DNA of 64,000 nucleotides, from IMG/VR virus record IMGVR_UViG_3300035661_000001, positions 124,001 to 188,000 of that record. The stretch is one strand, 5' to 3'. The position numbers were made by a program, and so were the translations under genes. Shown piece after piece: positions 1 to 64,000 of this stretch. How positions within the stretch are numbered: the first letter of the stretch is position 1; every line of letters begins with the position of its first letter. The notes beneath the pieces are model-generated. The model saw only the letters and a program-made list of their open reading frames with translations. It was not told where the DNA came from and ran no database searches.

Positions 1-89
1 TCAACGTTTGCTAGAGAAGCTCAAAATTCTTTGTCTCCATTATTTAATAGTACTGCAAGATTTAATGTTACAGTAAGATAATAAATTAA

Positions 90-164
90 CGAGTAAAAGG
101 TCAGCTGGTTGCAGCCGGAGTTCTTATAAAGCTCTTGAGGTGGGTTCGATCCCCATTTACTCGA
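90..164 (+). tRNA. tRNA-Ile (anticodon TAT)
   Basis: Acceptor cgagtaa/ttactcg; anticodon arm gagtt-CT TAT AA-agctc; T arm gtggg-ttcgatc-cccat; no encoded CCA. Confidence 0.85.
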
Positions 165-181
165 CTGAAAGAAATTTAAAC

Positions 182-604
182 ATGTATGAATGGCGTAATA
201 CAGATCCACGAATAGATATCAACAAAAGAGCTGATATCATTATCATAAGACCTGATTATGAAGTTAGTAAATCACACGTAGAGACTAAACATGTTTATTG
301 TATCTTTACAAATTTTTCCGATATACGATGTATAGGTGAAGGAAAAGATTGGGATACTGAATGGAAATGGATATGGGGTCCACATTTTGGAAAATATGAT
401 TGGGATGAATGGAAAAATTCTGATCCTAGATTCGATGTAAAAGATAATAAAAATATTGTTATTGTTGCCCCTTGGTTTGGGGCAGGTAGTGGTATAGTAG
501 ATAATGAAAACGGTTGGAGCATAACATCGCCTTTTGAAGGACATGAAGTTGTAACTGTGGATGATGAATGGTGCCAAGATTGGTGGTGGATTTATGGACC
601 ATAA
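182..604 (+). CDS. Trp-rich hypothetical protein with two tandem copies of one domain
   Basis: ORF 140..604; ATG at 182 avoids tRNA overlap; EWRNTDPR..WIWGP and EWKNSDPR..WIYGP repeats. Confidence 0.7.
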   Translation: MYEWRNTDPRIDINKRADIIIIRPDYEVSKSHVETKHVYCIFTNFSDIRCIGEGKDWDTEWKWIWGPHFGKYDWDEWKNSDPRFDVKDNKNIVIVAPWFGAGSGIVDNENGWSITSPFEGHEVVTVDDEWCQDWWWIYGP

Positions 605-618
605 AATATAAGTATAAT

Positions 619-693
619 GGCTTCTTAGCTGAGATAGATTAGCGTATCCCTAAAGAGGATGAGAGGTTGGCGCAATACCAACAGGAGCCACCA
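619..693 (+). tRNA. tRNA-Phe (anticodon AAA), non-canonical T loop
   Basis: Acceptor ggcttct/aggagcc + ACCA; D stem gctg/tagc; anticodon arm tatcc-CT AAA GA-ggatg; T arm gttgg-cgcaata-ccaac. Confidence 0.8.
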
Positions 694-756
694 AAGATTA
701 ACATTCCGAACTACGCGAGGTAGGGGCGTAGCTGTTAAAAATATCCTAGGAAAAAT

Positions 757-832
757 GGCACTGTCGTATTTGTGGTCAAGACTCGGGTCTGAAAAGCCCA
801 GAAAAGCGGATCGTTACCGCTCGGTGCCACCA
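757..832 (+). tRNA. tRNA-Phe (GAA)
   Basis: Acceptor ggcactg/cggtgcc + ACCA; anticodon loop CT GAA AA; T arm agcgg-atcgtta-ccgct. Confidence 0.8.
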
Positions 833-844
833 AAACAAATTAAA

Positions 845-885
845 GAGGTGGGCTAACATAAGCAGCCATCCTATAATGAGTTGCG
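845..885 (+). ncRNA. 23S rRNA helix 43/44 (L11-binding GTPase centre)-like element
   Basis: gaggtgggc-taacat-aagcagccatcctataatgagttgcg versus conserved bacterial 23S GAGGUUGGCUUAGAAGCAGCCAUCCUUUAAAGA; intergenic, just after tRNA-Phe. Confidence 0.55.
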
Positions 886-942
886 AAAAGAATAAAGATA
901 GATTAAGAAGGCGTTAATATGAAATTTATAAGGAAAAGTTAA

Positions 943-1275
943 ATGTCATGGTGGTATGAACATCCAGAAGATTTGCAAAAATTATTGCAACCTAGTAGAG
1001 ATTTAGATAAGCAATTGATTAAACCTTTTGTAAATGAAAAGGGATATCTTGAACATTTAGATAAAAATGGTAAGATGATTAATGGATTACCAAAAAACAT
1101 TAGAATTAAATGTGGAGATTTAATGCAAGAAAGATTTCGCATCATAGATGAATATAATGGTACTCATCCAGGCAGTATATGCATAAAGTGTGGCGAAATC
1201 ATTTTAGCCAGTCAAAATGGTAAGTGTATGAATATTGCTGATTGCCCAGACGCACCGCCATTTATTGGAGGTTAA
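943..1275 (+). CDS. hypothetical protein
   Basis: 110 aa ORF with RBS-like aaggaaa upstream. Confidence 0.7.
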   Translation: MSWWYEHPEDLQKLLQPSRDLDKQLIKPFVNEKGYLEHLDKNGKMINGLPKNIRIKCGDLMQERFRIIDEYNGTHPGSICIKCGEIILASQNGKCMNIADCPDAPPFIGG

Positions 1276-1554
1276 AAATTTTTTATGAAAAGACATAAAG
1301 TTAAAGAACATTCTGGTAAAAACAGAATATTCTATATTCACGCGTATTAATGTACATAGTCCGCTCCCATCCGTCGAAGACATATTCGTAGTAGAGGGTC
1401 CTCAGTCCAAAGAAGATTTTGAAGATTTCAGATTTGACGATTGGGATAAACAAATAATTCAATACGGTAATGAATCAGAAGATGATGTTTTACTCGCAAT
1501 GACCAAACATGAAACCGAAAGACTATATTTTATGTTAGGGAAAGCATTAGGAAA

Positions 1555-1881
1555 ATGATTTTCTTTTCTTTTGAAAGAGATAAAATTTTAGAAAAACTAG
1601 TATTACCGGAACACATGATTGTATATCAGTACAACGATATGTTTTTGTATTGTACGGCTTGTGCCGAAGGGAAATTTATTACTTCTTATAACAATGAGTT
1701 TTACGAAAAAACTCATCAAGATCTTGCCAAAGATAATGTAAAATATGATAGTCCAATTTATGATGCTGCGTTAGAAGAAATAGCTAATCATTATTTGAAT
1801 TTATTAAACCCATTTATTACTTATCATAGCAAATGCATTGCCTCAGAAGAAAATAGGCAATGGAATTTACATTGCTTGTAA
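1555..1881 (+). CDS. hypothetical protein
   Basis: 108 aa ORF in co-oriented array. Confidence 0.65.
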   Translation: MIFFSFERDKILEKLVLPEHMIVYQYNDMFLYCTACAEGKFITSYNNEFYEKTHQDLAKDNVKYDSPIYDAALEEIANHYLNLLNPFITYHSKCIASEENRQWNLHCL

Positions 1882-1912
1882 ATTAATAATTTTTATTCGG
1901 TGAAAAATAATT

Positions 1913-2665
1913 ATGGATTTATTGACTCTTTTGAAATTAGATTTATCAGTTCGTGCTGATAATAATCTTTGGGGTAGTGGTTTGGGAGGTAATCCTTCTG
2001 AATTATTTTACCTTCTTAACAAGAATACTACTTTGTTTGTAGATGCTGGTGTCGCCACGACTTTTCAAGAAGATGATGAAAATTTCTCTATTATTTGTGG
2101 AGAAGAAGTTAAACTAATTCCTTTAAGAAAAAGTTTAACCCAATTTATCGGGTATCTTGAAGAAATATCTTTTGGAGAGTTAGTCCACAATATTAAGAAT
2201 AACATTGATGTGAATAACAATTCGCAAGATATCTTGGATTTAAGAGACTGTATGCTTTTGTCAGATAAATTATCTGATTGTTTGTATAGTAAAGAAGAGA
2301 AAAGAACCGCTATTCGAGATGCTTATCATAATGATGTTAAATCATTGATGGAAAGATACAGCAAATATATTGAGTATAACGATCATATGTTTAATCGCCT
2401 TGAAGGCGGGTTAGCTAGAAAATTGGATAAAGATCCCATCTGGGGTGCGCAGAAATCTTTTCTAAAAGAGAAGTCTAGAAAATTAATTGTTGAATTGTTA
2501 ACCGCTGATGAAATTCAGCTCATGGAAGAAATTAATAAATTTTCTCCACACATTACTTTTTTGTGTGCTCGGTTATTGATTGGAGTTGAGTGGTTAATGG
2601 ATTATCCTATAGATAAATATATAAACAATTTTGTTATCCCTTCAGATGGATTTAAGGTGAAATGA
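1913..2665 (+). CDS. hypothetical protein
   Basis: 250 aa ORF. Confidence 0.75.
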   Translation: MDLLTLLKLDLSVRADNNLWGSGLGGNPSELFYLLNKNTTLFVDAGVATTFQEDDENFSIICGEEVKLIPLRKSLTQFIGYLEEISFGELVHNIKNNIDVNNNSQDILDLRDCMLLSDKLSDCLYSKEEKRTAIRDAYHNDVKSLMERYSKYIEYNDHMFNRLEGGLARKLDKDPIWGAQKSFLKEKSRKLIVELLTADEIQLMEEINKFSPHITFLCARLLIGVEWLMDYPIDKYINNFVIPSDGFKVK

Positions 2666-2666
2666 T

Positions 2667-3083
2667 ATGTCAGAAGAAGAAAAGTTTTTAGATGACATTG
2701 GTTTAATTCCAGGCGCAGGTTTGGAAGCCTGGGGAAAAGCCTTAGAAGAAAAACTTGGTTTATCAATTTTTGATACACAAAAATCTATTGGTGATTGGTT
2801 AGCCGTCAATGCAGAAAAGGTTTCTCAGGAATTTATTAACATTGTTCCTAATGGAGATTATGATTTATTAATTGATGATCACGACGCAATTATTGAATAT
2901 TTGCGCACAGAAGCTTCAAAACCAGAAAATTGGGTTTTCTTGGAAGCTAGAGTTCGTGATAATTTTTTGGGTCTCGTGTTTGATTGTAAAGTTGTAGATG
3001 AAGGCGATACCTTTAAAGGTTTTGTTTTCATTGCTAAGAATGGTAAAATCAAACATGCTTTTGCTCAAAATCAAGATTTTTAA
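2667..3083 (+). CDS. hypothetical protein
   Basis: 138 aa acidic ORF, aaggtg RBS. Confidence 0.75.
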   Translation: MSEEEKFLDDIGLIPGAGLEAWGKALEEKLGLSIFDTQKSIGDWLAVNAEKVSQEFINIVPNGDYDLLIDDHDAIIEYLRTEASKPENWVFLEARVRDNFLGLVFDCKVVDEGDTFKGFVFIAKNGKIKHAFAQNQDF

Positions 3084-3120
3084 ATTAAGCTTTAGATAAG
3101 GTCAAAGCGGGTAAAATTAT

Positions 3121-3334
3121 ATGAAAAAAATAGCATTTATTTTATGTTTATTAATGTGCGCCTGTGATAAACAAACGATAGATAAACATAATGGAAATGA
3201 GTTGAGAGCTTTATCTTATTATAAAGATTCAAAAACTAAATTATGTTTTGCAGCCGCACATCTAGGATCTCAATGGGCGTGTTGACAAATGTTCCGTGTA
3301 CGCCTGAAGTAGAAAAAATCGCCGTTATTTATTA
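3121..3334 (+). CDS. small putative lipoprotein, apparently frameshifted near 3278
   Basis: MKKIAFILCLLMCAC signal/lipobox-like start; the continuation LTNVPCTPEVEK is in another frame. Confidence 0.45.
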
Positions 3335-3535
3335 GGAAAATATAAAAATGAAAAAAAATGATAATGCTTGTCGGTCTGTTGTGTATGATTGGCTGTACCA
3401 CCGCTACTAAAAATGATAAAATCATTTGTGCTATGGAAGATCCAGATCATCCAGGAGTATTAGTTGAAGTAGATTGTGACACTGGAGAACCTATTAAAAG
3501 TACTCCAAAAACCATTTCTGTAGAAATTAAGTAAT

Positions 3536-3742
3536 ATGAATGATGAAATTTGGAATGAAATTTATCAAGACTTGTATGATGAATGGTCTTCTGATGAAAT
3601 GACAGCGCCGTTCGACATTCATGAAATATCAAAAAAATATGATGTGAATGTCGATGATTTATTTAAAGAATTGAAAGAGCTATTTGATAAAGGTAATATT
3701 ATTTGGAAAAATACTATGAATACCAAATTTATATTCATTTAA
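3536..3742 (+). CDS. small acidic hypothetical protein (possible winged helix)
   Basis: 68 aa ORF. Confidence 0.55.
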   Translation: MNDEIWNEIYQDLYDEWSSDEMTAPFDIHEISKKYDVNVDDLFKELKELFDKGNIIWKNTMNTKFIFI

Positions 3743-4332
3743 GTGTTACCCCAATGTTCAATAGCATGACAATTGGCGCAAAGTATTTCTAAATTACTTT
3801 CGTCATCATTCATTCTATTCCTGTCTTTATGATGAACAATTATCGCTGCCGGATGTTCATCATAAAGACAACGTTCACAAGCTTTAGGTTTATTGGAAAA
3901 AGCAATGCGCCTATAATGTGAATGATCATCAGCTTTTGCGGTTCCAAAATGTGGGGGCATTATTTCTTTAATGCCACCAATACATTGTGCTGCATCTTTA
4001 TGAGCACGACAACAAAAGTATAACTTGCTTTTTGATAAGGCTTTTTTGGATGTAGTTTTATAAAATTTTGTGTGACAGAAAGCACATTCAACATTTGGTT
4101 CTGGTTTTGGTTCTAATGCTCTAGCATATAAACTTGCACAGCTTTGTGTACAAAATTTTCCATAACCTCTATTAATATCTTGTGAACGGGCATTAAATTC
4201 TTTTTGACATTTTAAACAATTTTGTTTTATGATTGGCATGTTGACCCCTTGTAATTTGCGCAAGTACCGTATGTTACACATAATAAGATATGCATAGATT
4301 GATATATAGTTTAATAGACACGGGGGTGTCAT
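3739..4332 (-). CDS. HNH endonuclease with N-terminal Zn fingers
   Basis: CERC..HHKDRNRMNDD..NLEILCANCHAIEH; repeated CxxC/FCxxxC; true start probably downstream (MPIIKQ). Confidence 0.85.
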   Translation of the reverse strand: MTPPCLLNYISIYAYLIMCNIRYLRKLQGVNMPIIKQNCLKCQKEFNARSQDINRGYGKFCTQSCASLYARALEPKPEPNVECAFCHTKFYKTTSKKALSKSKLYFCCRAHKDAAQCIGGIKEIMPPHFGTAKADDHSHYRRIAFSNKPKACERCLYDEHPAAIIVHHKDRNRMNDDESNLEILCANCHAIEHWGNT

Positions 4333-4395
4333 ATAGCGAGATTATGGATCCCTTGCACGGATTTCACGGGAGTTTGACTCTCCCCACCTCCACCA
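4322..4395 (+). tRNA. tRNA-Ala (TGC)
   Basis: Acceptor gggggtg/cacctcc with G3:U70; anticodon arm gatcc-CT TGC AC-ggatt; ACCA end. Confidence 0.85.
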
Positions 4396-4475
4396 GAGCC
4401 ATTCCGGAGGTAGTTAACCGGAGAATAATGAAAATTATTTTGTTAAGGGCGAATACTTGGCAATTAACTATGCAT

Positions 4476-4552
4476 GGGGAATAAGTGTTAATGGGTTCGC
4501 ACGATACACCTGCAATGTATCAGAATCGGTTCGATTCCGATATTTTCCACCA
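4476..4552 (+). tRNA. tRNA-Ala (TGC), second copy
   Basis: Acceptor ggggaat/attttcc with G3:U70; anticodon arm ataca-CC TGC AA-tgtat (C33); T loop ttcgatt; ACCA. Confidence 0.8.
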
Positions 4553-4844
4553 TATGATTTATCAAATTTTTATCAAGATTCTTAATTTAAACAGTATTAT
4601 AGGTTAAACGCATGTGTTCATCACAACATGGATTACTTATTTGTCAATTAGAAAAAAAAATCATAAAGGTCTACACAGAAACCTCGAAAAAGGTAATTTG
4701 TCTGTATGGACAAGCTGGGAGCCGGTTAAACCAGTAGTTATTACTCCTGAAAGAATGGAACGGCTCCTTAAACAAGGATATGCTTTAAGCTTAGAATTAA
4801 GCAAAAGAATCAAGTCGATGATTGTATTATAGAAAGTAAGTATT

Positions 4845-4997
4845 ATGTTATTAATTATTTTAGTTGTATTTTTAGTCTTGTCAGTTGGTGGCGGTTTTGC
4901 ATCCCATCGTGAAGGATACTATGTGGGCTGGAGTCCATTAGGATGTATTACATTGGTTTTGTTAATTTTATGGTTAGCCGGAAGATTACATTGTTGA
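4845..4997 (+). CDS. small two-TM membrane protein (DUF3309-like)
   Basis: Manual translation MLLIILVVFLVLSVGGGF..GYYVGWSPLGCITLVLLILWLAGRLHC. Confidence 0.6.
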   Translation: MLLIILVVFLVLSVGGGFASHREGYYVGWSPLGCITLVLLILWLAGRLHC

Positions 4998-5838
4998 TAA
5001 CTCGTAATTACATATTGTGGTTTTTGTTATGTATGTTTCCTTTGATTTTGCTTTGGTTAATAAAATGAACTCATGTAAATGTCAGCGTAGCCGTGATTAT
5101 GTATTTAATGTTCATGGCGCCGATTTTTATTGTCGTACTTGTAAAGTAACTCATCCTATGTGCTGCGCGGTGTTTGCCAGTTACATATGTGGTAAAGTAG
5201 ACGATCATGATGGTCCACATACTAGTATCAGCAATCATGATTGGACAAATGACGTGTATGGTAAAAAATAATATATTTGAATTGTGGTCAAGGAAATATC
5301 TACATGTATTAATGTATATGGGATTTTACTCTCACAAAATTGTTGAGTGGTTATTGAAACCCACTGAAAAATTCAAGTGTGATCCGTTTTTTATATTCAT
5401 TACGATAATTTGTTGTAAATTTTTTATGTTTATAGCTAGCTTAGCTATTTCGCTGGGGGGAAAGCATATAAAGAAATACTCATCATCAAAAGTATAAAAT
5501 TATCGGAATGATATATATTTCCACATGAGCCGCCCAATTATTATTAACTCATGTGGAAGAATTGTAATAGCTAATGATTATCTCAAATTTCGACAATCAT
5601 TAAACCAATCATTTTGGAATATTTTTTATACACCTCTTAAAGTGTCAAAAATTGATTTAGATCAAGATATTTTAAATTGGAAGCCTGAAGAGCATTGATA
5701 TATGTTTTTTAGTGAAGCACCCAATAATTATCAATTCTGAAGGTAAAGTTGAGCATCTCCCACGATTAGGAATTATTGCCAGATATTTAACTTCAGTTAA
5801 AGGTAGAAATAGCTTAATACACCTTTTCTCTGAATTAT

Positions 5839-6273
5839 ATGTTAGTATGGATAACCACGACGGACTCATTAAAAGAATTTAAGAGATTTTTAAATTCTTT
5901 ACGATGCCCTTTGTGTAATTCTCAATTAGATGGAAATATCACATTACGTGAGGCTAGTTTATATTGCGTGGGCAATAATGATGAATATCGCGGTAAATGG
6001 ACTCCTAATTCTATATTTGCCCAGACGGAAACTATCAAATATTATTATAGCGATTTTGAGTATGATATTACGATTAATCAAATCGGAAATCAAATTGGAA
6101 ATCAATTTGTAACAAGAGTAATTCGTTATAATGCTGATGTATCTATCAAATATAAAAATTCAACCAGAAAAGAATTATTTGAATATACTGGGGCTAAATT
6201 AGGATTTTTCCGTAAAAGAATGGATCAAGATGTTTTCTTGAAGAAATTAAAAACATATCAGGTTTTTAAATGA
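5839..6273 (+). CDS. Zn-ribbon hypothetical protein with shared C-terminal motif
   Basis: LRCPLC; ends KLKTYQVFK. Confidence 0.7.
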   Translation: MLVWITTTDSLKEFKRFLNSLRCPLCNSQLDGNITLREASLYCVGNNDEYRGKWTPNSIFAQTETIKYYYSDFEYDITINQIGNQIGNQFVTRVIRYNADVSIKYKNSTRKELFEYTGAKLGFFRKRMDQDVFLKKLKTYQVFK

Positions 6274-6425
6274 AAATTATGAGACGTCATTTAAGAAAAG
6301 CTAAACATGAAAATCTTTTACGATTAGCAAGTTTTCTTAAACTTAGAGTTGATGGTATGTCCCATCGCCAAATATCAAGCTTGGTGTATTGGAGAATCAC
6401 TCGAAATCAAATGAACAGGCACTAA

Positions 6426-6491
6426 ATGACACCTGAGTTAAAAAAACTATTAAATAGTCTCAGATGTCCAAATAGAAAAATGTTGACTTAA
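6426..6491 (+). pseudogene. truncated paralog of 5839..6273
   Basis: MTPELKKLLNSLRCP then stops; matches KRFLNSLRCPLC. Confidence 0.5.
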
Positions 6492-6629
6492 CCGTGTTTT
6501 AAAATTATTGGTAATACCGATATATATTTTATTCGTTATTTTATTTGTAATGTAATATACATAAAACATAATTTTTTTACCTTTATTGAAGGTGGATATT
6601 ATAATAATTTATACATAGAAAGACCTAAT

Positions 6630-7547
6630 ATGTCTACAAAAAAAATTCAGCGTACTGTTATTGAAGGAGGTAGGACTGGTAGTTCCAAGTGGAACCGCCG
6701 TAACTCCCATCACACAGAACGTGCATCGGAAAGAGACTATTGTAGAAAAATCACTGTAGACAGTGAAAGATCAGAGAACGATATCTTTATCGATCCTAAA
6801 GAAAAGGTACGAAAAGAATTCAATGATAAGTTGGGTCCAATGTATCGCTGGCTTCATAGCCAGACAGGTAAAGTTTGGAACGACGTAAAATCTGAAATTC
6901 ATCAAAAATTTGATAATCGTACCACTGCCGGACGTCATATTTTATATGATCATCTTCTTTCTTCCGTAGAAGAAGTTCCAGATTTGACATACCGTAGATG
7001 GTATCGTGACGTAGATGACTATACAAGCTCCAGATATAAAAACGATTTTTATGTAGATGATGCCGGTCTATTACAGATTAAAACTTATATTCCGCACGGT
7101 CATACTGGTGTACCTAAATTCAATATACAGAGTATAATAAACTGGCTACATAATCGTGTAGTAGGAAAAGTAGGAGATAAATTTTATTGGTTTGCCCCCG
7201 TAAGCAAAAGTAAAAAGTATGGTGGAACTAATAAAGTATGGAAAATAGAGTGGAGCGATCTCCGCTGGCAATCTCATAGAGGTTTTTTAAAATTCCTGTA
7301 TGCTTATCAAAAACCAATTTATTCCTCACAAAAAAGAGATGAAGAGTCGAAATTTAGAGAAATTATTGGATATGAAACAGTCTGGCAAGCTACTATGCCT
7401 AATCTGCGTCAGGATCGTAAATTAAATGACAAAGAATTGATTTTCTGGAATTCAATGCCTGAGTGGTATCAGAATAAAGTTTTGGAACGGTCTCCGACCC
7501 ATCCCCAAAACTTAACGCCAAAATTCGATAGTTACTATTACTATTAA
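6630..7547 (+). CDS. basic hypothetical protein
   Basis: 305 aa ORF. Confidence 0.75.
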   Translation: MSTKKIQRTVIEGGRTGSSKWNRRNSHHTERASERDYCRKITVDSERSENDIFIDPKEKVRKEFNDKLGPMYRWLHSQTGKVWNDVKSEIHQKFDNRTTAGRHILYDHLLSSVEEVPDLTYRRWYRDVDDYTSSRYKNDFYVDDAGLLQIKTYIPHGHTGVPKFNIQSIINWLHNRVVGKVGDKFYWFAPVSKSKKYGGTNKVWKIEWSDLRWQSHRGFLKFLYAYQKPIYSSQKRDEESKFREIIGYETVWQATMPNLRQDRKLNDKELIFWNSMPEWYQNKVLERSPTHPQNLTPKFDSYYYY

Positions 7548-7604
7548 ATATGATTCTTCTTAAATCACAGTGAGAATAAGGTATGCATATGCAAACATTT
7601 TCAT

Positions 7605-8141
7605 ATGGCATATGCTGATGATTTTAAAATCTGGGGTCCTTATAAGAAAAAAAATGGACGTCAAATAGTAATAGTTGTAAATCACAACGGTAAAAAAAGA
7701 ACAGTTTCCTATCCTAAATGGATAATGGAATGCCAATTAGGTCGTCAATTAGATCCTGATAAAGAAACAGTTGATCATTATGATTCTAATTTTGATAACA
7801 ATAATTTAGATAATTTACGTATTGTTGAACGATCTCAGCATTCTGGTGACGATACCCGTCGTGTTAAACATGTTAAGTTCAACTGCGCCTGGTGTGATAA
7901 AGAATTTGAAAGATCGCCACGTTTAATAAGAGATAAGGCTAAGAAAAATAAAGCTGGACCTTTTTGTGGTAGAGGTTGTGCAGGAAAGTATTCGCGTAAG
8001 CTACAGCTTAAATTAATAGATAAATTTGATAGCCAGAAAGCTATTGACAGTGAGTACTATAAAAGAAAATATGTTACAGCATCTGTTTGTATAGATGTAA
8101 ACGATATTTTTATTGATCATTATTGTGATATTTGGGAGTAA
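7605..8141 (+). CDS. HNH-family protein with C-terminal Zn finger
   Basis: ETVDHYDSNFDNNNLDNLRIV..H; CAWC..FCGRGC. Confidence 0.75.
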   Translation: MAYADDFKIWGPYKKKNGRQIVIVVNHNGKKRTVSYPKWIMECQLGRQLDPDKETVDHYDSNFDNNNLDNLRIVERSQHSGDDTRRVKHVKFNCAWCDKEFERSPRLIRDKAKKNKAGPFCGRGCAGKYSRKLQLKLIDKFDSQKAIDSEYYKRKYVTASVCIDVNDIFIDHYCDIWE

Positions 8142-8459
8142 ATTAAATTGGAACTATTTGAAATTTTACATGGTGTAAGTGATTGTTCCATGGATAGAAC
8201 AATTGTATGTTCTCATAATTGTATGGGAAATCATTATTTTATTACATGGGACTATCATGTGACATTTGAACTTTGGGGCGTAGGATTAAAAGGCGGATTT
8301 AATTTAATTAAAGATTTCACATATCCACGCGTAGATTATGGGATGACCTATGATGATGCTACTATTTATGGCGAAGAGCTTTTTGAAGAGTGGTTAAAGT
8401 CATTAGATACTGACGACGACAAATAATTGTGATGTTAGTATTAACTTGCCACATATAAT

Positions 8460-9194
8460 ATGGCGAGTATTTTTTATTTAAAATTTAAAGGAAAATTTGT
8501 TATGGACAAAATTGTAACAACTGTTGCTGCGGCTGGAGAGGCTGAGACAGCGTTTGATGTTGCGGTATTCAATATTCAGTTATCAGCCAATGATGCTGTT
8601 GCGCCAGCCGTTCGTGTACGATTAAGATCAAAAATTGATGATCTAGAAGAGGCTATTAGAAATTTGGTGGAGAACTTCCAAGTTTCTATTCTAGATGGTA
8701 GCACTAAAACAACTATAAACGTTAACCAAATTTATAATTGGGATCTCAATAATCAGAGAGTTAGTACTTGGACCGGCTCGTATAGTATGACTTTTCATAC
8801 TGATTCTATGGATAAAGTTAATAGAATCTATGAAGTGTTAGCTGCGGTTCATGAGGCAACTGTCAACTCTCCAAGCTTCTTATTGAAAAATAAAGATGTT
8901 TTGAATAAGCAGGCATTGAAAAATGCTTGGAAAAAAGTGTCTGACAGGTTTGCAGATGAATGTGAAGTTTTAGGTATAAACCCATTCGAACATGAAGTCT
9001 CTGCTTGGGAAGTTACCTATGAGGATAGCAAGCGAGATTCATTAGGTCTTGCAAAAGCTAAGGCGGCTCCTGCCGGGCTTCGTGCGGCGATTGCACTCGA
9101 TGATGCGGCTATGGCAGATGAATTAGTTAACATTGATCCTGGCAAGGCTAGAGTGGCAGTAAATTTGAATGCAGCTTTCAAGAAAAAAGGCTAA
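8460..9194 (+). CDS. SIMPL (DUF541)-like protein
   Basis: Pattern V.AAGEAET..D.A.F....ALKNA....PG...V.V.L.A.F typical of SIMPL domain. Confidence 0.6.
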   Translation: MASIFYLKFKGKFVMDKIVTTVAAAGEAETAFDVAVFNIQLSANDAVAPAVRVRLRSKIDDLEEAIRNLVENFQVSILDGSTKTTINVNQIYNWDLNNQRVSTWTGSYSMTFHTDSMDKVNRIYEVLAAVHEATVNSPSFLLKNKDVLNKQALKNAWKKVSDRFADECEVLGINPFEHEVSAWEVTYEDSKRDSLGLAKAKAAPAGLRAAIALDDAAMADELVNIDPGKARVAVNLNAAFKKKG

Positions 9195-9232
9195 ATGAAA
9201 ATCTCAGAAGAAATTATTTTAAATTCTTAATC

Positions 9233-9260
9233 TTGACAAGTCATAGGCGGTGACTATAAT
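9233..9260 (+). promoter_or_regulatory. sigma70-type promoter
   Basis: TTGACA-N16-TATAAT, both hexamers perfect, upstream of ORF with ggaga RBS. Confidence 0.75.
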
Positions 9261-9302
9261 TCCGTTAATTAAAGAGCAATTAAGCTCAAATTGGAGAATT
9301 GA

Positions 9303-9633
9303 AATGGATAAAAGTGTAAGTTCTATGTTAGAAACAGTCGGTCGTGTTTTTGAAGCGACCTTTCATTCCGTTGACTCAATGAGTCATGGTGAGAGAATTC
9401 AGCTAAAAGAATTGGCTCAGACAGTCGGATTAGCGGTAGCGATGGATCCTAAAGATGTATTAGGGTTTGTTAATTATTACGTTCATAATAGCGATATCGT
9501 CTATGTTTCGCGTGGTAAAAACGGAGGCGTTATAAAAGGATCAAGAAGCGCTAAGCCAGCAGCAAAAATTAAAATCGGCGGTCAGGTTCCTGGGGTTCCT
9601 CTAGTTGAACCCGATGATGCTAACGACGAGTGA
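9303..9633 (+). CDS. putative winged-helix DNA-binding protein
   Basis: ATG at 9303 after ggaga; VSRGKNGG wing-like motif. Confidence 0.5.
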
Positions 9634-9649
9634 TAATTTAGTTCGTTAT

Positions 9650-9675
9650 AGGATTGCTTCGGCGATCCTCTTTTG
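9650..9675 (+). terminator. intrinsic terminator
   Basis: aggattgc-ttcg-gcgatcct followed by ctttt. Confidence 0.7.
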
Positions 9676-9704
9676 TGGGGCGGTTGCCCCGGTAAAAGGA
9701 ACAG

Positions 9705-10229
9705 ATGGCTAAACTTGAGATAGAAAGAAAGTTTTTGGTTAATTTCCCATCCTCTTGGTCAGACTTAGCGGAGATGTTTGATGGATTGATTGATGTTAAA
9801 AGAATCACTCAAACATATTTGAAACCAGATGGAAAAGAACCATCTGCTAGAGTTAGAAAAACAGTTGAAGGATTAACAGGGGATACGGAAACTGTTTATC
9901 ATTTCAACCAAAAGAAATTGGTTGAATCTGGTGTTAACGAAGAAACCGAATATAAAATATCAGAAAGCAAATATAACAAACTGTTAAAAACTATTCATCC
10001 TGATAAAGTAACTCTTGAAAAAACAAGATTTGTATTTGATTATGAAGACCAGGTGTTTGAACTAGATGTTTTTAAAGGTGCTCTTAAAGGATTAGTAATT
10101 CTAGAAATAGAATTAAAAGATAAAAATCAGAAAGTGAACCTTCCTCCTTTCTTAAAAATTATTGAAGAAGTTACTAAGGATGATAGATTTAACAATTTTG
10201 AATTGGCTTCTACGCATAATCATGTATGA
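9705..10229 (+). CDS. CYTH domain protein (triphosphate tunnel metalloenzyme)
   Basis: EIERKFLV, ITQTYL, KTRFVF, FELDVF, LEIEL motifs. Confidence 0.9.
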   Translation: MAKLEIERKFLVNFPSSWSDLAEMFDGLIDVKRITQTYLKPDGKEPSARVRKTVEGLTGDTETVYHFNQKKLVESGVNEETEYKISESKYNKLLKTIHPDKVTLEKTRFVFDYEDQVFELDVFKGALKGLVILEIELKDKNQKVNLPPFLKIIEEVTKDDRFNNFELASTHNHV

Positions 10230-11068
10230 TTCTCGGAGCATACATGAAATATTTATACAAGATAACTAATTTATTAAATAACAAAGTTTATATTGGTCAA
10301 TCATATTCTGAAACAGAAAGATGGCGTCAGCATAAATATTGTGCGCGGTCAAAACCAAAACAATATATTGACCGAACTATGAAAAAATATGGTATATCAA
10401 ATTTCATTTATGAAGTGATAGCAATTGCTTTATCGCAAGAAGATACCGATTTTACTGAAATTGAATTGATAAAACAGTTTAATAGTCAAGATAGAAATTT
10501 TGGATACAATATAAGTCCTGGCGGAGATAAAATTTGGAATGAAGGATTGCCCAAAGAAAAACACCCGATGTTTGGTAGGCATCATTCCGAAGAATCTAAA
10601 AAGAAAATTTCTGAAGCTAATTCAGGTAAGTTAGTCGGACCCTGTACTGAGGAAAGAAAAAGAAAAATTTCTGAAGCAAATAAAGGAAAAACTTTTTCTT
10701 CAATACATAAGAAGAAACTAAGTGATGCAAAATTAGGAAAATCTCGTGAAAAAATGTCCGAAGAAGTCAGGCAAAAAATTGCAAAAGCAAATACTGGTAA
10801 AACGCAATCAGAAGAATTAAGAAAAAAACAATCAGAACAACGAATGGGGTTCCTTGTTTCAGATGAGGTTAAAAGAAAAATATCTCTTGCTCTAAAGGGC
10901 GAAAACGGTCCGAATTCTAAGCTATCAAACATTCAATGTTTAGAGATTATAGAAAAGAAAAAGAATGGTATTTCAGCCGTGAATTTAGCTATCGAATATA
11001 AAGTATCAAAAAAGACAATTCATAATATTGTCAAAAAAGGTATAAATTATTATGAGTCTAGAAACTGA
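10226..11068 (+). CDS. GIY-YIG homing endonuclease with NUMOD3 repeats
   Basis: YLYKITN..KVYIGQS..RW..H; GYN; HSEESKKKISEA repeats; C-terminal HTH. Confidence 0.9.
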   Translation: MILGAYMKYLYKITNLLNNKVYIGQSYSETERWRQHKYCARSKPKQYIDRTMKKYGISNFIYEVIAIALSQEDTDFTEIELIKQFNSQDRNFGYNISPGGDKIWNEGLPKEKHPMFGRHHSEESKKKISEANSGKLVGPCTEERKRKISEANKGKTFSSIHKKKLSDAKLGKSREKMSEEVRQKIAKANTGKTQSEELRKKQSEQRMGFLVSDEVKRKISLALKGENGPNSKLSNIQCLEIIEKKKNGISAVNLAIEYKVSKKTIHNIVKKGINYYESRN

Positions 11069-11254
11069 ATTAAATTCAGAAATTGTTAAGTTCTGGACCA
11101 AATCGGGCTCGTCTATTAAGAGAAAACAAATTCAAGCCAGTCAAAAGCCTTTAATCATTCATTATGTCGTAGTAGACAAGTGGGAAGTTGATAATCTGCA
11201 AAATTATTATGAGTTGGTGCAACCCCAACCCTCGACTCCAAAAATTGTGGTTTA

Positions 11255-11764
11255 ATGCGTGAGTGGTTGATATATAATTTGATATGGAAAAATATCAAAG
11301 ACAATCAAATTGTGTGTGTGTGTAGTGTTTGTTTAATAGAAATTTATAGAAGACCATTTCAAATTGCAAAAGGTCCTGTATACTGCTCTCATGAGTGTAA
11401 AGGTAAATCACAGCAAAAATTACACAAATGTACTATGTGTGATAATCAAATAAAAGCGGGTTTACATAAAAAAACTTGTAGTAGGGCTTGTGCAAATAAA
11501 CAAAAAATTGGTTTAAGTTATGGTCAGCTCGGAAGACCAATAAAAGATAAAGTAAAAAGTTTAAATGAACTTAGAAAAAGAGTCGTTGATTTACGAGGGT
11601 ATAAGTGCGAAAGATGTAATTATTCAAAATTCCAAATTTTGGAGTTGCATCATAAAATAGAGAAATCAAAAGGTGGCTCCGATGATATAGATAATTTGGA
11701 ATTAATATGTCCTAATTGTCATGCAGAAGAGCATTGTTTAAGAAGATTAAGGAATGGTGTGTGA
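11255..11764 (+). CDS. HNH endonuclease with Zn fingers; natural start probably ATG 11284, shifted by a (TG)n run
   Basis: CERC..ELHH..KSKGGSDDIDNLELICPNCHAEEH; 3' end overlaps tRNA-Ser. Confidence 0.8.
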   Translation: MREWLIYNLIWKNIKDNQIVCVCSVCLIEIYRRPFQIAKGPVYCSHECKGKSQQKLHKCTMCDNQIKAGLHKKTCSRACANKQKIGLSYGQLGRPIKDKVKSLNELRKRVVDLRGYKCERCNYSKFQILELHHKIEKSKGGSDDIDNLELICPNCHAEEHCLRRLRNGV

Positions 11765-11842
11765 GCTTGGCTGAAACAACAACCCTGGAAAGGTTGTGGC
11801 GTCGTAAGGCGCCCGAGGGTTCGAATCCCTCTCATTCCTCCA
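11751..11842 (+). tRNA. tRNA-Ser (GGA)
   Basis: caacc-CT GGA AA-ggttg; long variable arm ggcgtc..ggcgcc; T loop ttcgaat; CCA. Confidence 0.9.
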
Positions 11843-11853
11843 AATAATATAAT

Positions 11854-11940
11854 GGAAGCTAACCTCGTAGGGTGCGAGCGCTGCCTCGAAAACAGATGGA
11901 TCCTTTGAAACGGATTGGATTTCGAATATTCTGGCTTCCG
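11854..11940 (+). tRNA. tRNA-Ser (CGA), somewhat degenerate
   Basis: Acceptor ggaagct/ggcttcc; loop CT CGA AA; long variable arm; mismatches in anticodon and T stems; no CCA. Confidence 0.65.
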
Positions 11941-11981
11941 CTGCATTCTTAATTTACAAATTCAAAATTTGAAAGAAACAA

Positions 11982-12893
11982 ATGAGTAAACATGCCGTTC
12001 TAGTTGGTTGTGCTATTGGAGATTCTTTAGGTCTTTCTTTTGAAATGAAAGGTTGGTCATACCAACCTTTGTTAGATTGGAATGGCGCTTTTACTCCTGG
12101 AGGAACTTTTTGGAAAGGTCAGGCGGGTCAGTATACCGATGATACTATGATGAGCTTGGCTTTGGCTCGCAGCTTAACACGTAATGGCAAGTATGTCCCA
12201 TCGGATGTGGCTCAAGGATATTTAGAATGGTATCTATCTGGAAATACTCGTGGCATCGGGGCGACTACTGCTCAGGCAATGCACAATTTAAAAATTGAAA
12301 TTCCATGGGACCAAAGTGGTGTTGTTGGAGATAAAGTTGCAGGTAATGGAACGGCTATGAGAGTAGCTCCTCTTGGCATGGCTTATCGTCACAATTTAAT
12401 TGATCTGATTGATTTTGCTCAGACAGACGCATCAATTACTCATAATTCTCCAGAGCCTAAAGCTGGTAGTATGGCAATAGCTTTAGGAACAGCTCTTTTG
12501 AGCCATCGAAATCTGATGCCAGAAGAAGTATTAGAATCAGTAATTAATGTAATTCCAGATTCTATTGTTAAAAACAAATTGGTTTTATGCCGCCTTCATT
12601 TAAAAGAAGGTACGGATGAACGTGCCGCTTTAATTGAAATTGGTTCAGCTGGATATGTGCCGGAAACTGTTGCGGCGGCATTTTATTGTCTCATTGCTGG
12701 TAATAACTATAAAGAGGTAGTTATTAAGGCAGTAAAAGCTGGTGGTGATACTGATACAACTGCTGCTATCGCCGGGGCTATGGCTGGAGCATTTTATGGT
12801 CTAGACGGTATTCCAGATGAATATAAAGATGGTGTAGAAAATTTTGAAGAGTTATGTTCTTTAGATGAGCAACTTGTCAACATTGAGATATAG
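11982..12893 (+). CDS. ADP-ribosylglycohydrolase (DraG/ARH family)
   Basis: AIGDSLG, YTDDT, GNGTAMR, ITH, GGDTDT motifs. Confidence 0.95.
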   Translation: MSKHAVLVGCAIGDSLGLSFEMKGWSYQPLLDWNGAFTPGGTFWKGQAGQYTDDTMMSLALARSLTRNGKYVPSDVAQGYLEWYLSGNTRGIGATTAQAMHNLKIEIPWDQSGVVGDKVAGNGTAMRVAPLGMAYRHNLIDLIDFAQTDASITHNSPEPKAGSMAIALGTALLSHRNLMPEEVLESVINVIPDSIVKNKLVLCRLHLKEGTDERAALIEIGSAGYVPETVAAAFYCLIAGNNYKEVVIKAVKAGGDTDTTAAIAGAMAGAFYGLDGIPDEYKDGVENFEELCSLDEQLVNIEI

Positions 12894-12902
12894 TTTGATG
12901 CG

Positions 12903-13286
12903 ATGAGTATATTTGTTAATTGTAAAAATACGCTTTCAAAAGGTGGTTTGGGCTTAGCAAAAGCGATTTTTGAATATCAAAAATCAGGGTATAATGTTGC
13001 ATTACCATTAGTTGATAATCAAGATTATGATTTGATTATAGAAAAAGATGATAAATTTCAATCTGTACAATGTAAAGCGTCAAGTGAGAAAAGCAAAAAC
13101 GGTAAATATATTGTTGGATTGAGAACTGTCAAAACAAATACTAAAATTACTGTTACCAAACATAGAGGAAAATACGATTTGTTATTTGTATTATTTGATA
13201 ATGGAGATTGTTATTCAATACCATCAAATGTTTTACCAAAATCGTCATTAACTTTAACAGAAAAATATATAGTTTATAAATTATAA
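12903..13286 (+). CDS. PD-(D/E)XK endonuclease (intron-associated type)
   Basis: GYNV.LP..DNQDYDLIIE....VQCK; abuts tRNA-Ser. Confidence 0.8.
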   Translation: MSIFVNCKNTLSKGGLGLAKAIFEYQKSGYNVALPLVDNQDYDLIIEKDDKFQSVQCKASSEKSKNGKYIVGLRTVKTNTKITVTKHRGKYDLLFVLFDNGDCYSIPSNVLPKSSLTLTEKYIVYKL

Positions 13287-13288
13287 AT

Positions 13289-13378
13289 GGAAAATTGGGG
13301 GAGTGGTTTAACCCACTAATTTGCTAAATTAGCGATCTGTAACAGGGTCCATAGGTTCGAACCCTATATTTTCCGCCA
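13289..13378 (+). tRNA. tRNA-Ser (GCT)
   Basis: ggaaaat/attttcc; ctaat-TT GCT AA-attag; long variable arm; GCCA. Confidence 0.9.
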
Positions 13379-13425
13379 GTATTAAATAATAACGAAGATC
13401 AATTCTGTTATTATTTAGTTCTTAT

Positions 13426-13499
13426 AGGGGTATCGTTTAACGGTAGGACTGCCGCCTCCAAAACGGCTAATTCAGGTTCGACTCCTGGTGCCCCTGCCA
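13426..13499 (+). tRNA. tRNA-Trp (CCA)
   Basis: aggggta/tgcccct; loop CT CCA AA; T loop ttcgact; GCCA. Confidence 0.9.
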
Positions 13500-13536
13500 A
13501 TTTTACATTCAATATTTTAATTTAAGGAAAGAAATT

Positions 13537-14031
13537 ATGAATTCGTTCAATGAAGAATTGACGGCGTTTTTGTGTTTGCTTGAGCAACATGATTGGTTTT
13601 GTGATGCTGAAATAGATACTTTAGGAAGATTTGTTGTTTATGTTGATAGAATGGATATTCCTTTTATAGGATCTACTCCTGATAGAATTGGAGGATATCA
13701 TGTATTGTTTCATTTTATTGCTAGTCAACCAATCAGTAAAGAGCCGCTGGTAGCTGTACCTTTAGTAAAAAATGAGCCTATTATTCTTTCAAAAGAAGTT
13801 TTGGAACCAGAAGATATTTCTTATATAGATTTATTGTATTTACATTCTGAACTAGATAAATTAGAGAAAATCTGTGGTGCAAATATTCTTGCCGATCTAT
13901 TTTTTGAATCACACGATAACAAAAATGCAGTAACCAATTTGACGGCTAAATTTCCTGAAATTAGAAAATGCGTTGATTCATTATATGAAACATATGGTTT
14001 TGATATTATTTATGAAAATTTAGAATTGTAA
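13537..14031 (+). CDS. hypothetical protein
   Basis: 164 aa ORF with aagga RBS. Confidence 0.75.
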   Translation: MNSFNEELTAFLCLLEQHDWFCDAEIDTLGRFVVYVDRMDIPFIGSTPDRIGGYHVLFHFIASQPISKEPLVAVPLVKNEPIILSKEVLEPEDISYIDLLYLHSELDKLEKICGANILADLFFESHDNKNAVTNLTAKFPEIRKCVDSLYETYGFDIIYENLEL

Positions 14032-14073
14032 GATATTTTTTATGAGCATCTACCAATATTAAATCATAATCTT

Positions 14074-14808
14074 ATGATAGAATATGATTATAAATTATGT
14101 AATGATTGTAATACTATAAAAATCTTGGATGATTTTCACAAAAAACTGGATGGCAAAGCCAACTGCTGCAAATCTTGTACAAGTATTAAAAATAAAATTT
14201 ATCGTCAAAAACATAAAAATGAATTAAGTTCATACCGTAAAGAATATTACTCTTCTCATAAAGAAGAATTAATAATTTATGGGCGGGAATATAGAGATGA
14301 CTTAGAGAATAAAAAGAAGATATCTTTGTACAAAAAAGATTATTATGAACAAAATAAACAAGACATTTGTCTAATCCGCAATAAACAAAGAAAAATTCGT
14401 AGACAAACAGATCCAAGTTATAGGTTACGCGCATTAGTATCAAAAACCATTCATAGAATGTTAAAAAATAATTTATCTTCTAAGAATGGCGTTTCTATTA
14501 AATGTAAATTACAATATTCAATTGAAGAATTAAAATTACATTTAGAATCATTATTTGAGCCGTGGATGACATGGAAAAATCATGGAGCATATAATGCAAA
14601 AAAATGGAATGATGATGATCAATCTACATGGACATGGCAGATAGATCATATCATTCCACAATCAAATCTCCCATATACCTCTATGGAAGATGATAATTTT
14701 AAATTATCATGGGCATTGGAAAATTTAAGACCTTTAAATGCAAAAATTAATATAATTGAAGGGTGTTCAAGAACTCGTCATAAAAATAATAATTTACGAG
14801 GAGCTTGA
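14074..14808 (+). CDS. HNH-type endonuclease (paralog of 26725..27363)
   Basis: CNDC..CKSC; FEPWMTW..WQIDHIIP..NLRPL. Confidence 0.8.
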   Translation: MIEYDYKLCNDCNTIKILDDFHKKLDGKANCCKSCTSIKNKIYRQKHKNELSSYRKEYYSSHKEELIIYGREYRDDLENKKKISLYKKDYYEQNKQDICLIRNKQRKIRRQTDPSYRLRALVSKTIHRMLKNNLSSKNGVSIKCKLQYSIEELKLHLESLFEPWMTWKNHGAYNAKKWNDDDQSTWTWQIDHIIPQSNLPYTSMEDDNFKLSWALENLRPLNAKINIIEGCSRTRHKNNNLRGA

Positions 14809-14885
14809 CGGTTAAAAAAAAAGAATATATCATATAGTACACAACCAAAGGAAATTATTCCTTTAGGTATCTTACCAAGGAAAGA

Positions 14886-15170
14886 ATGAACATTCCTCTT
14901 CAATACATTTCAGAAATATATGATATTTTATGCGAATACGATGAAAAACCAATGTTATCAAAAGAAACCTTTTTTAGTTTTTGTTCCAAAGGTTTAATTT
15001 TTGATTATAGTTATCATTGTAATCATTGTGAATTAATTTGCACAAAACCTTTTAATTGTTCAGTAACAATGTTAGGATTAATAAAAATGCCAGAACCTAA
15101 ATTTAAAGAGTTAAACAGAAAACTTAAGAATTTTTCAACTAAATATCAAAAAACTTTAGCATTCTGGTAA
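14886..15170 (+). CDS. hypothetical protein with shared C-terminal motif
   Basis: ends KYQKTLAFW. Confidence 0.65.
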   Translation: MNIPLQYISEIYDILCEYDEKPMLSKETFFSFCSKGLIFDYSYHCNHCELICTKPFNCSVTMLGLIKMPEPKFKELNRKLKNFSTKYQKTLAFW

Positions 15171-15173
15171 AAT

Positions 15174-15557
15174 ATGTCAGAAAATATGTTTGAGTATCTG
15201 AATGTTAATCGTTCAGACACTCCTCGAATAACAGTGAAATTTGATTCAAAAAAAGATATTAATAGTTTTTTACAGCAATTGATTGAAATTAATGGAGAAT
15301 CAAATACTTGTATATTTTTTGTTGGTCATTTTCTTTGTTTGATGGAATTATCAACAACATCTAATAATATGATTTTTTGGATTGCAGAAGATGAGTCTCC
15401 TCAACTCCGTGATTTAACAAAAGATTCAAAATTTGATAATTTTGAATGGATGAAATATTATCAAATTGAGGAGAAAGTATTTGAAATGCCTTTATCTGAA
15501 TTGTATGAAATAATTCAACACTTGCTTAGAATTAATAAATTAAAATCTTTTTTATGA
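15174..15557 (+). CDS. hypothetical protein with shared C-terminal motif
   Basis: ends RINKLKSFL. Confidence 0.7.
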   Translation: MSENMFEYLNVNRSDTPRITVKFDSKKDINSFLQQLIEINGESNTCIFFVGHFLCLMELSTTSNNMIFWIAEDESPQLRDLTKDSKFDNFEWMKYYQIEEKVFEMPLSELYEIIQHLLRINKLKSFL

Positions 15558-15880
15558 GTTCCTCAAAAAAGTTAATCAGAAACAAATTTAGAGATGATTG
15601 TTTTAAACGAGATAATTATCAGTGCGTGATGTGTAAATTAAAATCTTCAAAAGAAAAATCTCAAGAAGATCTTGATGCTCATCATATTACTAATCGTACC
15701 GAAATGCCAAATGGTGGGTATGTAAAAGATAATGGAATTTCTTTATGTGCAAATTATCATATCAAAGCCGAAGAATATCATTCAACCGGAGTAGCTGTCC
15801 CAGGGTTTTCAATTGATGATTTGTATACAGCAATTAAATCATCACATGCACAAGCACTTGTAGCAAGTGAAAAGTTATGA
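15554..15880 (+). CDS. HNH-family protein
   Basis: RDNYQCVMC..LDAHHI..NGISLCANYH (second Cys of CxxC replaced by Tyr). Confidence 0.75.
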   Translation: MSSSKKLIRNKFRDDCFKRDNYQCVMCKLKSSKEKSQEDLDAHHITNRTEMPNGGYVKDNGISLCANYHIKAEEYHSTGVAVPGFSIDDLYTAIKSSHAQALVASEKL

Positions 15881-16296
15881 AAAATTTATCGTTTGAAGAC
15901 CTAGTTTCATTAAATGAAAATAATATTCTTGAATTCCTTTATGGAATGTATCCATTTAATATGGAAGCCTTGCAAGAAAAAAAACTACATACACTTACTT
16001 CATTTAAGATTAGCAATTCTTTTACATTTAAAGTATACGCCCCAACAGACTTGTCTTTTTCAAAAGTGGAAAAGATTAAAGCACATGTATATGAAATAAA
16101 TAAAAAATCATTTTATAATCCAGCATTTGAAGGATCTCAATTATTAAATGTAAAAAAAGATAATATATTTAATAGGACAGAATGGCAAGATTTATTTTTG
16201 GATGATTGGCGTTCCGCCGGAATTTTAAGTCCCGCACAATTATTAGGTATGATGAGATATACTGCCAGATTGTGTAGGCTTAGAGTATTTGAATAA
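15877..16296 (+). CDS. hypothetical protein with shared C-terminal motif
   Basis: ends RLCRLRVFE. Confidence 0.7.
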   Translation: MKNLSFEDLVSLNENNILEFLYGMYPFNMEALQEKKLHTLTSFKISNSFTFKVYAPTDLSFSKVEKIKAHVYEINKKSFYNPAFEGSQLLNVKKDNIFNRTEWQDLFLDDWRSAGILSPAQLLGMMRYTARLCRLRVFE

Positions 16297-16361
16297 TATC
16301 TGCGATTAATTTGGTATGGTATTAAACCATTGTTGAATGGAGGAAATTATTACTTAAGTTA

Positions 16362-16745
16362 TTGTGTGATTTATTAAAGACCTTTCTCATATGGAGTTGT
16401 GTTATGACTGTCCAAGATGTGAAGCTATTAGAAGCAATTGGCGTTGGCGAAGAAGAGTATAGTATCCCTTTAGATATTTCAGATATTATAAGCATCTGTA
16501 GAGAGTATAATAAATTAGGATGGCAAATTCAGAATCAAGTTGAATCCATTCTAGACCTGGGCGTAGATCAGGCAATTCAAGCCAAGTATGTCAAAAGAGA
16601 GTCTTTACCACATGTTAAAAGTTTCCTCCGTAGTATTTGCCAAAATCCTTATTTTGGCGACGCTGTCGACCAAGCACAAGATTGTATTTTTTTAATCGAA
16701 GAATACGAACAACAACATAAGCCGGTTAATATTCAAGCTAATTAA
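16362..16745 (+). CDS. hypothetical protein
   Basis: ORF; likely start MTVQD after ggag. Confidence 0.7.
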   Translation: MCDLLKTFLIWSCVMTVQDVKLLEAIGVGEEEYSIPLDISDIISICREYNKLGWQIQNQVESILDLGVDQAIQAKYVKRESLPHVKSFLRSICQNPYFGDAVDQAQDCIFLIEEYEQQHKPVNIQAN

Positions 16746-16769
16746 ATCTAACAATTAATTGATAAGCTT

Positions 16770-17006
16770 TTGGGATATGTGTCATGCATATCCCATTTTT
16801 TTGGTGATATTATGAAAATCGAAGATAAAATTATTTTAGAACAAATGATGAATTTTTATTCAGTAAAAGAGATCACTCAGACTTTAGCTGATATTTGTTT
16901 AGCTCAAGCTTCCAAAATGATTGATTACGAATTACCAAGTTCTGCCAAAGATTGGTCAGAAGTAGCATTTATTATTCAAACTATTGTTGATCAAATAAAG
17001 AAGTAA
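16770..17006 (+). CDS. hypothetical protein
   Basis: small helical ORF; likely start MKIED. Confidence 0.6.
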   Translation: MGYVSCISHFFGDIMKIEDKIILEQMMNFYSVKEITQTLADICLAQASKMIDYELPSSAKDWSEVAFIIQTIVDQIKK

Positions 17007-17050
17007 CGCGCGCGTCCCCCCCCCATCGCCTAACAGCCAAAGGTAAGGTC

Positions 17051-17557
17051 ATGAAGAATATTTTAAATAGCCCTTACAAGGTTTTAGAAGTAGACCCAAG
17101 AGCCAGCTCAATCGTAATTAAAGCGGCATATCAGGCGCTGATGAGACAGCACCATCCAGACCACAATGGAAATGAAAAACGAGCTAAAGAAATCAATGCG
17201 GCTTACGCTATTCTTTCTGACATGAAAGAAAGAAAATCATATGATGATTCAATCAGTGATAAAGTCGGCACTATGATTGGTAACTTCCGAGTACTAGAGC
17301 CCATCGCAGAGGGCGGATTCGGAAGAACCTATAAAGGCGAACATAATATCAGCAAACAGCCAGTATGTATTAAACATTGCTCAATGGTTGCCCCTGAACA
17401 CTGCCCGAATGGGCATAAACTCAAAACCGATAATGCAAGGATACCATATTTAACAAAATGTGGATACAATGTAGAAATCATTTGGGAACATGATATAATG
17501 AAAAATTTAAATAGAATAATGGATGATTTATGTCTCAAATACAATTTAATCAGTTAA
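17051..17557 (+). pseudogene. J-domain + Ser/Thr kinase N-lobe fused to an endonuclease C-terminal fragment
   Basis: PYKVL..HHPD (J domain); IAEGGFGRTYKG..CIKH (kinase subdomains I-II); then D..R..L...GYNVEIIWEHD. Confidence 0.75.
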
Positions 17558-18186
17558 ATTTATTTTTGGAAAATAAAGAACTTGTCATAGGATGTGATGA
17601 GTGTGGATATGGAAGTATTTCCGGTCCCTTATGCATTGGCGCTGTAAAGGCTCCCAAAGATTGGAAAATTGATGGTTTGAATGATTCTAAACAATTAACT
17701 CCCAAGAAAAGGGAGATAATGAGAGAAAATATTTTAGAAGCTGCATTTAAAGGAGATATTCAATTTCATATTTCCGAAAGAAGCAATAAAGATATTGATA
17801 CATTAGGGTTAGCCCCGATGTTGAAAGCTTGTTATATTGAATGTTTCAATAAATTATATTCTGAAGATTCTTTAATCATCTGTGATGGCACTCTTAAATT
17901 TGATGGATTAGGAGTAGATTCTTTTGATAAAGTTTCAATTATTAAAGCAGACACATTGCTCCCATCCGTCATGGCAGCATCTATCCTAGCTAAGACTTAT
18001 CGAGATGGTAAAATGAAAGAAAATCATAAAATCTATCCTTTTTATGATTGGGATAACAATGTAGGATATTACGGAGCAAATGGTCTTCATATTGAAGGAA
18101 TTAAAAAATATGGATATTCCCCACTACACAGATTATCTTATAAGTTAAAAGCTTTAAATGGATTAGATATTCCGGTCAATAAATGA
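17530..18186 (+). CDS. rnhB: ribonuclease HII
   Basis: GCDECGYG, LNDSKQL, ICDG, AASILAK..RD, GYSPLHRLSY. Confidence 0.93.
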   Translation: MSQIQFNQLNLFLENKELVIGCDECGYGSISGPLCIGAVKAPKDWKIDGLNDSKQLTPKKREIMRENILEAAFKGDIQFHISERSNKDIDTLGLAPMLKACYIECFNKLYSEDSLIICDGTLKFDGLGVDSFDKVSIIKADTLLPSVMAASILAKTYRDGKMKENHKIYPFYDWDNNVGYYGANGLHIEGIKKYGYSPLHRLSYKLKALNGLDIPVNK

Positions 18187-18551
18187 ATATTATAGTTTTA
18201 AAACAAGAATTAGGATACCAAGTTTCTTGGGATAAAAATAGTGATACTGTTTTTACTTCTCATAATAATAAGATTATTCCTCAAAAATGGGAACATTGTT
18301 CATGTATTAAAAATTTAGAATGTGGCACTATACCTGATAAATATATAATTCATCAGTATCTTGACGAAGATGAAGAAATAAATTGGGACTGCCCTATAGA
18401 ATTAAAATTACACAATGCTTCTAAAATAGATGAAATTTCTTTAATAGAAGCATTGTGTTTTACTTGTAATTACAAAAACATTACTTTATTGAATGAGTTA
18501 CGTCATGGTCATTCTAAATTAAAAGAATTATTATATAAATTCAAAACTTGA
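18183..18551 (+). CDS. hypothetical protein
   Basis: 122 aa ORF, start overlaps upstream stop. Confidence 0.6.
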   Translation: MNIIVLKQELGYQVSWDKNSDTVFTSHNNKIIPQKWEHCSCIKNLECGTIPDKYIIHQYLDEDEEINWDCPIELKLHNASKIDEISLIEALCFTCNYKNITLLNELRHGHSKLKELLYKFKT

Positions 18552-19479
18552 AAATACCAGTGATATGACCCCATGTTTCACCTGTAATAATTTTTTTGAT
18601 TGCTCCGCGGCTCACATTAAATTTGGTAGCTAATTCTGTTTGATTCAAACTACTAGATTGATATAAAGAAACTATTTCAAGAACATTATCATTTGTCAAT
18701 TTAACTTGTGAATGATTTTCTCCCTTTGCTGTTATGGTTCTTTTCTTATATTTTTTATCTTTGTTTAAAGAATTGCCCACGGCAAAACAACCAGAATTAA
18801 TAATATGCGTTCCTTTATTATAAGGAATCATTCCTGGTTTAAAAGATGTCTGATTAGATTTACATAATCCTTTAGAACCTTTATTCCAACCAAGATATTT
18901 TTTACCTTCTTTGGATTTTTTAATATTGTAAATCCTTTCAGAAGTATGATTGATTCCAGTTAATTTTTTGGAAATTTTCTGATTAATATCATTTTTTTTC
19001 TCATCGGTCCAGGCAGATTTAGTTTCTTTAATTTTTGAAATTGTTTCAGATTTTTCTTCTGAAGTTTTTTTAGAATGAGCTTCGGATATAGAGTTAGAAA
19101 CCCTTTCTTTAAAAGAAGGATCTGCCCAATGGTTTCTCATGGCTTGTTTGAAATCTTCCGATTTAGGAGCGACTGAGCCTCCAAGAGAAACATTATAACC
19201 TTTCATATTAGAAATATGAGATTGTTCTTGATCAATGATTAATTCTTCTGATTCGTTTGCCGCTTGTTGATCCAAGCAAGAGGCAATTATTTCAAATAAA
19301 AAATTAACAGCGTCATGTTTTTTCATAGCACTGTTAATTTTCATTGATGGAAATTCTTTTTCAGATTCTCTTTTATGCTGAGACCATCTTTTATTTGGAT
19401 ATTGAGTTTGACCAATATAAATTTTTTGATTGATTAAATTTGTGATTTTGTATATGTAGTGCATTTTGCCTCCACACAT
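18541..19479 (-). CDS. GIY-YIG homing endonuclease (NUMOD repeats, HTH)
   Basis: YIYKITN..IYIGQT..RW.QH; GYN; C-terminal KLT..V..I..LA.KFNVS HTH. Confidence 0.9.
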   Translation of the reverse strand: MCGGKMHYIYKITNLINQKIYIGQTQYPNKRWSQHKRESEKEFPSMKINSAMKKHDAVNFLFEIIASCLDQQAANESEELIIDQEQSHISNMKGYNVSLGGSVAPKSEDFKQAMRNHWADPSFKERVSNSISEAHSKKTSEEKSETISKIKETKSAWTDEKKNDINQKISKKLTGINHTSERIYNIKKSKEGKKYLGWNKGSKGLCKSNQTSFKPGMIPYNKGTHIINSGCFAVGNSLNKDKKYKKRTITAKGENHSQVKLTNDNVLEIVSLYQSSSLNQTELATKFNVSRGAIKKIITGETWGHITGIFKF

Positions 19480-19503
19480 TATATATCACAATAATCGCAT
19501 CTG

Positions 19504-20424
19504 TCATAGTTGAATCCACGTAGTTCCGGTCCATTTCCATGTATCATTGAAATCATAAGATTCATTTCTTCCTCCAAATAAGATAACTGAGCTTGAGTTA
19601 ACATCGTAAGCCATTTGAGCGCCATATCTGTAAGAAGGAGAATTTACTGGAAATTGTTGAATCCAATTGGTTCCATTAAAAATCCAAGTATCATTAAGAA
19701 TATTGACACCATCTTTACCGCCAAATAATACGATATAGCTACTATGTGCATTATCAGCACACATGGTGTGATAAATTCTTGCAGAAGGTGAATTGGTAGG
19801 ACTTAATTTTGTCCAAGTTGCTAAACTGTCATTCCATTGGTAAGTGTCATTAAACATTGTTGCATCATCAGCACCTCCAAATAATATAGATTCTCTACCA
19901 GCAATGATTCCGCCACCCAATTTTGCGCCATATCTAGCACTTGGAGATGATGCTAAAATTTGTTTGGTCCAAGTAGTACCATTCCAAAGCCATGTATCAC
20001 CAAGAACATTACGTTCATTTTTACCACCGAATAATAAAATATCAGATAAAGATGAAAATCCGCATGACATCGCAGCATCAAATCTAGTTGGAGGAGAAGT
20101 TGCTGGAGTTGGTTTGGTCCAAGTTGTACCGTTGAAAACCCATGTATCATTTAATGGATCGGTTGAACTTTTTCCACCAAACACTACAACTGTATTATTT
20201 CTTTGCAGCACAGAAGAAGAAGCATTAGTTCTTGTTGGTAAAGGTCCTAATGGATCGGTGGCAGTGGTGATAGTAGTTGTCCAATTGGTTCCATTCCATT
20301 TGTAAGTTAAATTAGTTGGTGAATTATATGTTGGATAGCTTCCACTATCTAGTAACACTGGTCCGACACCTGGGACAAGTGACATAACAGAGTGTGAACA
20401 TCTTGGTGGATTTAATGCGGGCAT
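19504..20424 (-). CDS. Kelch-repeat beta-propeller protein
   Basis: About 6 repeats of LFGG..NDTW.(F/W)NGT.W..SP..R. Confidence 0.9.
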   Translation of the reverse strand: MPALNPPRCSHSVMSLVPGVGPVLLDSGSYPTYNSPTNLTYKWNGTNWTTTITTATDPLGPLPTRTNASSSVLQRNNTVVVFGGKSSTDPLNDTWVFNGTTWTKPTPATSPPTRFDAAMSCGFSSLSDILLFGGKNERNVLGDTWLWNGTTWTKQILASSPSARYGAKLGGGIIAGRESILFGGADDATMFNDTYQWNDSLATWTKLSPTNSPSARIYHTMCADNAHSSYIVLFGGKDGVNILNDTWIFNGTNWIQQFPVNSPSYRYGAQMAYDVNSSSVILFGGRNESYDFNDTWKWTGTTWIQL

Positions 20425-20494
20425 ATTTTTCTCCGATGAAAAGATTCTATTACAATAGAATAAAAATCATATAATTAAGGTAAAATCAATAGTT

Positions 20495-20743
20495 ATGAAC
20501 ATATTATTTCCATCAAATCTTGGGTCTCCCAAAGAAGTAAGTAGCTTTTGGCAAAAAGAAGCTGATGCGGCGAAGACTGTAGGTTTTGAAATAAGTATTT
20601 TAAGTGAATCACATTTTGGATCGCCAATATCAATTTTTAATAAGAGCTCGTCTTATCTATATAGAGGCTGGATTATGAAGCCTTCTGATTATGCAGAAGT
20701 AGATGAACTAGTAACCATTGAATTGTACAATTCAATGGTATAA
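20495..20743 (+). pseudogene. N-terminal fragment of a probable ATP-grasp family protein
   Basis: ILFPS....E..AA...G..YRGW.M...DY resembles ATP-grasp N-termini; runs into a palindrome and tRNA remnant. Confidence 0.5.
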
Positions 20744-20794
20744 TGCGACTTTTACAAGGTCGATTCGATGGTTCGATTCCATCAAGCCCTACCA
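20730..20794 (+). pseudogene. tRNA-Val (TAC) lacking 5' acceptor strand
   Basis: cgact-TT TAC AA-ggtcg; gatgg-ttcgatt-ccatc; aagccct ACCA; no complementary agggctt upstream. Confidence 0.75.
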
Positions 20795-20834
20795 TATTAG
20801 TATTCACAACATTTTTATTTTGAAAGGGTAAAAC

Positions 20835-22223
20835 ATGAGAAAGTATTTTACCACTACACTTCCGTATATTAATTCAGATCCTCATTTGGGTTTTGCCCTT
20901 GAAATAATTCAAACTGATATTCTTGCACGACATTTTCGTTTGAATGGTAATGAAGTATTTTTTAATACTGGCACTGATGAACATGGCGCCAAAATCTGGG
21001 AAAAATCACAAGGAGATCCAAAAGCTTTTTGCGATCTTGCAAGTCAGAAATTTCGAGATTTGATTCCAGTTTGTGATATTTCTGAATGTAATTTTATTAG
21101 AACGACAGATCCACATCATATACATGCCGTTCAAGAATTTTGGAAAAAATGTCAACACGATATTTACAAGAGCGAATACAAAATCAAGTACTGTACTGGC
21201 TGTGAATTAGAAAAACAAGATTCTGATTTGAAAGACGGTAAATGTATTTATCACCCAAATCGTGATATTGAAGAGCGACAAGAAGAGAATTATTATTTCA
21301 AACTCAGTAAATATACTGAGCCATTGATTAAACATTTTGAATCCAATCCTAATTTTGTAGTCCCACAACATCGACATACAGAAGCTTTAAATTTTCTGAA
21401 AACTGGATTAAAAGACATATCAATTTCCAGATTGGCTAAGAAATTACCATGGGGAATTCCAGTACCAGGCGATCCTGAACATGTTATTTATGTTTGGTTC
21501 GATGCGTTGGTTAATTATATTTCCGCTTTAGGTTGGCCAGAAAAAGATATTAATGATTCATGGCCAGGAATTCAATTTGCTGGAAAAGATAACTTGCGGC
21601 AACAAAGTATCATTTGGTCTGGCATGTTATTGTCTGCCGGGCTTCCACCTCCGAAACAAATATTTATTCATGGATTTTTAACGCAAGGCGGAGAAAAAAT
21701 TTCAAAATCTGCCGGAAATTCATTAACACCCCAGTTGTTTGAAAAATTCCCTAAAGAATATTTAAGATACTGGGTAGCTAAAGAATGTTCTCAATATGAA
21801 GATACAGAAGTAAATCCTAATAGTTTAATTCAAAACTATAATGTTAATTTAGCAAAAGGTCTTGGTAATCTTTTTAGCCGAGTATTAAAACTAGCAACGA
21901 CGCATGATATTCATATAGAATATCAATACGAGTATAATTCTTTACATTTGGATAATTTTGATATTCGTGGTGGGATTAATAATATTTGGAATAAAATTTC
22001 AGAGTTGAATTCGTATATCGAACAAACTTCGCCATTTAGATTAATCAAATCTGAAAACACTAAAGGTCAAGCCATAAATGATATTCAACATTTATTACGA
22101 GAACTATATTGGATTGCGGTACAGATAGAACCTTATCTGCCAAATACTTCTTATTCAATGAAAAAACATTTACAATGTTATGAATCAGTTCAATTATTTC
22201 CCACTATAAATGAGACCGTATGA
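20835..22223 (+). CDS. metG: methionyl-tRNA synthetase
   Basis: TTTLPYIN..PHLG (HIGH), TGTDEHG.KI, FIRTT, YVWFDAL.NY, GKD, KISKS (KMSKS). Confidence 0.95.
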   Translation: MRKYFTTTLPYINSDPHLGFALEIIQTDILARHFRLNGNEVFFNTGTDEHGAKIWEKSQGDPKAFCDLASQKFRDLIPVCDISECNFIRTTDPHHIHAVQEFWKKCQHDIYKSEYKIKYCTGCELEKQDSDLKDGKCIYHPNRDIEERQEENYYFKLSKYTEPLIKHFESNPNFVVPQHRHTEALNFLKTGLKDISISRLAKKLPWGIPVPGDPEHVIYVWFDALVNYISALGWPEKDINDSWPGIQFAGKDNLRQQSIIWSGMLLSAGLPPPKQIFIHGFLTQGGEKISKSAGNSLTPQLFEKFPKEYLRYWVAKECSQYEDTEVNPNSLIQNYNVNLAKGLGNLFSRVLKLATTHDIHIEYQYEYNSLHLDNFDIRGGINNIWNKISELNSYIEQTSPFRLIKSENTKGQAINDIQHLLRELYWIAVQIEPYLPNTSYSMKKHLQCYESVQLFPTINETV

Positions 22224-22531
22224 GTGAGTACGTAAAAATCCTTATAAAAGATCGTAATAAAATTTTACAGCATCATTATTTGAATAATAAAAATTGGGGA
22301 TTACCTGGCGGCCGTATAGAAAATCAAGAAACTCCAGTGAATGCGGCTGCAAGAGAGTTATTGGAAAGAACAGGATTTAAAATTAATCCTTTGGATTTGA
22401 CATTCAAAAGAAATTTCCTTGATGAAAAAGGATTAAAATTTCATCTGTTTGTGGGGAGTATATCCAATATTGAAAAAAATAAACAAGCCTCAAACAGAAA
22501 TCAGATGGATTTCGCTGCACCCATCCGTTAA
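22220..22531 (+). CDS. Nudix hydrolase (possibly C-terminally truncated)
   Basis: WGLPGGRIENQETPVNAAARELLERTG Nudix box. Confidence 0.8.
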   Translation: MSEYVKILIKDRNKILQHHYLNNKNWGLPGGRIENQETPVNAAARELLERTGFKINPLDLTFKRNFLDEKGLKFHLFVGSISNIEKNKQASNRNQMDFAAPIR

Positions 22532-22576
22532 AAATCGTTTTACCTATTGAATAGATAACAAGAAAGTTGAAAAATA

Positions 22577-22744
22577 ATGAAATTATTTACATGTATTAGT
22601 GTGGTTTTTGTGGCTGCTATTTTAAGTTTCAGTTGTGCCCCCGAAGGTAAACCTTGTTGGGAGCCTAATGACTGTTCAGTTGCCGAGGGCTGCCTATCTG
22701 TTGATTGTATTAATGGAGAATGTACCGATTTAGGGTGCAAATGA
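22577..22744 (+). CDS. small Cys-rich putative lipoprotein
   Basis: Manual translation MKLFTCISVVFVAAILSFSCAPEGKPCWEPNDCSVAEGCLSVDCINGECTDLGCK. Confidence 0.6.
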   Translation: MKLFTCISVVFVAAILSFSCAPEGKPCWEPNDCSVAEGCLSVDCINGECTDLGCK

Positions 22745-22787
22745 ATAAATAATATGTATGAATAACCTGATATATAATCAGGTACAT

Positions 22788-22861
22788 GCGGGATTGGTAT
22801 ATAGGTCGTGCCCGAGCCTTCCAAGCTTGAGAAACCGTTTCGAGTACGGTATCCCGCTCCA
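22788..22861 (+). tRNA. tRNA-Gly (TCC)
   Basis: gcgggat/atcccgc; cgagc-CT TCC AA-gcttg; TCCA. Confidence 0.88.
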
Positions 22862-22865
22862 AAAT

Positions 22866-22937
22866 GCGGCTTTAATTCAGTAGTAGAATGCGACTTTGCC
22901 AAAGTCGATGTGGAGGGAGCATAACCCTCAAGCCGCT
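22866..22937 (+). tRNA. tRNA-Gly (GCC), non-canonical T loop
   Basis: gcggctt/aagccgc; cgact-TT GCC AA-agtcg; T arm gaggg-agcataa-ccctc. Confidence 0.8.
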
Positions 22938-22943
22938 CTAAAA

Positions 22944-23708
22944 TTATTGTGATAATTTACTATCAATTATTTGTTTAATTATTTGAAGATATTTTTCAGA
23001 ACTTGATGGTTTAAAATATTTTTGACCAGATGAGTCAATGATAACAAGTTCAATGTTTTTTTCAAGGCAAGCTTGAAATTTTCTATTATCATTATTTTGA
23101 ATTGAAGAAAGCTTATCTGAACCGTAAATAGGTTCATAATGAAAAATACCATTCAACTCAAATGCAAGTTGAAGAGACGGAATATAGATATCTAATTCAG
23201 AATTAATGGTTTCTTTACCATTAAAAATGAATTCAAGATTTGGATATAATGCAGGTAATTGTGCTTCTAACCAAATTTCTAATTTAGATTTTCTGTTACC
23301 TTTTGTTTTGTGGGTATTATTATATGTTGTCGCACATGATCTTGAACAAAAATGATTAGGATATTTAATTATTTGCTTGTTTGTTTTAGAGAAAATAGAA
23401 TTGCATTGTTTACAATTTACATTCTGTGATGTGATTTTGGATAGTGTAGCACATTTATGTGAACAATAAATTGTTTTATTTTTATTATGATTTCCAAATT
23501 TACTTTGTATAATACTCTTTTTTCTTTCAAAAGAAGCATGACAATTGGGGCATTCTAAAACCATATTTGTGTTAAATGGTAGCGATTTGATATACATCAT
23601 AAAATCTGTAGTATTTGTTGCTTGCATGGTTATATACATTTTCATTGATAGAAAATTAAATTTCAAACCATTGTAACCGTTCAAAAATTTTATGAGTGGC
23701 AACCACAT
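22944..23708 (-). CDS. Zn-finger + PD-(D/E)XK (Vsr/Hef-like) putative homing endonuclease
   Basis: CPNC, YCSHKC, FCSRSC; ELDIYIPSLQLAFELNGIFHY..D..K. Confidence 0.8.
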   Translation of the reverse strand: MWLPLIKFLNGYNGLKFNFLSMKMYITMQATNTTDFMMYIKSLPFNTNMVLECPNCHASFERKKSIIQSKFGNHNKNKTIYCSHKCATLSKITSQNVNCKQCNSIFSKTNKQIIKYPNHFCSRSCATTYNNTHKTKGNRKSKLEIWLEAQLPALYPNLEFIFNGKETINSELDIYIPSLQLAFELNGIFHYEPIYGSDKLSSIQNNDNRKFQACLEKNIELVIIDSSGQKYFKPSSSEKYLQIIKQIIDSKLSQ

Positions 23709-24468
23709 AACACAAAAACAGTATATGATTGATATTTTAGAAAATAAACAATATCACAAATTTTCTAAAAACCCCTATAAAGGATATAATTGGTTTACTA
23801 GTACAAATTATAAAGATAATGAATTTTGTTATGATAGGTCTTTCAAAAAGAATATCATTAAAAAATACGATCCAGAAATTAATGGAAATGGTACTTGTAA
23901 AATATTTTCAAAAATAGAATCATCAGTTAATAATGTAACTCAAATTTGTGAAACTGGATATGATATAGTAGATCATAACAAAAAAATAGATTATGGTTTA
24001 CATTTAATTGCAAGATTTTTAATTCCAAAATTGCTTGATGATAATGATTATGAAATTCCAGATTTCAAAACATCATTTGATGCATTAAAAGAAGAGTGTT
24101 CTTTATATTTTTCAAAGCAAGATATCATCGCTTTAAACAAAAATTATTCATATAAAAGAATTTTTACTGGTATTATAAGATACAGTAAAAAATATCTGAT
24201 AATTTCAGATACCCCTATTATCTATGTAGATAATAGTTTTATGTGTTACCCTTTATCTGCTGACACATTATTTGTTTCAGGAATTTGTGGAAATGATATG
24301 GCTGAGGGTAATTTACAAGCTATTAAAAATAGTATATATAATTGGATTGATTTTATTTGTAGAAAATCAAATTTGTATTTAATAGGTCATGATGATCTAT
24401 CAATAGACATTAAAGATTGCATACAACATTTATATGAAAATGAAATTTATACATTTTCTATAAAATAA
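23692..24468 (+). CDS. hypothetical protein
   Basis: 258 aa ORF. Confidence 0.65.
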   Translation: MSGNHITQKQYMIDILENKQYHKFSKNPYKGYNWFTSTNYKDNEFCYDRSFKKNIIKKYDPEINGNGTCKIFSKIESSVNNVTQICETGYDIVDHNKKIDYGLHLIARFLIPKLLDDNDYEIPDFKTSFDALKEECSLYFSKQDIIALNKNYSYKRIFTGIIRYSKKYLIISDTPIIYVDNSFMCYPLSADTLFVSGICGNDMAEGNLQAIKNSIYNWIDFICRKSNLYLIGHDDLSIDIKDCIQHLYENEIYTFSIK

Positions 24469-24482
24469 CTTAAGGTGATATT

Positions 24483-25475
24483 ATGAGTAAGTCAGATTTA
24501 TTAAGAGAGTTAAGATCCTTAACTCAAGCCGGTATGAAAGATTGTGTTAAAGCATTAGAAGAATCAAATTTTGATATTAATAAAGCTGTTGACATTATCA
24601 AAACCAAAGGACAGAATATTGTTTCTGGTAGAGAAGGTAAAGTTGCAGCTGAAGGTTTAGTATTAATTGGTAAAACAGGATTTTTGAAAAATAAAACCGC
24701 TTTATTAATGTTAGAAGTAAATTGTGAAACAGATTTCACAGCTAAGAGTCCAGAATTCAGAATGTTTGCAAAAGATGTTTGGAATAACATCGCAGCTTGT
24801 TATCTTGGCAATGTGCCTTTTTCTGAAGGTACAAATAGTGAAGCACTATTTGCACAAACAGGCATTTCTACGAAAACTAAAGAAAAATGTATTTTTAATC
24901 GTTGGTGGATCGAAGAGCCCATCGACGATGCTTGTCGGGCGTTTGGATATGTACATCATCCCACAGATAAATTAGCTTCAATAATTACATTGAAAGCTCC
25001 TTCTGTAGAACTTGCAGATTCAGAAGAATTTTCCAAAATTGGTCACGATCTTGCTATGCAAATAGTAGCGCTGAATCCAATAGCTGTATCTCCTGAATCT
25101 TTATCAGAAGATGTTGTTGTTCGGCAAAAAGATATATTTGAAGCTCAAATGAAAGAGCTTGGTAAACCTCAATCACAGTGGGCTAGAATTATTGAAGGTA
25201 AACTTAATAAGTGGTATACCGAAGTTTGTTTAATAAAACAAGAATCAGTAGTATTTCCTAAGAAAAGTATCGAGCAGCTTATTGAGACTCAGTATGCGGC
25301 TCTGTTAGGTGGCAAGATTGAAATTGTTAATTTCATTCGTTGTCAAGTAGGTGAAGGTTTAGTAAAACCTAAGGGCGATTCTTTTGCTTTAGAAGTTGCA
25401 AAATTATCAAATGTACCGGCAGCGGCGTGCCCTACTGCCGAAAAAGGAGTATGTGACCATACTCATACTAAATAA
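24483..25475 (+). CDS. tsf: translation elongation factor Ts
   Basis: LRELR..T.AGM.DC.KAL; AAEGLV; EVNCETDF; LAMQIVA.NP; F.R..VGEG. Confidence 0.95.
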   Translation: MSKSDLLRELRSLTQAGMKDCVKALEESNFDINKAVDIIKTKGQNIVSGREGKVAAEGLVLIGKTGFLKNKTALLMLEVNCETDFTAKSPEFRMFAKDVWNNIAACYLGNVPFSEGTNSEALFAQTGISTKTKEKCIFNRWWIEEPIDDACRAFGYVHHPTDKLASIITLKAPSVELADSEEFSKIGHDLAMQIVALNPIAVSPESLSEDVVVRQKDIFEAQMKELGKPQSQWARIIEGKLNKWYTEVCLIKQESVVFPKKSIEQLIETQYAALLGGKIEIVNFIRCQVGEGLVKPKGDSFALEVAKLSNVPAAACPTAEKGVCDHTHTK

Positions 25476-25489
25476 GAAAGATTATTCAA

Positions 25490-25819
25490 ATGAATACACA
25501 AACGTTAATTGAAAAGATTACCAAGGCTATCGCTTTTGTTTATAAGTCTGATGGTACGGTTCCTGGGTTAACAATTGCTATGTTGCCTCATAACGGATCG
25601 TTTTATGTATCTGTTGTACGCTGGGTAGCTGGTGAAAAAGAAGTGGCTTGCTCTAATTCTCATTCAAGCTTGAATGAAGCTTTGATTGGTTTATCTGGTA
25701 AGTTTCTTCTAGCAAGTATGGCACCAGTTAACCCATTAGATGAACTGTCAGAATTTTTGGCAAATGAACCTATCTCAGTAGAAGAGTCAGAGCTTGAAAT
25801 TGTAGCGTTAGCTAACTAA
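25490..25819 (+). CDS. hypothetical protein
   Basis: 109 aa ORF with aagga RBS. Confidence 0.7.
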   Translation: MNTQTLIEKITKAIAFVYKSDGTVPGLTIAMLPHNGSFYVSVVRWVAGEKEVACSNSHSSLNEALIGLSGKFLLASMAPVNPLDELSEFLANEPISVEESELEIVALAN

Positions 25820-25854
25820 TATTTCAACATATGAAAAGAGAAGTCTTTTCATAT

Positions 25855-25928
25855 TGGGAGATCGTTCAATGGCAGGACAGCGGATTCTGAATCCGTGAAT
25901 CTGAGTTCGAGTCTCAGTCTCCCAACCA
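25855..25928 (+). tRNA. tRNA-Gln (CTG)
   Basis: tgggaga/tctccca; gcgga-TT CTG AA-tccgt; ACCA. Confidence 0.92.
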
Positions 25929-26301
25929 TGATATTAAAGTACAAAATACAAGATTTAGATTTATCTATTTTCAAAAAACATTCATTTCATTATTTATCTA
26001 GTATGAAAAAACTAGGTCTTGAAAAAATAGAATTTCATGTGGTTCTTGATACATTTGAAATTTTTATTAAAGCATTAGGGGCGCCCGATGAATGTTGGAT
26101 TTATATAGAAGATAAAGGCACAACAATAAAACCTTTGTCTGATCCAAGATTTTGTAATTTTAAAGTGATTCGTGAAATTTTTAAAGGTCCCACAGCATTG
26201 ACGATTTTTTCAAACAAAGATCCTAAAACTTTTACTGATCAATTCTGTAAATATTAATTGAAGCTGTTGAAAAGATTAATAAATTAAAATCATTCTGGTA
26301 A
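25928..26301 (+). CDS. hypothetical protein with shared C-terminal motif (1-nt frameshift near 26250)
   Basis: ATG overlaps tRNA 3' end; adding one A at tgtaaa restores ..ILIEAVEKINKLKSFW*. Confidence 0.6.
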
Positions 26302-26313
26302 ATTATTCATTGT

Positions 26314-26703
26314 ATGAAATCAATTGGTAAATTGATATACAATCCTCGTACCCATTTATCTTCTAGCGATCGTTGGTTGATTATAGCGTGTGATGATGAA
26401 ATATCTAAATATTATCGACATTTATTTTATGTGGAAACTCCTTGGTTGGGCAAATTAACCCGACCAGTTTGGGGCGCCCACATTTCTGTTATTAGGGGCG
26501 AAAGAGTGCCCAATAATCTATGGAGATTAGACGAAAACAAAATTATAGAATATGAATATGAAGGGGGTGTTCAAACCAACGGCGAATATTATTGGTTAAC
26601 TGTATCTTGTCCGTATCTATTAGATTTACGTGAGAGATATGGTTTGTCAAGGGAACCGAGGTATGGACTACATCTGACCGTAGGTCGTACTACCAATAGT
26701 TAA
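26314..26703 (+). CDS. 2H phosphoesterase
   Basis: Two Hx(S/T) motifs, AHISVI and LHLTVG. Confidence 0.75.
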   Translation: MKSIGKLIYNPRTHLSSSDRWLIIACDDEISKYYRHLFYVETPWLGKLTRPVWGAHISVIRGERVPNNLWRLDENKIIEYEYEGGVQTNGEYYWLTVSCPYLLDLRERYGLSREPRYGLHLTVGRTTNS

Positions 26704-26724
26704 AAGACTGATATATTATTATGT

Positions 26725-27363
26725 ATGATAACAAAAATATGTAGTAATTGCCATCAAGAAAAACCAGAAAAAGATTTTCGTAAAGAAAAATTTAAAAAAC
26801 AATGTAGAACTTGTTTAAGTCTCAAGAGCAAAGAATATAATAAAAAAAATGAAGATAAATATAAAAAGAATCAAGAAAAATTTAGAAAATCTTCTAAAAG
26901 AAAAGAATATTTATCTCAATATTATATTTTAAACGAAAATAAAATGAAATTACGTCAAAAACATTATGAAAATAGAAAATATTCCGAAGATCCTATTTAT
27001 CGAATGAGAAGAATAATTTCTGCCTCAATTACCAAATCATTAAGATCAAGAAATTTTTCTAAGTCAAAAATATCTTTTTTAAATCATATAAACTATTCAT
27101 TACAAGAATTAAAAGAATATTTGGAAAAACAATTTGAGCCGTGGATGACTTGGCTGAATCGCGGAAAATACAATTCAAAAACTTGGAATGATAATGACCA
27201 ATCTACCTGGACCTGGCAAATAGATCATGTTGTACCTCATTCAACATTTAAATATTCATCTATGGAAGATGAAGAATTTAAGAAATGTTGGTCTTTAGAA
27301 AACTTAAGACCTTATTCTGCTAAACAAAATATTATAGATGGAACTACAGGAGTACGACATTAA
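26725..27363 (+). CDS. HNH-type endonuclease (paralog of 14074..14808)
   Basis: CSNC..CRTC; FEPWMTW..WQIDHVVP..ENLRP. Confidence 0.8.
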   Translation: MITKICSNCHQEKPEKDFRKEKFKKQCRTCLSLKSKEYNKKNEDKYKKNQEKFRKSSKRKEYLSQYYILNENKMKLRQKHYENRKYSEDPIYRMRRIISASITKSLRSRNFSKSKISFLNHINYSLQELKEYLEKQFEPWMTWLNRGKYNSKTWNDNDQSTWTWQIDHVVPHSTFKYSSMEDEEFKKCWSLENLRPYSAKQNIIDGTTGVRH

Positions 27364-28009
27364 GATGATAGAAAATAATGAATTTTTACTTACCCTGATT
27401 CGACATGGAGAATCAGAGATCAATGCCACTCCTGATGTCGTAGGTCAATCGCCAGATGTTCAATTGACTTCAAAAGGAAGAGAACAGGCGCGAAAACTCC
27501 GCGCCCGCTTTCTTCATAACAAAGAAAAATTTGATTTTGTTTATTCCTCCACCTATGATAGAGCTTTACAAACTGCTCATATAGCAATTCCAGATTCAGA
27601 ACAAGATATTCAGAAAGTCTATGATCTTCGTGAGTATAGTGCTGGAGAATGGACCGGTGGCAGTAGAGAAAAATTATTCACTCCTGAAGTTAAGAGACAA
27701 ATGAATAATTTTAATTTAGGTTTTCTTCCACCTGGAGGAGAGTCTTTGCATATGGTGGAAAGAAGGGTTTCAACTTGGTTAGAAAAGGAATTGATTTTTA
27801 ATCCTAAGATGGCTGGTGGAAAACCCTTGAGTATTGCATGTTTTTCTCATGGTCAAGTTATTAAATCTTTACTACATTATGTCGCGGGATTTGATAAAAG
27901 TTTTGTTTGGAAAATTCAAATAAACAACACATCACTCACCAGATTGTATTTTGATCAGGATGGTTGGCGTTTACTTAGTGTTAACGATTCTTCCCATCTT
28001 GAGGTGTAA
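27338..28009 (+). CDS. histidine phosphatase superfamily protein
   Basis: LIRHGES, RA.QTA, LRE..AG.W.G, PPGGES, SHG. Confidence 0.9.
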   Translation: MELQEYDIKMIENNEFLLTLIRHGESEINATPDVVGQSPDVQLTSKGREQARKLRARFLHNKEKFDFVYSSTYDRALQTAHIAIPDSEQDIQKVYDLREYSAGEWTGGSREKLFTPEVKRQMNNFNLGFLPPGGESLHMVERRVSTWLEKELIFNPKMAGGKPLSIACFSHGQVIKSLLHYVAGFDKSFVWKIQINNTSLTRLYFDQDGWRLLSVNDSSHLEV

Positions 28010-28011
28010 TC

Positions 28012-28530
28012 GTGAGCATGCAGGAACGAAAAAGACAGAAAAAAATTCGTGAGTATGTGGTACGACGTGATGGAAACACTTGTTGTTACTGCGAAAAACC
28101 ATTAGTCATCGAAAAAATTACAATGGAACATATAGTTCCAGATTCCAAAAGGGGGACTTTTAATTCTACAAACTTAACCGTTTCTTGTTATGAATGTAAT
28201 AATAGCAGAGGCGATAAGCCATTTTTTGATTACATCAAGAATTTTAATTTTAGTGAGAACAAAATTGCAAAATATAAAAAAATGTATTTTAACAATTTAA
28301 AAATCAAAATATTAAATATCGCCAAAGAAGAATGTTTGAAAGAAGAAAAAGCTGTTCCTCAAAGTTTGATTAAACAAGCTTGCCAAATTTTAAAAATTAA
28401 AGATGTTGATTTTTCTGATTATGAAAAACGATTTATTTTTGAAATAAAATTTGAAGAATTGAATGATCGAAGAAGAATCAAATATTGTTTTGAACAATTA
28501 ATTAGATTGTTAGAAGCAGATAGTGAATAA
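28012..28530 (+). CDS. HNH endonuclease
   Basis: RDGNTCCYC..TMEHIVP..GT..NL..SCYECNNSRG. Confidence 0.85.
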   Translation: MSMQERKRQKKIREYVVRRDGNTCCYCEKPLVIEKITMEHIVPDSKRGTFNSTNLTVSCYECNNSRGDKPFFDYIKNFNFSENKIAKYKKMYFNNLKIKILNIAKEECLKEEKAVPQSLIKQACQILKIKDVDFSDYEKRFIFEIKFEELNDRRRIKYCFEQLIRLLEADSE

Positions 28531-28578
28531 AATTTAAGATTGAAAGGAGGGCAAGATAGTAATCTTGCCTTTTATTTT

Positions 28579-29184
28579 ATGAAACAGTATCCATCAATAA
28601 CGAAAAATATTAGAAAAGATTTATACATTTACGCATTTGATAAGCTTGATGGCAGTAATATCAGAGCCGGATGGAATTCAAAAAAAGGTTTTTACAAGTT
28701 TGGATCTCGAACTGAATTAATTGATAAGTCGAGTCCATTCGGCGGGGCAATATCTTTAATTCAAGATAAGTATAGCCAAGATTTGTCAAGAGTTTTTAAA
28801 GACTTAAAATGGTCTGAAGCCGTTTGTTTTTTTGAATATTTTGGTCCTAGTTCTTTTGCAGGTTCTCATAATTTTAAAGAGGACATGGATACTGTTTTGA
28901 TTGACATTTCACCTTTTAAAATAGGTATTCTGCCTCCAGCTCGTTTCATTGAATATTTTGGACATTTGAATACTGCAAAAGTACTTTATGAAGGCGATAT
29001 TACTTCAGACCTATTTGATACTGTAAAACAATCGACTATGCAAGGAATGACATCAGAAGGCGTAGTTTGCAAAGGGATGGATGATAAACATTTGATTATG
29101 TTTAAAATCAAATCAAACGCTTGGCTAGATAAACTTAAAATTCATTGTAATGGAAATGATTTTCTTTACCAAAAATTAGAGTAA
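28579..29184 (+). CDS. RNA ligase (Rnl2-like nucleotidyltransferase)
   Basis: DKLDGSN (motif I), FFEYFG, EGVV, FKIK; likely start MKQYPSI. Confidence 0.75.
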   Translation: MKQYPSITKNIRKDLYIYAFDKLDGSNIRAGWNSKKGFYKFGSRTELIDKSSPFGGAISLIQDKYSQDLSRVFKDLKWSEAVCFFEYFGPSSFAGSHNFKEDMDTVLIDISPFKIGILPPARFIEYFGHLNTAKVLYEGDITSDLFDTVKQSTMQGMTSEGVVCKGMDDKHLIMFKIKSNAWLDKLKIHCNGNDFLYQKLE

Positions 29185-29194
29185 CAGATATTAA

Positions 29195-29839
29195 ATGAAT
29201 ACTAAATATGATTTGGATTTTTTAGAATCTAGGTGGGCGGCGCATTTCTCTTCAAAAGAAAAGAAAAGTTTAAAAGAGAAATTCTCCAAACAAAGAGAAA
29301 ATATTCTTTTCTTCAAAAAGAAAAAGATTTTTGCCCCTCCGCCACAAGTCAATGATATTGATTATCATCAAATATTAAACGCCGAACCAAATCATACTAT
29401 TTTGATTGTAGGTGGAGAGGGGAAATCTGTTTTCCCCAATTCAAAAACATTTAATCTATATCCAGGCGCGCACGCAAATGTAACTGGAGATATTGCTCGT
29501 ACTTGTTTCAAAGACGAAACATTTGATGTAGTTTTTTTCGAACGAATTGGTTTTTGTAAATCTGTGCTCAAATCAAAATGTATTAGTGCTAAATTTAACT
29601 CTTTAAAAGAAGCTTATCGTATTTTAAAACCAAATGGCAGATTAGTTTTAATTACTGGAATTCTATATGAAAAAATTGTAGAAGATTTCTTAAATCAAGA
29701 AGGCAAATGGTCGCCAGCCTCAGAAATGAAAATATTAAATTCTGAATTACCAATTGATAAATTTGCAAAAATAACAAATGAATTTGTATACAATCCCTTG
29801 CATTTTTTAAGACGAAAAGAAATTAATGATAAAAAATGA
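29195..29839 (+). CDS. class I SAM-dependent methyltransferase-like protein
   Basis: LIVGGEG; FKDETFDVV; EAYRILKPNG.L. Confidence 0.65.
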   Translation: MNTKYDLDFLESRWAAHFSSKEKKSLKEKFSKQRENILFFKKKKIFAPPPQVNDIDYHQILNAEPNHTILIVGGEGKSVFPNSKTFNLYPGAHANVTGDIARTCFKDETFDVVFFERIGFCKSVLKSKCISAKFNSLKEAYRILKPNGRLVLITGILYEKIVEDFLNQEGKWSPASEMKILNSELPIDKFAKITNEFVYNPLHFLRRKEINDKK

Positions 29840-29900
29840 TAAGATCTATGAAAGATCTGATATATGAATTGGTGGAGTTTAATTCCACACAGGAGATTAT

Positions 29901-30817
29901 ATGTCACAAGAAAAATACACGCTCGAAATTATTAGTCACAGCCCTAATTTCAAAAATAAAACATTGAAAAAATATGCAGTGGACGGTATTGATACTATCG
30001 GAGCTTGGGCGATGAACCATTTGAATTGAAATTTAAAAATAATACTTTTTCTAAAGTTCAAGTCAGACTATCGATAGATGGCACTGATATTTTAACAGCC
30101 TTGCCTGCTACTACCGGAACTGCTGGTTCTATGTGGGTAGTTAATGGTCATGATACTTTGTCATTAAAAGCTTGGCCAGAAAATAGTAAGAGTGGTGCTA
30201 GTTTTGTTTTTACCAGTGCTCAAAATAGCGTTGCGCTACATACTCATGGAGATTTAAGCAGCCGTGGAATTATTGCAGCCGCTGTTTTTGAAGAAGGTTA
30301 TGTAGAGCCAATTAGATTTGTAAAATACGTTGATATTTCTGATTCTGGTAGAGTTGGATCAGATTCTGATCTCAGAAGCTATGACTATAGCTGTTCCGAT
30401 TCAATCACTTCAATTCACGAATCATTGAGCTTTAATGATTGTGGTCCTGTTGCAGCTGCTGGTCCAGCTAGCGCTGAACCTACAAAATCATCAGGTGAAT
30501 TTTCATCAAGAAGACGCGCTAAAGAATTACAGAGTTTAGTTGCAGTTGGCGCAGGCAAACAGGTTGAACAAGAAATAACTTATGTTAAAGGATTGAAACA
30601 ACCTATATTGGCTGAAACTGTTAAAGTACGTTATCTTTGGTGGGATGAATTAAAAGCTAAGTTGAAGGATCAAAAACCAGAAGACATCCACCCATCAGGT
30701 TTTCCGGGCGACAAGGCTCATAAGATAATAAGCTTAGGGGCTACGCCAAGAATTGGAAATCAATCTAAAAAATTGAGACGCGACGGAAAAGTATCACAAG
30801 AATTTTCGAGATTTTAA
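29901..30817 (+). CDS. hypothetical protein (1-nt frameshift near 30008)
   Basis: aggag RBS then ATG 29901 MSQEKYTLEII..IGAW, continuing GDEPFE in another frame. Confidence 0.65.
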
Positions 30818-30853
30818 TCTTCCCATCAGCGAAGACACATGCAGTTGAATAAC

Positions 30854-30885
30854 AAAATGAGCAACCCAGGTTGCTCATTTTTTTT
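30854..30885 (+). terminator. intrinsic terminator
   Basis: aaaatgagcaacc-ca-ggttgctcatttt plus T run. Confidence 0.75.
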
Positions 30886-30899
30886 ATATAGGACAAATT

Positions 30900-32279
30900 A
30901 TGAGAATTAATTATCTATTTGACACTGATAGTTACAAAGTTTCACATTATTTACAGTACCCACCTGGTACTACTAGCATGTTTAGTTATATCGAATCCCG
31001 GGGTGGTGATTATGATTACACGGTGTTTGCTGGGCTCCAGTACATCTTAAAAGAATACTTGACGTATCGTGTCACGGCTGAGGATGTAAACCGAGCTAAT
31101 GCTCTTTATACGTTACATGGCGAGCCTTTTAATTACGAAGGCTGGATGTATATTGTAAACAATTTGAATGGTAAATTGCCATTGAGAATTCGTGCAGTCC
31201 CAGAAGGAACTGTAGTTCCGGGTCATAACATTTTAGTCAGCATTGAATCGACGGATCCAAAAGTGTTTTGGGTAGCATCATGGATGGAGACTATGCTCTT
31301 GAGAGTTTGGTATCCAATTACGGTCGCGACCAGAAGTCATAAAATCAAAAGTATAATTCATAAAGCTCTCGAAAAATCATCTGATGATCCCGATGTTGAA
31401 ATTATGTTTAAACTTCATGATTTTGGATCAAGAGGTGTATCAAGTCAGGAATCAGCTATGTTAGGCGGATTATCTCATTTGATTAATTTCCGAGGCAGTG
31501 ATACTATTGCCGGTATTATTTGCGGCATTGATTACTATCATTGTGATATGGCTGGGTTTAGTATTCCAGCAGCCGAACATAGTTCAATTACCTCTTGGGG
31601 TAAAGAAAACGAAGTTGAAGCTTATCGAAATATGATTAAGCAATTTGCTAAGCCAGGAGCATTGGTAGCAGTTGTTTCTGATTCATATGATTTGTATAAT
31701 GCTTGTGAAAAACTTTGGGGAGATTTGCTTAAGCAAGAAGTTATTGATTCTGGAGCAATTGTGGTAATTAGACCGGATTCTGGTCATCCACCAACAGTTG
31801 TTTTGAAAACTGCTGAAATTCTGGCATCCAAGTTTGGGCATACAGTCAATTCAAAAGGCTACAAAGTTATCAACAACGTTCGTATTATCCAGGGTGACGG
31901 AGTGAATGAGCATTCGATTAAAGAGATTTTAGACAATCTTATGGGTGCCGGATTCAGTGCCACCAATGTTGGTTTCGGCATGGGCGGTCAGCTTCTACAG
32001 GGATTGAATAGAGATACCTTGAAATTCGCTATGAAATGCTCAGACGTTATCGTGAATGGCAATCACCGAGATGTATTTAAGGATCCCGTCACAGATCATG
32101 GCAAAAAGTCCAAGGCTGGCAGATTGGATCTAGTACGGATTAAGGATGGTTCTTACAAGACTATTAAGTTGCCACCAGGCGCTGTTTCTTGGGGCAATTC
32201 TGTCATGAGAACGATATACGAAAACGGAGAGATTTTGGTCGATGATTCTCTAGACACTATCAGAAGTAGAGTTACATGA
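30900..32279 (+). CDS. nadV: nicotinamide phosphoribosyltransferase (NAMPT)
   Basis: TDSYKVSH, LHDFGSRG, SIPAAEHS, VSDSYD, IRPDSG, IQGDG, GFGMGG, KDPVTD.GKKSK.GR. Confidence 0.95.
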   Translation: MRINYLFDTDSYKVSHYLQYPPGTTSMFSYIESRGGDYDYTVFAGLQYILKEYLTYRVTAEDVNRANALYTLHGEPFNYEGWMYIVNNLNGKLPLRIRAVPEGTVVPGHNILVSIESTDPKVFWVASWMETMLLRVWYPITVATRSHKIKSIIHKALEKSSDDPDVEIMFKLHDFGSRGVSSQESAMLGGLSHLINFRGSDTIAGIICGIDYYHCDMAGFSIPAAEHSSITSWGKENEVEAYRNMIKQFAKPGALVAVVSDSYDLYNACEKLWGDLLKQEVIDSGAIVVIRPDSGHPPTVVLKTAEILASKFGHTVNSKGYKVINNVRIIQGDGVNEHSIKEILDNLMGAGFSATNVGFGMGGQLLQGLNRDTLKFAMKCSDVIVNGNHRDVFKDPVTDHGKKSKAGRLDLVRIKDGSYKTIKLPPGAVSWGNSVMRTIYENGEILVDDSLDTIRSRVT

Positions 32280-32294
32280 TATATGCGTTAAGTT

Positions 32295-32443
32295 TCAAGC
32301 ACCCAATTCCAGCCCTAATTGATGCTGTAAAAATTGACAGCGCCATCACCCATCAGTCGAATGATGCTGAAGCGGGAGCATTAGCAATTGCTTTGGCGAC
32401 AGCTTATATTACCAATCATGATACTGACAATTTGAAAAATTAA
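32295..32443 (+). pseudogene. internal fragment of a second ADP-ribosylglycohydrolase
   Basis: LIDAVKIDSAITHQSNDAEAGALAIALAT aligns with LIDFAQTDASITHNSPEPKAGSMAIALGT of 11982..12893. Confidence 0.65.
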
Positions 32444-32478
32444 GATCTGGGAGTGCAGATGAGTATGCTGTTTTTATA

Positions 32479-32790
32479 TTGTATGATACTCGTAGTAACG
32501 ATAAAAAACGCAAACTAGATAATAATCTTACATTGGATTTCATTAAAACAACTTTATCGGTAGGTAAGTGTTCTTATTGTGAAGAATCAAAATACAAACT
32601 TACACTTGATCGTATAGATAATAATAAAGGTCATACTACTGATAATGTAATTGTTAGTTGTAATAATTGCAATATCATTAGAGGAAATATACCATACGAT
32701 GCTTGGATGTGTATTGTTCCCGGTGTTAAGAAAGCGCGCGAGTTAGGTTTATTAAATAATTGGTCGGCTTATAACAGGAGATTTGGATAA
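32479..32790 (+). pseudogene. C-terminal part of HNH-type endonuclease
   Basis: CSYC..LTLDRIDNNKGH..DNV..SCNNCN; no convincing start. Confidence 0.65.
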
Positions 32791-32792
32791 CT

Positions 32793-33755
32793 ATGGGATG
32801 CTGGTCAGGAACATGCGGGATTACTCAACTTCCAATCAAAGCTGGCGATAAGATTCGTGCTTTTATCCTAGTAGATAATACTTACAAAGGTGAAGTGCGG
32901 GGCGGCGGAAATTATTATCCGCATGATGAATGGATGCCACTTGGTATTTCTGTTCAAGGCACTTATGATGATTATGGCGGAATGGAAAATATCGTCGAGA
33001 ATGAAACAACTCATCTTATGCTTGACCTTCTTAAAGAAGGTTGGTCAATAGATGGTGAGGATAAATCAAGATATAACATTCCAGATACTAGCAAGCTTAA
33101 ATTGGCTGATGTTTTGAATGGCGTCGAAAGAGACGCAGCGAAATATAGCACTCTTTGTCGAAAAAATAGAACGCTTGGTATTATGTATGTTTTGGAAGAA
33201 GTATATCAGTCTATAATGGAGTTTGATCCAATTGGTGTACATTATACTAAACCAGAATACCAATATAAACCAGAAAAAAGTATCTTCGTAGAAGAACTCA
33301 AAAAGTGGTATGAACAATCTTTGTCAAATTTTGCGAGTTTACTATCTGGAGATGACAAAACAAAATTCTTATTCAGAATGGCAACGGCTGATATTTTCTC
33401 CGCTCATCATAGAGATAACGAATTATTTCATATCTTGAGAACCAAGTTCGTTGAGTTAATTGAAGCTGGAGTTCCATTTGATGATGCTAGGGTCCAGACG
33501 TGGTGTAATCCATTATGGGAAATGTCTCATTTTCAAATCACAATGATGCGTGCTAGAAAGTTCTGGCACCCCCAAAGTGGCAAAGGCAGTCAAAATCAGG
33601 ACCTCGATATTCATAAAAAATTGCAAGAGGCAGTGTCCTGTGTTATTATGAGGCGAGAGTTGGAATCCGAAGAGGATGGTCGCGCCGCGCCTGATGAAAA
33701 TGGATACTATCCATACATGTTAGAACAAAACGCCAAAGTACATAGCAAAATGTAA
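32793..33755 (+). CDS. hypothetical protein
   Basis: 320 aa ORF (MGCWSGTCGITQLPI; G.YDDYG). Confidence 0.75.
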   Translation: MGCWSGTCGITQLPIKAGDKIRAFILVDNTYKGEVRGGGNYYPHDEWMPLGISVQGTYDDYGGMENIVENETTHLMLDLLKEGWSIDGEDKSRYNIPDTSKLKLADVLNGVERDAAKYSTLCRKNRTLGIMYVLEEVYQSIMEFDPIGVHYTKPEYQYKPEKSIFVEELKKWYEQSLSNFASLLSGDDKTKFLFRMATADIFSAHHRDNELFHILRTKFVELIEAGVPFDDARVQTWCNPLWEMSHFQITMMRARKFWHPQSGKGSQNQDLDIHKKLQEAVSCVIMRRELESEEDGRAAPDENGYYPYMLEQNAKVHSKM

Positions 33756-33766
33756 ATTCGAGTATT

Positions 33767-35416
33767 ATGACCAAGAAAACAAATAAATATCCACCCAAGA
33801 AGCCTGACAATTCACATATAGTCAAGGCGAACCCCAAAAGAGATTGGTCTAGATATCAGAAAGATATTTTCAAAGATATCGCTAAAGGGAACGATCATAC
33901 TGTCGTCATTGCTCGTGCTGGTAGCGGTAAGACCAGCACGATTATTGAAGGATTTAAATATATCCCCCGTGGTAAAAAAACTTTAATGGTGGCTTTTAAT
34001 AAGTCAATAGCCGATGAGTTAAGAGAACGCGCGCCGTCGTACATTGAAGTTTTTACACTTCATTCTCTTGGGTTCCGTGCGATTAAACAAAGTTTTGGCG
34101 AAGTCACGCTAGATAACGACAAATGTAGAATAATCGTAAATGATCTTATTGGTAATGATCGTGATTTATGGTATTTAAATCAAAATATTTGCAAATGTGT
34201 TTCTTTATGTAAAGGTTTTTTATGGGACACTCCTGCGCGTATTGAAGAGTTAATTGAAAAATTTGGAATTGAAACTTTTGATTTAACAAAAGAGCAATTC
34301 ATACAACATGTTATCAAAACTCTATCTCTATCTAAATCTCAAAAACAAATAATAGATTTTGATGATATGATCTATTTCCCATTTGTGTATCGGCTTAATG
34401 TTGGTAAATTTGATGTAGTTTTTGTAGATGAAGCTCAAGATTTAAATACAGCCCAAATGGCAATGGTCTTGTCTGCTTGTAAAATGGGTGGTAGAATTAT
34501 TGCTGTAGGAGATCCTGCTCAAAGCATTTATCAATTTCGAGGAGCTGATAGCGAAGCTATTCCAAATTTCATCAACAAATTAAAAGCTAAAACCCTTCCT
34601 CTATCAGTAACATATCGTTGTCCTAAAAAAATAGTTGCTCTAGCCAAAGAAGTTGTTCCAGATATCGAATGTCCAGATTCCGCTATTGATGGTATCGTTG
34701 AAAATATTAAATCTAGCGATTTATTAAAAATGGTAAGACCTGGTGATTTCGTACTATCTAGAACCAACGCGCCCCTGATTAAACACTGTATGGCTTTATT
34801 AAAAGCTAATATACCTGCCAATATTCAAGGAAGAGACGTAGGAGCAAATTTACTCTATTTTATTAAAAAATCTAAAGCGAAAACTGTAAATACATTTATT
34901 TCATATGTAAATGAATGGAGAGACCAAGAAGTTAAAAGATTGCTTTATGAAAAGAAAAATACCGAAAATTGTCTTGATAAAGCAGAATGTCTACTTAATC
35001 TTTGCGAGGGCGCTTTAACTATTAAAGATCTTCAAGAGACTATAGAAAAACTTTTTGATGATGATGATGATGATTCTAAAAGAGTTATTCTTTCTACCAC
35101 TCATAAAGCAAAAGGTTTAGAACGAGATAGAGTCTTTATGTTGGTTAATACATATCGTTATGGTCCAGGTGTAACTGGAGAAGAGGCGAACTTGTATTAT
35201 GTAGCTATGACTCGAAGTAAAAAAGAACTCTATATGGTTAGAACCTCAAGCAAATACTCTAAGTTCGATAATAAGAAAAAGAAACCAATGATTGATCCAA
35301 ATACAGGAGAAATTCATAACCCTTGCTCTAAATTCTTATGTGATGGCTGCGATGAATGTTGTGATTCTGATCATCATTTTATAGATCATTATTATAGTGA
35401 AGGCGCTTTTGCATAA
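33767..35416 (+). CDS. UvrD/Rep-like superfamily 1 helicase
   Basis: ARAGSGKT, VDEAQD, GDPAQSIYQFRGA, TYRCP, THKAKGLE, YVAMTR. Confidence 0.93.
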   Translation: MTKKTNKYPPKKPDNSHIVKANPKRDWSRYQKDIFKDIAKGNDHTVVIARAGSGKTSTIIEGFKYIPRGKKTLMVAFNKSIADELRERAPSYIEVFTLHSLGFRAIKQSFGEVTLDNDKCRIIVNDLIGNDRDLWYLNQNICKCVSLCKGFLWDTPARIEELIEKFGIETFDLTKEQFIQHVIKTLSLSKSQKQIIDFDDMIYFPFVYRLNVGKFDVVFVDEAQDLNTAQMAMVLSACKMGGRIIAVGDPAQSIYQFRGADSEAIPNFINKLKAKTLPLSVTYRCPKKIVALAKEVVPDIECPDSAIDGIVENIKSSDLLKMVRPGDFVLSRTNAPLIKHCMALLKANIPANIQGRDVGANLLYFIKKSKAKTVNTFISYVNEWRDQEVKRLLYEKKNTENCLDKAECLLNLCEGALTIKDLQETIEKLFDDDDDDSKRVILSTTHKAKGLERDRVFMLVNTYRYGPGVTGEEANLYYVAMTRSKKELYMVRTSSKYSKFDNKKKKPMIDPNTGEIHNPCSKFLCDGCDECCDSDHHFIDHYYSEGAFA

Positions 35417-35430
35417 AATACCATAGAAGT

Positions 35431-36645
35431 ATGGTAAAATTCAAAATGATAGGGAGAGATATAAACTCTTCTCCAACTCAATATAGAACATGGGTAGTTA
35501 ATGAAGAGCCTGATTTTACTGGATTACAATATTCAGGTTTAAAATCAGGTGATTCGCCTTTAATCAATATTGAGCCTTATCTTATTCCTGATGATTCAGT
35601 TGCAGATTTTAATCTTCCAGATCCATTACAATGGGAAACTACTTATAAAGTATTACCAAGTCCTGTCGCTAGTAGCCAAGTAGCTATTATTGATGGATAT
35701 GCTTATTTATTTGGTGGCAAGGTTTCTGGAAAAATATACAAAGCTTCCCTTAATAATCCGACATTTTGGGAAGATACCCAGGCGCAACTTCCATCACCAC
35801 TATATGGATCTCAATTAGTCATTATAGGCAGTTTTATCTATTTAATTGGTGGTAATGATAGCTCTGGTTCTACTAGCCATATTTATGGCGCTCATGTGGA
35901 CGATCCTTTAACTTGGTTGGATTTAGGACCCAAATTACCAACACCTGTACAAAATGCGCAAGCTATTATTGCCAATAACAATATTTATTTATTAGGAGGC
36001 AAATCAGATGCAAATACAGTTTTGGATAAAATCTATACGGCACCCGTATCAGATATTTTAAATTGGACAGATTTAGGGTCTCAACTACCTATACCTTTAC
36101 ATAATTCTCAGGTAGGAATTGTAGACGGATATGCTTATTTATTTGGAGGATCTAATACTGTTAATAGCTTGACTGATAGTATTTGTCGAGCATCTTTAAA
36201 TGATTTATTAAATTGGGATATTTCGGGATATTTACCTTATCAATCGGCAAATGGACAATTCATTATTGTCGGTGATAAAGGATATTTAATAACTCCTACT
36301 GACGGATATGGAATTGATGGTTATTCAGCCCCACCTTCTTCTGGGACGAAAATTTTTCAATGTAATTTACATGATCCAAACCAATGGATTGATACCGGGA
36401 AAATTGTTCCAGGTGAAATATCAGAATCACAAATAGCTATTATATATGATAGAATTTTTCTATTTGGTGGTAATGCTAGCACTGTAATTTTTGCCAGTAA
36501 CATTAAATACAAATATCTGTTAACAAATTTGACCGCTATTGAATATGGTTACGTTACTCGAACATTGGTAGAAAATGCTTCTTCCAAATTAGATTTATTT
36601 CAAATTTTAGGTTTCCCGCCGTGGAAAAGCGATTATGAACGATGA
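35431..36645 (+). CDS. Kelch-like beta-propeller protein
   Basis: Repeats of YL(F/I/L)GG....IY.A.....W...G..LP. Confidence 0.8.
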   Translation: MVKFKMIGRDINSSPTQYRTWVVNEEPDFTGLQYSGLKSGDSPLINIEPYLIPDDSVADFNLPDPLQWETTYKVLPSPVASSQVAIIDGYAYLFGGKVSGKIYKASLNNPTFWEDTQAQLPSPLYGSQLVIIGSFIYLIGGNDSSGSTSHIYGAHVDDPLTWLDLGPKLPTPVQNAQAIIANNNIYLLGGKSDANTVLDKIYTAPVSDILNWTDLGSQLPIPLHNSQVGIVDGYAYLFGGSNTVNSLTDSICRASLNDLLNWDISGYLPYQSANGQFIIVGDKGYLITPTDGYGIDGYSAPPSSGTKIFQCNLHDPNQWIDTGKIVPGEISESQIAIIYDRIFLFGGNASTVIFASNIKYKYLLTNLTAIEYGYVTRTLVENASSKLDLFQILGFPPWKSDYER

Positions 36646-36725
36646 GCCCATCGTTGTTTTGAGCATTTGCCTTAAATGAATAAAGGTAAATAATTTACCT
36701 GCTTTGAACTTGCCAGAGGTGTTTT

Positions 36726-37118
36726 ATGAGTAAGCAATGCCGCGTCTGTGATTTATCCAAAAGAGGTTTCCCTGAATATTACGGAAGCTGTGAAGAAATT
36801 ACGATAGATTTTAAATGCCTTATGTGTAAAGGTGTTAATAATGTTATACACCATGCTAATGACAGTGTTTTCACGGGTCAAATATTTGAATGTAATATTT
36901 GTCATAATTATATTCAATATTATGATGATGATGATATGCTTCTATATAAATATGAATTTTATTATGACGAATTATTAATTGTTAATGATTTTGAATCAAA
37001 ACAAACGCATATTTCTTTTGACCCTTTATACGAAGCAGTTATTACATTACCATTTATTGAATTTTCAGATAAAGATCGTTTCTTCAAGAAAATTAAATCC
37101 TTAATCATTTTTTCGTGA
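36726..37118 (+). CDS. Zn-ribbon hypothetical protein with shared C-terminal motif
   Basis: Three CxxC; LPFI..; ends KIKSLIIFS. Confidence 0.7.
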   Translation: MSKQCRVCDLSKRGFPEYYGSCEEITIDFKCLMCKGVNNVIHHANDSVFTGQIFECNICHNYIQYYDDDDMLLYKYEFYYDELLIVNDFESKQTHISFDPLYEAVITLPFIEFSDKDRFFKKIKSLIIFS

Positions 37119-37122
37119 GCCT

Positions 37123-38991
37123 ATGAAGCGTATTAAAGAGTTAGAAAAGAAAATCACCAGTGCTCGTAATGACTATTATAATGGTCAAACTGAAATTTCA
37201 GATCAAATCTACGATGCCTGGGTAGATGAATTAAAAACATTAGATGCTAATAATCCCGCCGTAACTGCTATTGGAGCGCCCGTTGCCCCTTCAGAATGGA
37301 AAAAAGCTCAGCATAAAATTCCTATGGGATCTTTGGATAAAGTCAATTTACCAGAAGAATTGACTAAATGGGTTGAAGACCACGCGGCAAATGAATTGCT
37401 ATGGGTAGTAGAAAAATTAGATGGAATAAGTATTGAATTAGTTTATGAAAATGGTAAGCTAGTATCAGCTATTACTCGTGGTGATGGTACTATTGGCGAA
37501 GATATTACTTCAAATGTTATTAACATGCGTGGAGTTAAAACTAAATTAAAAACCAAATTCACAGGTTCTATTCGTGGTGAGATTATTATGAATAAAAGTA
37601 TTCATACAGAACACTTTTCTGAGAAAGCTAACCCTCGTAATGCAGCATCAGGTACCTCTAAAAGATTAGATGGTGTTGGAAGCGAATATTTGAATGTGAT
37701 AGTTTATCAAGTATTAGGGGATGAAGAATTTCAAACCGAATCTGAGCAATTCGAATGGTTAACTAATCATGGTCTTTATGTGCCTAATTATGGATTGTTT
37801 AAATCTGCGGAAGATGTTAATGCATATTGGAGAGATTATCAAGATAAATTTCGTTCAGTATTAGATTACGATATTGATGGTTTAGTTATTAGAATAAATA
37901 ATTTGACTGTTCAAACTGCTTTGGGTGATAGAGATATGCGTCCCAAAGGAGCTATTGCTTTCAAATTTGATAATGAAGCTCGCGAATCTGTTATTCGAGC
38001 TATTGTTTGGCAAGTTGGTAATTCTGGCAGATTAACTCCAGTTGCTACGGTCGATCCTGTTATGTTGGTAGGTGCATCTGTCAGTAGAGCTAGTTTGTAT
38101 AACATAGCATATGTGCAACAATTAGGATTAGATGTTGGAGCCACAGTATTAGTCGCAAGAGCTAATGATGTAATTCCAAGAGTTGAAGCATTGATTACTG
38201 GTACAGGAACTGTATTGTCCGCCCCTACTCATTGTCCAGAGTGCAATGGATTAGTAGAAATTTCAGGAGAATTTTTAAATTGCACTAATAGTGCAGGATG
38301 TCCAGCACAAGTACTCGGTAGAATTGAAAATTGGGTCAACGAATTAAATTTGTTGGAATGGGGAGAAGCCCTTCTATCTAAATTAGTGAAATCCAATAAA
38401 GTTCTTAAAGTACCTGATCTTTATAAGTTATCTGTAAATGATCTTATGGAATTAGATCGTATGGGCGAAGTCTCTGCTCAAAAATGCCATGATATTTTGT
38501 GGAAATCGTCGGAAGTTCCATTAGAAGTATTTTTGGGAGGATTATCCATTCCATGGATTGGAAAATCCACTATAAGACTTTGTATGACTGCCGGATATGA
38601 TACTTTAGATAAGTTAGAAAAATGTTCTGTAACTGATTTTGAAAATATTCCAGGGTTAGGTCCAGTCAAAGCTAAATCTTTATTTGATGGAATCAAATCA
38701 AATTATGAATTAATGCTAGAGCTTTTAGACAATGGGGTTACTCTTAAACAAGTGGTAGTTGGTAAGCTTAGTAATACTTCTGTGTGTTTTACTGGAGCCA
38801 TGGTTAATAAAAGACCTTTATTAGAAAAAATGGCAATAGATGCTGGGGCTGCTATAAAGAGTTCTGTTGGTAAAGGATTAACATATCTTGTTATTGCCGA
38901 TCCAAATAGTAATACTTCTAAAGCAGTTTCTGCTAGAAAACTAGGAACTAAGTTACTATCGGAAGAAGATTTTTTGGAACTTATTAAATAA
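37123..38991 (+). CDS. ligA: NAD-dependent DNA ligase
   Basis: EKLDG, TRGDG..GED, RGE, NPRNAA.G, IDGLV, AFKF, Zn finger, HhH, BRCT. Confidence 0.97.
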   Translation: MKRIKELEKKITSARNDYYNGQTEISDQIYDAWVDELKTLDANNPAVTAIGAPVAPSEWKKAQHKIPMGSLDKVNLPEELTKWVEDHAANELLWVVEKLDGISIELVYENGKLVSAITRGDGTIGEDITSNVINMRGVKTKLKTKFTGSIRGEIIMNKSIHTEHFSEKANPRNAASGTSKRLDGVGSEYLNVIVYQVLGDEEFQTESEQFEWLTNHGLYVPNYGLFKSAEDVNAYWRDYQDKFRSVLDYDIDGLVIRINNLTVQTALGDRDMRPKGAIAFKFDNEARESVIRAIVWQVGNSGRLTPVATVDPVMLVGASVSRASLYNIAYVQQLGLDVGATVLVARANDVIPRVEALITGTGTVLSAPTHCPECNGLVEISGEFLNCTNSAGCPAQVLGRIENWVNELNLLEWGEALLSKLVKSNKVLKVPDLYKLSVNDLMELDRMGEVSAQKCHDILWKSSEVPLEVFLGGLSIPWIGKSTIRLCMTAGYDTLDKLEKCSVTDFENIPGLGPVKAKSLFDGIKSNYELMLELLDNGVTLKQVVVGKLSNTSVCFTGAMVNKRPLLEKMAIDAGAAIKSSVGKGLTYLVIADPNSNTSKAVSARKLGTKLLSEEDFLELIK

Positions 38992-39046
38992 TTGTAGCTC
39001 CCATCCAACATTTACCCTCATCGCGTTAATAAATTGGTATTATTTT

Positions 39047-39856
39047 ATGCGGGAAAAATCGAAATACATTTGGCTCACAGATACTCACCTGAATAAGGTG
39101 AATCCAATCACTAAAACTTCTTTTATTTATCGGTTACGCCAAGAAAAACCTAAAGGTATCTTTTTGACTGGAGATATTTCTAATGGTTTATTGACAGGAT
39201 TTGATTTAAAAATCATGGCAAAATTTCTGGGGTGCCCTATTTATTTTGTATTAGGGAACCATGATTATCATTTTTCTTCTTCTTTTGAAGATACTCATGT
39301 AAAAATAAGAGAACTTTGTAAAGAAAATCCAAATCTTATATGGATGACAGAATCTGATCCAATTCCTTTAACTGAAGAAATTGCAGTTATTGGAACTGAA
39401 GGTTGGTATGATGCTGGTGCTGGAAATGCTAAATATCTCAAGGTTACCCCAGACTGGTTGATGATAAAAGAACTGCGCGATCTTTCAACAATGGAGGATC
39501 GCGTTTTAGCTTTTCAAAAATTAGCTGATGAAAGCTGCATTAAAATAACTAAAAAGTTGGAACAAGCTTTATCTCAAGGCTACAAAACAATTTATCTTTT
39601 AACTCATATCCCTCCGTGGAGAGAGGCAACCCGTAACGTAGGGACAATTTTTGAGAATTTTTGGCTGCCCTATAATGCTAATTTAAGATTAGGGGACACT
39701 ATTGAAAAAATCATGAAAAACCATCCTGACAGACACGTTATATGCTTGGCAGGACATACTCATGATCCAAAAACAGTTCGTATATGTTCAAACATAGAGT
39801 GTCATGTAGGGTATCCTTATGATAAAAAATATTGGGGTCATCCTATATTTATTTGA
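39047..39856 (+). CDS. metallophosphoesterase (calcineurin-like)
   Basis: DTH, TGD, GNHD, TH.PP, GHTH. Confidence 0.9.
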   Translation: MREKSKYIWLTDTHLNKVNPITKTSFIYRLRQEKPKGIFLTGDISNGLLTGFDLKIMAKFLGCPIYFVLGNHDYHFSSSFEDTHVKIRELCKENPNLIWMTESDPIPLTEEIAVIGTEGWYDAGAGNAKYLKVTPDWLMIKELRDLSTMEDRVLAFQKLADESCIKITKKLEQALSQGYKTIYLLTHIPPWREATRNVGTIFENFWLPYNANLRLGDTIEKIMKNHPDRHVICLAGHTHDPKTVRICSNIECHVGYPYDKKYWGHPIFI

Positions 39857-40608
39857 GATTTTAATTCTTTCCATTTACGATCTAGAATAAATGAATATTT
39901 ATTTATTTCTAATAAATTTGCTAAATCAATAACATCTTGTTTTCTTTGAATTCTTATTCTTTTCCATTTATTATTCACAATTTGTGAATTAATGTTTCCA
40001 TTAAAACCGAGAGATTTGATGGCATCAGTAAACCAATCAATATTTTGTGGATGATTTATTAATGATATTGAATGTGATTTTTTATGAAATGAAATGCTGC
40101 CATCAGCATCAATTAAACCAATTAAAAATGGTTTTAAATAATTATTTGGGACTGATAAAATAGATGGATTATAAGTTTTATTTCTGACTAATCCTAAATG
40201 CGCCCAGTTTTGTTGCCAGACATCTCCGCTAAGATCTAATCTGACAAATTGATTATAATGTTTAATACATTCTTTTGGTAAATTTAACCATTTTACAAAT
40301 TGTAATAATATACATTTATCTTTATTGTGCAAAGTTACGGTATATTTATATTTTTTGTAACTTTGTACAAGTGATCCGTCCCCTAATGAAAATCCTTAAA
40401 AATAATATTTTTCATCTGAACTATTTAAGATAAAATCCTGATTATAATTAAATTTTAATTTTATTGGATTTGCAAAAAGTCCATTTTTATCTAATATAGA
40501 TTTTATTTTATATTGTGAAACGCCATATAATTTAGATAATTGCCTTATAGAAACATTGTTTTTATGGTGTGATATAATTTCTTGGTCTGGTAGTTGTATG
40601 TATTTCAT
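39838..40608 (-). pseudogene. LAGLIDADG homing endonuclease with in-frame nonsense codon
   Basis: YYF*GFSLGDGS (TAA at 40396-40398) and FLIGLIDADGS in the same frame; paralog of 54748..55548. Confidence 0.8.
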
Positions 40609-40679
40609 ACATTATATATAAAGATATGACCGTATCTCAGCAAGATGCTTGAACAATTTACAAACGAACAAAATAATTT

Positions 40680-41270
40680 ATGATTAAAGATCCCAAATTT
40701 GTTATCTCTGAAGAAGTTTTTGATAAGTGTACAAAATTCGCGCAGGACTCTGTTGAATCTAGTGCTAATAAATATGCTCGTAGAAATCAATGGAATGTCG
40801 CCAAAATAATGGATGACATTAGAAATGGCAAAATAGCTGAGGAAATGGTTTATCAAAAAGTTTCAGAACTATATCCAAATATTTCTAAACCAGATTTTAA
40901 CGTTTACGAAAAGAAAAATAAAAGTTGGGATCCTGATTTAACTGATCCTGCTGTACCTGTAAGAATTGCTGTTAAGTCTCAAGATATTAAAGCTGATCTT
41001 GCATATGGTCGCTCTTGGGTATTTCAATTTGGAAATGGTAAAGTCGATTGTGACACCGGAATTTTTGGTGAGAAAGACAATCATCACTACGTATGTTTTG
41101 TTTCTTTGAATACTCCAAAACGTATTGGAGAGCTACGAAGCATGGTAAAAGTTTCATGGCTACACGAAAAAGAATTATTCAAACCAATGAAGTTGAAAAA
41201 TTTGAGTAGTAAATTAGCTGTGTATTATGATGATTTGGAGCCATTAGCAGATCAATTGTGGCAGCTCTGA
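40680..41270 (+). CDS. hypothetical protein, possible PD-(D/E)XK nuclease fold
   Basis: GKIAEE..PDF..WDPDL..VKS. Confidence 0.55.
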   Translation: MIKDPKFVISEEVFDKCTKFAQDSVESSANKYARRNQWNVAKIMDDIRNGKIAEEMVYQKVSELYPNISKPDFNVYEKKNKSWDPDLTDPAVPVRIAVKSQDIKADLAYGRSWVFQFGNGKVDCDTGIFGEKDNHHYVCFVSLNTPKRIGELRSMVKVSWLHEKELFKPMKLKNLSSKLAVYYDDLEPLADQLWQL

Positions 41271-41285
41271 TGAGTTATTCTTTAA

Positions 41286-41525
41286 TTGATAAAATTAAAG
41301 ATCATGCTTATAAAATGGGCGGCATGTCTGGAAATTCCATATATGAAGTTTGGCATTATGATGCTGAGTCACCGCAATGATGGTTCCGCATATACAATGT
41401 ATGAATTATCGTTACCAGGTGATGAAATAAGTTATCACCGAGAATGGTGGCACATGGGAAAGAAACTCAATTGTTCTTCACAAAAAGAATTTGAGAAACT
41501 ATTGAAGTTGAAAGTATTTTGGTAA
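41286..41525 (+). CDS. hypothetical protein with shared C-terminal motif
   Basis: ends KLLKLKVFW. Confidence 0.6.
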   Translation: MIKLKIMLIKWAACLEIPYMKFGIMMLSHRNDGSAYTMYELSLPGDEISYHREWWHMGKKLNCSSQKEFEKLLKLKVFW

Positions 41526-41526
41526 T

Positions 41527-42333
41527 ATGACGATTACACCTTTTCGTTATCCTGGGGCAAAAAACAAAATGCTTCCACTCATCATGCATTATTTGGATCA
41601 AATAATATCAGATGAAAATCATTTTATCGATTTATTTGTTGGCGGCGGATCTGTTTTATTAGAAGTCGCAAATAGATATCCAGATATTAAGCTTTATGCT
41701 AATGATAAAGATTATTGGATTTCTTCTTTTTGGAGCGTCGTCGCTGGAGACGATTCCAAAAAATTAGGCGAGCTGCTTGCCCGAGTCGAGGTGCAGCCGA
41801 CGCTAGATCTATTTTATAAATTGCGTGGAGAGCCACCAGCGGACGACGTAGAGTGCGCCTACCGAGCTATTTTTTTCAACAGGACGACCTTCTCTGGAAT
41901 TTTTAATAGTGGACCAATTGGTGGTAAAGGTCAGAAAAGTAAATACACAATTGATTGTAGATATAATGTCGATAAAATTCAGAAAAAGATTTTGAATTGT
42001 GCTAGACTTTTATCAGGAAGAACTCAAGTTACTTGTTTAGATTTTTCTGATCATCCAGAATTTATTAATACAGATTATCCTGTTTATTTAGATCCTCCGT
42101 ATGTAAAAGCTGGGAAAGCTTTATATGCCGTGTTCATGGATAATAATGAACACATTCACTTAGCATCTTTATTATCAAAAAAGAAAAATTGGATCCTTTC
42201 ATATGACGATCATGAATTAATCAGATCTTTGTATAAAAATTGTGATTTTTATGATGCTGAAAGAAATTATAGTATTAATGGTTCGAAGACCGAGTGGTCT
42301 CAGAAAACAGAGTTAATTATAGTCCCGAAATGA
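41527..42333 (+). CDS. DNA adenine methyltransferase (D12/Dam class)
   Basis: PFRYPG.K, DLFVGGGSV, ND, FNRT.FSG, YLDPPY, LSYDD, TEL. Confidence 0.92.
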   Translation: MTITPFRYPGAKNKMLPLIMHYLDQIISDENHFIDLFVGGGSVLLEVANRYPDIKLYANDKDYWISSFWSVVAGDDSKKLGELLARVEVQPTLDLFYKLRGEPPADDVECAYRAIFFNRTTFSGIFNSGPIGGKGQKSKYTIDCRYNVDKIQKKILNCARLLSGRTQVTCLDFSDHPEFINTDYPVYLDPPYVKAGKALYAVFMDNNEHIHLASLLSKKKNWILSYDDHELIRSLYKNCDFYDAERNYSINGSKTEWSQKTELIIVPK

Positions 42334-42520
42334 GTGTTTTATGAATGGCAGTTTTATTCGACTCGATGAATCTTGGATTGGCAAGACAGTTTTATATGGA
42401 AACCAGACAGCTATTAAAGGGTGTCATTGTGAAACTTGCACATGTATTGATTACTAATTATATTTGATATTTTGTAAATAAAAAACATGATTTAACCTTT
42501 CTTTTATAAGGAATCTATAA

Positions 42521-42835
42521 ATGAATACAGTGATATTGATAGCTTCGATCTACGGGCTTGTATTTTTGATTAAAGAAACTGATGGTCCATGGGGAACGAT
42601 CAGTTGGTTTAGAAACAAATTAATGAACAATAAGTTTGTAGGAGTATTTTTCTACAAATTACTATCTTGTTATTTTTGCTCTGGTTGTCATGCCGGTTGG
42701 ATGGTCTATTTGTTAAGCGCCTCATACCATGAATGGTCTGTAAACAATTTTGTTTTATGGATCTTGGCTGGTGGAGCTATTAGTTTTATATTGAATTTGA
42801 TTGTAGAAAAATTAAGCAATCAGTCGGAGATATGA
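42521..42835 (+). CDS. small membrane protein (DUF1360-like)
   Basis: Hydrophobic segments; DGP..FR..LLSCYFC.G. Confidence 0.6.
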   Translation: MNTVILIASIYGLVFLIKETDGPWGTISWFRNKLMNNKFVGVFFYKLLSCYFCSGCHAGWMVYLLSASYHEWSVNNFVLWILAGGAISFILNLIVEKLSNQSEI

Positions 42836-43224
42836 TGGACTCATATGCGCTTTTTGAAGATATCATTTTTAATGATCTAGATGATAATTGCCCTTACAAC
42901 AACTCTTCAAATTACGAAGATTCTACTATTAAATATAATGATAATAATGTCAGAATTGTGGCTTCATCATTAGATTTTTGTTATGACATAACAACTGAAA
43001 AATATAGTGTTGTATGGTATGTCTCACCAACAGACGAGATAATAGTTTACGGGCGCGAATCTAAAACACATTTGCTCCAGTGTGCAAAAATATTTGATAT
43101 GTCTTACTTAGCAGAAATAGAAGATAATTCAGTTAACCCAGGCAAACTAGAAATTTTATACAGTTGTTCTGAACTTGTTGATAAACAAATAGATAGGTTG
43201 TTGAATTTAAAAGCATTTTTATGA
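42832..43224 (+). CDS. hypothetical protein with shared C-terminal motif
   Basis: ends RLLNLKAFL. Confidence 0.7.
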   Translation: MMDSYALFEDIIFNDLDDNCPYNNSSNYEDSTIKYNDNNVRIVASSLDFCYDITTEKYSVVWYVSPTDEIIVYGRESKTHLLQCAKIFDMSYLAEIEDNSVNPGKLEILYSCSELVDKQIDRLLNLKAFL

Positions 43225-43463
43225 ATAAAATATTAAACGAACAAGAAAAGATCAAAATGACGGAACTTCGTGAAAGAAGTGGAAACGTAACTATTGATAG
43301 TCGTTTAGTTAGTTTTTTATACGAATTGATGAGAGATCATTTACCAACTGGCGTCGTAGAAGAAATAATATTAGCATCAGAAAATGAATCGGAAGTTACA
43401 TATAGTAATGGCTATTTAGCCAAGTATGCTGAAGATTTGGCTAATAGATTAAAGGATAAATAA
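43221..43463 (+). CDS. hypothetical protein
   Basis: 80 aa ORF, coupled start/stop. Confidence 0.7.
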   Translation: MNKILNEQEKIKMTELRERSGNVTIDSRLVSFLYELMRDHLPTGVVEEIILASENESEVTYSNGYLAKYAEDLANRLKDK

Positions 43464-43464
43464 T

Positions 43465-43785
43465 ATGGGAATGGATGCAGGGGCTGAATTTGGTTACGGA
43501 TTTAAATTAACCAATAAAAAATTGATTGAAAAAATCAATGAAGAAGAATTAGATCTAAATAAAGATTTAGATGTAATGTTTCATGGCGGTGATAACTGTG
43601 AAATCTTATTAATTTGTATTAAAAAAAGTACTATTAGTACAAGTAATTGGAATGATCCAAAAATGTTTTCCTCTGATAAACTTGTAGTTAAAGAGGATTG
43701 GGATGAGAAATTACAAGCTTGGGCTAAAGAAAACAAAATTTCTAAACCTAAAATTGGTTGGTGGCTTTACTGCTCAATGGGGTAA
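43465..43785 (+). CDS. hypothetical protein
   Basis: 106 aa ORF. Confidence 0.7.
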   Translation: MGMDAGAEFGYGFKLTNKKLIEKINEEELDLNKDLDVMFHGGDNCEILLICIKKSTISTSNWNDPKMFSSDKLVVKEDWDEKLQAWAKENKISKPKIGWWLYCSMG

Positions 43786-43788
43786 ATT

Positions 43789-44148
43789 ATGATTACAATG
43801 CAAGTAACTAAAGAAGAATACGATTCGATTCACAAAGCCCGTGAAGAGCAAGGGTTTTATAAATCAAGTAAAATAGGTTTACTTAATGAAGATATGTGGC
43901 AGTTTCACAAAACTCATGAATTTGATATGCTAAATAGCATATCACTTTTTACGACAACAGATAAAGAAAAATTCATTAACAATCTTCCAGGGCAATTTAA
44001 ATTGTATTGTCCTAAAGGAACTAAATTTTTCTGTCATGCAAATGGTAATGAAGAGATTTGGACGGGTCCTGATGATGCGTTTGAATCTATGTCTGCTGGT
44101 TGGGCAAAAAGACATCTAACAGATATTGAGCCATATGAACAAGATTAA
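43789..44148 (+). CDS. hypothetical protein
   Basis: 119 aa ORF. Confidence 0.7.
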   Translation: MITMQVTKEEYDSIHKAREEQGFYKSSKIGLLNEDMWQFHKTHEFDMLNSISLFTTTDKEKFINNLPGQFKLYCPKGTKFFCHANGNEEIWTGPDDAFESMSAGWAKRHLTDIEPYEQD

Positions 44149-44337
44149 ATTACCTCCTCGTGAACAAGTATATTTTACTGTTATGAAATGGTCAAAATAT
44201 CATACAAATGGTTGTGATTTAATGTGTTCAAATTTATCTTGTAATAGATCATGTATATCTTGGAAAGATAATTATCCTAATTTTTGTATAGATTGCGGTC
44301 ATAAACTATATGCACCACAAACAGATGAGTATTGATT

Positions 44338-44420
44338 ATGACCTGGAAAGATGTTTTTCAAGAAGAATCTCAAAAAGACTACTATAAAAATATAATTACA
44401 TTTTTGCAAGAAGATATAGA
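44338..44420 (+). pseudogene. N-terminal fragment of uracil-DNA glycosylase (Ung)
   Basis: MTWKDVFQEESQKDYYKNIITFL resembles the family-1 UDG N-terminus (TW.DVL.EE....Y), then unrelated sequence. Confidence 0.55.
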
Positions 44421-44518
44421 TATTACCATTATAGGCGTAATGGTAATAGAGTGTATAGAAAATAAACACATTATTTTTAGTGAGATTTTTGATAATGATT
44501 TTAATCAATTAAAATGGA

Positions 44519-44962
44519 GTGATTATGTCTATTAAGTTTTATAAAATCAAAGATCCTCATGGTTACATGAGTAACTATTCTCGTCATAGATTTTTTGTTT
44601 ATGGTCGATGGTGGAATTGTGTCGAAGCTCCTTATCAAGCTGCAAAAACTTTTGATGAAGCAGAAAAAAACCTTATCCATCAAGCAAAAGGTTCTAATGA
44701 GGCAAGACTTTTAGGACAAAAAGTTACTTTCCGTTCAGATTGGGATCAAGTCAAAGATATTGTAATGGAAGAGTGTTTAATAGCTAAATTTCTACAACAT
44801 AAAGACATACGAGATCAATTAATAGCAACAGGTGAAGAAGAGCTTATAGAAGATACTACATCATCTAATGATATGTATTGGGGATGTGGTACCGATGGTA
44901 CTGGTCAAAATAAACTAGGTAAAATACTTATGAAGGTAAGAAAAGAATTAAAGGGCGAATAA
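44519..44962 (+). CDS. NADAR (YbiA-like) ADP-ribose/N-glycosidase
   Basis: G.MSN, E..YQA.K, R.DWDQVK..VM....AKFLQH, L.ATG, L.ED..D.YWG.G.DG.G.N.LG.ILM.VR. Confidence 0.92.
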   Translation: MIMSIKFYKIKDPHGYMSNYSRHRFFVYGRWWNCVEAPYQAAKTFDEAEKNLIHQAKGSNEARLLGQKVTFRSDWDQVKDIVMEECLIAKFLQHKDIRDQLIATGEEELIEDTTSSNDMYWGCGTDGTGQNKLGKILMKVRKELKGE

Positions 44963-45613
44963 TTACTGTTGAAACAATGTCCAGCCTTGACAAGATGGTC
45001 TATTGCCTTTAACCATAGAATTCATATTTCCTTTATGAAGATTATATTTTCGACAATGTTCTGCCATATTTTTTACAATCATAATTTCACCTTCTGGTGA
45101 TACTATGGTGTAAGTTTTAGAAAACTTATCAATACTTTCTTGTGCGTGATGTTTACCATAAAAAGCGTTATTACTCCCTTTATTGGCATCTGATATTTTC
45201 TTTTTTTGTTCTAGTGGTAATGTTTTGCCCTTATGAGCATTGGACATATTTTGTCGAGCTTCAATAGAGCGCTTTTTACCCGTATTAGCAGCGGCTATTT
45301 TGTTTCTAGTTTCCAATGACATAGAACCTTTTCCGTTACCAGCTCTTAAATTATAGCCATTGGGAGACCAAGTTTTTAATTCGTTAGTATAAAAATTTTC
45401 CTGTTCATTTAATTGCTGTTGTGATGAACAGGATGTTAAGATTTGTATGGTGAAATTTTCTTTACCATATTTAACAATAGCTTTACATATAGGCATGCTA
45501 TTTTTAGAAGTAGACTTCCAACAATGGCGCCGCCATCTCTTTTCAAGAGATTGAATAGTTTGTCCAACATATTGTTTTTTATTAAGCACATTAGTAATAA
45601 GGTATATAATCAT
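44963..45613 (-). CDS. GIY-YIG homing endonuclease (NUMOD3)
   Basis: IIYLITN..YVGQT..RW..H; PNGYNL. Confidence 0.9.
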   Translation of the reverse strand: MIIYLITNVLNKKQYVGQTIQSLEKRWRRHCWKSTSKNSMPICKAIVKYGKENFTIQILTSCSSQQQLNEQENFYTNELKTWSPNGYNLRAGNGKGSMSLETRNKIAAANTGKKRSIEARQNMSNAHKGKTLPLEQKKKISDANKGSNNAFYGKHHAQESIDKFSKTYTIVSPEGEIMIVKNMAEHCRKYNLHKGNMNSMVKGNRPSCQGWTLFQQ

Positions 45614-45664
45614 ATACTCTTACAATATTATTGATAGGACAATCTTCATTAAAAAGAGAGTAGT

Positions 45665-46222
45665 TTATTTCTTTTCTACTTTTGTAACATTCGCTGCATC
45701 CGTTGAAGGCGCATATATTTCTTTTTCAAATTTCAGAGGAATTGTCTCAACCAATTTAGATTTTTGTGATAAAGTATTTTTTGTAGTGTAAGCTAATCGT
45801 AATAAATTATTTATACTGTTTACTCTAACTTGCGAAAACCCACTATGTGGGGTAAAATCAATTTCTTTTGATTTTAAGAATTTTTGAATTTCAGCATGTA
45901 GATTAATAAGAAGCGTTTTAACTGCTTTAGAAAACAGATATACTAATACCATATCTATGCTTTCAAGTGGTTGACTATCATTTAATGATTTGAATTTGTC
46001 ACGCAAAATTTGATGAAGGTCTTTAAATGATTTTAATAGGTTTTTATCCGCCCCTTTAATTCTTAAAGTTAATAGATCTCCGTCCATTTCATTTAAAACA
46101 GATCGTAATTCAGATTTGAATTTGTTAAAATATTCTTGTATTTCTAATTTAGAATTATTAGCTTCTTCTGCAATTTTAATAGAGAATTTTTGAGCCAATT
46201 TTAAAATGTTATTATATGACAT
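45665..46222 (-). CDS. hypothetical helical protein
   Basis: 185 aa ORF with aagga RBS. Confidence 0.7.
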   Translation of the reverse strand: MSYNNILKLAQKFSIKIAEEANNSKLEIQEYFNKFKSELRSVLNEMDGDLLTLRIKGADKNLLKSFKDLHQILRDKFKSLNDSQPLESIDMVLVYLFSKAVKTLLINLHAEIQKFLKSKEIDFTPHSGFSQVRVNSINNLLRLAYTTKNTLSQKSKLVETIPLKFEKEIYAPSTDAANVTKVEKK

Positions 46223-46252
46223 AATTTTTCCTTAACATCATAATATGAAAAT

Positions 46253-46837
46253 ATGAATAATTTACAAGAAGTTTGGGAGCATTGTTTATTTTGTCCTCTA
46301 TGTCAAGACGTTTGTCGAGAGATGCATATGGCTCCTTTTTTAAAAGGAGCATTAATAGATAATATTAACAAACAAAATAATACTCTTGAATTTGATTGTC
46401 AAATCACTATAGTAAAAAAATCTTCCAAAAACATAAAAATTCATTATGTTATTGATCTAATTAATAATTCTTTTGAATCAAAAACACTTGATCCTAGTGA
46501 TGAGATGACAATAATTAATATGTCTGTAGGTATACAAGGCATATGTAAAAAATGTGAAGGCACTCTTTCCATATCTTCATCATTTGATATGGAAATCAAA
46601 TCTAAAACTATTTCAAATTTTGAAATAGCTAAAGATAGTGTAACTTTATTTGATGAAAATAATTATTATTGCATTACAGTTTTGAACTATTCAAAACAAT
46701 TATTAGTATCAAAATCATCTGATAAAGATTCTGGGCACTTCATTTCTGGAGCTATTATTCTGCCTTTTATAAATTTGGATTTTGCTAATCCAAAAGCTGT
46801 AATTTCAAAAATTAAAACTTTACTACTTTTTTCATAA
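46253..46837 (+). CDS. Zn-ribbon hypothetical protein with shared C-terminal motif
   Basis: CPLC, CKKC; LPFI; ends KIKTLLLFS. Confidence 0.72.
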   Translation: MNNLQEVWEHCLFCPLCQDVCREMHMAPFLKGALIDNINKQNNTLEFDCQITIVKKSSKNIKIHYVIDLINNSFESKTLDPSDEMTIINMSVGIQGICKKCEGTLSISSSFDMEIKSKTISNFEIAKDSVTLFDENNYYCITVLNYSKQLLVSKSSDKDSGHFISGAIILPFINLDFANPKAVISKIKTLLLFS

Positions 46838-46875
46838 ATATACGCACAACAAACCTATAATTAATAAGGTGGTCT

Positions 46876-47079
46876 ATGGCAACATTTTTCGAAGCAAATC
46901 AAGCACGAATGTCCTTAAAAATGAAACTAAGCAATTTTGCTTGGTACAATTGGAGTGTAGTTATATCCGAACAAGATGGTTATTCTATTTTAATAAACGT
47001 GAAGAAAATAGATAATTCTGTTAGAAAGCTTGTGGCGCCAGTAGTAAAAGGTGTTAGTACAAGATTGGAGCTAGAATGA
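46876..47079 (+). CDS. hypothetical protein
   Basis: 67 aa ORF with aaggtgg RBS. Confidence 0.65.
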   Translation: MATFFEANQARMSLKMKLSNFAWYNWSVVISEQDGYSILINVKKIDNSVRKLVAPVVKGVSTRLELE

Positions 47080-47104
47080 ATAGAGCAAATAAAGGTTTAA
47101 TAAA

Positions 47105-47773
47105 TTGAAACTAGTAATTATTTCTGATACACATGGACAACATAGTTTTGATCTCCCAGAAGGAGATATTTTAATTCACTGCGGTGATTTCACAAAAAAG
47201 GGCGGGCTGCTTGAAATAAAAGATTTTATGAATTGGTTTGAAAAACAATCATTTTCTAATAAAGTTTTAATCGCAGGCAATCATGAATTAGGTTTAGATC
47301 GTGGTCCAGCTCGAGAAAGTAAATTAGAGATAATCACTGATTATACTGAAAGAAATCCTAATCTTTTTTATTTAGAAAATTCGGGAGTAGAAATTGAAGG
47401 TTTGAAAATTTGGGGATCTCCTAATACTCCGTTCTTTTATAATTGGGCTTTTAACTCCCATCGGGGAGAAGATATTGATAAGGTTTGGAATATGATCCCT
47501 CAAGATTGTAATATTTTGATTACTCATGGTCCGCCTGCTGGTATTTTGGATATTGTCCCATCCGACAGGTTGCTCGGACCAGATGAGAAAATTGGCTGTG
47601 AAGGTCTGTTAAACAAGATCGGTCAATTGAAAGATTTGAAATTACATGCATTCGGACACATTCATACTGGTCATGGAATTATGATCAAAGATAATGTAAC
47701 ATTCGTTAATGCATCTATTTGTGGCGATCGTGGTCATGTTGTAGAATATAATCCTATAGTTATTGAATGGTGA
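47105..47773 (+). CDS. metallophosphoesterase (MPPED-like)
   Basis: ISDTH, HCGD, AGNHE, THGPP, FGHIH. Confidence 0.92.
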   Translation: MKLVIISDTHGQHSFDLPEGDILIHCGDFTKKGGLLEIKDFMNWFEKQSFSNKVLIAGNHELGLDRGPARESKLEIITDYTERNPNLFYLENSGVEIEGLKIWGSPNTPFFYNWAFNSHRGEDIDKVWNMIPQDCNILITHGPPAGILDIVPSDRLLGPDEKIGCEGLLNKIGQLKDLKLHAFGHIHTGHGIMIKDNVTFVNASICGDRGHVVEYNPIVIEW

Positions 47774-48213
47774 GGTATGGGAGTGAGACATACGGAATGT
47801 ACTGGATGTGGGCGCTCAGGGAGCGCTCATGAAGATACAAATTATATTTACGAGTGTGGTCGGTGTGAACTTGATAGATTAAATTCACGAATCAAAAGAT
47901 CTGTCAAACAGATTTGGTGGATTGAATTATTATATTGGTTAACCGATAAAAAATCTACTATCTATTATAGAGAAAATATTAAACAATTACACGAATTAAT
48001 TGTGAAAAATATATGAATTTCAGTGACGGTTATAGTTTCGAACAAACATGGGAAAAGGTAAAGTTTGTATCTTGCCCAAAATGTAATAAAAACAATGTTG
48101 TTCATCAATCTCATGAATACTCTCAAGCAAACCTGAGAGAAGAACATTATAAATGCAAGTCTTGTAATAACAAATGGATTGATTCAAAATCAATTCATTA
48201 AAGGTAAAAATCA

Positions 48214-48570
48214 ATGCATATTAAACCTAAAGAAATTTTTGTTAACCTGCCTATTGCGTTAACATTTGAGAATGCAGATGGAATTCTTGCATTTGTTTCT
48301 AATATCAATACCATTATTCATGGCAAAGTAAAAGTCAAATGTGAAGAACTAGGAAGTTTGGGAGGGAAACATGTTGGAATTTTCTACATCCAAAGAAATG
48401 GAGAATATCAGGAATTGCGAAATTCATTCATGGAATTAATTGAGAATGAAGAGATGGAACAACCACATCTTTTCAAAGATCTTAAACCATTAGAAGAATA
48501 TTCAGATAATGATTTGTTTAGACATCTAGAAAGTGCGGCAGACGACCCATCCGGCGGAAGCTCATTTTAA
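48214..48570 (+). CDS. hypothetical protein
   Basis: 118 aa ORF. Confidence 0.65.
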   Translation: MHIKPKEIFVNLPIALTFENADGILAFVSNINTIIHGKVKVKCEELGSLGGKHVGIFYIQRNGEYQELRNSFMELIENEEMEQPHLFKDLKPLEEYSDNDLFRHLESAADDPSGGSSF

Positions 48571-48572
48571 TT

Positions 48573-48884
48573 ATGAAATGTAAATTTTGTACTTCAGAAC
48601 TTGAAGTTAAGCGTTTTCAATATGTAGATTATATGATATGTAGTCATCATAAACCCTCAAAAGTAGTATATAGATATGTAGCACCATATGGTGATAAATG
48701 GACTATTACTCATGGTGATTATAGTTTGTACTATAATAAAGGTAGAACACTTTTTCGAAAAATAAATGAAAAATCCGAAAAATCACAAGAATTTTATACG
48801 ATCATTAAAAGATTTGATCATGAATTAAATATTAAACCCGAAGATTTTGGTAAAAAAATACCAACATTATTAACATTTTTATGA
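48573..48884 (+). CDS. Zn-ribbon protein with shared C-terminal motif
   Basis: MKCKFC..C..H; IKPEDF; ends KIPTLLTFL. Confidence 0.72.
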   Translation: MKCKFCTSELEVKRFQYVDYMICSHHKPSKVVYRYVAPYGDKWTITHGDYSLYYNKGRTLFRKINEKSEKSQEFYTIIKRFDHELNIKPEDFGKKIPTLLTFL

Positions 48885-49174
48885 ATTGTAATTTTTGTAA
48901 AAGAGGTACTGTTCCTCATATTGTAAAAGTCAGTGGAGTATATAAAACATTTTATCAATGTTTTCGACATCCTAAATTAAGGGTTTCGTGGAAAACACCA
49001 GGAGTATTTGGAATCTCTAATGGTTCTTATAGAATAAGAAATGTTCCTGGTGGAAAATTCTATTTAGATAGATTACTGCCTAGTTTAAAAGTGTTAATGA
49101 GATTAGAAAGTGATCCTAAAGTAACACCTGAGAATTTTGAAAAGAAATTGAAAGTTCTACTGGCATTTTCGTGA
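48881..49174 (+). CDS. Zn-ribbon protein with shared C-terminal motif
   Basis: MNCNFC..C..H; VTPENF; ends KLKVLLAFS. Confidence 0.72.
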   Translation: MNCNFCKRGTVPHIVKVSGVYKTFYQCFRHPKLRVSWKTPGVFGISNGSYRIRNVPGGKFYLDRLLPSLKVLMRLESDPKVTPENFEKKLKVLLAFS

Positions 49175-49594
49175 GGCGTTTATATGAATGAATTTTTAAT
49201 TAAAATAGATGGACAAGTACCAATTCTTTGCAAAGCAGATAAATTAAAATCTACAGTATTGGAGTTACGTAAAATTCATGAACAAAAAAATATTCATTGT
49301 TATGAATTAGGTGAAAAGCATTTGATTCGAGATATACTGTGGTTTAGGAATACGCCATGATTATTTTTATACTTGTGTTCATATTAACAACAGTATGTTT
49401 TCAATTTATATCATATCATTTAAAATCCAAAAGGAACTTAAGATTAATATTTTCTGACTGGAATGCTACATTGGAATTGTGGGGAGGTTTAAATAAATTA
49501 CTAGCTGCTAAATCTAAAGTTGATGTTGATTCTTTATATGAAGAAGCATTGAGAAACATATGTGTTCAAGAAAAAATTCAAAGAGTAGCTTGTA

Positions 49595-49918
49595 ATGAAA
49601 AATAATTTTAAATGTACTTTTTGTAATAAAGCATGTAAGTTTTCTAAAAGAAAGAAAAAGCATTATTGCAATAACCATTTAATTATAGTATGTTATACTA
49701 TATAATATGGCGATCCCAAAGAAGTAAATTATTATGAATTAATATCTGATGAATTTCGCGCTGTAATAACAGATCATGAATATCAACAATATACAAGTAT
49801 ATTTAATGAAAATATTTCTGATGTCAAATATAAAAAAATATTTACCTTGCCATATGTCGTAAATATTACTCCTGACAATTTTAAAGAAAAAATCAAAACA
49901 CTAATAACATTTAGCTGA
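49595..49918 (+). pseudogene. Zn-ribbon paralog with shared C-terminal motif and in-frame TAA at 49703
   Basis: MKNNFKCTFC..C..H..*..ITPDNFKEKIKTLITFS in a single frame. Confidence 0.65.
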
Positions 49919-50394
49919 AATATTATGGAATATAAATTTATAATTGAAAACAAAGGATCAATTACTTTAATTTCTGATTTGAAAGAATTAAAAAATACGA
50001 TAATTGAATTGAAAAAATCTAATGATTTAAAAGATATTATATGTCATGAAGTGGGTAAAAGAATTTTAATTAGAGAATTATTTTAAAATGAAATTTACAA
50101 ACAGTATATTGATAATAAATGATAATTTATCATATAATAATGTTGATGGTAATTACTCTAATAATTCTAAAACAATTATAAGTAAAACATTAAATAAAGG
50201 TTTTGCAGGAGTTACGCCACCTTTTAATAATATAAAATTTAATATTGATATACAATTATTAGTTGACGATAAATTTGAAATTTTTGATTCAAATAATCTA
50301 TTAATTATTAGTGGGAAAATTAAACAAATAATGCCTCGTAATTCTTATTTATTTGCGAGAGTACACAGCCCAGATAATCTATGAATAATATTGA

Positions 50395-51108
50395 ATGGAT
50401 AATATGAAATTATCAATTCAAGAAATAATCAAAATTTATCATGAAGTTAAAAGTATTCGTAAAACTGCAACATTATCTGGATATTCCAAATCTGGTGTGG
50501 AATATTTATTAAAGAAAAATAATATAAAATTATTTTCAAAAAATAGAAATGGTGATGAAAATTCTTCGCGCAAAGCAATTGAAAATTTAAATATTAATGA
50601 TCCAAGAAAATTAGTGCGTGATCCAATATATATGTTTGAGCTTTATGTTCAGAATAAAATGTCTATACCTGAAATAGCTAATAAATTACAAATAAGTAAT
50701 ACGACAGTAATTACTGGTTTAAATCAATGTGGCATAAAAAGAAGATCTAAAAAAGAAGCTTTAAAAGGTAAGTCGCGTCCAAATGTACAAGGTTCAAAAA
50801 ATATAAATTGGAGAGGCGGCATTACTGGTTGGCGTAAATTGGCACGAGGCAGATTAAATGAACATTTTGTAAAACCTATTATGGAAAGAGATAATTTTAA
50901 TTGCCAATGGTGTTTTTCTAAAAAAAATATAGTAGTACATCATCATGTAAGATCATTTATGGAAATTGTAAATATTGTTCGTCAACGCATTAATGAATTA
51001 AATATTGAAGATTTTGTAAATGAAATAGTTAAAGAGCATAAATTAAAAGACGGCATTACAATTTGTAAAATTTGCCATGATAATTTTCATAAGGAACATG
51101 GAAAATGA
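50395..51108 (+). CDS. HTH-containing HNH endonuclease
   Basis: NWRGG; RDNFNCQWC..VHHH..GITICKICH..FH. Confidence 0.8.
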   Translation: MDNMKLSIQEIIKIYHEVKSIRKTATLSGYSKSGVEYLLKKNNIKLFSKNRNGDENSSRKAIENLNINDPRKLVRDPIYMFELYVQNKMSIPEIANKLQISNTTVITGLNQCGIKRRSKKEALKGKSRPNVQGSKNINWRGGITGWRKLARGRLNEHFVKPIMERDNFNCQWCFSKKNIVVHHHVRSFMEIVNIVRQRINELNIEDFVNEIVKEHKLKDGITICKICHDNFHKEHGK

Positions 51109-51590
51109 TAATATCTTTTACTGGACACAGACTTGATAAATTGCCAAATAAAGAAACAGGATACAATCTTCCAAATCCAACGTACAATTATGTATGTCAA
51201 GAGATTGAAAAAAATCTTAAACTATTAAATCCTGAAAAAGCCATTTCTGGAATGGCTCTTGGGGTTGATCAGTGGGGCGCCTTCATCTCCCATCGGCTAG
51301 GGATTCCGTTCATAGCCGCGGTACCGTTTGAAGGTCAAGAGAAAAAATGGCCAGCCAAGTCACAAAAGATTTATCATAAACTTATTAGTTTGGCAGCAGA
51401 AGTAATTATAGTCTCTCCTGGTGGATACTCTGTGGAGAAAATGCAAATTAGAAACCAATTCATGGTTGACAGGTGTGATAAACTTATCGCAATTTATAAT
51501 GGTGATAAATCTGGCGGAACAGCAAACTGCGTAAATTATGGAAAATCAATAAATAAAGAAATTATAATTATAGATCCCACCGTGACATAA
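51105..51590 (+). CDS. SLOG superfamily (YspA/DUF1273-like) protein
   Basis: FTGHR, ISGMALGVDQW, PFEGQ..KW, RNQFMVD, SGGT.NC. Confidence 0.88.
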   Translation: MIISFTGHRLDKLPNKETGYNLPNPTYNYVCQEIEKNLKLLNPEKAISGMALGVDQWGAFISHRLGIPFIAAVPFEGQEKKWPAKSQKIYHKLISLAAEVIIVSPGGYSVEKMQIRNQFMVDRCDKLIAIYNGDKSGGTANCVNYGKSINKEIIIIDPTVT

Positions 51591-51643
51591 TTGTGATTAA
51601 AATTTTTTAAGGATTAATCTATGATTATAATGGTATTTATCAT

Positions 51644-52577
51644 ATGAAAGCTATTAATTTAGAAAATCAAAAATTTGGATATTTAACTGCACGGTCATTA
51701 TTAATAAAAAAAGATATTACAAATGCCTATGTATTTGTGGTATAGAAATAAATAGAACTGTATCTCAATTACGTGCCGGTGGTACTTATCAAAGTTGTGG
51801 TTGTAAAAAAAATGAAATATATGAAACAATTTATAATTTAGTAGGTGAAAAATTTGGCGATTTAATAGTTACTAAAAGAATTGGTACAGATAAAAAATCA
51901 AAATCTGTTTTATATGAATGTTTGTGCAAATTATGCGGAAGGAATGCCTTAATTACTTCTAAATCTTTATTGCGTAAAAAACATAAACTTGATCAACATT
52001 GTGGATGCGCCGGTGTTCCAGGAAAAAGATTACCAGGTAATCGTGGAATATTTAATAAATTAGTAGGGTCTTATAAATCAAATGCAAAAAAGAAAAATTT
52101 TCGATTTGGATTAACAGATGAACAATGCAAACAATTATTCGAAAATAATTGTTTTTATTGCGGAGTAGAACCTAAACAAATATTCAAACATAAAAAATGT
52201 CATGGGCAATTAATTTATAATGGCATAGATAGATTAGATAATGAGACGGGATATTTTTATGAAAATGTAGTATCTTGTTGTTCTATATGTAATTATATGA
52301 AAAGCAATCATTCATTAAATGATTTTATTTCTTGGATTGATAAAGTTTATAATAATAGAATTGTTTCTAATTATAGTTGTAATTTATGTGGCACTACATT
52401 AAAACAACAATATTTTGAGGCGGATGATAGAATTTTATCTTGTCCAAATTGTAGATTGGGAAATGATAGTAAATTTGAATTAAGGTTTGAATCTAATGGA
52501 GATTGGCAACAAGGAAGATGTATCACCACTATTAATAATAAAAATTATATGTTATGGGTAAGAGGTGATGAATTAGA
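51644..52577 (+). pseudogene. frameshifted HNH-type endonuclease fused to a Zn-ribbon fragment, truncated by the GC-rich insert
   Basis: KFG.L.V repeats, SCGC, CFYC, NGIDRLDN..GY..ENVVSCC..CN; frameshift near 51695. Confidence 0.65.
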
Positions 52578-53078
52578 CCACCCCGTCTCACCCGGCGAGG
52601 AGGATCACATGCAAGCCGCTAAGGCGCACTTCGCAGAATTTGCCCGCGTCGAGGGGGTGTCCTGCATTCAGGCATCAGATCACGACATGCGCATCTCTCC
52701 AGAGTCTCTCGCAATGTTGCGAGCAGGCATCGCGAGCGGCAAGTCCGAGCCCTCGGTGTACCTCGGAAGTTTCGCGCAATATTTGGATGACGAGGACGAC
52801 GAGTAGTCTTCCCTCTTCCCATCCGTCCCGCTTCGCGCCTTAATCTCGGCGCATGCCGTTCCGTCTAGATTTCACGCCCGAAGCAAGCCGCCAGCTGGCG
52901 GCGCTTGCTCTGGACAGCGGGCTTTCCAAGCGCTTGAAGGCGGTGCGCAAGGCGCTCGCGCTTCTTGAGCAAAATCCGAACCATCCAGGGCTCAACGCTC
53001 ACCAGTGGCGTGGAGAATCGTGTCCGCACAACGGGCAGTTATTTGAGGCATACGCCGAGAACAACACGCCCGGCGCAT
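52578..53078 (+). mobile_element. GC-rich foreign insert carrying a toxin-antitoxin pair
   Basis: Abrupt switch to GC-rich sequence (over 60% by eye) in an AT-rich background, with sharp borders. Confidence 0.75.
52609..52806 (+). CDS. putative antitoxin
   Basis: gaggagg RBS; ..PESLAMLRAGIASGK..YLGSFAQYLDDEDDE acidic tail; directly upstream of a RelE-like gene. Confidence 0.6.
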   Translation: MQAAKAHFAEFARVEGVSCIQASDHDMRISPESLAMLRAGIASGKSEPSVYLGSFAQYLDDEDDE

Positions 53079-53080
53079 GA
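52853..53080 (+). pseudogene. RelE/ParE-superfamily toxin, apparently 3'-truncated
   Basis: F.L.FTPEA..QL..L..KAVRKAL.LL..NP.HPGL..H..FEAYAEN.TPGA; ends at the insert border without the usual R.h strand. Confidence 0.65.
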
Positions 53081-53108
53081 TTACATTACACGTATCGAAA
53101 GAAAACAA

Positions 53109-53255
53109 ATGAAAAAATTACTTGTCGGAATGATTGTTTGCATGATTGGCTGTTCAGTAGATGCTCCTAAAGTTAAGCATCTGGATGCTGGTTTAGGTGG
53201 AAGCTCAAGTGTTTCTTCTGCCTCCGCTTCAAGTGGCGGAGCTGGCGGACAGTAA
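53109..53255 (+). CDS. small putative lipoprotein with Gly/Ser tail
   Basis: MKKLLVGMIVCMIGC lipobox; DAGLGGSSSVSSASASSGGAGG. Confidence 0.6.
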   Translation: MKKLLVGMIVCMIGCSVDAPKVKHLDAGLGGSSSVSSASASSGGAGGQ

Positions 53256-53290
53256 ATAAACCGATCATATCAATAATTTGATATGATCAA

Positions 53291-53380
53291 ACCGGGCGCG
53301 TGGCGGAACTGGCAGACACAGCAGACTCAAAATCTGCCGCCCGTAAGGGCGTGAGGGTTCGAGTCCCTCTTTCGGTACCA
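53291..53380 (+). tRNA. tRNA-Leu (CAA), irregular acceptor stem
   Basis: gcaga-CT CAA AA-tctgc; long variable arm; gaggg-ttcgagt-ccctc; ACCA. Confidence 0.75.
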
Positions 53381-53391
53381 ATATTAACTAT

Positions 53392-53475
53392 GGCTCTGTG
53401 GTGGAATGTTAGACACGCAACGCTTAGAACGTTGTTCCTTCGGGAGTGTAGGTTCAAGTCCTATCAGAGCTACCA
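53392..53475 (+). tRNA. tRNA-Leu (TAG)
   Basis: ggctctg/cagagct; caacg-CT TAG AA-cgttg; long variable arm; ACCA. Confidence 0.9.
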
Positions 53476-53481
53476 AATTAA

Positions 53482-53949
53482 ATGAAGTATTCTAAAGAAA
53501 TATTAGAGAAAATAGCAAAGAAATCCGTTTCTTATCAACAAGTAATGAGAGAGTTAGGATTGAAAATTAGTGGTGGAAGTAGTTCTTACCTAAAATCCAG
53601 ATTCAAACTCTACAATATAGATACTTCGCATTTCACAGGACAGGCTCACAATCGTGGAAAAGTTTCTAATCTTAAAATAAATCATGAAGATATTTTAGTT
53701 TTAGATCGTTTTTGTGGTCGTAGAGATCATGGATGGAGAATTAAACAGGCGCTTATTGAATCTGGTGTTGAAGAAAAATGTGCGTTATGTTTTATCGGTC
53801 CTCAGTGGAATGATAAAAAATTGGTTTTACAAATAGATCATATTGATGGTAATGGGTTAGACAATCGCAAGGAAAATCTAAGATTCTTATGCCCTAATTG
53901 CCATTCTCAAACAGATAATTATTGTTTTAAAAATATTAAATTATGTTAA
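53482..53949 (+). CDS. HNH endonuclease
   Basis: LQIDHIDGNGLDNRKENLRFLCPNCHSQT. Confidence 0.9.
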   Translation: MKYSKEILEKIAKKSVSYQQVMRELGLKISGGSSSYLKSRFKLYNIDTSHFTGQAHNRGKVSNLKINHEDILVLDRFCGRRDHGWRIKQALIESGVEEKCALCFIGPQWNDKKLVLQIDHIDGNGLDNRKENLRFLCPNCHSQTDNYCFKNIKLC

Positions 53950-54125
53950 TAAGACGATATAATATTTACGTACCCATTGCACGTCCAAATTAATTTTTAG
54001 GAAGGGTGACCCATCGCTTCGCAAGAAGTCGAGATGTATTAAGGCAGACTGTGAACAACAGAATCGCTTATTAGATATGGGTTTCGTTGCCTGAGTTTAT
54101 GTAAGAAATTACATAAACTCCTACT

Positions 54126-54199
54126 GGTCTATTAGATTATTGGTAAATCCGAAGACTTTCAATCTTCAGAAACGAGTTCGATCCTCGTATAGATCACCA
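54126..54199 (+). tRNA. tRNA-Glu (TTC)
   Basis: ggtctat/atagatc; gaaga-CT TTC AA-tcttc; T loop ttcgatc; ACCA. Confidence 0.88.
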
Positions 54200-54416
54200 G
54201 AAATAATGAAAGAAGTAAGATGATTAATATAAGACAATTTACCAGGGCTCCCTTTCGTTTTATTTGATAATAATTGGTCGCTAGAGCAAGCTCAACTTGC
54301 AAAAAAGTTTTTAACTGATGATGGATTTATTTGTTCTTTCAAAAAAGAAAGAAAATGTTTAGATTATGATGTACCAACATTAACAGATGTTATGTACGTC
54401 TCTTGGGCATGAAGAA

Positions 54417-54755
54417 ATGTCAAAAGTTGTTCATTGTAAAAAAGAACCATACGACGTATACATAGGTAGACCTTCTCGTTTTGGAAATCCGTTCTCCCAT
54501 CTACCAGGAACTCTTGCGCAATGGAAAGTTGATACAAGAGAAGAAGCAATTGAATGTTTTAAAAATTATCTAATGAATACTCCTATGCTTCTCAAGGCGG
54601 TTAAAGAAGAACTGCGCGACAAAATATTGGGTTGTTGGTGCCGCCCTGAATTTCCTTGTCATGGGGATGTATTGTTGGAAATATCAAACAAGGATGATGA
54701 TAGTGTATTTAATCCCGTTATCAATGGAGTTGATCCTACAGCATTTATTAAATAA
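54417..54755 (+). CDS. DUF4326-family protein
   Basis: VVHC..YDVYIGRPS.FGNPF..REEAI..EL..K.LGCWC.P..CHGDVL. Confidence 0.85.
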   Translation: MSKVVHCKKEPYDVYIGRPSRFGNPFSHLPGTLAQWKVDTREEAIECFKNYLMNTPMLLKAVKEELRDKILGCWCRPEFPCHGDVLLEISNKDDDSVFNPVINGVDPTAFIK

Positions 54756-55548
54756 ATTGTGACCATTTCCTTGGTAAAATTAATTGGCGATATTTATCAA
54801 TTTCAAGAATTTTTGATAAATCAATAATTTGTTGTTTTTGATATAATCTCGCTCTTTTCCAAACTTTTTCAGAAGGATCTTCAAATTTGAATTGATGTTC
54901 AAATCCCAACGAGTGAATTTTGCCACAGAACCAATCTATTAATATTTTATTACCAACGATATTAAAATGACTATTTCTAGAAATTTTAATAGAACCATCT
55001 CCATCAATATACCCTAGAATAAATGGTTTGATAAATTCATCCTTCACATTGGGAATAACTGGATAATAAGTTTTATTATTAACTAAACCCCATTTTGAAA
55101 AATCTTGTTTGAAAATTTTATGATTAAAACATAATCTATTTATTTCTCTATTTTTTCTTTTTGAAATAAATAATTTATCGTATTTTGTCCAATCACAAAA
55201 TTTATTTAAAATACTAATGTCTTGTGCATGAAGGCAAACTTCTAATGTAGACCTATGACTTTGTACTGGACTAATCGACCCATCAGCCAAGCAGAAACCC
55301 ATAAAATACGCAAGCTCATCAGTTTCCTCAAAAAAGAAATTAGTATCAAATATTCTTTGTTTAACCTCTGATCTAGATCGTGTTTTAATATTGTTAGACA
55401 GTAGAAATTTACGCATCCATGCTTCTGATACTTGAAAATCTTTTCCTAAAGATTTTATAGTTTTTCCCGATTCATAAAGTTTTATAATTAACTCACCATT
55501 ATCCATCAATAAATTTGTTTTATTCATGAAACCTCCGTATTCCTGCAT
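54748..55548 (-). CDS. LAGLIDADG homing endonuclease with N-terminal HTH
   Basis: AYFMGFCLADGS and FILGYIDGDGS. Confidence 0.88.
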   Translation of the reverse strand: MQEYGGFMNKTNLLMDNGELIIKLYESGKTIKSLGKDFQVSEAWMRKFLLSNNIKTRSRSEVKQRIFDTNFFFEETDELAYFMGFCLADGSISPVQSHRSTLEVCLHAQDISILNKFCDWTKYDKLFISKRKNREINRLCFNHKIFKQDFSKWGLVNNKTYYPVIPNVKDEFIKPFILGYIDGDGSIKISRNSHFNIVGNKILIDWFCGKIHSLGFEHQFKFEDPSEKVWKRARLYQKQQIIDLSKILEIDKYRQLILPRKWSQFI

Positions 55549-55580
55549 AAAATATTATTGATAGGAGAACAAAATAAAAA

Positions 55581-55886
55581 ATGCATAATAGAATAGTCTC
55601 TATAGAAGAAATAAAAAAATATGATAAAATCATCGATGATGATCCTTTAATACCAACAGCAATGAAAACAATTCAGGTGATACGTGAGGTCTGCCGTGCA
55701 GGTCTTTGGTTATCTGAGCAACTAGTAAAATCAGGATGCCCTGATATTTTAATCCCGAGGATAAGTTGGACGGCAGGCAAGCTTTCATTTGGAAGAGATG
55801 TCTGGGATGTCCACCAGGAAATCTTACAAAAATATCAAGATAATGAATTGTTATTTGAAGAAGATCCTGACGAAATTAAAAACTAA
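55581..55886 (+). CDS. hypothetical protein
   Basis: 101 aa ORF with aggaga RBS. Confidence 0.7.
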   Translation: MHNRIVSIEEIKKYDKIIDDDPLIPTAMKTIQVIREVCRAGLWLSEQLVKSGCPDILIPRISWTAGKLSFGRDVWDVHQEILQKYQDNELLFEEDPDEIKN

Positions 55887-55941
55887 ATATCGAACATTGA
55901 CAATAATTTATTAATTATTACATTTTGGAAAAGGTAAAATA

Positions 55942-57078
55942 ATGGCGAATAACAACACTCAAATGGCAAGTTCAGATTTCAATCTTGAAAGACTCAACAC
56001 CAAAGACCTCGCGGAACATGTTGCTTCATCAATTGATATTGGTGGTAATATCGCAATTTTTGGTCGTAGAGGAACTGGTAAAACTGAAATTTCCAAACAA
56101 GAAATTAAGAAGTCTGAATTACAAGAAGTGTATATCAACTTATCCGTTTTGGAAAGAGTAGATATGGGAGGCTATCCAGACATCATGGGTCGAGCCTCAG
56201 AAGAAGAAAAACGTAGAAAGTTCGTTGACTTCTTGCTGCCCAAATTCTATGAGCCAATGCTTGTAGGTAAAAGAGGCGTAGTCGCTCTCTTAGATGAAGT
56301 TGATAAAGCTGATCCAAGTTTGTGGGCACCTCTTTTGGAGTTCACTCAGTTTAAATCTATCAATGGCAATCCCTTACCTAATCTGCAAGCAATTATCATG
56401 ACTGGAAATTTGATTAGCGAAGGTGGTGCAAGACCAAGCTTGCCCTTGTTGGATAGAGCTGAAAAGTATTTGGTAGAAGCAGATGCTACTTCTTGGTTGG
56501 AATGGGCTGGTAAATCAGGACATATTCATCCTTCTATTACCGCATATATTTTAGATCATCCTAAGGATCTTTTCGGAGCTGTAGATCCAGAAGATCGTTA
56601 TGCAGATCCTTCACCTCGTGGCTGGCACCGAGCATCCGATATTCTTAACAAAGGTGAAGCGAAGGGTTGGTCACCAGTCCTGTTGAATAAGAAAGTTTGC
56701 GGTTGTATTGGTAAAGATGCTGGTATTGCATACAGCAATTATTATGAACACTATCAGCAACTGCTACCTATGGTAGAAGACATTTATCATGGTAAGGATG
56801 TATCAAAACGCTATGAAGCAATGGAGCCTACCAAGAAATTGGTTGCCTGTATGATTACTTGTGCCCGGCTGGCAACTCAGCTAGATCAGTCAAAAGGTAA
56901 AGACATTCCAGAGTCTGTTGGAAATGTTGGTAAATTCTTACAGAAAGTTTCTTCGGAAAATGTATTGGTAACTGTTAGAAGCCAAGTTCGGATCGATCGT
57001 ATCATTGATTATAATTTGGATGAGCATCCTGATTGGGAGTCTATCATGGCTAAAATCAACAAACAAGTAGATGACTGA
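55942..57078 (+). CDS. MoxR-like AAA+ ATPase
   Basis: Walker A GRRGTGKT, Walker B LLDEVD, TGN, LLDR, PSPRGW. Confidence 0.9.
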   Translation: MANNNTQMASSDFNLERLNTKDLAEHVASSIDIGGNIAIFGRRGTGKTEISKQEIKKSELQEVYINLSVLERVDMGGYPDIMGRASEEEKRRKFVDFLLPKFYEPMLVGKRGVVALLDEVDKADPSLWAPLLEFTQFKSINGNPLPNLQAIIMTGNLISEGGARPSLPLLDRAEKYLVEADATSWLEWAGKSGHIHPSITAYILDHPKDLFGAVDPEDRYADPSPRGWHRASDILNKGEAKGWSPVLLNKKVCGCIGKDAGIAYSNYYEHYQQLLPMVEDIYHGKDVSKRYEAMEPTKKLVACMITCARLATQLDQSKGKDIPESVGNVGKFLQKVSSENVLVTVRSQVRIDRIIDYNLDEHPDWESIMAKINKQVDD

Positions 57079-57113
57079 TACGTCACTCTGATGTATGATC
57101 CTAATGGAGAAAT

Positions 57114-58763
57114 ATGAAATTTTCTAAGATAATTGGAAAAACTAATGATAAGATGGTAGCCCAGGCTGAAGAGAAACTATCTCAGGTTTTTTTGGAGCTG
57201 GGCACCGCTTATGATAACGGTCACATTGGTTCAGGTATGGGAGGAGATCCTTTAATCTTCGGATTAATGTATCCTGTAGAACATATCTGTACTATGAATA
57301 TTCCAACTGCTGCCACAGATGGCAAAAGATATTATTGGAATCCCAAATTCGTAATTAAACAATCTAGAATTGGTTTACGTATTATTTGTGGTCACGAAGC
57401 TTGGCACGCCCTGTATATGCATCCTCAGCGCAGAGGATCTCGTTTACCTAAATTGTGGAACATCGCTGTTGATTATATTGTTAATAGCACTGTTATGGAT
57501 GATTTTAAAGCTCGCAAAATGAATGCTGCCGAAATGTTTGTCAAACATCTTGGCAAATTCATGACACTGCCACAATATGCAGAATTACTTAAAGACCCTT
57601 TCGCTAATCATAAAGGATTTGACGATCTGGATCCAACTGCTGGCGCACACGAATCAAGTATTTCTCTTCCAGGTCCAAATGAAGATCGTGAATTAACTGC
57701 TGAAGAACAAAAAGAATTGGAAAAAAGAGAAAAACCAGTTCGTTTTTATTATGCAGATCCGGACCTAACAGAAGAGATGAGAAGCCCAGAGAAGATTTAT
57801 GATTTTCTTTATAGCTTACTTCCTAAATGTCCTAAGTGCGGTAGTGTAGGAGTATACAAACCTCCGTCAAAAAATAAGGGCGGCGCTGGTAAAAACAAAT
57901 CTGAAGACAAGGAAAAATCTCAGGGCAAAGGTAAAGAACAAGACAAACATAATCATGAACATGGTGATGGAGAATCTTGTGATTGCGGTGAGCCTCATGA
58001 TGGTCAGGGTCAAGATCAAGACGGCAAAGGTTGTTGTGACCAGTGTGGCGGTGGTGTTGATATCTTTGGTTTAGGTGGTACCGTTGATGATCATATGGAT
58101 ACTGAAGAAACCCAAGAGAAACTAGCTAAGAGAGTTTCTGATGCTATGGAAGCTGCTAGAAAAATGGCAGGATATGTTCCAGCAGCATTGGAAGATGAAC
58201 TTGGAAAGTTAACTGCCCCTAGAGTAACTTGGCGAGATATTGTTAGAACGAAATTGTTAAAAGTTCGTGCTGGTAATGGAAGAAATGATTGGACCAGATT
58301 TAGAAGTCGTCCAATGTTTAGTGGGGTAATGACTCCTAAAAGAAGAAATTATTTTGCTCATTTCGGATGCTTGTTAGATACGTCTGGTAGTATGTCAAGA
58401 GATGATATGGCTCTTGGTATTAGTCAGCTTCAAGGACTAGATGATCGTGGAGAATGTGTTTTAACTTGTGGTGATGCTGAGATTTACTGGGATACCAGCG
58501 CAAAAATCAAAAGATGCAATGCTGAAGAATTACGCAAGATTGTTCCAAAGGGTCGAGGCGGTACGATGTATGCTTCTTATTTCTCTGATTATAGAAAACA
58601 TATTGGTGAATGTGACTTCTTAATTGTTATTAGCGATTTGTACTTATTAGACCAAGATGTTGCAGAAATGAAAGATCCTGGCGTTGATGTATTTTGGCTA
58701 TGTACCAGCAACAATACTTCTTTCAAAGCGCCATTTGGGAGAGTACTTCATTTAGATAAATAA
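57114..58763 (+). CDS. DUF2201-type metallopeptidase + VWA domain protein
   Basis: TAATDG, HEAWH (HExxH), WNIA.D; C-terminal MIDAS DTSGSM, GRGGT, ISD. Confidence 0.88.
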   Translation: MKFSKIIGKTNDKMVAQAEEKLSQVFLELGTAYDNGHIGSGMGGDPLIFGLMYPVEHICTMNIPTAATDGKRYYWNPKFVIKQSRIGLRIICGHEAWHALYMHPQRRGSRLPKLWNIAVDYIVNSTVMDDFKARKMNAAEMFVKHLGKFMTLPQYAELLKDPFANHKGFDDLDPTAGAHESSISLPGPNEDRELTAEEQKELEKREKPVRFYYADPDLTEEMRSPEKIYDFLYSLLPKCPKCGSVGVYKPPSKNKGGAGKNKSEDKEKSQGKGKEQDKHNHEHGDGESCDCGEPHDGQGQDQDGKGCCDQCGGGVDIFGLGGTVDDHMDTEETQEKLAKRVSDAMEAARKMAGYVPAALEDELGKLTAPRVTWRDIVRTKLLKVRAGNGRNDWTRFRSRPMFSGVMTPKRRNYFAHFGCLLDTSGSMSRDDMALGISQLQGLDDRGECVLTCGDAEIYWDTSAKIKRCNAEELRKIVPKGRGGTMYASYFSDYRKHIGECDFLIVISDLYLLDQDVAEMKDPGVDVFWLCTSNNTSFKAPFGRVLHLDK

Positions 58764-58765
58764 AA

Positions 58766-58808
58766 TAAAAGAAACGGACAGAAGAATTCTTCTGTCCATT
58801 TCTTTTTG
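58766..58808 (+). terminator. intrinsic terminator
   Basis: ggacagaag-aatt-cttctgtcc hairpin followed by atttcttttt. Confidence 0.7.
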
Positions 58809-58819
58809 AAAGTTCCAAT

Positions 58820-59257
58820 ATGAAAAGTGATAAATATCAAATTTACAAAGAGCCTGTTTCCGATATAGAAGAATATTTATTACTTGTCGCATTATTTGTA
58901 ACAGATCCTAAAATGAATCCTAACCAGGATTTAGATTTTTTCGTAGAATTAATATTTGATAGTAAATGGGGTCATATCCACACTAGGTTTTGTCGGTACT
59001 TTTTAGTAAAAAATGAAGATTATCTTTTTACATTTGAAGCTATTTCTAAATTTTTAGAATTTTTATCTGTAGATTCAATTTTATTTACTAATGATTTTTT
59101 CCATACCTTGTGTTCAGATTACCCTTCTGTTATGGTTGAAAAGGTATTTAATAATTTACCAAATTATTTGAAACATCAATCATTAGAAGTTCTTGTTAAA
59201 TACGACAAAATAGTAAATGAAATTCCAAGAATTAAAACTTACATGGTATTTTCATGA
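58820..59257 (+). CDS. hypothetical protein with shared C-terminal motif
   Basis: ends RIKTYMVFS. Confidence 0.7.
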   Translation: MKSDKYQIYKEPVSDIEEYLLLVALFVTDPKMNPNQDLDFFVELIFDSKWGHIHTRFCRYFLVKNEDYLFTFEAISKFLEFLSVDSILFTNDFFHTLCSDYPSVMVEKVFNNLPNYLKHQSLEVLVKYDKIVNEIPRIKTYMVFS

Positions 59258-59302
59258 TTAAAAATTATACAATAGAATTTAGGCGATATCAAATCAGCCA
59301 TT

Positions 59303-59590
59303 ATGAATATAAAAAGTTTAAAACCATATTTACATTATGTAGTTGACAATGAATTGGGTAAAAATAAAAAATTTGAATTCATTTCTTTAAAAGGTAAAAT
59401 TTACAATTTACTATTTTATAAGTTAAATGAGTTAGATCCACCATTTGAAGTTCTTTGCATCATAGATACGAAAAATAATTATAGGCATTTTTATGAGATT
59501 TCATGTGGAAAGATTATTTGGGATAATAAAATATCTAAACAATTAAAAAATTACTGTGATAGAGTTATGGGAATGTTCGTGTTTCTATAA
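59303..59590 (+). CDS. hypothetical protein with shared C-terminal motif
   Basis: ends RVMGMFVFL. Confidence 0.65.
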   Translation: MNIKSLKPYLHYVVDNELGKNKKFEFISLKGKIYNLLFYKLNELDPPFEVLCIIDTKNNYRHFYEISCGKIIWDNKISKQLKNYCDRVMGMFVFL

Positions 59591-60019
59591 TTAAGCTTTT
59601 TCTGTAATAGTAACTTGATACAATGATTGTCCTGTATTATTTTCTCCTTGATATTCTGTGCTAATAGAATGAATTAACATACCAAATTTGGATTGAATTT
59701 GATTTTCTACTTGGCTAATTATATTTAAATTTCCTGTTTGTTGTAGATTTTTTGGTACTGGAGATGTACCATATGTAAAAGTAATAGTGGGTCCCCAGGG
59801 CTCATAGACGCGACCTTCAGGAACTTCTACTTGGTACGTACGGGGTATTAACATAACTCCCGGAACATTTCCAACACATTGTAGAATTTCTAATTGGCTA
59901 ATAACACGATATTCTGGTGCGGCAGCTTCTGGCTGACCTTTCCAGGGATCGACAATTTGATCTAAATTATATTTCGCTTCAATTCTTTTGAAGAATTTAT
60001 TTCTTTGAAATTTATTCAT
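59591..60019 (-). CDS. hypothetical protein
   Basis: 142 aa ORF. Confidence 0.65.
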   Translation of the reverse strand: MNKFQRNKFFKRIEAKYNLDQIVDPWKGQPEAAAPEYRVISQLEILQCVGNVPGVMLIPRTYQVEVPEGRVYEPWGPTITFTYGTSPVPKNLQQTGNLNIISQVENQIQSKFGMLIHSISTEYQGENNTGQSLYQVTITEKA

Positions 60020-60037
60020 ATATAAATAAGTAGTTTT

Positions 60038-60376
60038 ATGCAGAGGAAAAAAATGATTACTTTAACAACTAAAGCAGTAACTAAAATAAAAGAAATAGCC
60101 GAATCAGACGCTATAGAAACTTTAACTTTGCGAGTTAAAGTTTTAGGTGGAGGTTGTGCTGGATTCTCTTATGACTTGTATTTTGAGGATAACATCACAG
60201 ATATGGATGAAGTTTTTGAAAAGGATGATGTCAAAATAGCAGTAGACATGCTCTCCCATCAGTATCTTGACGGCGTCGAGATTGATTATGTAGAGGGAGT
60301 TATGGGTGCCGGATTTAAGTTTTTGAACCCTAATGTTAAAAGTACGTGCGGTTGTGGATCATCTGTAGAATTTTAA
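60038..60376 (+). CDS. A-type Fe-S carrier (IscA/ErpA/HesB family)
   Basis: GGGCAGFSY, DY..G.M.AGF...NPN..STCGCGSS. Confidence 0.93.
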   Translation: MQRKKMITLTTKAVTKIKEIAESDAIETLTLRVKVLGGGCAGFSYDLYFEDNITDMDEVFEKDDVKIAVDMLSHQYLDGVEIDYVEGVMGAGFKFLNPNVKSTCGCGSSVEF

Positions 60377-61011
60377 ACATCTTTCCAGATTTTTCTTCGT
60401 ACTACTAATCTAATTAATGATGAAGAAACATTATTTTCTTCAGCCAAATATTTTATAGTATATTTTCCTGAAGCGTGCTTTTCTCGTATGTCTATTACTT
60501 TTTCTACTGTTAATTTTGATCTTTTGAGTACTTCTTGTTGTGAACATTTTCTTCCCGAAGTTTGAGATTTAATGTTATTAATAGTTTCTTGTGAATGATG
60601 TTTTCCATAAAAAGAATTTTTCGTTCCAAGTCTAGTACCTTTTCTATTTTTGCTCATTTGTGATTTAGTTTCTTCTGAGTGTTTAAATCCACTTGAACCA
60701 TCGCCACCGGCGGTTAAATTATACCCTGCTGGTCCAAATGATTGATAATGTTGAATCCAAAATACTTCTCTCTCTAATCCTAGAACTTCTGATTCCAATT
60801 CTTCAATTATCTCAAAAGTAAAATTATTTACACCATATTTATTTATAGCTTTATGAATAGCCTGATAAGCATGATTATAAGTTGTTTTGTATTTGGCAAC
60901 ATTGATATGTTTAGCCCATCTGTTGTGCGGAGTTTTGTTAGTTGTTTTTCCAATGTAAATTTTACCATTGGTTAAGTTTGTAATTTTGTAGATAAAAGTT
61001 TTTGATTCCAT
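60373..61011 (-). CDS. GIY-YIG homing endonuclease (NUMOD3, HTH)
   Basis: FIYKITN..IYIGKT..RW..H; GYNLT.GGDG; HSEET. Confidence 0.9.
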   Translation of the reverse strand: MESKTFIYKITNLTNGKIYIGKTTNKTPHNRWAKHINVAKYKTTYNHAYQAIHKAINKYGVNNFTFEIIEELESEVLGLEREVFWIQHYQSFGPAGYNLTAGGDGSSGFKHSEETKSQMSKNRKGTRLGTKNSFYGKHHSQETINNIKSQTSGRKCSQQEVLKRSKLTVEKVIDIREKHASGKYTIKYLAEENNVSSSLIRLVVRRKIWKDV

Positions 61012-61067
61012 GTGTATATGGAATATTATGCCGAAATGCGGAAGTTCTTTCTCAGTCTAAGGAAAAT

Positions 61068-61631
61068 ATGAATTACGATTTTGTAAATGTTATTGATGTG
61101 GAATCCACTTGTTGGGAACCACCAGAGTATCAACCACGTGATCAAATTTCAGAGATCATAGAAGTTGGAATAGCTGTTGTTGATTTGAAAAATCTAGTCA
61201 TCACAGAGAACGAAGGGATTTTGATTAAACCTCAAAATTCTAAATTGAGCAAGTTTTGCACAAAGCTTACAACTTTAACTCAGGAACAAGTAGATAAAGG
61301 TATTTTTATTCAAGAAGCTTATGAGCTTTTGAAAAATAAATATGGCTCTAAAAATAGGACTTTCATAAGTTGGGGCGATTATGATCGTTCTATGTTTGAA
61401 AGAAATTCCAGAGATTATGGAATTAAATATCCATTTGGTCCACGACATCACAATTTGAAAAACGCTTTCACACTATTGTATGGTTTGGACCGTGAATTGG
61501 GGGTCGATAAAGCCTTGGAATATCTAGGCATGGAATTAGAGGGCACACACCACAGGGGTGTGGATGATAGTAGAAACATTGCCAAGATTTTGATACATAA
61601 TCTAAAACGGTTTAGAAGTCATGGAAAATGA
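61068..61631 (+). CDS. DEDDh 3'-5' exonuclease (ERI-1/KapD-like)
   Basis: IDVESTCW, EIIEVG, LSKFC.KLT, SWGDYD, GTHHRG.DD..N. Confidence 0.9.
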   Translation: MNYDFVNVIDVESTCWEPPEYQPRDQISEIIEVGIAVVDLKNLVITENEGILIKPQNSKLSKFCTKLTTLTQEQVDKGIFIQEAYELLKNKYGSKNRTFISWGDYDRSMFERNSRDYGIKYPFGPRHHNLKNAFTLLYGLDRELGVDKALEYLGMELEGTHHRGVDDSRNIAKILIHNLKRFRSHGK

Positions 61632-61962
61632 ATACCAAGTATTTATTTCTGAATCCGCGGCTGGTCAAATAAAAGATCAGTTCAAAAAGCGCGGCACACC
61701 TGATGCTTATTTGAGGCTAGGAATTAAAGGTGGCGGATGTTCCGGATTCTCCTATGTGCTTCAGTACGAAGATTCAGCTCCTAGAGAAAAAGACCTATTA
61801 TTTACTGTTCACGATATAAAAGTAATAGTAGATAAAAAAAGTATTATTTATTTAACTGGAACAATTTTAGATTGGGAAAAAACATTTATCTATAGTGGTT
61901 TCAAATTTGTAAACCCACAAGAAAAAAATAAATGTGGATGTGGAAATAGTTTTAATATTTGA
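61621..61962 (+). CDS. A-type Fe-S carrier (IscA family), second copy
   Basis: GIKGGGCSGFSY, GF.F.NP...KCGCGNSF. Confidence 0.93.
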   Translation: MENEYQVFISESAAGQIKDQFKKRGTPDAYLRLGIKGGGCSGFSYVLQYEDSAPREKDLLFTVHDIKVIVDKKSIIYLTGTILDWEKTFIYSGFKFVNPQEKNKCGCGNSFNI

Positions 61963-62223
61963 GGTGAATATGTTTCATGGAGTTTATGTGAAGAGCCATC
62001 CCCGTGGCAAATGGTATTTGGCAACTTTAACTATTTCCGTCGAAACAGCATTGGCAGATAGACGAGCTATTATTCAACAAGCTGTATTAGAAGATAATAT
62101 AAAGGTTGAAGTTAAGATTCAATCTTTTACATCTGGATTTTATATTCCAGAAATGTTATCTGAAGTTAAAGAGTCAACATTACAATATAATTGACACATT
62201 GAATTTATGTTATATGACTGTAT

Positions 62224-63330
62224 ATGACAAATGCGTTGAATCTTCAAGAAATTGATCAAGAGCAAGCTCTTAATTTAAATAAGTTTTTTATTAAATCACA
62301 TCAAAATATTTTTTTATTTGGACGTCGAGGAGTTGGTAAAACTCATATTGCATTACAGGCAATAAAAGAATGTGGATTTAAAATAAATTATATCAATCTA
62401 AGCGTACTAGAAAGACCAGATTTAGCTGGATATCCAGATATTCATTCCCCTGGGGATGTGGTAAATTTTAAATCCCCTGCTTATTTGCCTTCTTTAAAAG
62501 ACGCATCTCCTGATAGCGTTATTTTATTTGATGAAGTAGATAAAGCTCCACCAGAAATTACCGCTCCATTATTAGAGATTTTACAATTCAAGCAAATAAA
62601 TGGTAATAAAATTAATGCTCTTTGCTGCATATTAACTGGTAATTTATCTAATGAAGGAACTTATTCCAACGCTATTAATTCTGCCTTATTAGATAGAGGC
62701 GCTAAATACATATTATCCTTCAATTTTGAAAAATGGGTTGATTGGGCAAAATCAAATCAAGTCCATGATTTGATTTTAGGTTTTCTTCGAAGTAATCCAG
62801 AATTTGCTTGCGGCAAGATAGATGACGCCTGTTATGCATCTCCATCACCTAGAGGTTGGACTATGGCATCAGAAGCGCTGATCAAAGCTAAAGAATTAAA
62901 AATTATTGATATTGACACTGTAACTCATATTATTTCCGGTTTTGTGGGAAATGAAGCGGGATTAAGATTTAAATTATGGTATGAACATTATCGTAAATTT
63001 GAACCATTTGTACATACATTAATATATTCTGGCAATTTAACAATAGACTATAACGAATTAACACCTACCGAAAAAATTATATTTGTAATAACAGCTTGTT
63101 ATTATGCTAAACAAAAATTAATGGAGCCTACCAAAAAGAATAGGTTTTTACCATTAGATAATTTGTGTAAATTTTTGACTACTAATAAAGTAGACTATGA
63201 AGTCCAAGTAATGGGCTTGTATAATAGTTTTGATTTCGATTATGTTATTAAAAACAAATTATATGAATGTAAACCATTTTTCGAATTATTCACTAAGATC
63301 AGTGAAAGCGTAACTATTAAAGGAAAATAA
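62224..63330 (+). CDS. MoxR-like AAA+ ATPase, paralog of 55942..57078
   Basis: GRRGVGKT, YINLSVLER.D..GYPD, FDEVDKA, TGNL, LLDR, SPSPRGW. Confidence 0.9.
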   Translation: MTNALNLQEIDQEQALNLNKFFIKSHQNIFLFGRRGVGKTHIALQAIKECGFKINYINLSVLERPDLAGYPDIHSPGDVVNFKSPAYLPSLKDASPDSVILFDEVDKAPPEITAPLLEILQFKQINGNKINALCCILTGNLSNEGTYSNAINSALLDRGAKYILSFNFEKWVDWAKSNQVHDLILGFLRSNPEFACGKIDDACYASPSPRGWTMASEALIKAKELKIIDIDTVTHIISGFVGNEAGLRFKLWYEHYRKFEPFVHTLIYSGNLTIDYNELTPTEKIIFVITACYYAKQKLMEPTKKNRFLPLDNLCKFLTTNKVDYEVQVMGLYNSFDFDYVIKNKLYECKPFFELFTKISESVTIKGK

Positions 63331-63331
63331 T

Positions 63332-63646
63332 ATGAGTTTAAAAATTGTAGATGATTCTTCTTTTGATAAAGAAGTTTTGAAATCTGAGACTCCTGTTCTA
63401 GTTGATTTCTCAGCCGCGTGGTGCGGTCCTTGTAAAAGACAGCTCCCTGTATTAGAGGAAGCTCAAAACGAATATAATGAATCAGTTAAGTTCGTTAAAA
63501 TTGATGTAGATGATAGTCCTGAGACTGCTGCAAAATTCAAAGTAAGAAGTATCCCAACAATTATTTTATTCAAACAAGGGGTACCTTCTAAAAATCATAC
63601 AGGTTTAATGTCAAAATCTGTGTTACAAAAATTTATTAGTGAATGA
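63332..63646 (+). CDS. trxA: thioredoxin
   Basis: VDFSAAWCGPCK; SIPT. Confidence 0.95.
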   Translation: MSLKIVDDSSFDKEVLKSETPVLVDFSAAWCGPCKRQLPVLEEAQNEYNESVKFVKIDVDDSPETAAKFKVRSIPTIILFKQGVPSKNHTGLMSKSVLQKFISE

Positions 63647-63660
63647 TTAAAGGTAAAAAA

Positions 63661-64000
63661 ATGGATAAATATTTTTCTGGAGGAGACGTAATGGAAGATG
63701 GATTGCAATATGCTGCAAAAGCATTTAAGAAAAAATCTTACAAAGGTCTTGAGGATTTTGGTCTCACCGAAGCGTCAGATTATGTTGATTTAAACAAAGA
63801 ATATGGTTTGCTATCATATTACGATGTTTATTCAAATAAAAATAAAATACCAAATCTTTTCAATTTCCTAGCAAATTCGATTGAAGCTGGTCAATGGTCA
63901 CTTCTTGACTTGAATCAGGTACAGATAGATGTTACTCGACATTTTAAGTATCTAGCTTTGAAGAAAGCTTATACAGAATTAGCTGTTGAAGCAAAAGGTA
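63661..64000 (+). CDS. hypothetical protein, partial (runs off window)
   Basis: aaggta RBS, ATG 63661, open to end. Confidence 0.6.
   Translation, partial: MDKYFSGGDVMEDGLQYAAKAFKKKSYKGLEDFGLTEASDYVDLNKEYGLLSYYDVYSNKNKIPNLFNFLANSIEAGQWSLLDLNQVQIDVTRHFKYLALKKAYTELAVEAKG

What the first reader, a model, noticed from the sequence alone, without database searches (positions are those of the whole stretch)
55942..63646. Two MoxR AAA+ paralogs, VWA-metallopeptidase, two IscA carriers and thioredoxin in 8 kb
Established: MoxR ATPases work with VWA adaptors in protein remodelling and metal-centre maturation (RavA-ViaA is linked to Fe-S enzymes). Here both the ATPase and the A-type Fe-S carrier are duplicated and divergent. 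The VWA/HExxH protein has a Cys/His-rich insert (CPKC, HNHEH..CDC, CCDQC). Inference: a phage metal/Fe-S maturation or ATP-dependent proteolysis machine, possibly hetero-hexameric. Two tagged orphan genes (58820, 59303) lie inside the block, making it a candidate reader of the C-terminal tag.
Basis: partly seen in the sequence, partly recalled or inferred. Interest (0 to 1): 0.62.

Follow-up and report, generated by a model that had tools for sequence, protein, structure and literature searches.

The report
Phage MoxR-VWA chaperone pair plus neighbours
The genes are all there, but only the first ATPase, its small upstream gene and the VWA/zinc-peptidase protein form a unit that travels together across unrelated phages; the second ATPase, the two iron-sulfur carriers and thioredoxin look like neighbours rather than parts of one machine.

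Summary
The window lies in a complete 452-kb phage found in microbial-mat and sediment metagenomes. All the listed genes exist at the stated coordinates.

**Core module.** ATPase A (55942-57078) and the DUF2201_N/DUF2201 protein (57114-58763) form a MoxR-like AAA+/VWA pair.
- The VWA protein has an invariant HExxHxxxxH motif and a full MIDAS motif.
- The pair recurs in Schitoviridae, a cyanomyovirus, a jumbo Pseudomonas phage and several metagenomic phage lineages.
- A small two-cysteine protein (55581-55886) travels with it.
- A strong hairpin follows the VWA gene in this phage.

**Second ATPase.** ATPase B (62224-63330) is 36% identical to A, keeps all catalytic motifs, and is A's sister paralog. 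231 deposited phage records each carry one copy.

**Other genes.** IscA1 (ErpA-type), IscA2 and thioredoxin are genuine.
- Their order is kept only in close relatives (59-83% identity), with variable spacing.
- Both IscA genes are missing from the interval in some relatives.
- In two other huge phages the counterparts lie over 100 kb apart.

**C-terminal tag.** The tag is real genome-wide, but nothing links it to this block.

**Verdict.** This is a known kind of phage chaperone pair with a lineage-specific duplication and insert. The single-machine reading is not supported.

The parts
55581..55886 (+). Small conserved protein 'up101' (101 aa), upstream partner of ATPase A. It has invariant C38 and C53 and an invariant C-terminal Asn.
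   Evidence: It is present upstream of A in all 26 related loci that cover that position (L009 and L015 begin inside A). It also occurs in the distant contig L051 at 40% identity. Alignment. No Pfam or PHROG family matches.
55942..57078 (+). ATPase A, a MoxR-like AAA+ ATPase of the helix-2-insert clade, paired with the VWA gene.
57114..58763 (+). DUF2201_N zincin-like domain (HExxHxxxxH), a CxxC...CxxC element interrupted by a low-complexity insert, and a DUF2201 VWA domain with a full MIDAS motif.
   Evidence: Pfam hits. Invariant H94, E95, H98, H103, D120, D422-x-S424-G-S426, T484 and D508 hold even against N4-like and cyanophage homologs. The Atlas places it in mostly viral DUF2201 clusters.
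58767..58806 (.). Bidirectional terminator-like hairpin (18-bp stem, T runs on both strands) directly after the VWA stop codon.
   Evidence: Comparable hairpins follow the VWA gene in six of 14 relatives (L005, L006, L012, L016, L023, L029), judged by eye from the printed sequence.
58820..59257 (+). Orphan (145 aa) with the C-terminal tag (...RIKTYMVFS).
   Evidence: Homologs occur only in L005 and L006. No family matches.
59303..59590 (+). Orphan (95 aa) with a tag-like C-terminus (...RVMGMFVFL).
   Evidence: Only weak homologs, in L005 and L006.
59591..60019 (-). Opposite-strand orphan (142 aa).
   Evidence: A homolog occurs only in L005.
60038..60376 (+). A-type Fe-S carrier 1, ErpA-type.
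   Evidence: NF010147 ErpA equivalog scores 121.4 bits against a cut-off of 117. The GGGC...CGC ligands are kept in orthologs. The nearest cellular relatives are Myxococcota ErpA at 65-69% identity.
60373..61011 (-). GIY-YIG/NUMOD3 homing endonuclease on the opposite strand.
   Evidence: Pfam. Its position varies or it is absent in relatives.
61002..61631 (+). RNase T/KapD-like 3'-5' exonuclease. The true start is probably downstream of the TTG, since orthologs are about 187 aa.
   Evidence: Pfam RNase_T E 6e-16. NF005838 KapD scores 97.8 bits, below its cut-off. Ortholog lengths.
61621..61962 (+). A-type Fe-S carrier 2, IscA/SufA-like, 36% identical to carrier 1.
   Evidence: TIGR00049 scores 106 bits against 58.8. 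The IscA equivalog is not reached (98.7 against 150.6). Identity. Cysteines are kept in orthologs.
61970..62194 (+). Small conserved protein 'o86' (74 aa from the ATG), upstream partner of ATPase B, with an invariant C-terminal Asn.
   Evidence: It is not homologous to up101.
62224..63330 (+). ATPase B, sister paralog of A, with no adjacent VWA gene.
   Evidence: phrog_1297 E 1e-41. AAA_5 scores 26.3 bits against 22. Motifs are intact. The A and B clades are sister at SH-like support 95.
63332..63646 (+). Thioredoxin (WCGPC). It starts 1 nt after the ATPase B stop codon.
   Evidence: Pfam E 4e-31. TIGR01068 scores 116.9 bits against 96.8. It follows B in every related locus that reaches that far.

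Best explanation
The functional unit is a three-gene module: a small two-cysteine protein (55581-55886), MoxR-like AAA+ ATPase A, and a VWA protein carrying a zincin-like HExxH domain.

The proposed mechanism is inferred by analogy with solved MoxR/VWA systems such as NorQ/NorD and CbbQ/CbbO.
- The ATPase forms a hexamer.
- The hexamer grips the VWA protein.
- The MIDAS site captures an acidic residue of a target protein.
- ATP hydrolysis remodels the adaptor and target, exposing the target to, or switching on, the zinc-peptidase domain.

The target is unknown. The module's position among early and middle genes (replication, nucleotide metabolism, rII-like) in several phages suggests a host or phage protein handled during takeover or replication.

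In this megaphage clade the ATPase was duplicated. Paralog B keeps its catalytic motifs, sits 3.5-10 kb downstream and is translationally abutted to thioredoxin.

The two A-type carriers (one ErpA-type, one IscA-type) and thioredoxin are best read as separate auxiliary metabolic genes. They would boost Fe-S cluster delivery and thiol redox capacity during infection. They are not obligate subunits of the ATPase machine.

Shown here: gene identities, motifs, the paralogy, and the distribution of the linkage. Inferred: oligomeric state, binding, proteolytic activity, and the roles of B, the IscA genes and thioredoxin.
For: **The ATPase/DUF2201 pair is conserved across distant phages.**
- N4-like nACB1 has the two genes with one small gene between them.
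- Cyanophage S-TIM5 has them adjacent.
- Jumbo phage Deifobo has them about 3 kb apart.
- Contig L051 has up101, one intervening 117-aa gene, A and VWA at 39-41% identity, followed by rII-like genes.
- Contig L052 has the two genes divergently adjacent.

**Motifs are invariant.** HExxHxxxxH and MIDAS DxSGS...T...D are unchanged across all these lineages.

**ATPase A resembles MoxR proteins.** Its model matches NorQ and CbbQ first in Foldseek, and dynein AAA3, NorQ and CbbQ first in VIA.

**A terminator-like hairpin closes the A-VWA unit**.

**Copy numbers.** The genome has only one DUF2201/VWA gene but two ATPases.

**The IscA genes are dispensable in relatives** that keep A, VWA, B and thioredoxin.

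**Precedents.** Phage A-type carriers are already described as auxiliary metabolic genes (PMC5332604). A two-subunit MoxR-type chaperone was already annotated in a phage in 2007 (PMC2147016).
Against: - No direct evidence of binding. The complex prediction gave no verdict.
- The VWA model was poor (pLDDT 57), so the peptidase fold is supported by the Pfam profile and motif only.
- RNase T, IscA2, o86, B, thioredoxin and the next gene are co-directional and tightly packed or overlapping. Co-transcription and a shared role are therefore not excluded.
- B always has thioredoxin directly downstream within this clade.
Confidence: 0.6

Rival explanations
1. The whole block is one metal-centre or Fe-S maturation system. 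A and B form a hetero-oligomeric MoxR motor. The VWA/zincin protein is the adaptor. ErpA-type and IscA-type carriers hand over clusters, and thioredoxin keeps the ligand cysteines reduced.
For: - The order up101-A-VWA...IscA1...RNaseT-IscA2-o86-B-Trx is kept in relatives at 59-83% identity.
- Both ATPases are catalytically intact, and there is only one VWA gene for the two of them.
- IscA2, o86, B and thioredoxin are tightly packed on one strand.
- The two carriers are of different types, as in cellular ErpA/IscA relays.
- The VWA protein has a lineage-specific CxxC...CxxC and His-rich insert.
- RavA-ViaA is linked to respiratory Fe-S complexes (PMC3893208, listed).
- The genome encodes a radical SAM protein as a possible client.
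Against: - Flanking genes outside the block are collinear in the same relatives, so order alone is uninformative.
- The IscA genes are missing from the interval in 2-4 of the related lineages.
- Components are more than 100 kb apart or absent in huge phages LR756504 and LR756511.
- The genome has no IscU/NifU scaffold.
- Most phages with the ATPase/DUF2201 pair have no IscA. Only 11 of 50,697 phage records match IscA, and most of those look bacterial.
- Minus-strand genes and a terminator-like hairpin interrupt the block.
Confidence: 0.12
2. An ATP-dependent protease that reads the C-terminal tag. The MoxR/VWA/zincin module recognises the hydrophobic ...K-x-L-L-x-F-x tail on about 15-30 small phage proteins and degrades or processes them, which would time their activity.
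For: - The tag is real, kept at the peptide level, and sits on otherwise unrelated small proteins.
- The module combines an AAA+ motor with an invariant HExxH motif.
- Two tagged genes lie directly downstream of the VWA gene.
Against: - The ATPase/DUF2201 pair occurs in many phage families. I did not test whether they carry the tag, and it is not needed to explain the pair there.
- Only 2 of about 30 tagged genes are in the block, against about 0.5 expected by chance for 13 genes, which is not significant.
- Those two genes exist only in the two closest relatives.
- Tagged genes cluster at five other places in the genome.
- MoxR ATPases are not known to thread substrates into a protease (general knowledge).
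Confidence: 0.05
3. ATPase B has taken on a function unrelated to the VWA protein, for example a stand-alone chaperone working with thioredoxin or the small o86 protein. The A/B pair is simply an old duplication followed by divergence.
For: - A and B are sister clades with a long stem on the A side.
- B has its own conserved small upstream gene (o86), unrelated to A's.
- B is followed by thioredoxin in all close relatives.
- LAGLIDADG inteins sit in the ATPase P-loop in a relative (ATPase B of L023) and in two database representatives (A- or B-type not determined). This suggests a protein under strong constraint.
Against: - There is no known partner or client.
- Deeper B-type genes lack thioredoxin next door.
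- This view is compatible with the best explanation rather than exclusive of it.
Confidence: 0.2

Closest known systems
NorQ/NorD and CbbQ/CbbO (MoxR AAA+ ATPase with a VWA partner)
   Same: - The top structural matches of the ATPase A model are NorQ and CbbQ.
- The partner gene encodes a VWA domain with a complete MIDAS motif.
- Both are two-gene units.
   Different: - The phage VWA protein carries an N-terminal zincin-like HExxH domain instead of the NorD/CbbO N-terminal regions.
- The ATPase has a much larger helical C-terminal region: 378 aa against about 255-267 aa.
- There is no Pfam AAA_3 or CbbQ_C hit and no NCBIfam hit.
- The client is unknown.
Phage ATPase (phrog_1297) plus DUF2201 protein (phrog_1314) pair, as in N4-like phages, cyanophage S-TIM5 and Bacillus phage 0305phi8-36's 'MoxR-type metalloprotein chaperonin'
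   Same: - The window proteins match the same two PHROG families.
- The adjacency is the same, and the HExxH and MIDAS residues are invariant.
- The 0305phi8-36 precedent is from the literature only (PMC2147016); its sequences were not compared here.
   Different: - This clade has a second ATPase paralog, whereas 231 deposited phage records have one copy each.
- It has an insert of about 120-175 residues with a CxxC...CxxC element in the DUF2201 protein.
- It has a conserved small upstream gene.
Mg-chelatase BchI/BchD and cobaltochelatase CobS/CobT
   Same: - Both use two AAA+-type modules plus one VWA/MIDAS domain for metal insertion.
- ATPase B has a weak hit to phrog_249 'porphyrin biosynthesis' (E 1e-6).
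   Different: - In BchD the second AAA module is fused to the VWA domain and is degenerate (general knowledge). Here both ATPases are separate and keep their motifs.
- No chelatase family hit passes threshold.
- No tetrapyrrole genes were seen nearby.
Viral A-type Fe-S carrier auxiliary metabolic genes (marine T4-like and other environmental viral genomes)
   Same: - They are stand-alone ATC genes in phage genomes, with radical SAM and redoxin genes elsewhere in the genome (PMC5332604).
- The three Cys ligands are kept.
   Different: - Here two carriers of different types (one ErpA-type, one IscA-type) lie 1.2 kb apart.
- There is no IscU.
MoxR-vWA ternary conflict systems (Kaur et al. 2020, PMC7159879)
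   Same: - A MoxR plus vWA core with a third small or variable component.
- vWA proteins are sometimes fused to peptidase effectors, rarely metallopeptidases.
   Different: - Those are cellular defence systems of multicellular bacteria with VMAP, iSTAND or FtsH third components and C-terminal effectors.
- Here the peptidase-like domain is N-terminal, the family is mostly viral, and no VMAP-like gene is present.

Membership tests
MoxR-class AAA+ ATPase (AAA_5 / helix-2-insert clade) | Intact Walker A, Walker B, sensor 1, arginine finger and sensor 2. | tested here: met
   GRRGxGKT, DEVDK, TGN, LLDR and SPSPRGW are conserved in both the A and B ortholog sets.
MoxR-class AAA+ ATPase (AAA_5 / helix-2-insert clade) | Helix-2 insert and pre-sensor-1 beta-hairpin. 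| tested here: inconclusive
   The ATPase A model has short strands at 78-79 and 97-98 flanking a low-confidence loop between beta2 and alpha2. It also has a hairpin at 138-143 before the sensor-1 strand. This comes from a predicted model only, and B was not modelled.
MoxR-class AAA+ ATPase (AAA_5 / helix-2-insert clade) | Profile membership (Pfam AAA_5 or AAA_3 above the gathering score, or an NCBIfam MoxR model). | tested here: inconclusive
   B scores 26.3 bits on AAA_5 against a cut-off of 22. A has no AAA_5 hit. Neither hits AAA_3 or any NCBIfam MoxR model. More distant family members do hit AAA_5.
MoxR-class AAA+ ATPase (AAA_5 / helix-2-insert clade) | Nearest solved structures are MoxR proteins. 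| tested here: met
MoxR-class AAA+ ATPase (AAA_5 / helix-2-insert clade) | Encoded next to a VWA-domain partner. | tested here: met
   This holds for A: the gap is 36 bp and the pairing is kept across phage families. It does not hold for B, which has no VWA neighbour, and the genome has only one VWA gene.
VWA domain with MIDAS | DxSxS...T...D metal-ion-dependent adhesion site. | tested here: met
   D422, S424, S426, T484 and D508 are invariant in 22 orthologs and in N4-like and cyanophage homologs. Pfam DUF2201 scores 34.7 bits against 26.4.
Zincin-type metallopeptidase | HExxH zinc-binding and catalytic motif plus a further ligand. | tested here: met
   H94, E95, H98, H103 and D120 are invariant across all lineages compared. 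Pfam DUF2201_N scores E 6e-21.
Zincin-type metallopeptidase | Zincin fold and peptidase activity. | not testable with these tools
   The model of the N-terminal half was poor (pLDDT 30-50 for residues 22-84). Foldseek found nothing significant. Activity needs an assay.
A-type Fe-S carrier (IscA/SufA/ErpA) | Three conserved cluster-ligand cysteines (C...CxC). | tested here: met
   GGGC(A/S)G...CGCG is found in both window genes and in nearly all orthologs.
A-type Fe-S carrier (IscA/SufA/ErpA) | Equivalog-level assignment. | tested here: met
   IscA1 scores 121.4 bits on the ErpA model NF010147 against a cut-off of 117. IscA2 reaches only the subfamily level: TIGR00049 scores 106 against 58.8, and the IscA equivalog 98.7 against 150.6.
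Thioredoxin | WCGPC active site and equivalog score. | tested here: met
   WCGPC is in the translation. TIGR01068 scores 116.9 bits against 96.8.
Single multi-gene system (ATPases + VWA + IscA x2 + Trx) | Components stay linked in independent lineages. | tested here: not met
   The linkage is seen only in close relatives with general collinearity. The IscA genes are lost from the interval in some of them. The components are unlinked in LR756504 and LR756511. Deeper B-type ATPases have no thioredoxin neighbour.
Single multi-gene system (ATPases + VWA + IscA x2 + Trx) | Physical interaction of the components. | tested here: inconclusive
   Only A plus the VWA domain was tried, and the result was no verdict (score 0.00). 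The other pairs were not tested.

The most novel reading that the evidence does not exclude
In this megaphage clade the duplicated ATPases A and B assemble into a mixed or two-tier MoxR motor, comparable to BchI/BchD. The motor would act through the single VWA/zincin adaptor and its lineage-specific Cys/His insert. Together with an ErpA-type and an IscA-type carrier and thioredoxin, it would insert Fe-S or other metal centres into phage or host clients. That would make it a virus-encoded metallocentre maturation machine.
Probability: 0.1. Interest if true: 0.65.

Novelty: new variant of a known kind. Interest (0 to 1): 0.35.

Why it matters
- **An uncharacterised, widespread phage module.** The ATPase/DUF2201 pair occurs in N4-like phages, cyanophages, jumbo phages and megaphages, and no paper in the library even mentions DUF2201. 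Strict conservation of both the HExxH and the MIDAS motif argues for a real enzymatic role. Culturable N4-like phages offer a tractable place to find it.
- **A possible clue to the mechanism.** The megaphage variant adds a second active ATPase and a Cys-rich insert. These could show how MoxR motors diversify.
- **Modest ecological interest.** Two Fe-S carriers of different types plus thioredoxin extend the list of viral auxiliary metabolic genes.
- **A caution for synteny arguments.** Conserved gene order among close relatives of a huge phage should not be read as evidence for a single machine.

Tried and rejected
- **Complex prediction** of ATPase A with the VWA domain (residues 320-549): no verdict, score 0.00. 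It counts neither for nor against binding.
- **Structure of the full VWA protein** from 22 close orthologs: poor (pLDDT 57). Foldseek found nothing below E 0.75; the weak rows were mostly VWA/MIDAS domains.
- **Sequence search of solved structures**: nothing for A or the VWA protein. B gave only generic Clp/Hsp104/midasin AAA hits.
- **DNA similarity to deposited phages**: none.
- **A second VWA partner for B**: the marginal DUF2201 hit at G000 100 kb is a TPM-domain protein next to LemA. The VWA_2 search found nothing meaningful.
- **Fe-S clients in the genome**: one radical SAM protein was found. Cys-rich candidates turned out to be an amidoligase/LysM protein, homing endonucleases and a UvrD helicase, or matched no family.
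- **Thioredoxin as ribonucleotide reductase partner by position**: rejected, because the reductase is 190 kb away.
- **Homology between the two small upstream genes** (up101 and o86): none.
- **The tag as a DNA motif rather than a peptide**: rejected, because codon usage at conserved residues varies.
- **RNA evidence**: no RNA run holds the region.
- **First tree run**: the maximum-likelihood search timed out. The FastTree result was used instead.

Full report
**Setting.** The window is bases 124001-188000 of a complete 451,956-bp phage record with direct terminal repeats. GC content is about 32%. The same sequence is held in microbial-mat and sediment metagenome runs, and no RNA run holds it. 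The part of the window upstream of the block encodes nicotinamide phosphoribosyltransferase, a UvrD-type helicase, an NAD-dependent DNA ligase, a DNA methyltransferase, phosphoesterases and several homing endonucleases. Downstream lie a polynucleotide kinase-phosphatase, another homing endonuclease and a methyltransferase. The block therefore sits in a mixed region of nucleic-acid metabolism and auxiliary genes.

- ATPase A, 55942-57078. It matches phrog_1297 at E 6e-41.
- The 549-aa DUF2201_N/DUF2201 protein, 57114-58763.
- IscA1, 60038-60376. It passes NCBI's ErpA equivalog cut-off.
- IscA2, 61621-61962. It is assigned at A-type carrier subfamily level only.
- ATPase B, 62224-63330. It matches phrog_1297 at E 1e-41 and scores above the AAA_5 cut-off.
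- Thioredoxin, 63332-63646, with WCGPC.

A and B are 36% identical and are the only two copies in the genome. The interval also holds two minus-strand genes (an orphan and a GIY-YIG homing endonuclease), an RNase T/KapD-like exonuclease, two conserved small genes, and a strong terminator-like hairpin right after the VWA gene.

**The ATPases.**
- An alignment of 20 A-type and 8 B-type orthologs shows Walker A (GRRGxGKT), Walker B (DEVDK), sensor 1 (TGN), the arginine finger (LLDR) and sensor 2 (SPSPRGW) conserved in both sets. Both paralogs therefore look active.
- The ATPase A model is good (pLDDT 81.6).
- Foldseek ranks NorQ hexamer chains first and CbbQ2 close behind.
- The 'MoxR-like' label is thus the best structural reading, but by a small margin. 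It gains most of its weight from the VWA neighbour.
- Neither protein hits a curated MoxR subfamily model.
- A profile search of 1.84 billion representatives finds 11,527 related clusters.
- In a FastTree of 86 sequences the A-type and B-type clades are sisters (SH-like support 95), set apart from two further clades of homologs. The A clade has a long stem.
- Among 231 deposited phage records with a homolog, each has a single copy.
- The duplication is therefore old but lineage-limited.

**The VWA protein.** I compared it with 21 orthologs, and separately with a 41%-identical homolog (L051), an N4-like phage protein and a cyanophage protein.
- The invariant positions are H94-E95-x-x-H98-x4-H103 and D120, together with the MIDAS residues D422, S424, S426, T484 and D508.
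- Within it, CPKC (239-242) is invariant and a second CxxC (308-311) nearly so. Both are also present in L051.
- The lysine/acid/glutamine-rich stretch between them, including HNHEH and CDC, varies greatly in length and is predicted disordered.
- I read this as a zinc-ribbon-like element interrupted by a disordered loop. That reading is an inference.
- The family is mostly viral in the ESM Atlas.
- The term DUF2201 does not occur in any paper of the library.

**What travels together.**
- *Close relatives.* In 27 related megaphage loci (60-100% identity for the VWA protein) the order up101-A-VWA...IscA1...RNaseT-IscA2-o86-B-Trx is kept.
- *Why order alone is uninformative.* The genes upstream of the block (HNH, DUF4326) are collinear as well. 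The distance from VWA to B ranges from about 3.5 to 10 kb. Homing endonucleases and orphans come and go.
- *The IscA genes are dispensable.* IscA1 is missing from the fully covered interval in L012, L016, L023 and L028. IscA2 is missing in L012 and L023. A, VWA, B and thioredoxin persist in all of them.
- *The tagged orphans.* They exist only in the two nearest relatives.
- *The ATPase/DUF2201 pair in distant phages.* It is linked in Schitoviridae phage nACB1, cyanophage S-TIM5, jumbo phage Deifobo, contig L052 and contig L051. In L051 the up101 homolog is also present and rII-like genes follow.
- *The wider block in independent huge phages.* In LR756504 the IscA, ATPase and DUF2201 homologs are at about 393, 535/564 and 209 kb. 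In LR756511 IscA and an ATPase are 130 kb apart and no DUF2201 was found.
- *Deeper B-type ATPases.* On short contigs at 42-49% identity they have no thioredoxin beside them.
- *Genome inventory.* The genome has one VWA gene, two IscA genes, no IscU and one radical SAM gene 100 kb away. Its ribonucleotide reductase is 190 kb from thioredoxin.

**Interpretation.**
- The conserved unit is up101 + ATPase A + the VWA/zincin protein, closed in this phage by a hairpin.
- By analogy with NorQ/NorD, I infer an ATP-driven remodelling module whose MIDAS site captures a target. In NorQ/NorD a finger of the VWA domain enters the hexamer pore and the partner's C-terminus contacts the ATPase (PMC13036017).
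- The invariant HExxH motif suggests that the adaptor also cuts something.
- A phage MoxR-type two-subunit chaperone was already proposed for Bacillus phage 0305phi8-36 (PMC2147016). An archaeal virus uses such a pair in tail development (cited in PMC7159879).
- ATPase B is an active paralog of unknown partner. It may share the VWA adaptor or work on its own with o86 and thioredoxin.
- The two carriers and thioredoxin fit the known class of viral Fe-S and redox auxiliary genes (PMC5332604).
- IscA1's closest cellular relatives are ErpA proteins of Myxococcota at 65-69% identity. This hints at the source of the gene or the host.

**The tag.**
- A C-terminal motif of the form hydrophobic-x-K/R-K/R-hydrophobic-K/N-x-L/M/Y-L/K-hydrophobic-F-x is found on 15 ORFs with a strict pattern (0.47 expected) and about 30 with a loose one.
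- The carriers are mostly unrelated small proteins.
- The conserved residues use varied codons, so selection acts on the peptide.
- Two carriers in a 13-gene block is not a significant excess, and they are the least conserved genes in it.
- I see no evidence that this block reads the tag. The tag deserves its own study.

**Limits.**
- The complex prediction returned no verdict.
- ATPase B was not modelled.
- The tree is a quick FastTree with local supports only.
- Promoter-like matches were no more frequent than in shuffled sequence.
- No alternative genetic code was used.
- No reads were laid.

Noticed in passing
Genome-wide; in the window e.g. 5839-6273, 36726-37118, 41286-41525, 42832-43224, 46253-46837, 48573-48884, 48881-49174, 58820-59257, 59303-59590: About 15 (strict pattern) to 30 (loose pattern) small, mostly unrelated proteins end in a shared motif such as ...KKIKTLLLFS or ...RxLNLKAFW. 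Only 0.47 matches are expected by chance. Codons vary at the conserved residues, so the motif is kept at the peptide level. The carriers lie in six clusters across the 452-kb genome. Its function is unknown.
   Followed up: partly
L023:18386-20539 (relative's ATPase B); also database proteins P0123 and P0133: An in-frame insertion of about 350 aa with a LAGLIDADG domain splits the Walker A motif (GVGK | ... HN | T). This looks like an intein in the ATPase P-loop. The N-terminal junction is atypical: QL precedes the first Cys.
   Followed up: partly
window 60038-60376: The nearest cellular relatives of the ErpA-type carrier (65-69% identity) are from Myxococcota (Polyangiaceae, Pendulispora, Sandaracinus). 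This may hint at the host or the gene's source, despite the phage's 32% GC.
   Followed up: no
window 55581-55886 and 61970-62194: Each ATPase is preceded by its own conserved small protein. The two are not homologous, but both end in an invariant C-terminal asparagine. The first also has two invariant cysteines.
   Followed up: partly
window 53482-53949, 54748-55548, 60373-61011; G000 189318-190241 and 370238-372016: The region holds many homing endonucleases: an HNH, a LAGLIDADG-like gene at 54748-55548 (sub-threshold Pfam hits only), a GIY-YIG, and further LAGLIDADG genes elsewhere in the genome. Their positions differ between relatives, which accounts for much of the variable spacing.
   Followed up: partly
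G000:C1:99140-101086 (outside the window): A LemA-family gene is followed by a TPM-domain gene. This pair is usually cellular and is here encoded by the phage.
   Followed up: no
window 30900-32279 and 37123-38991: A nicotinamide phosphoribosyltransferase and an NAD-dependent DNA ligase lie 5 kb apart. This may represent an NAD salvage and consumption pair.
   Followed up: no
PHROG phrog_1314: The PHROG family of the DUF2201 protein is labelled 'HNH endonuclease'. That label has spread into many phage records as 'HNH/homing endonuclease'. Pfam and the motifs instead indicate a zincin-like plus VWA protein, so the label is probably a mis-annotation.
   Followed up: partly
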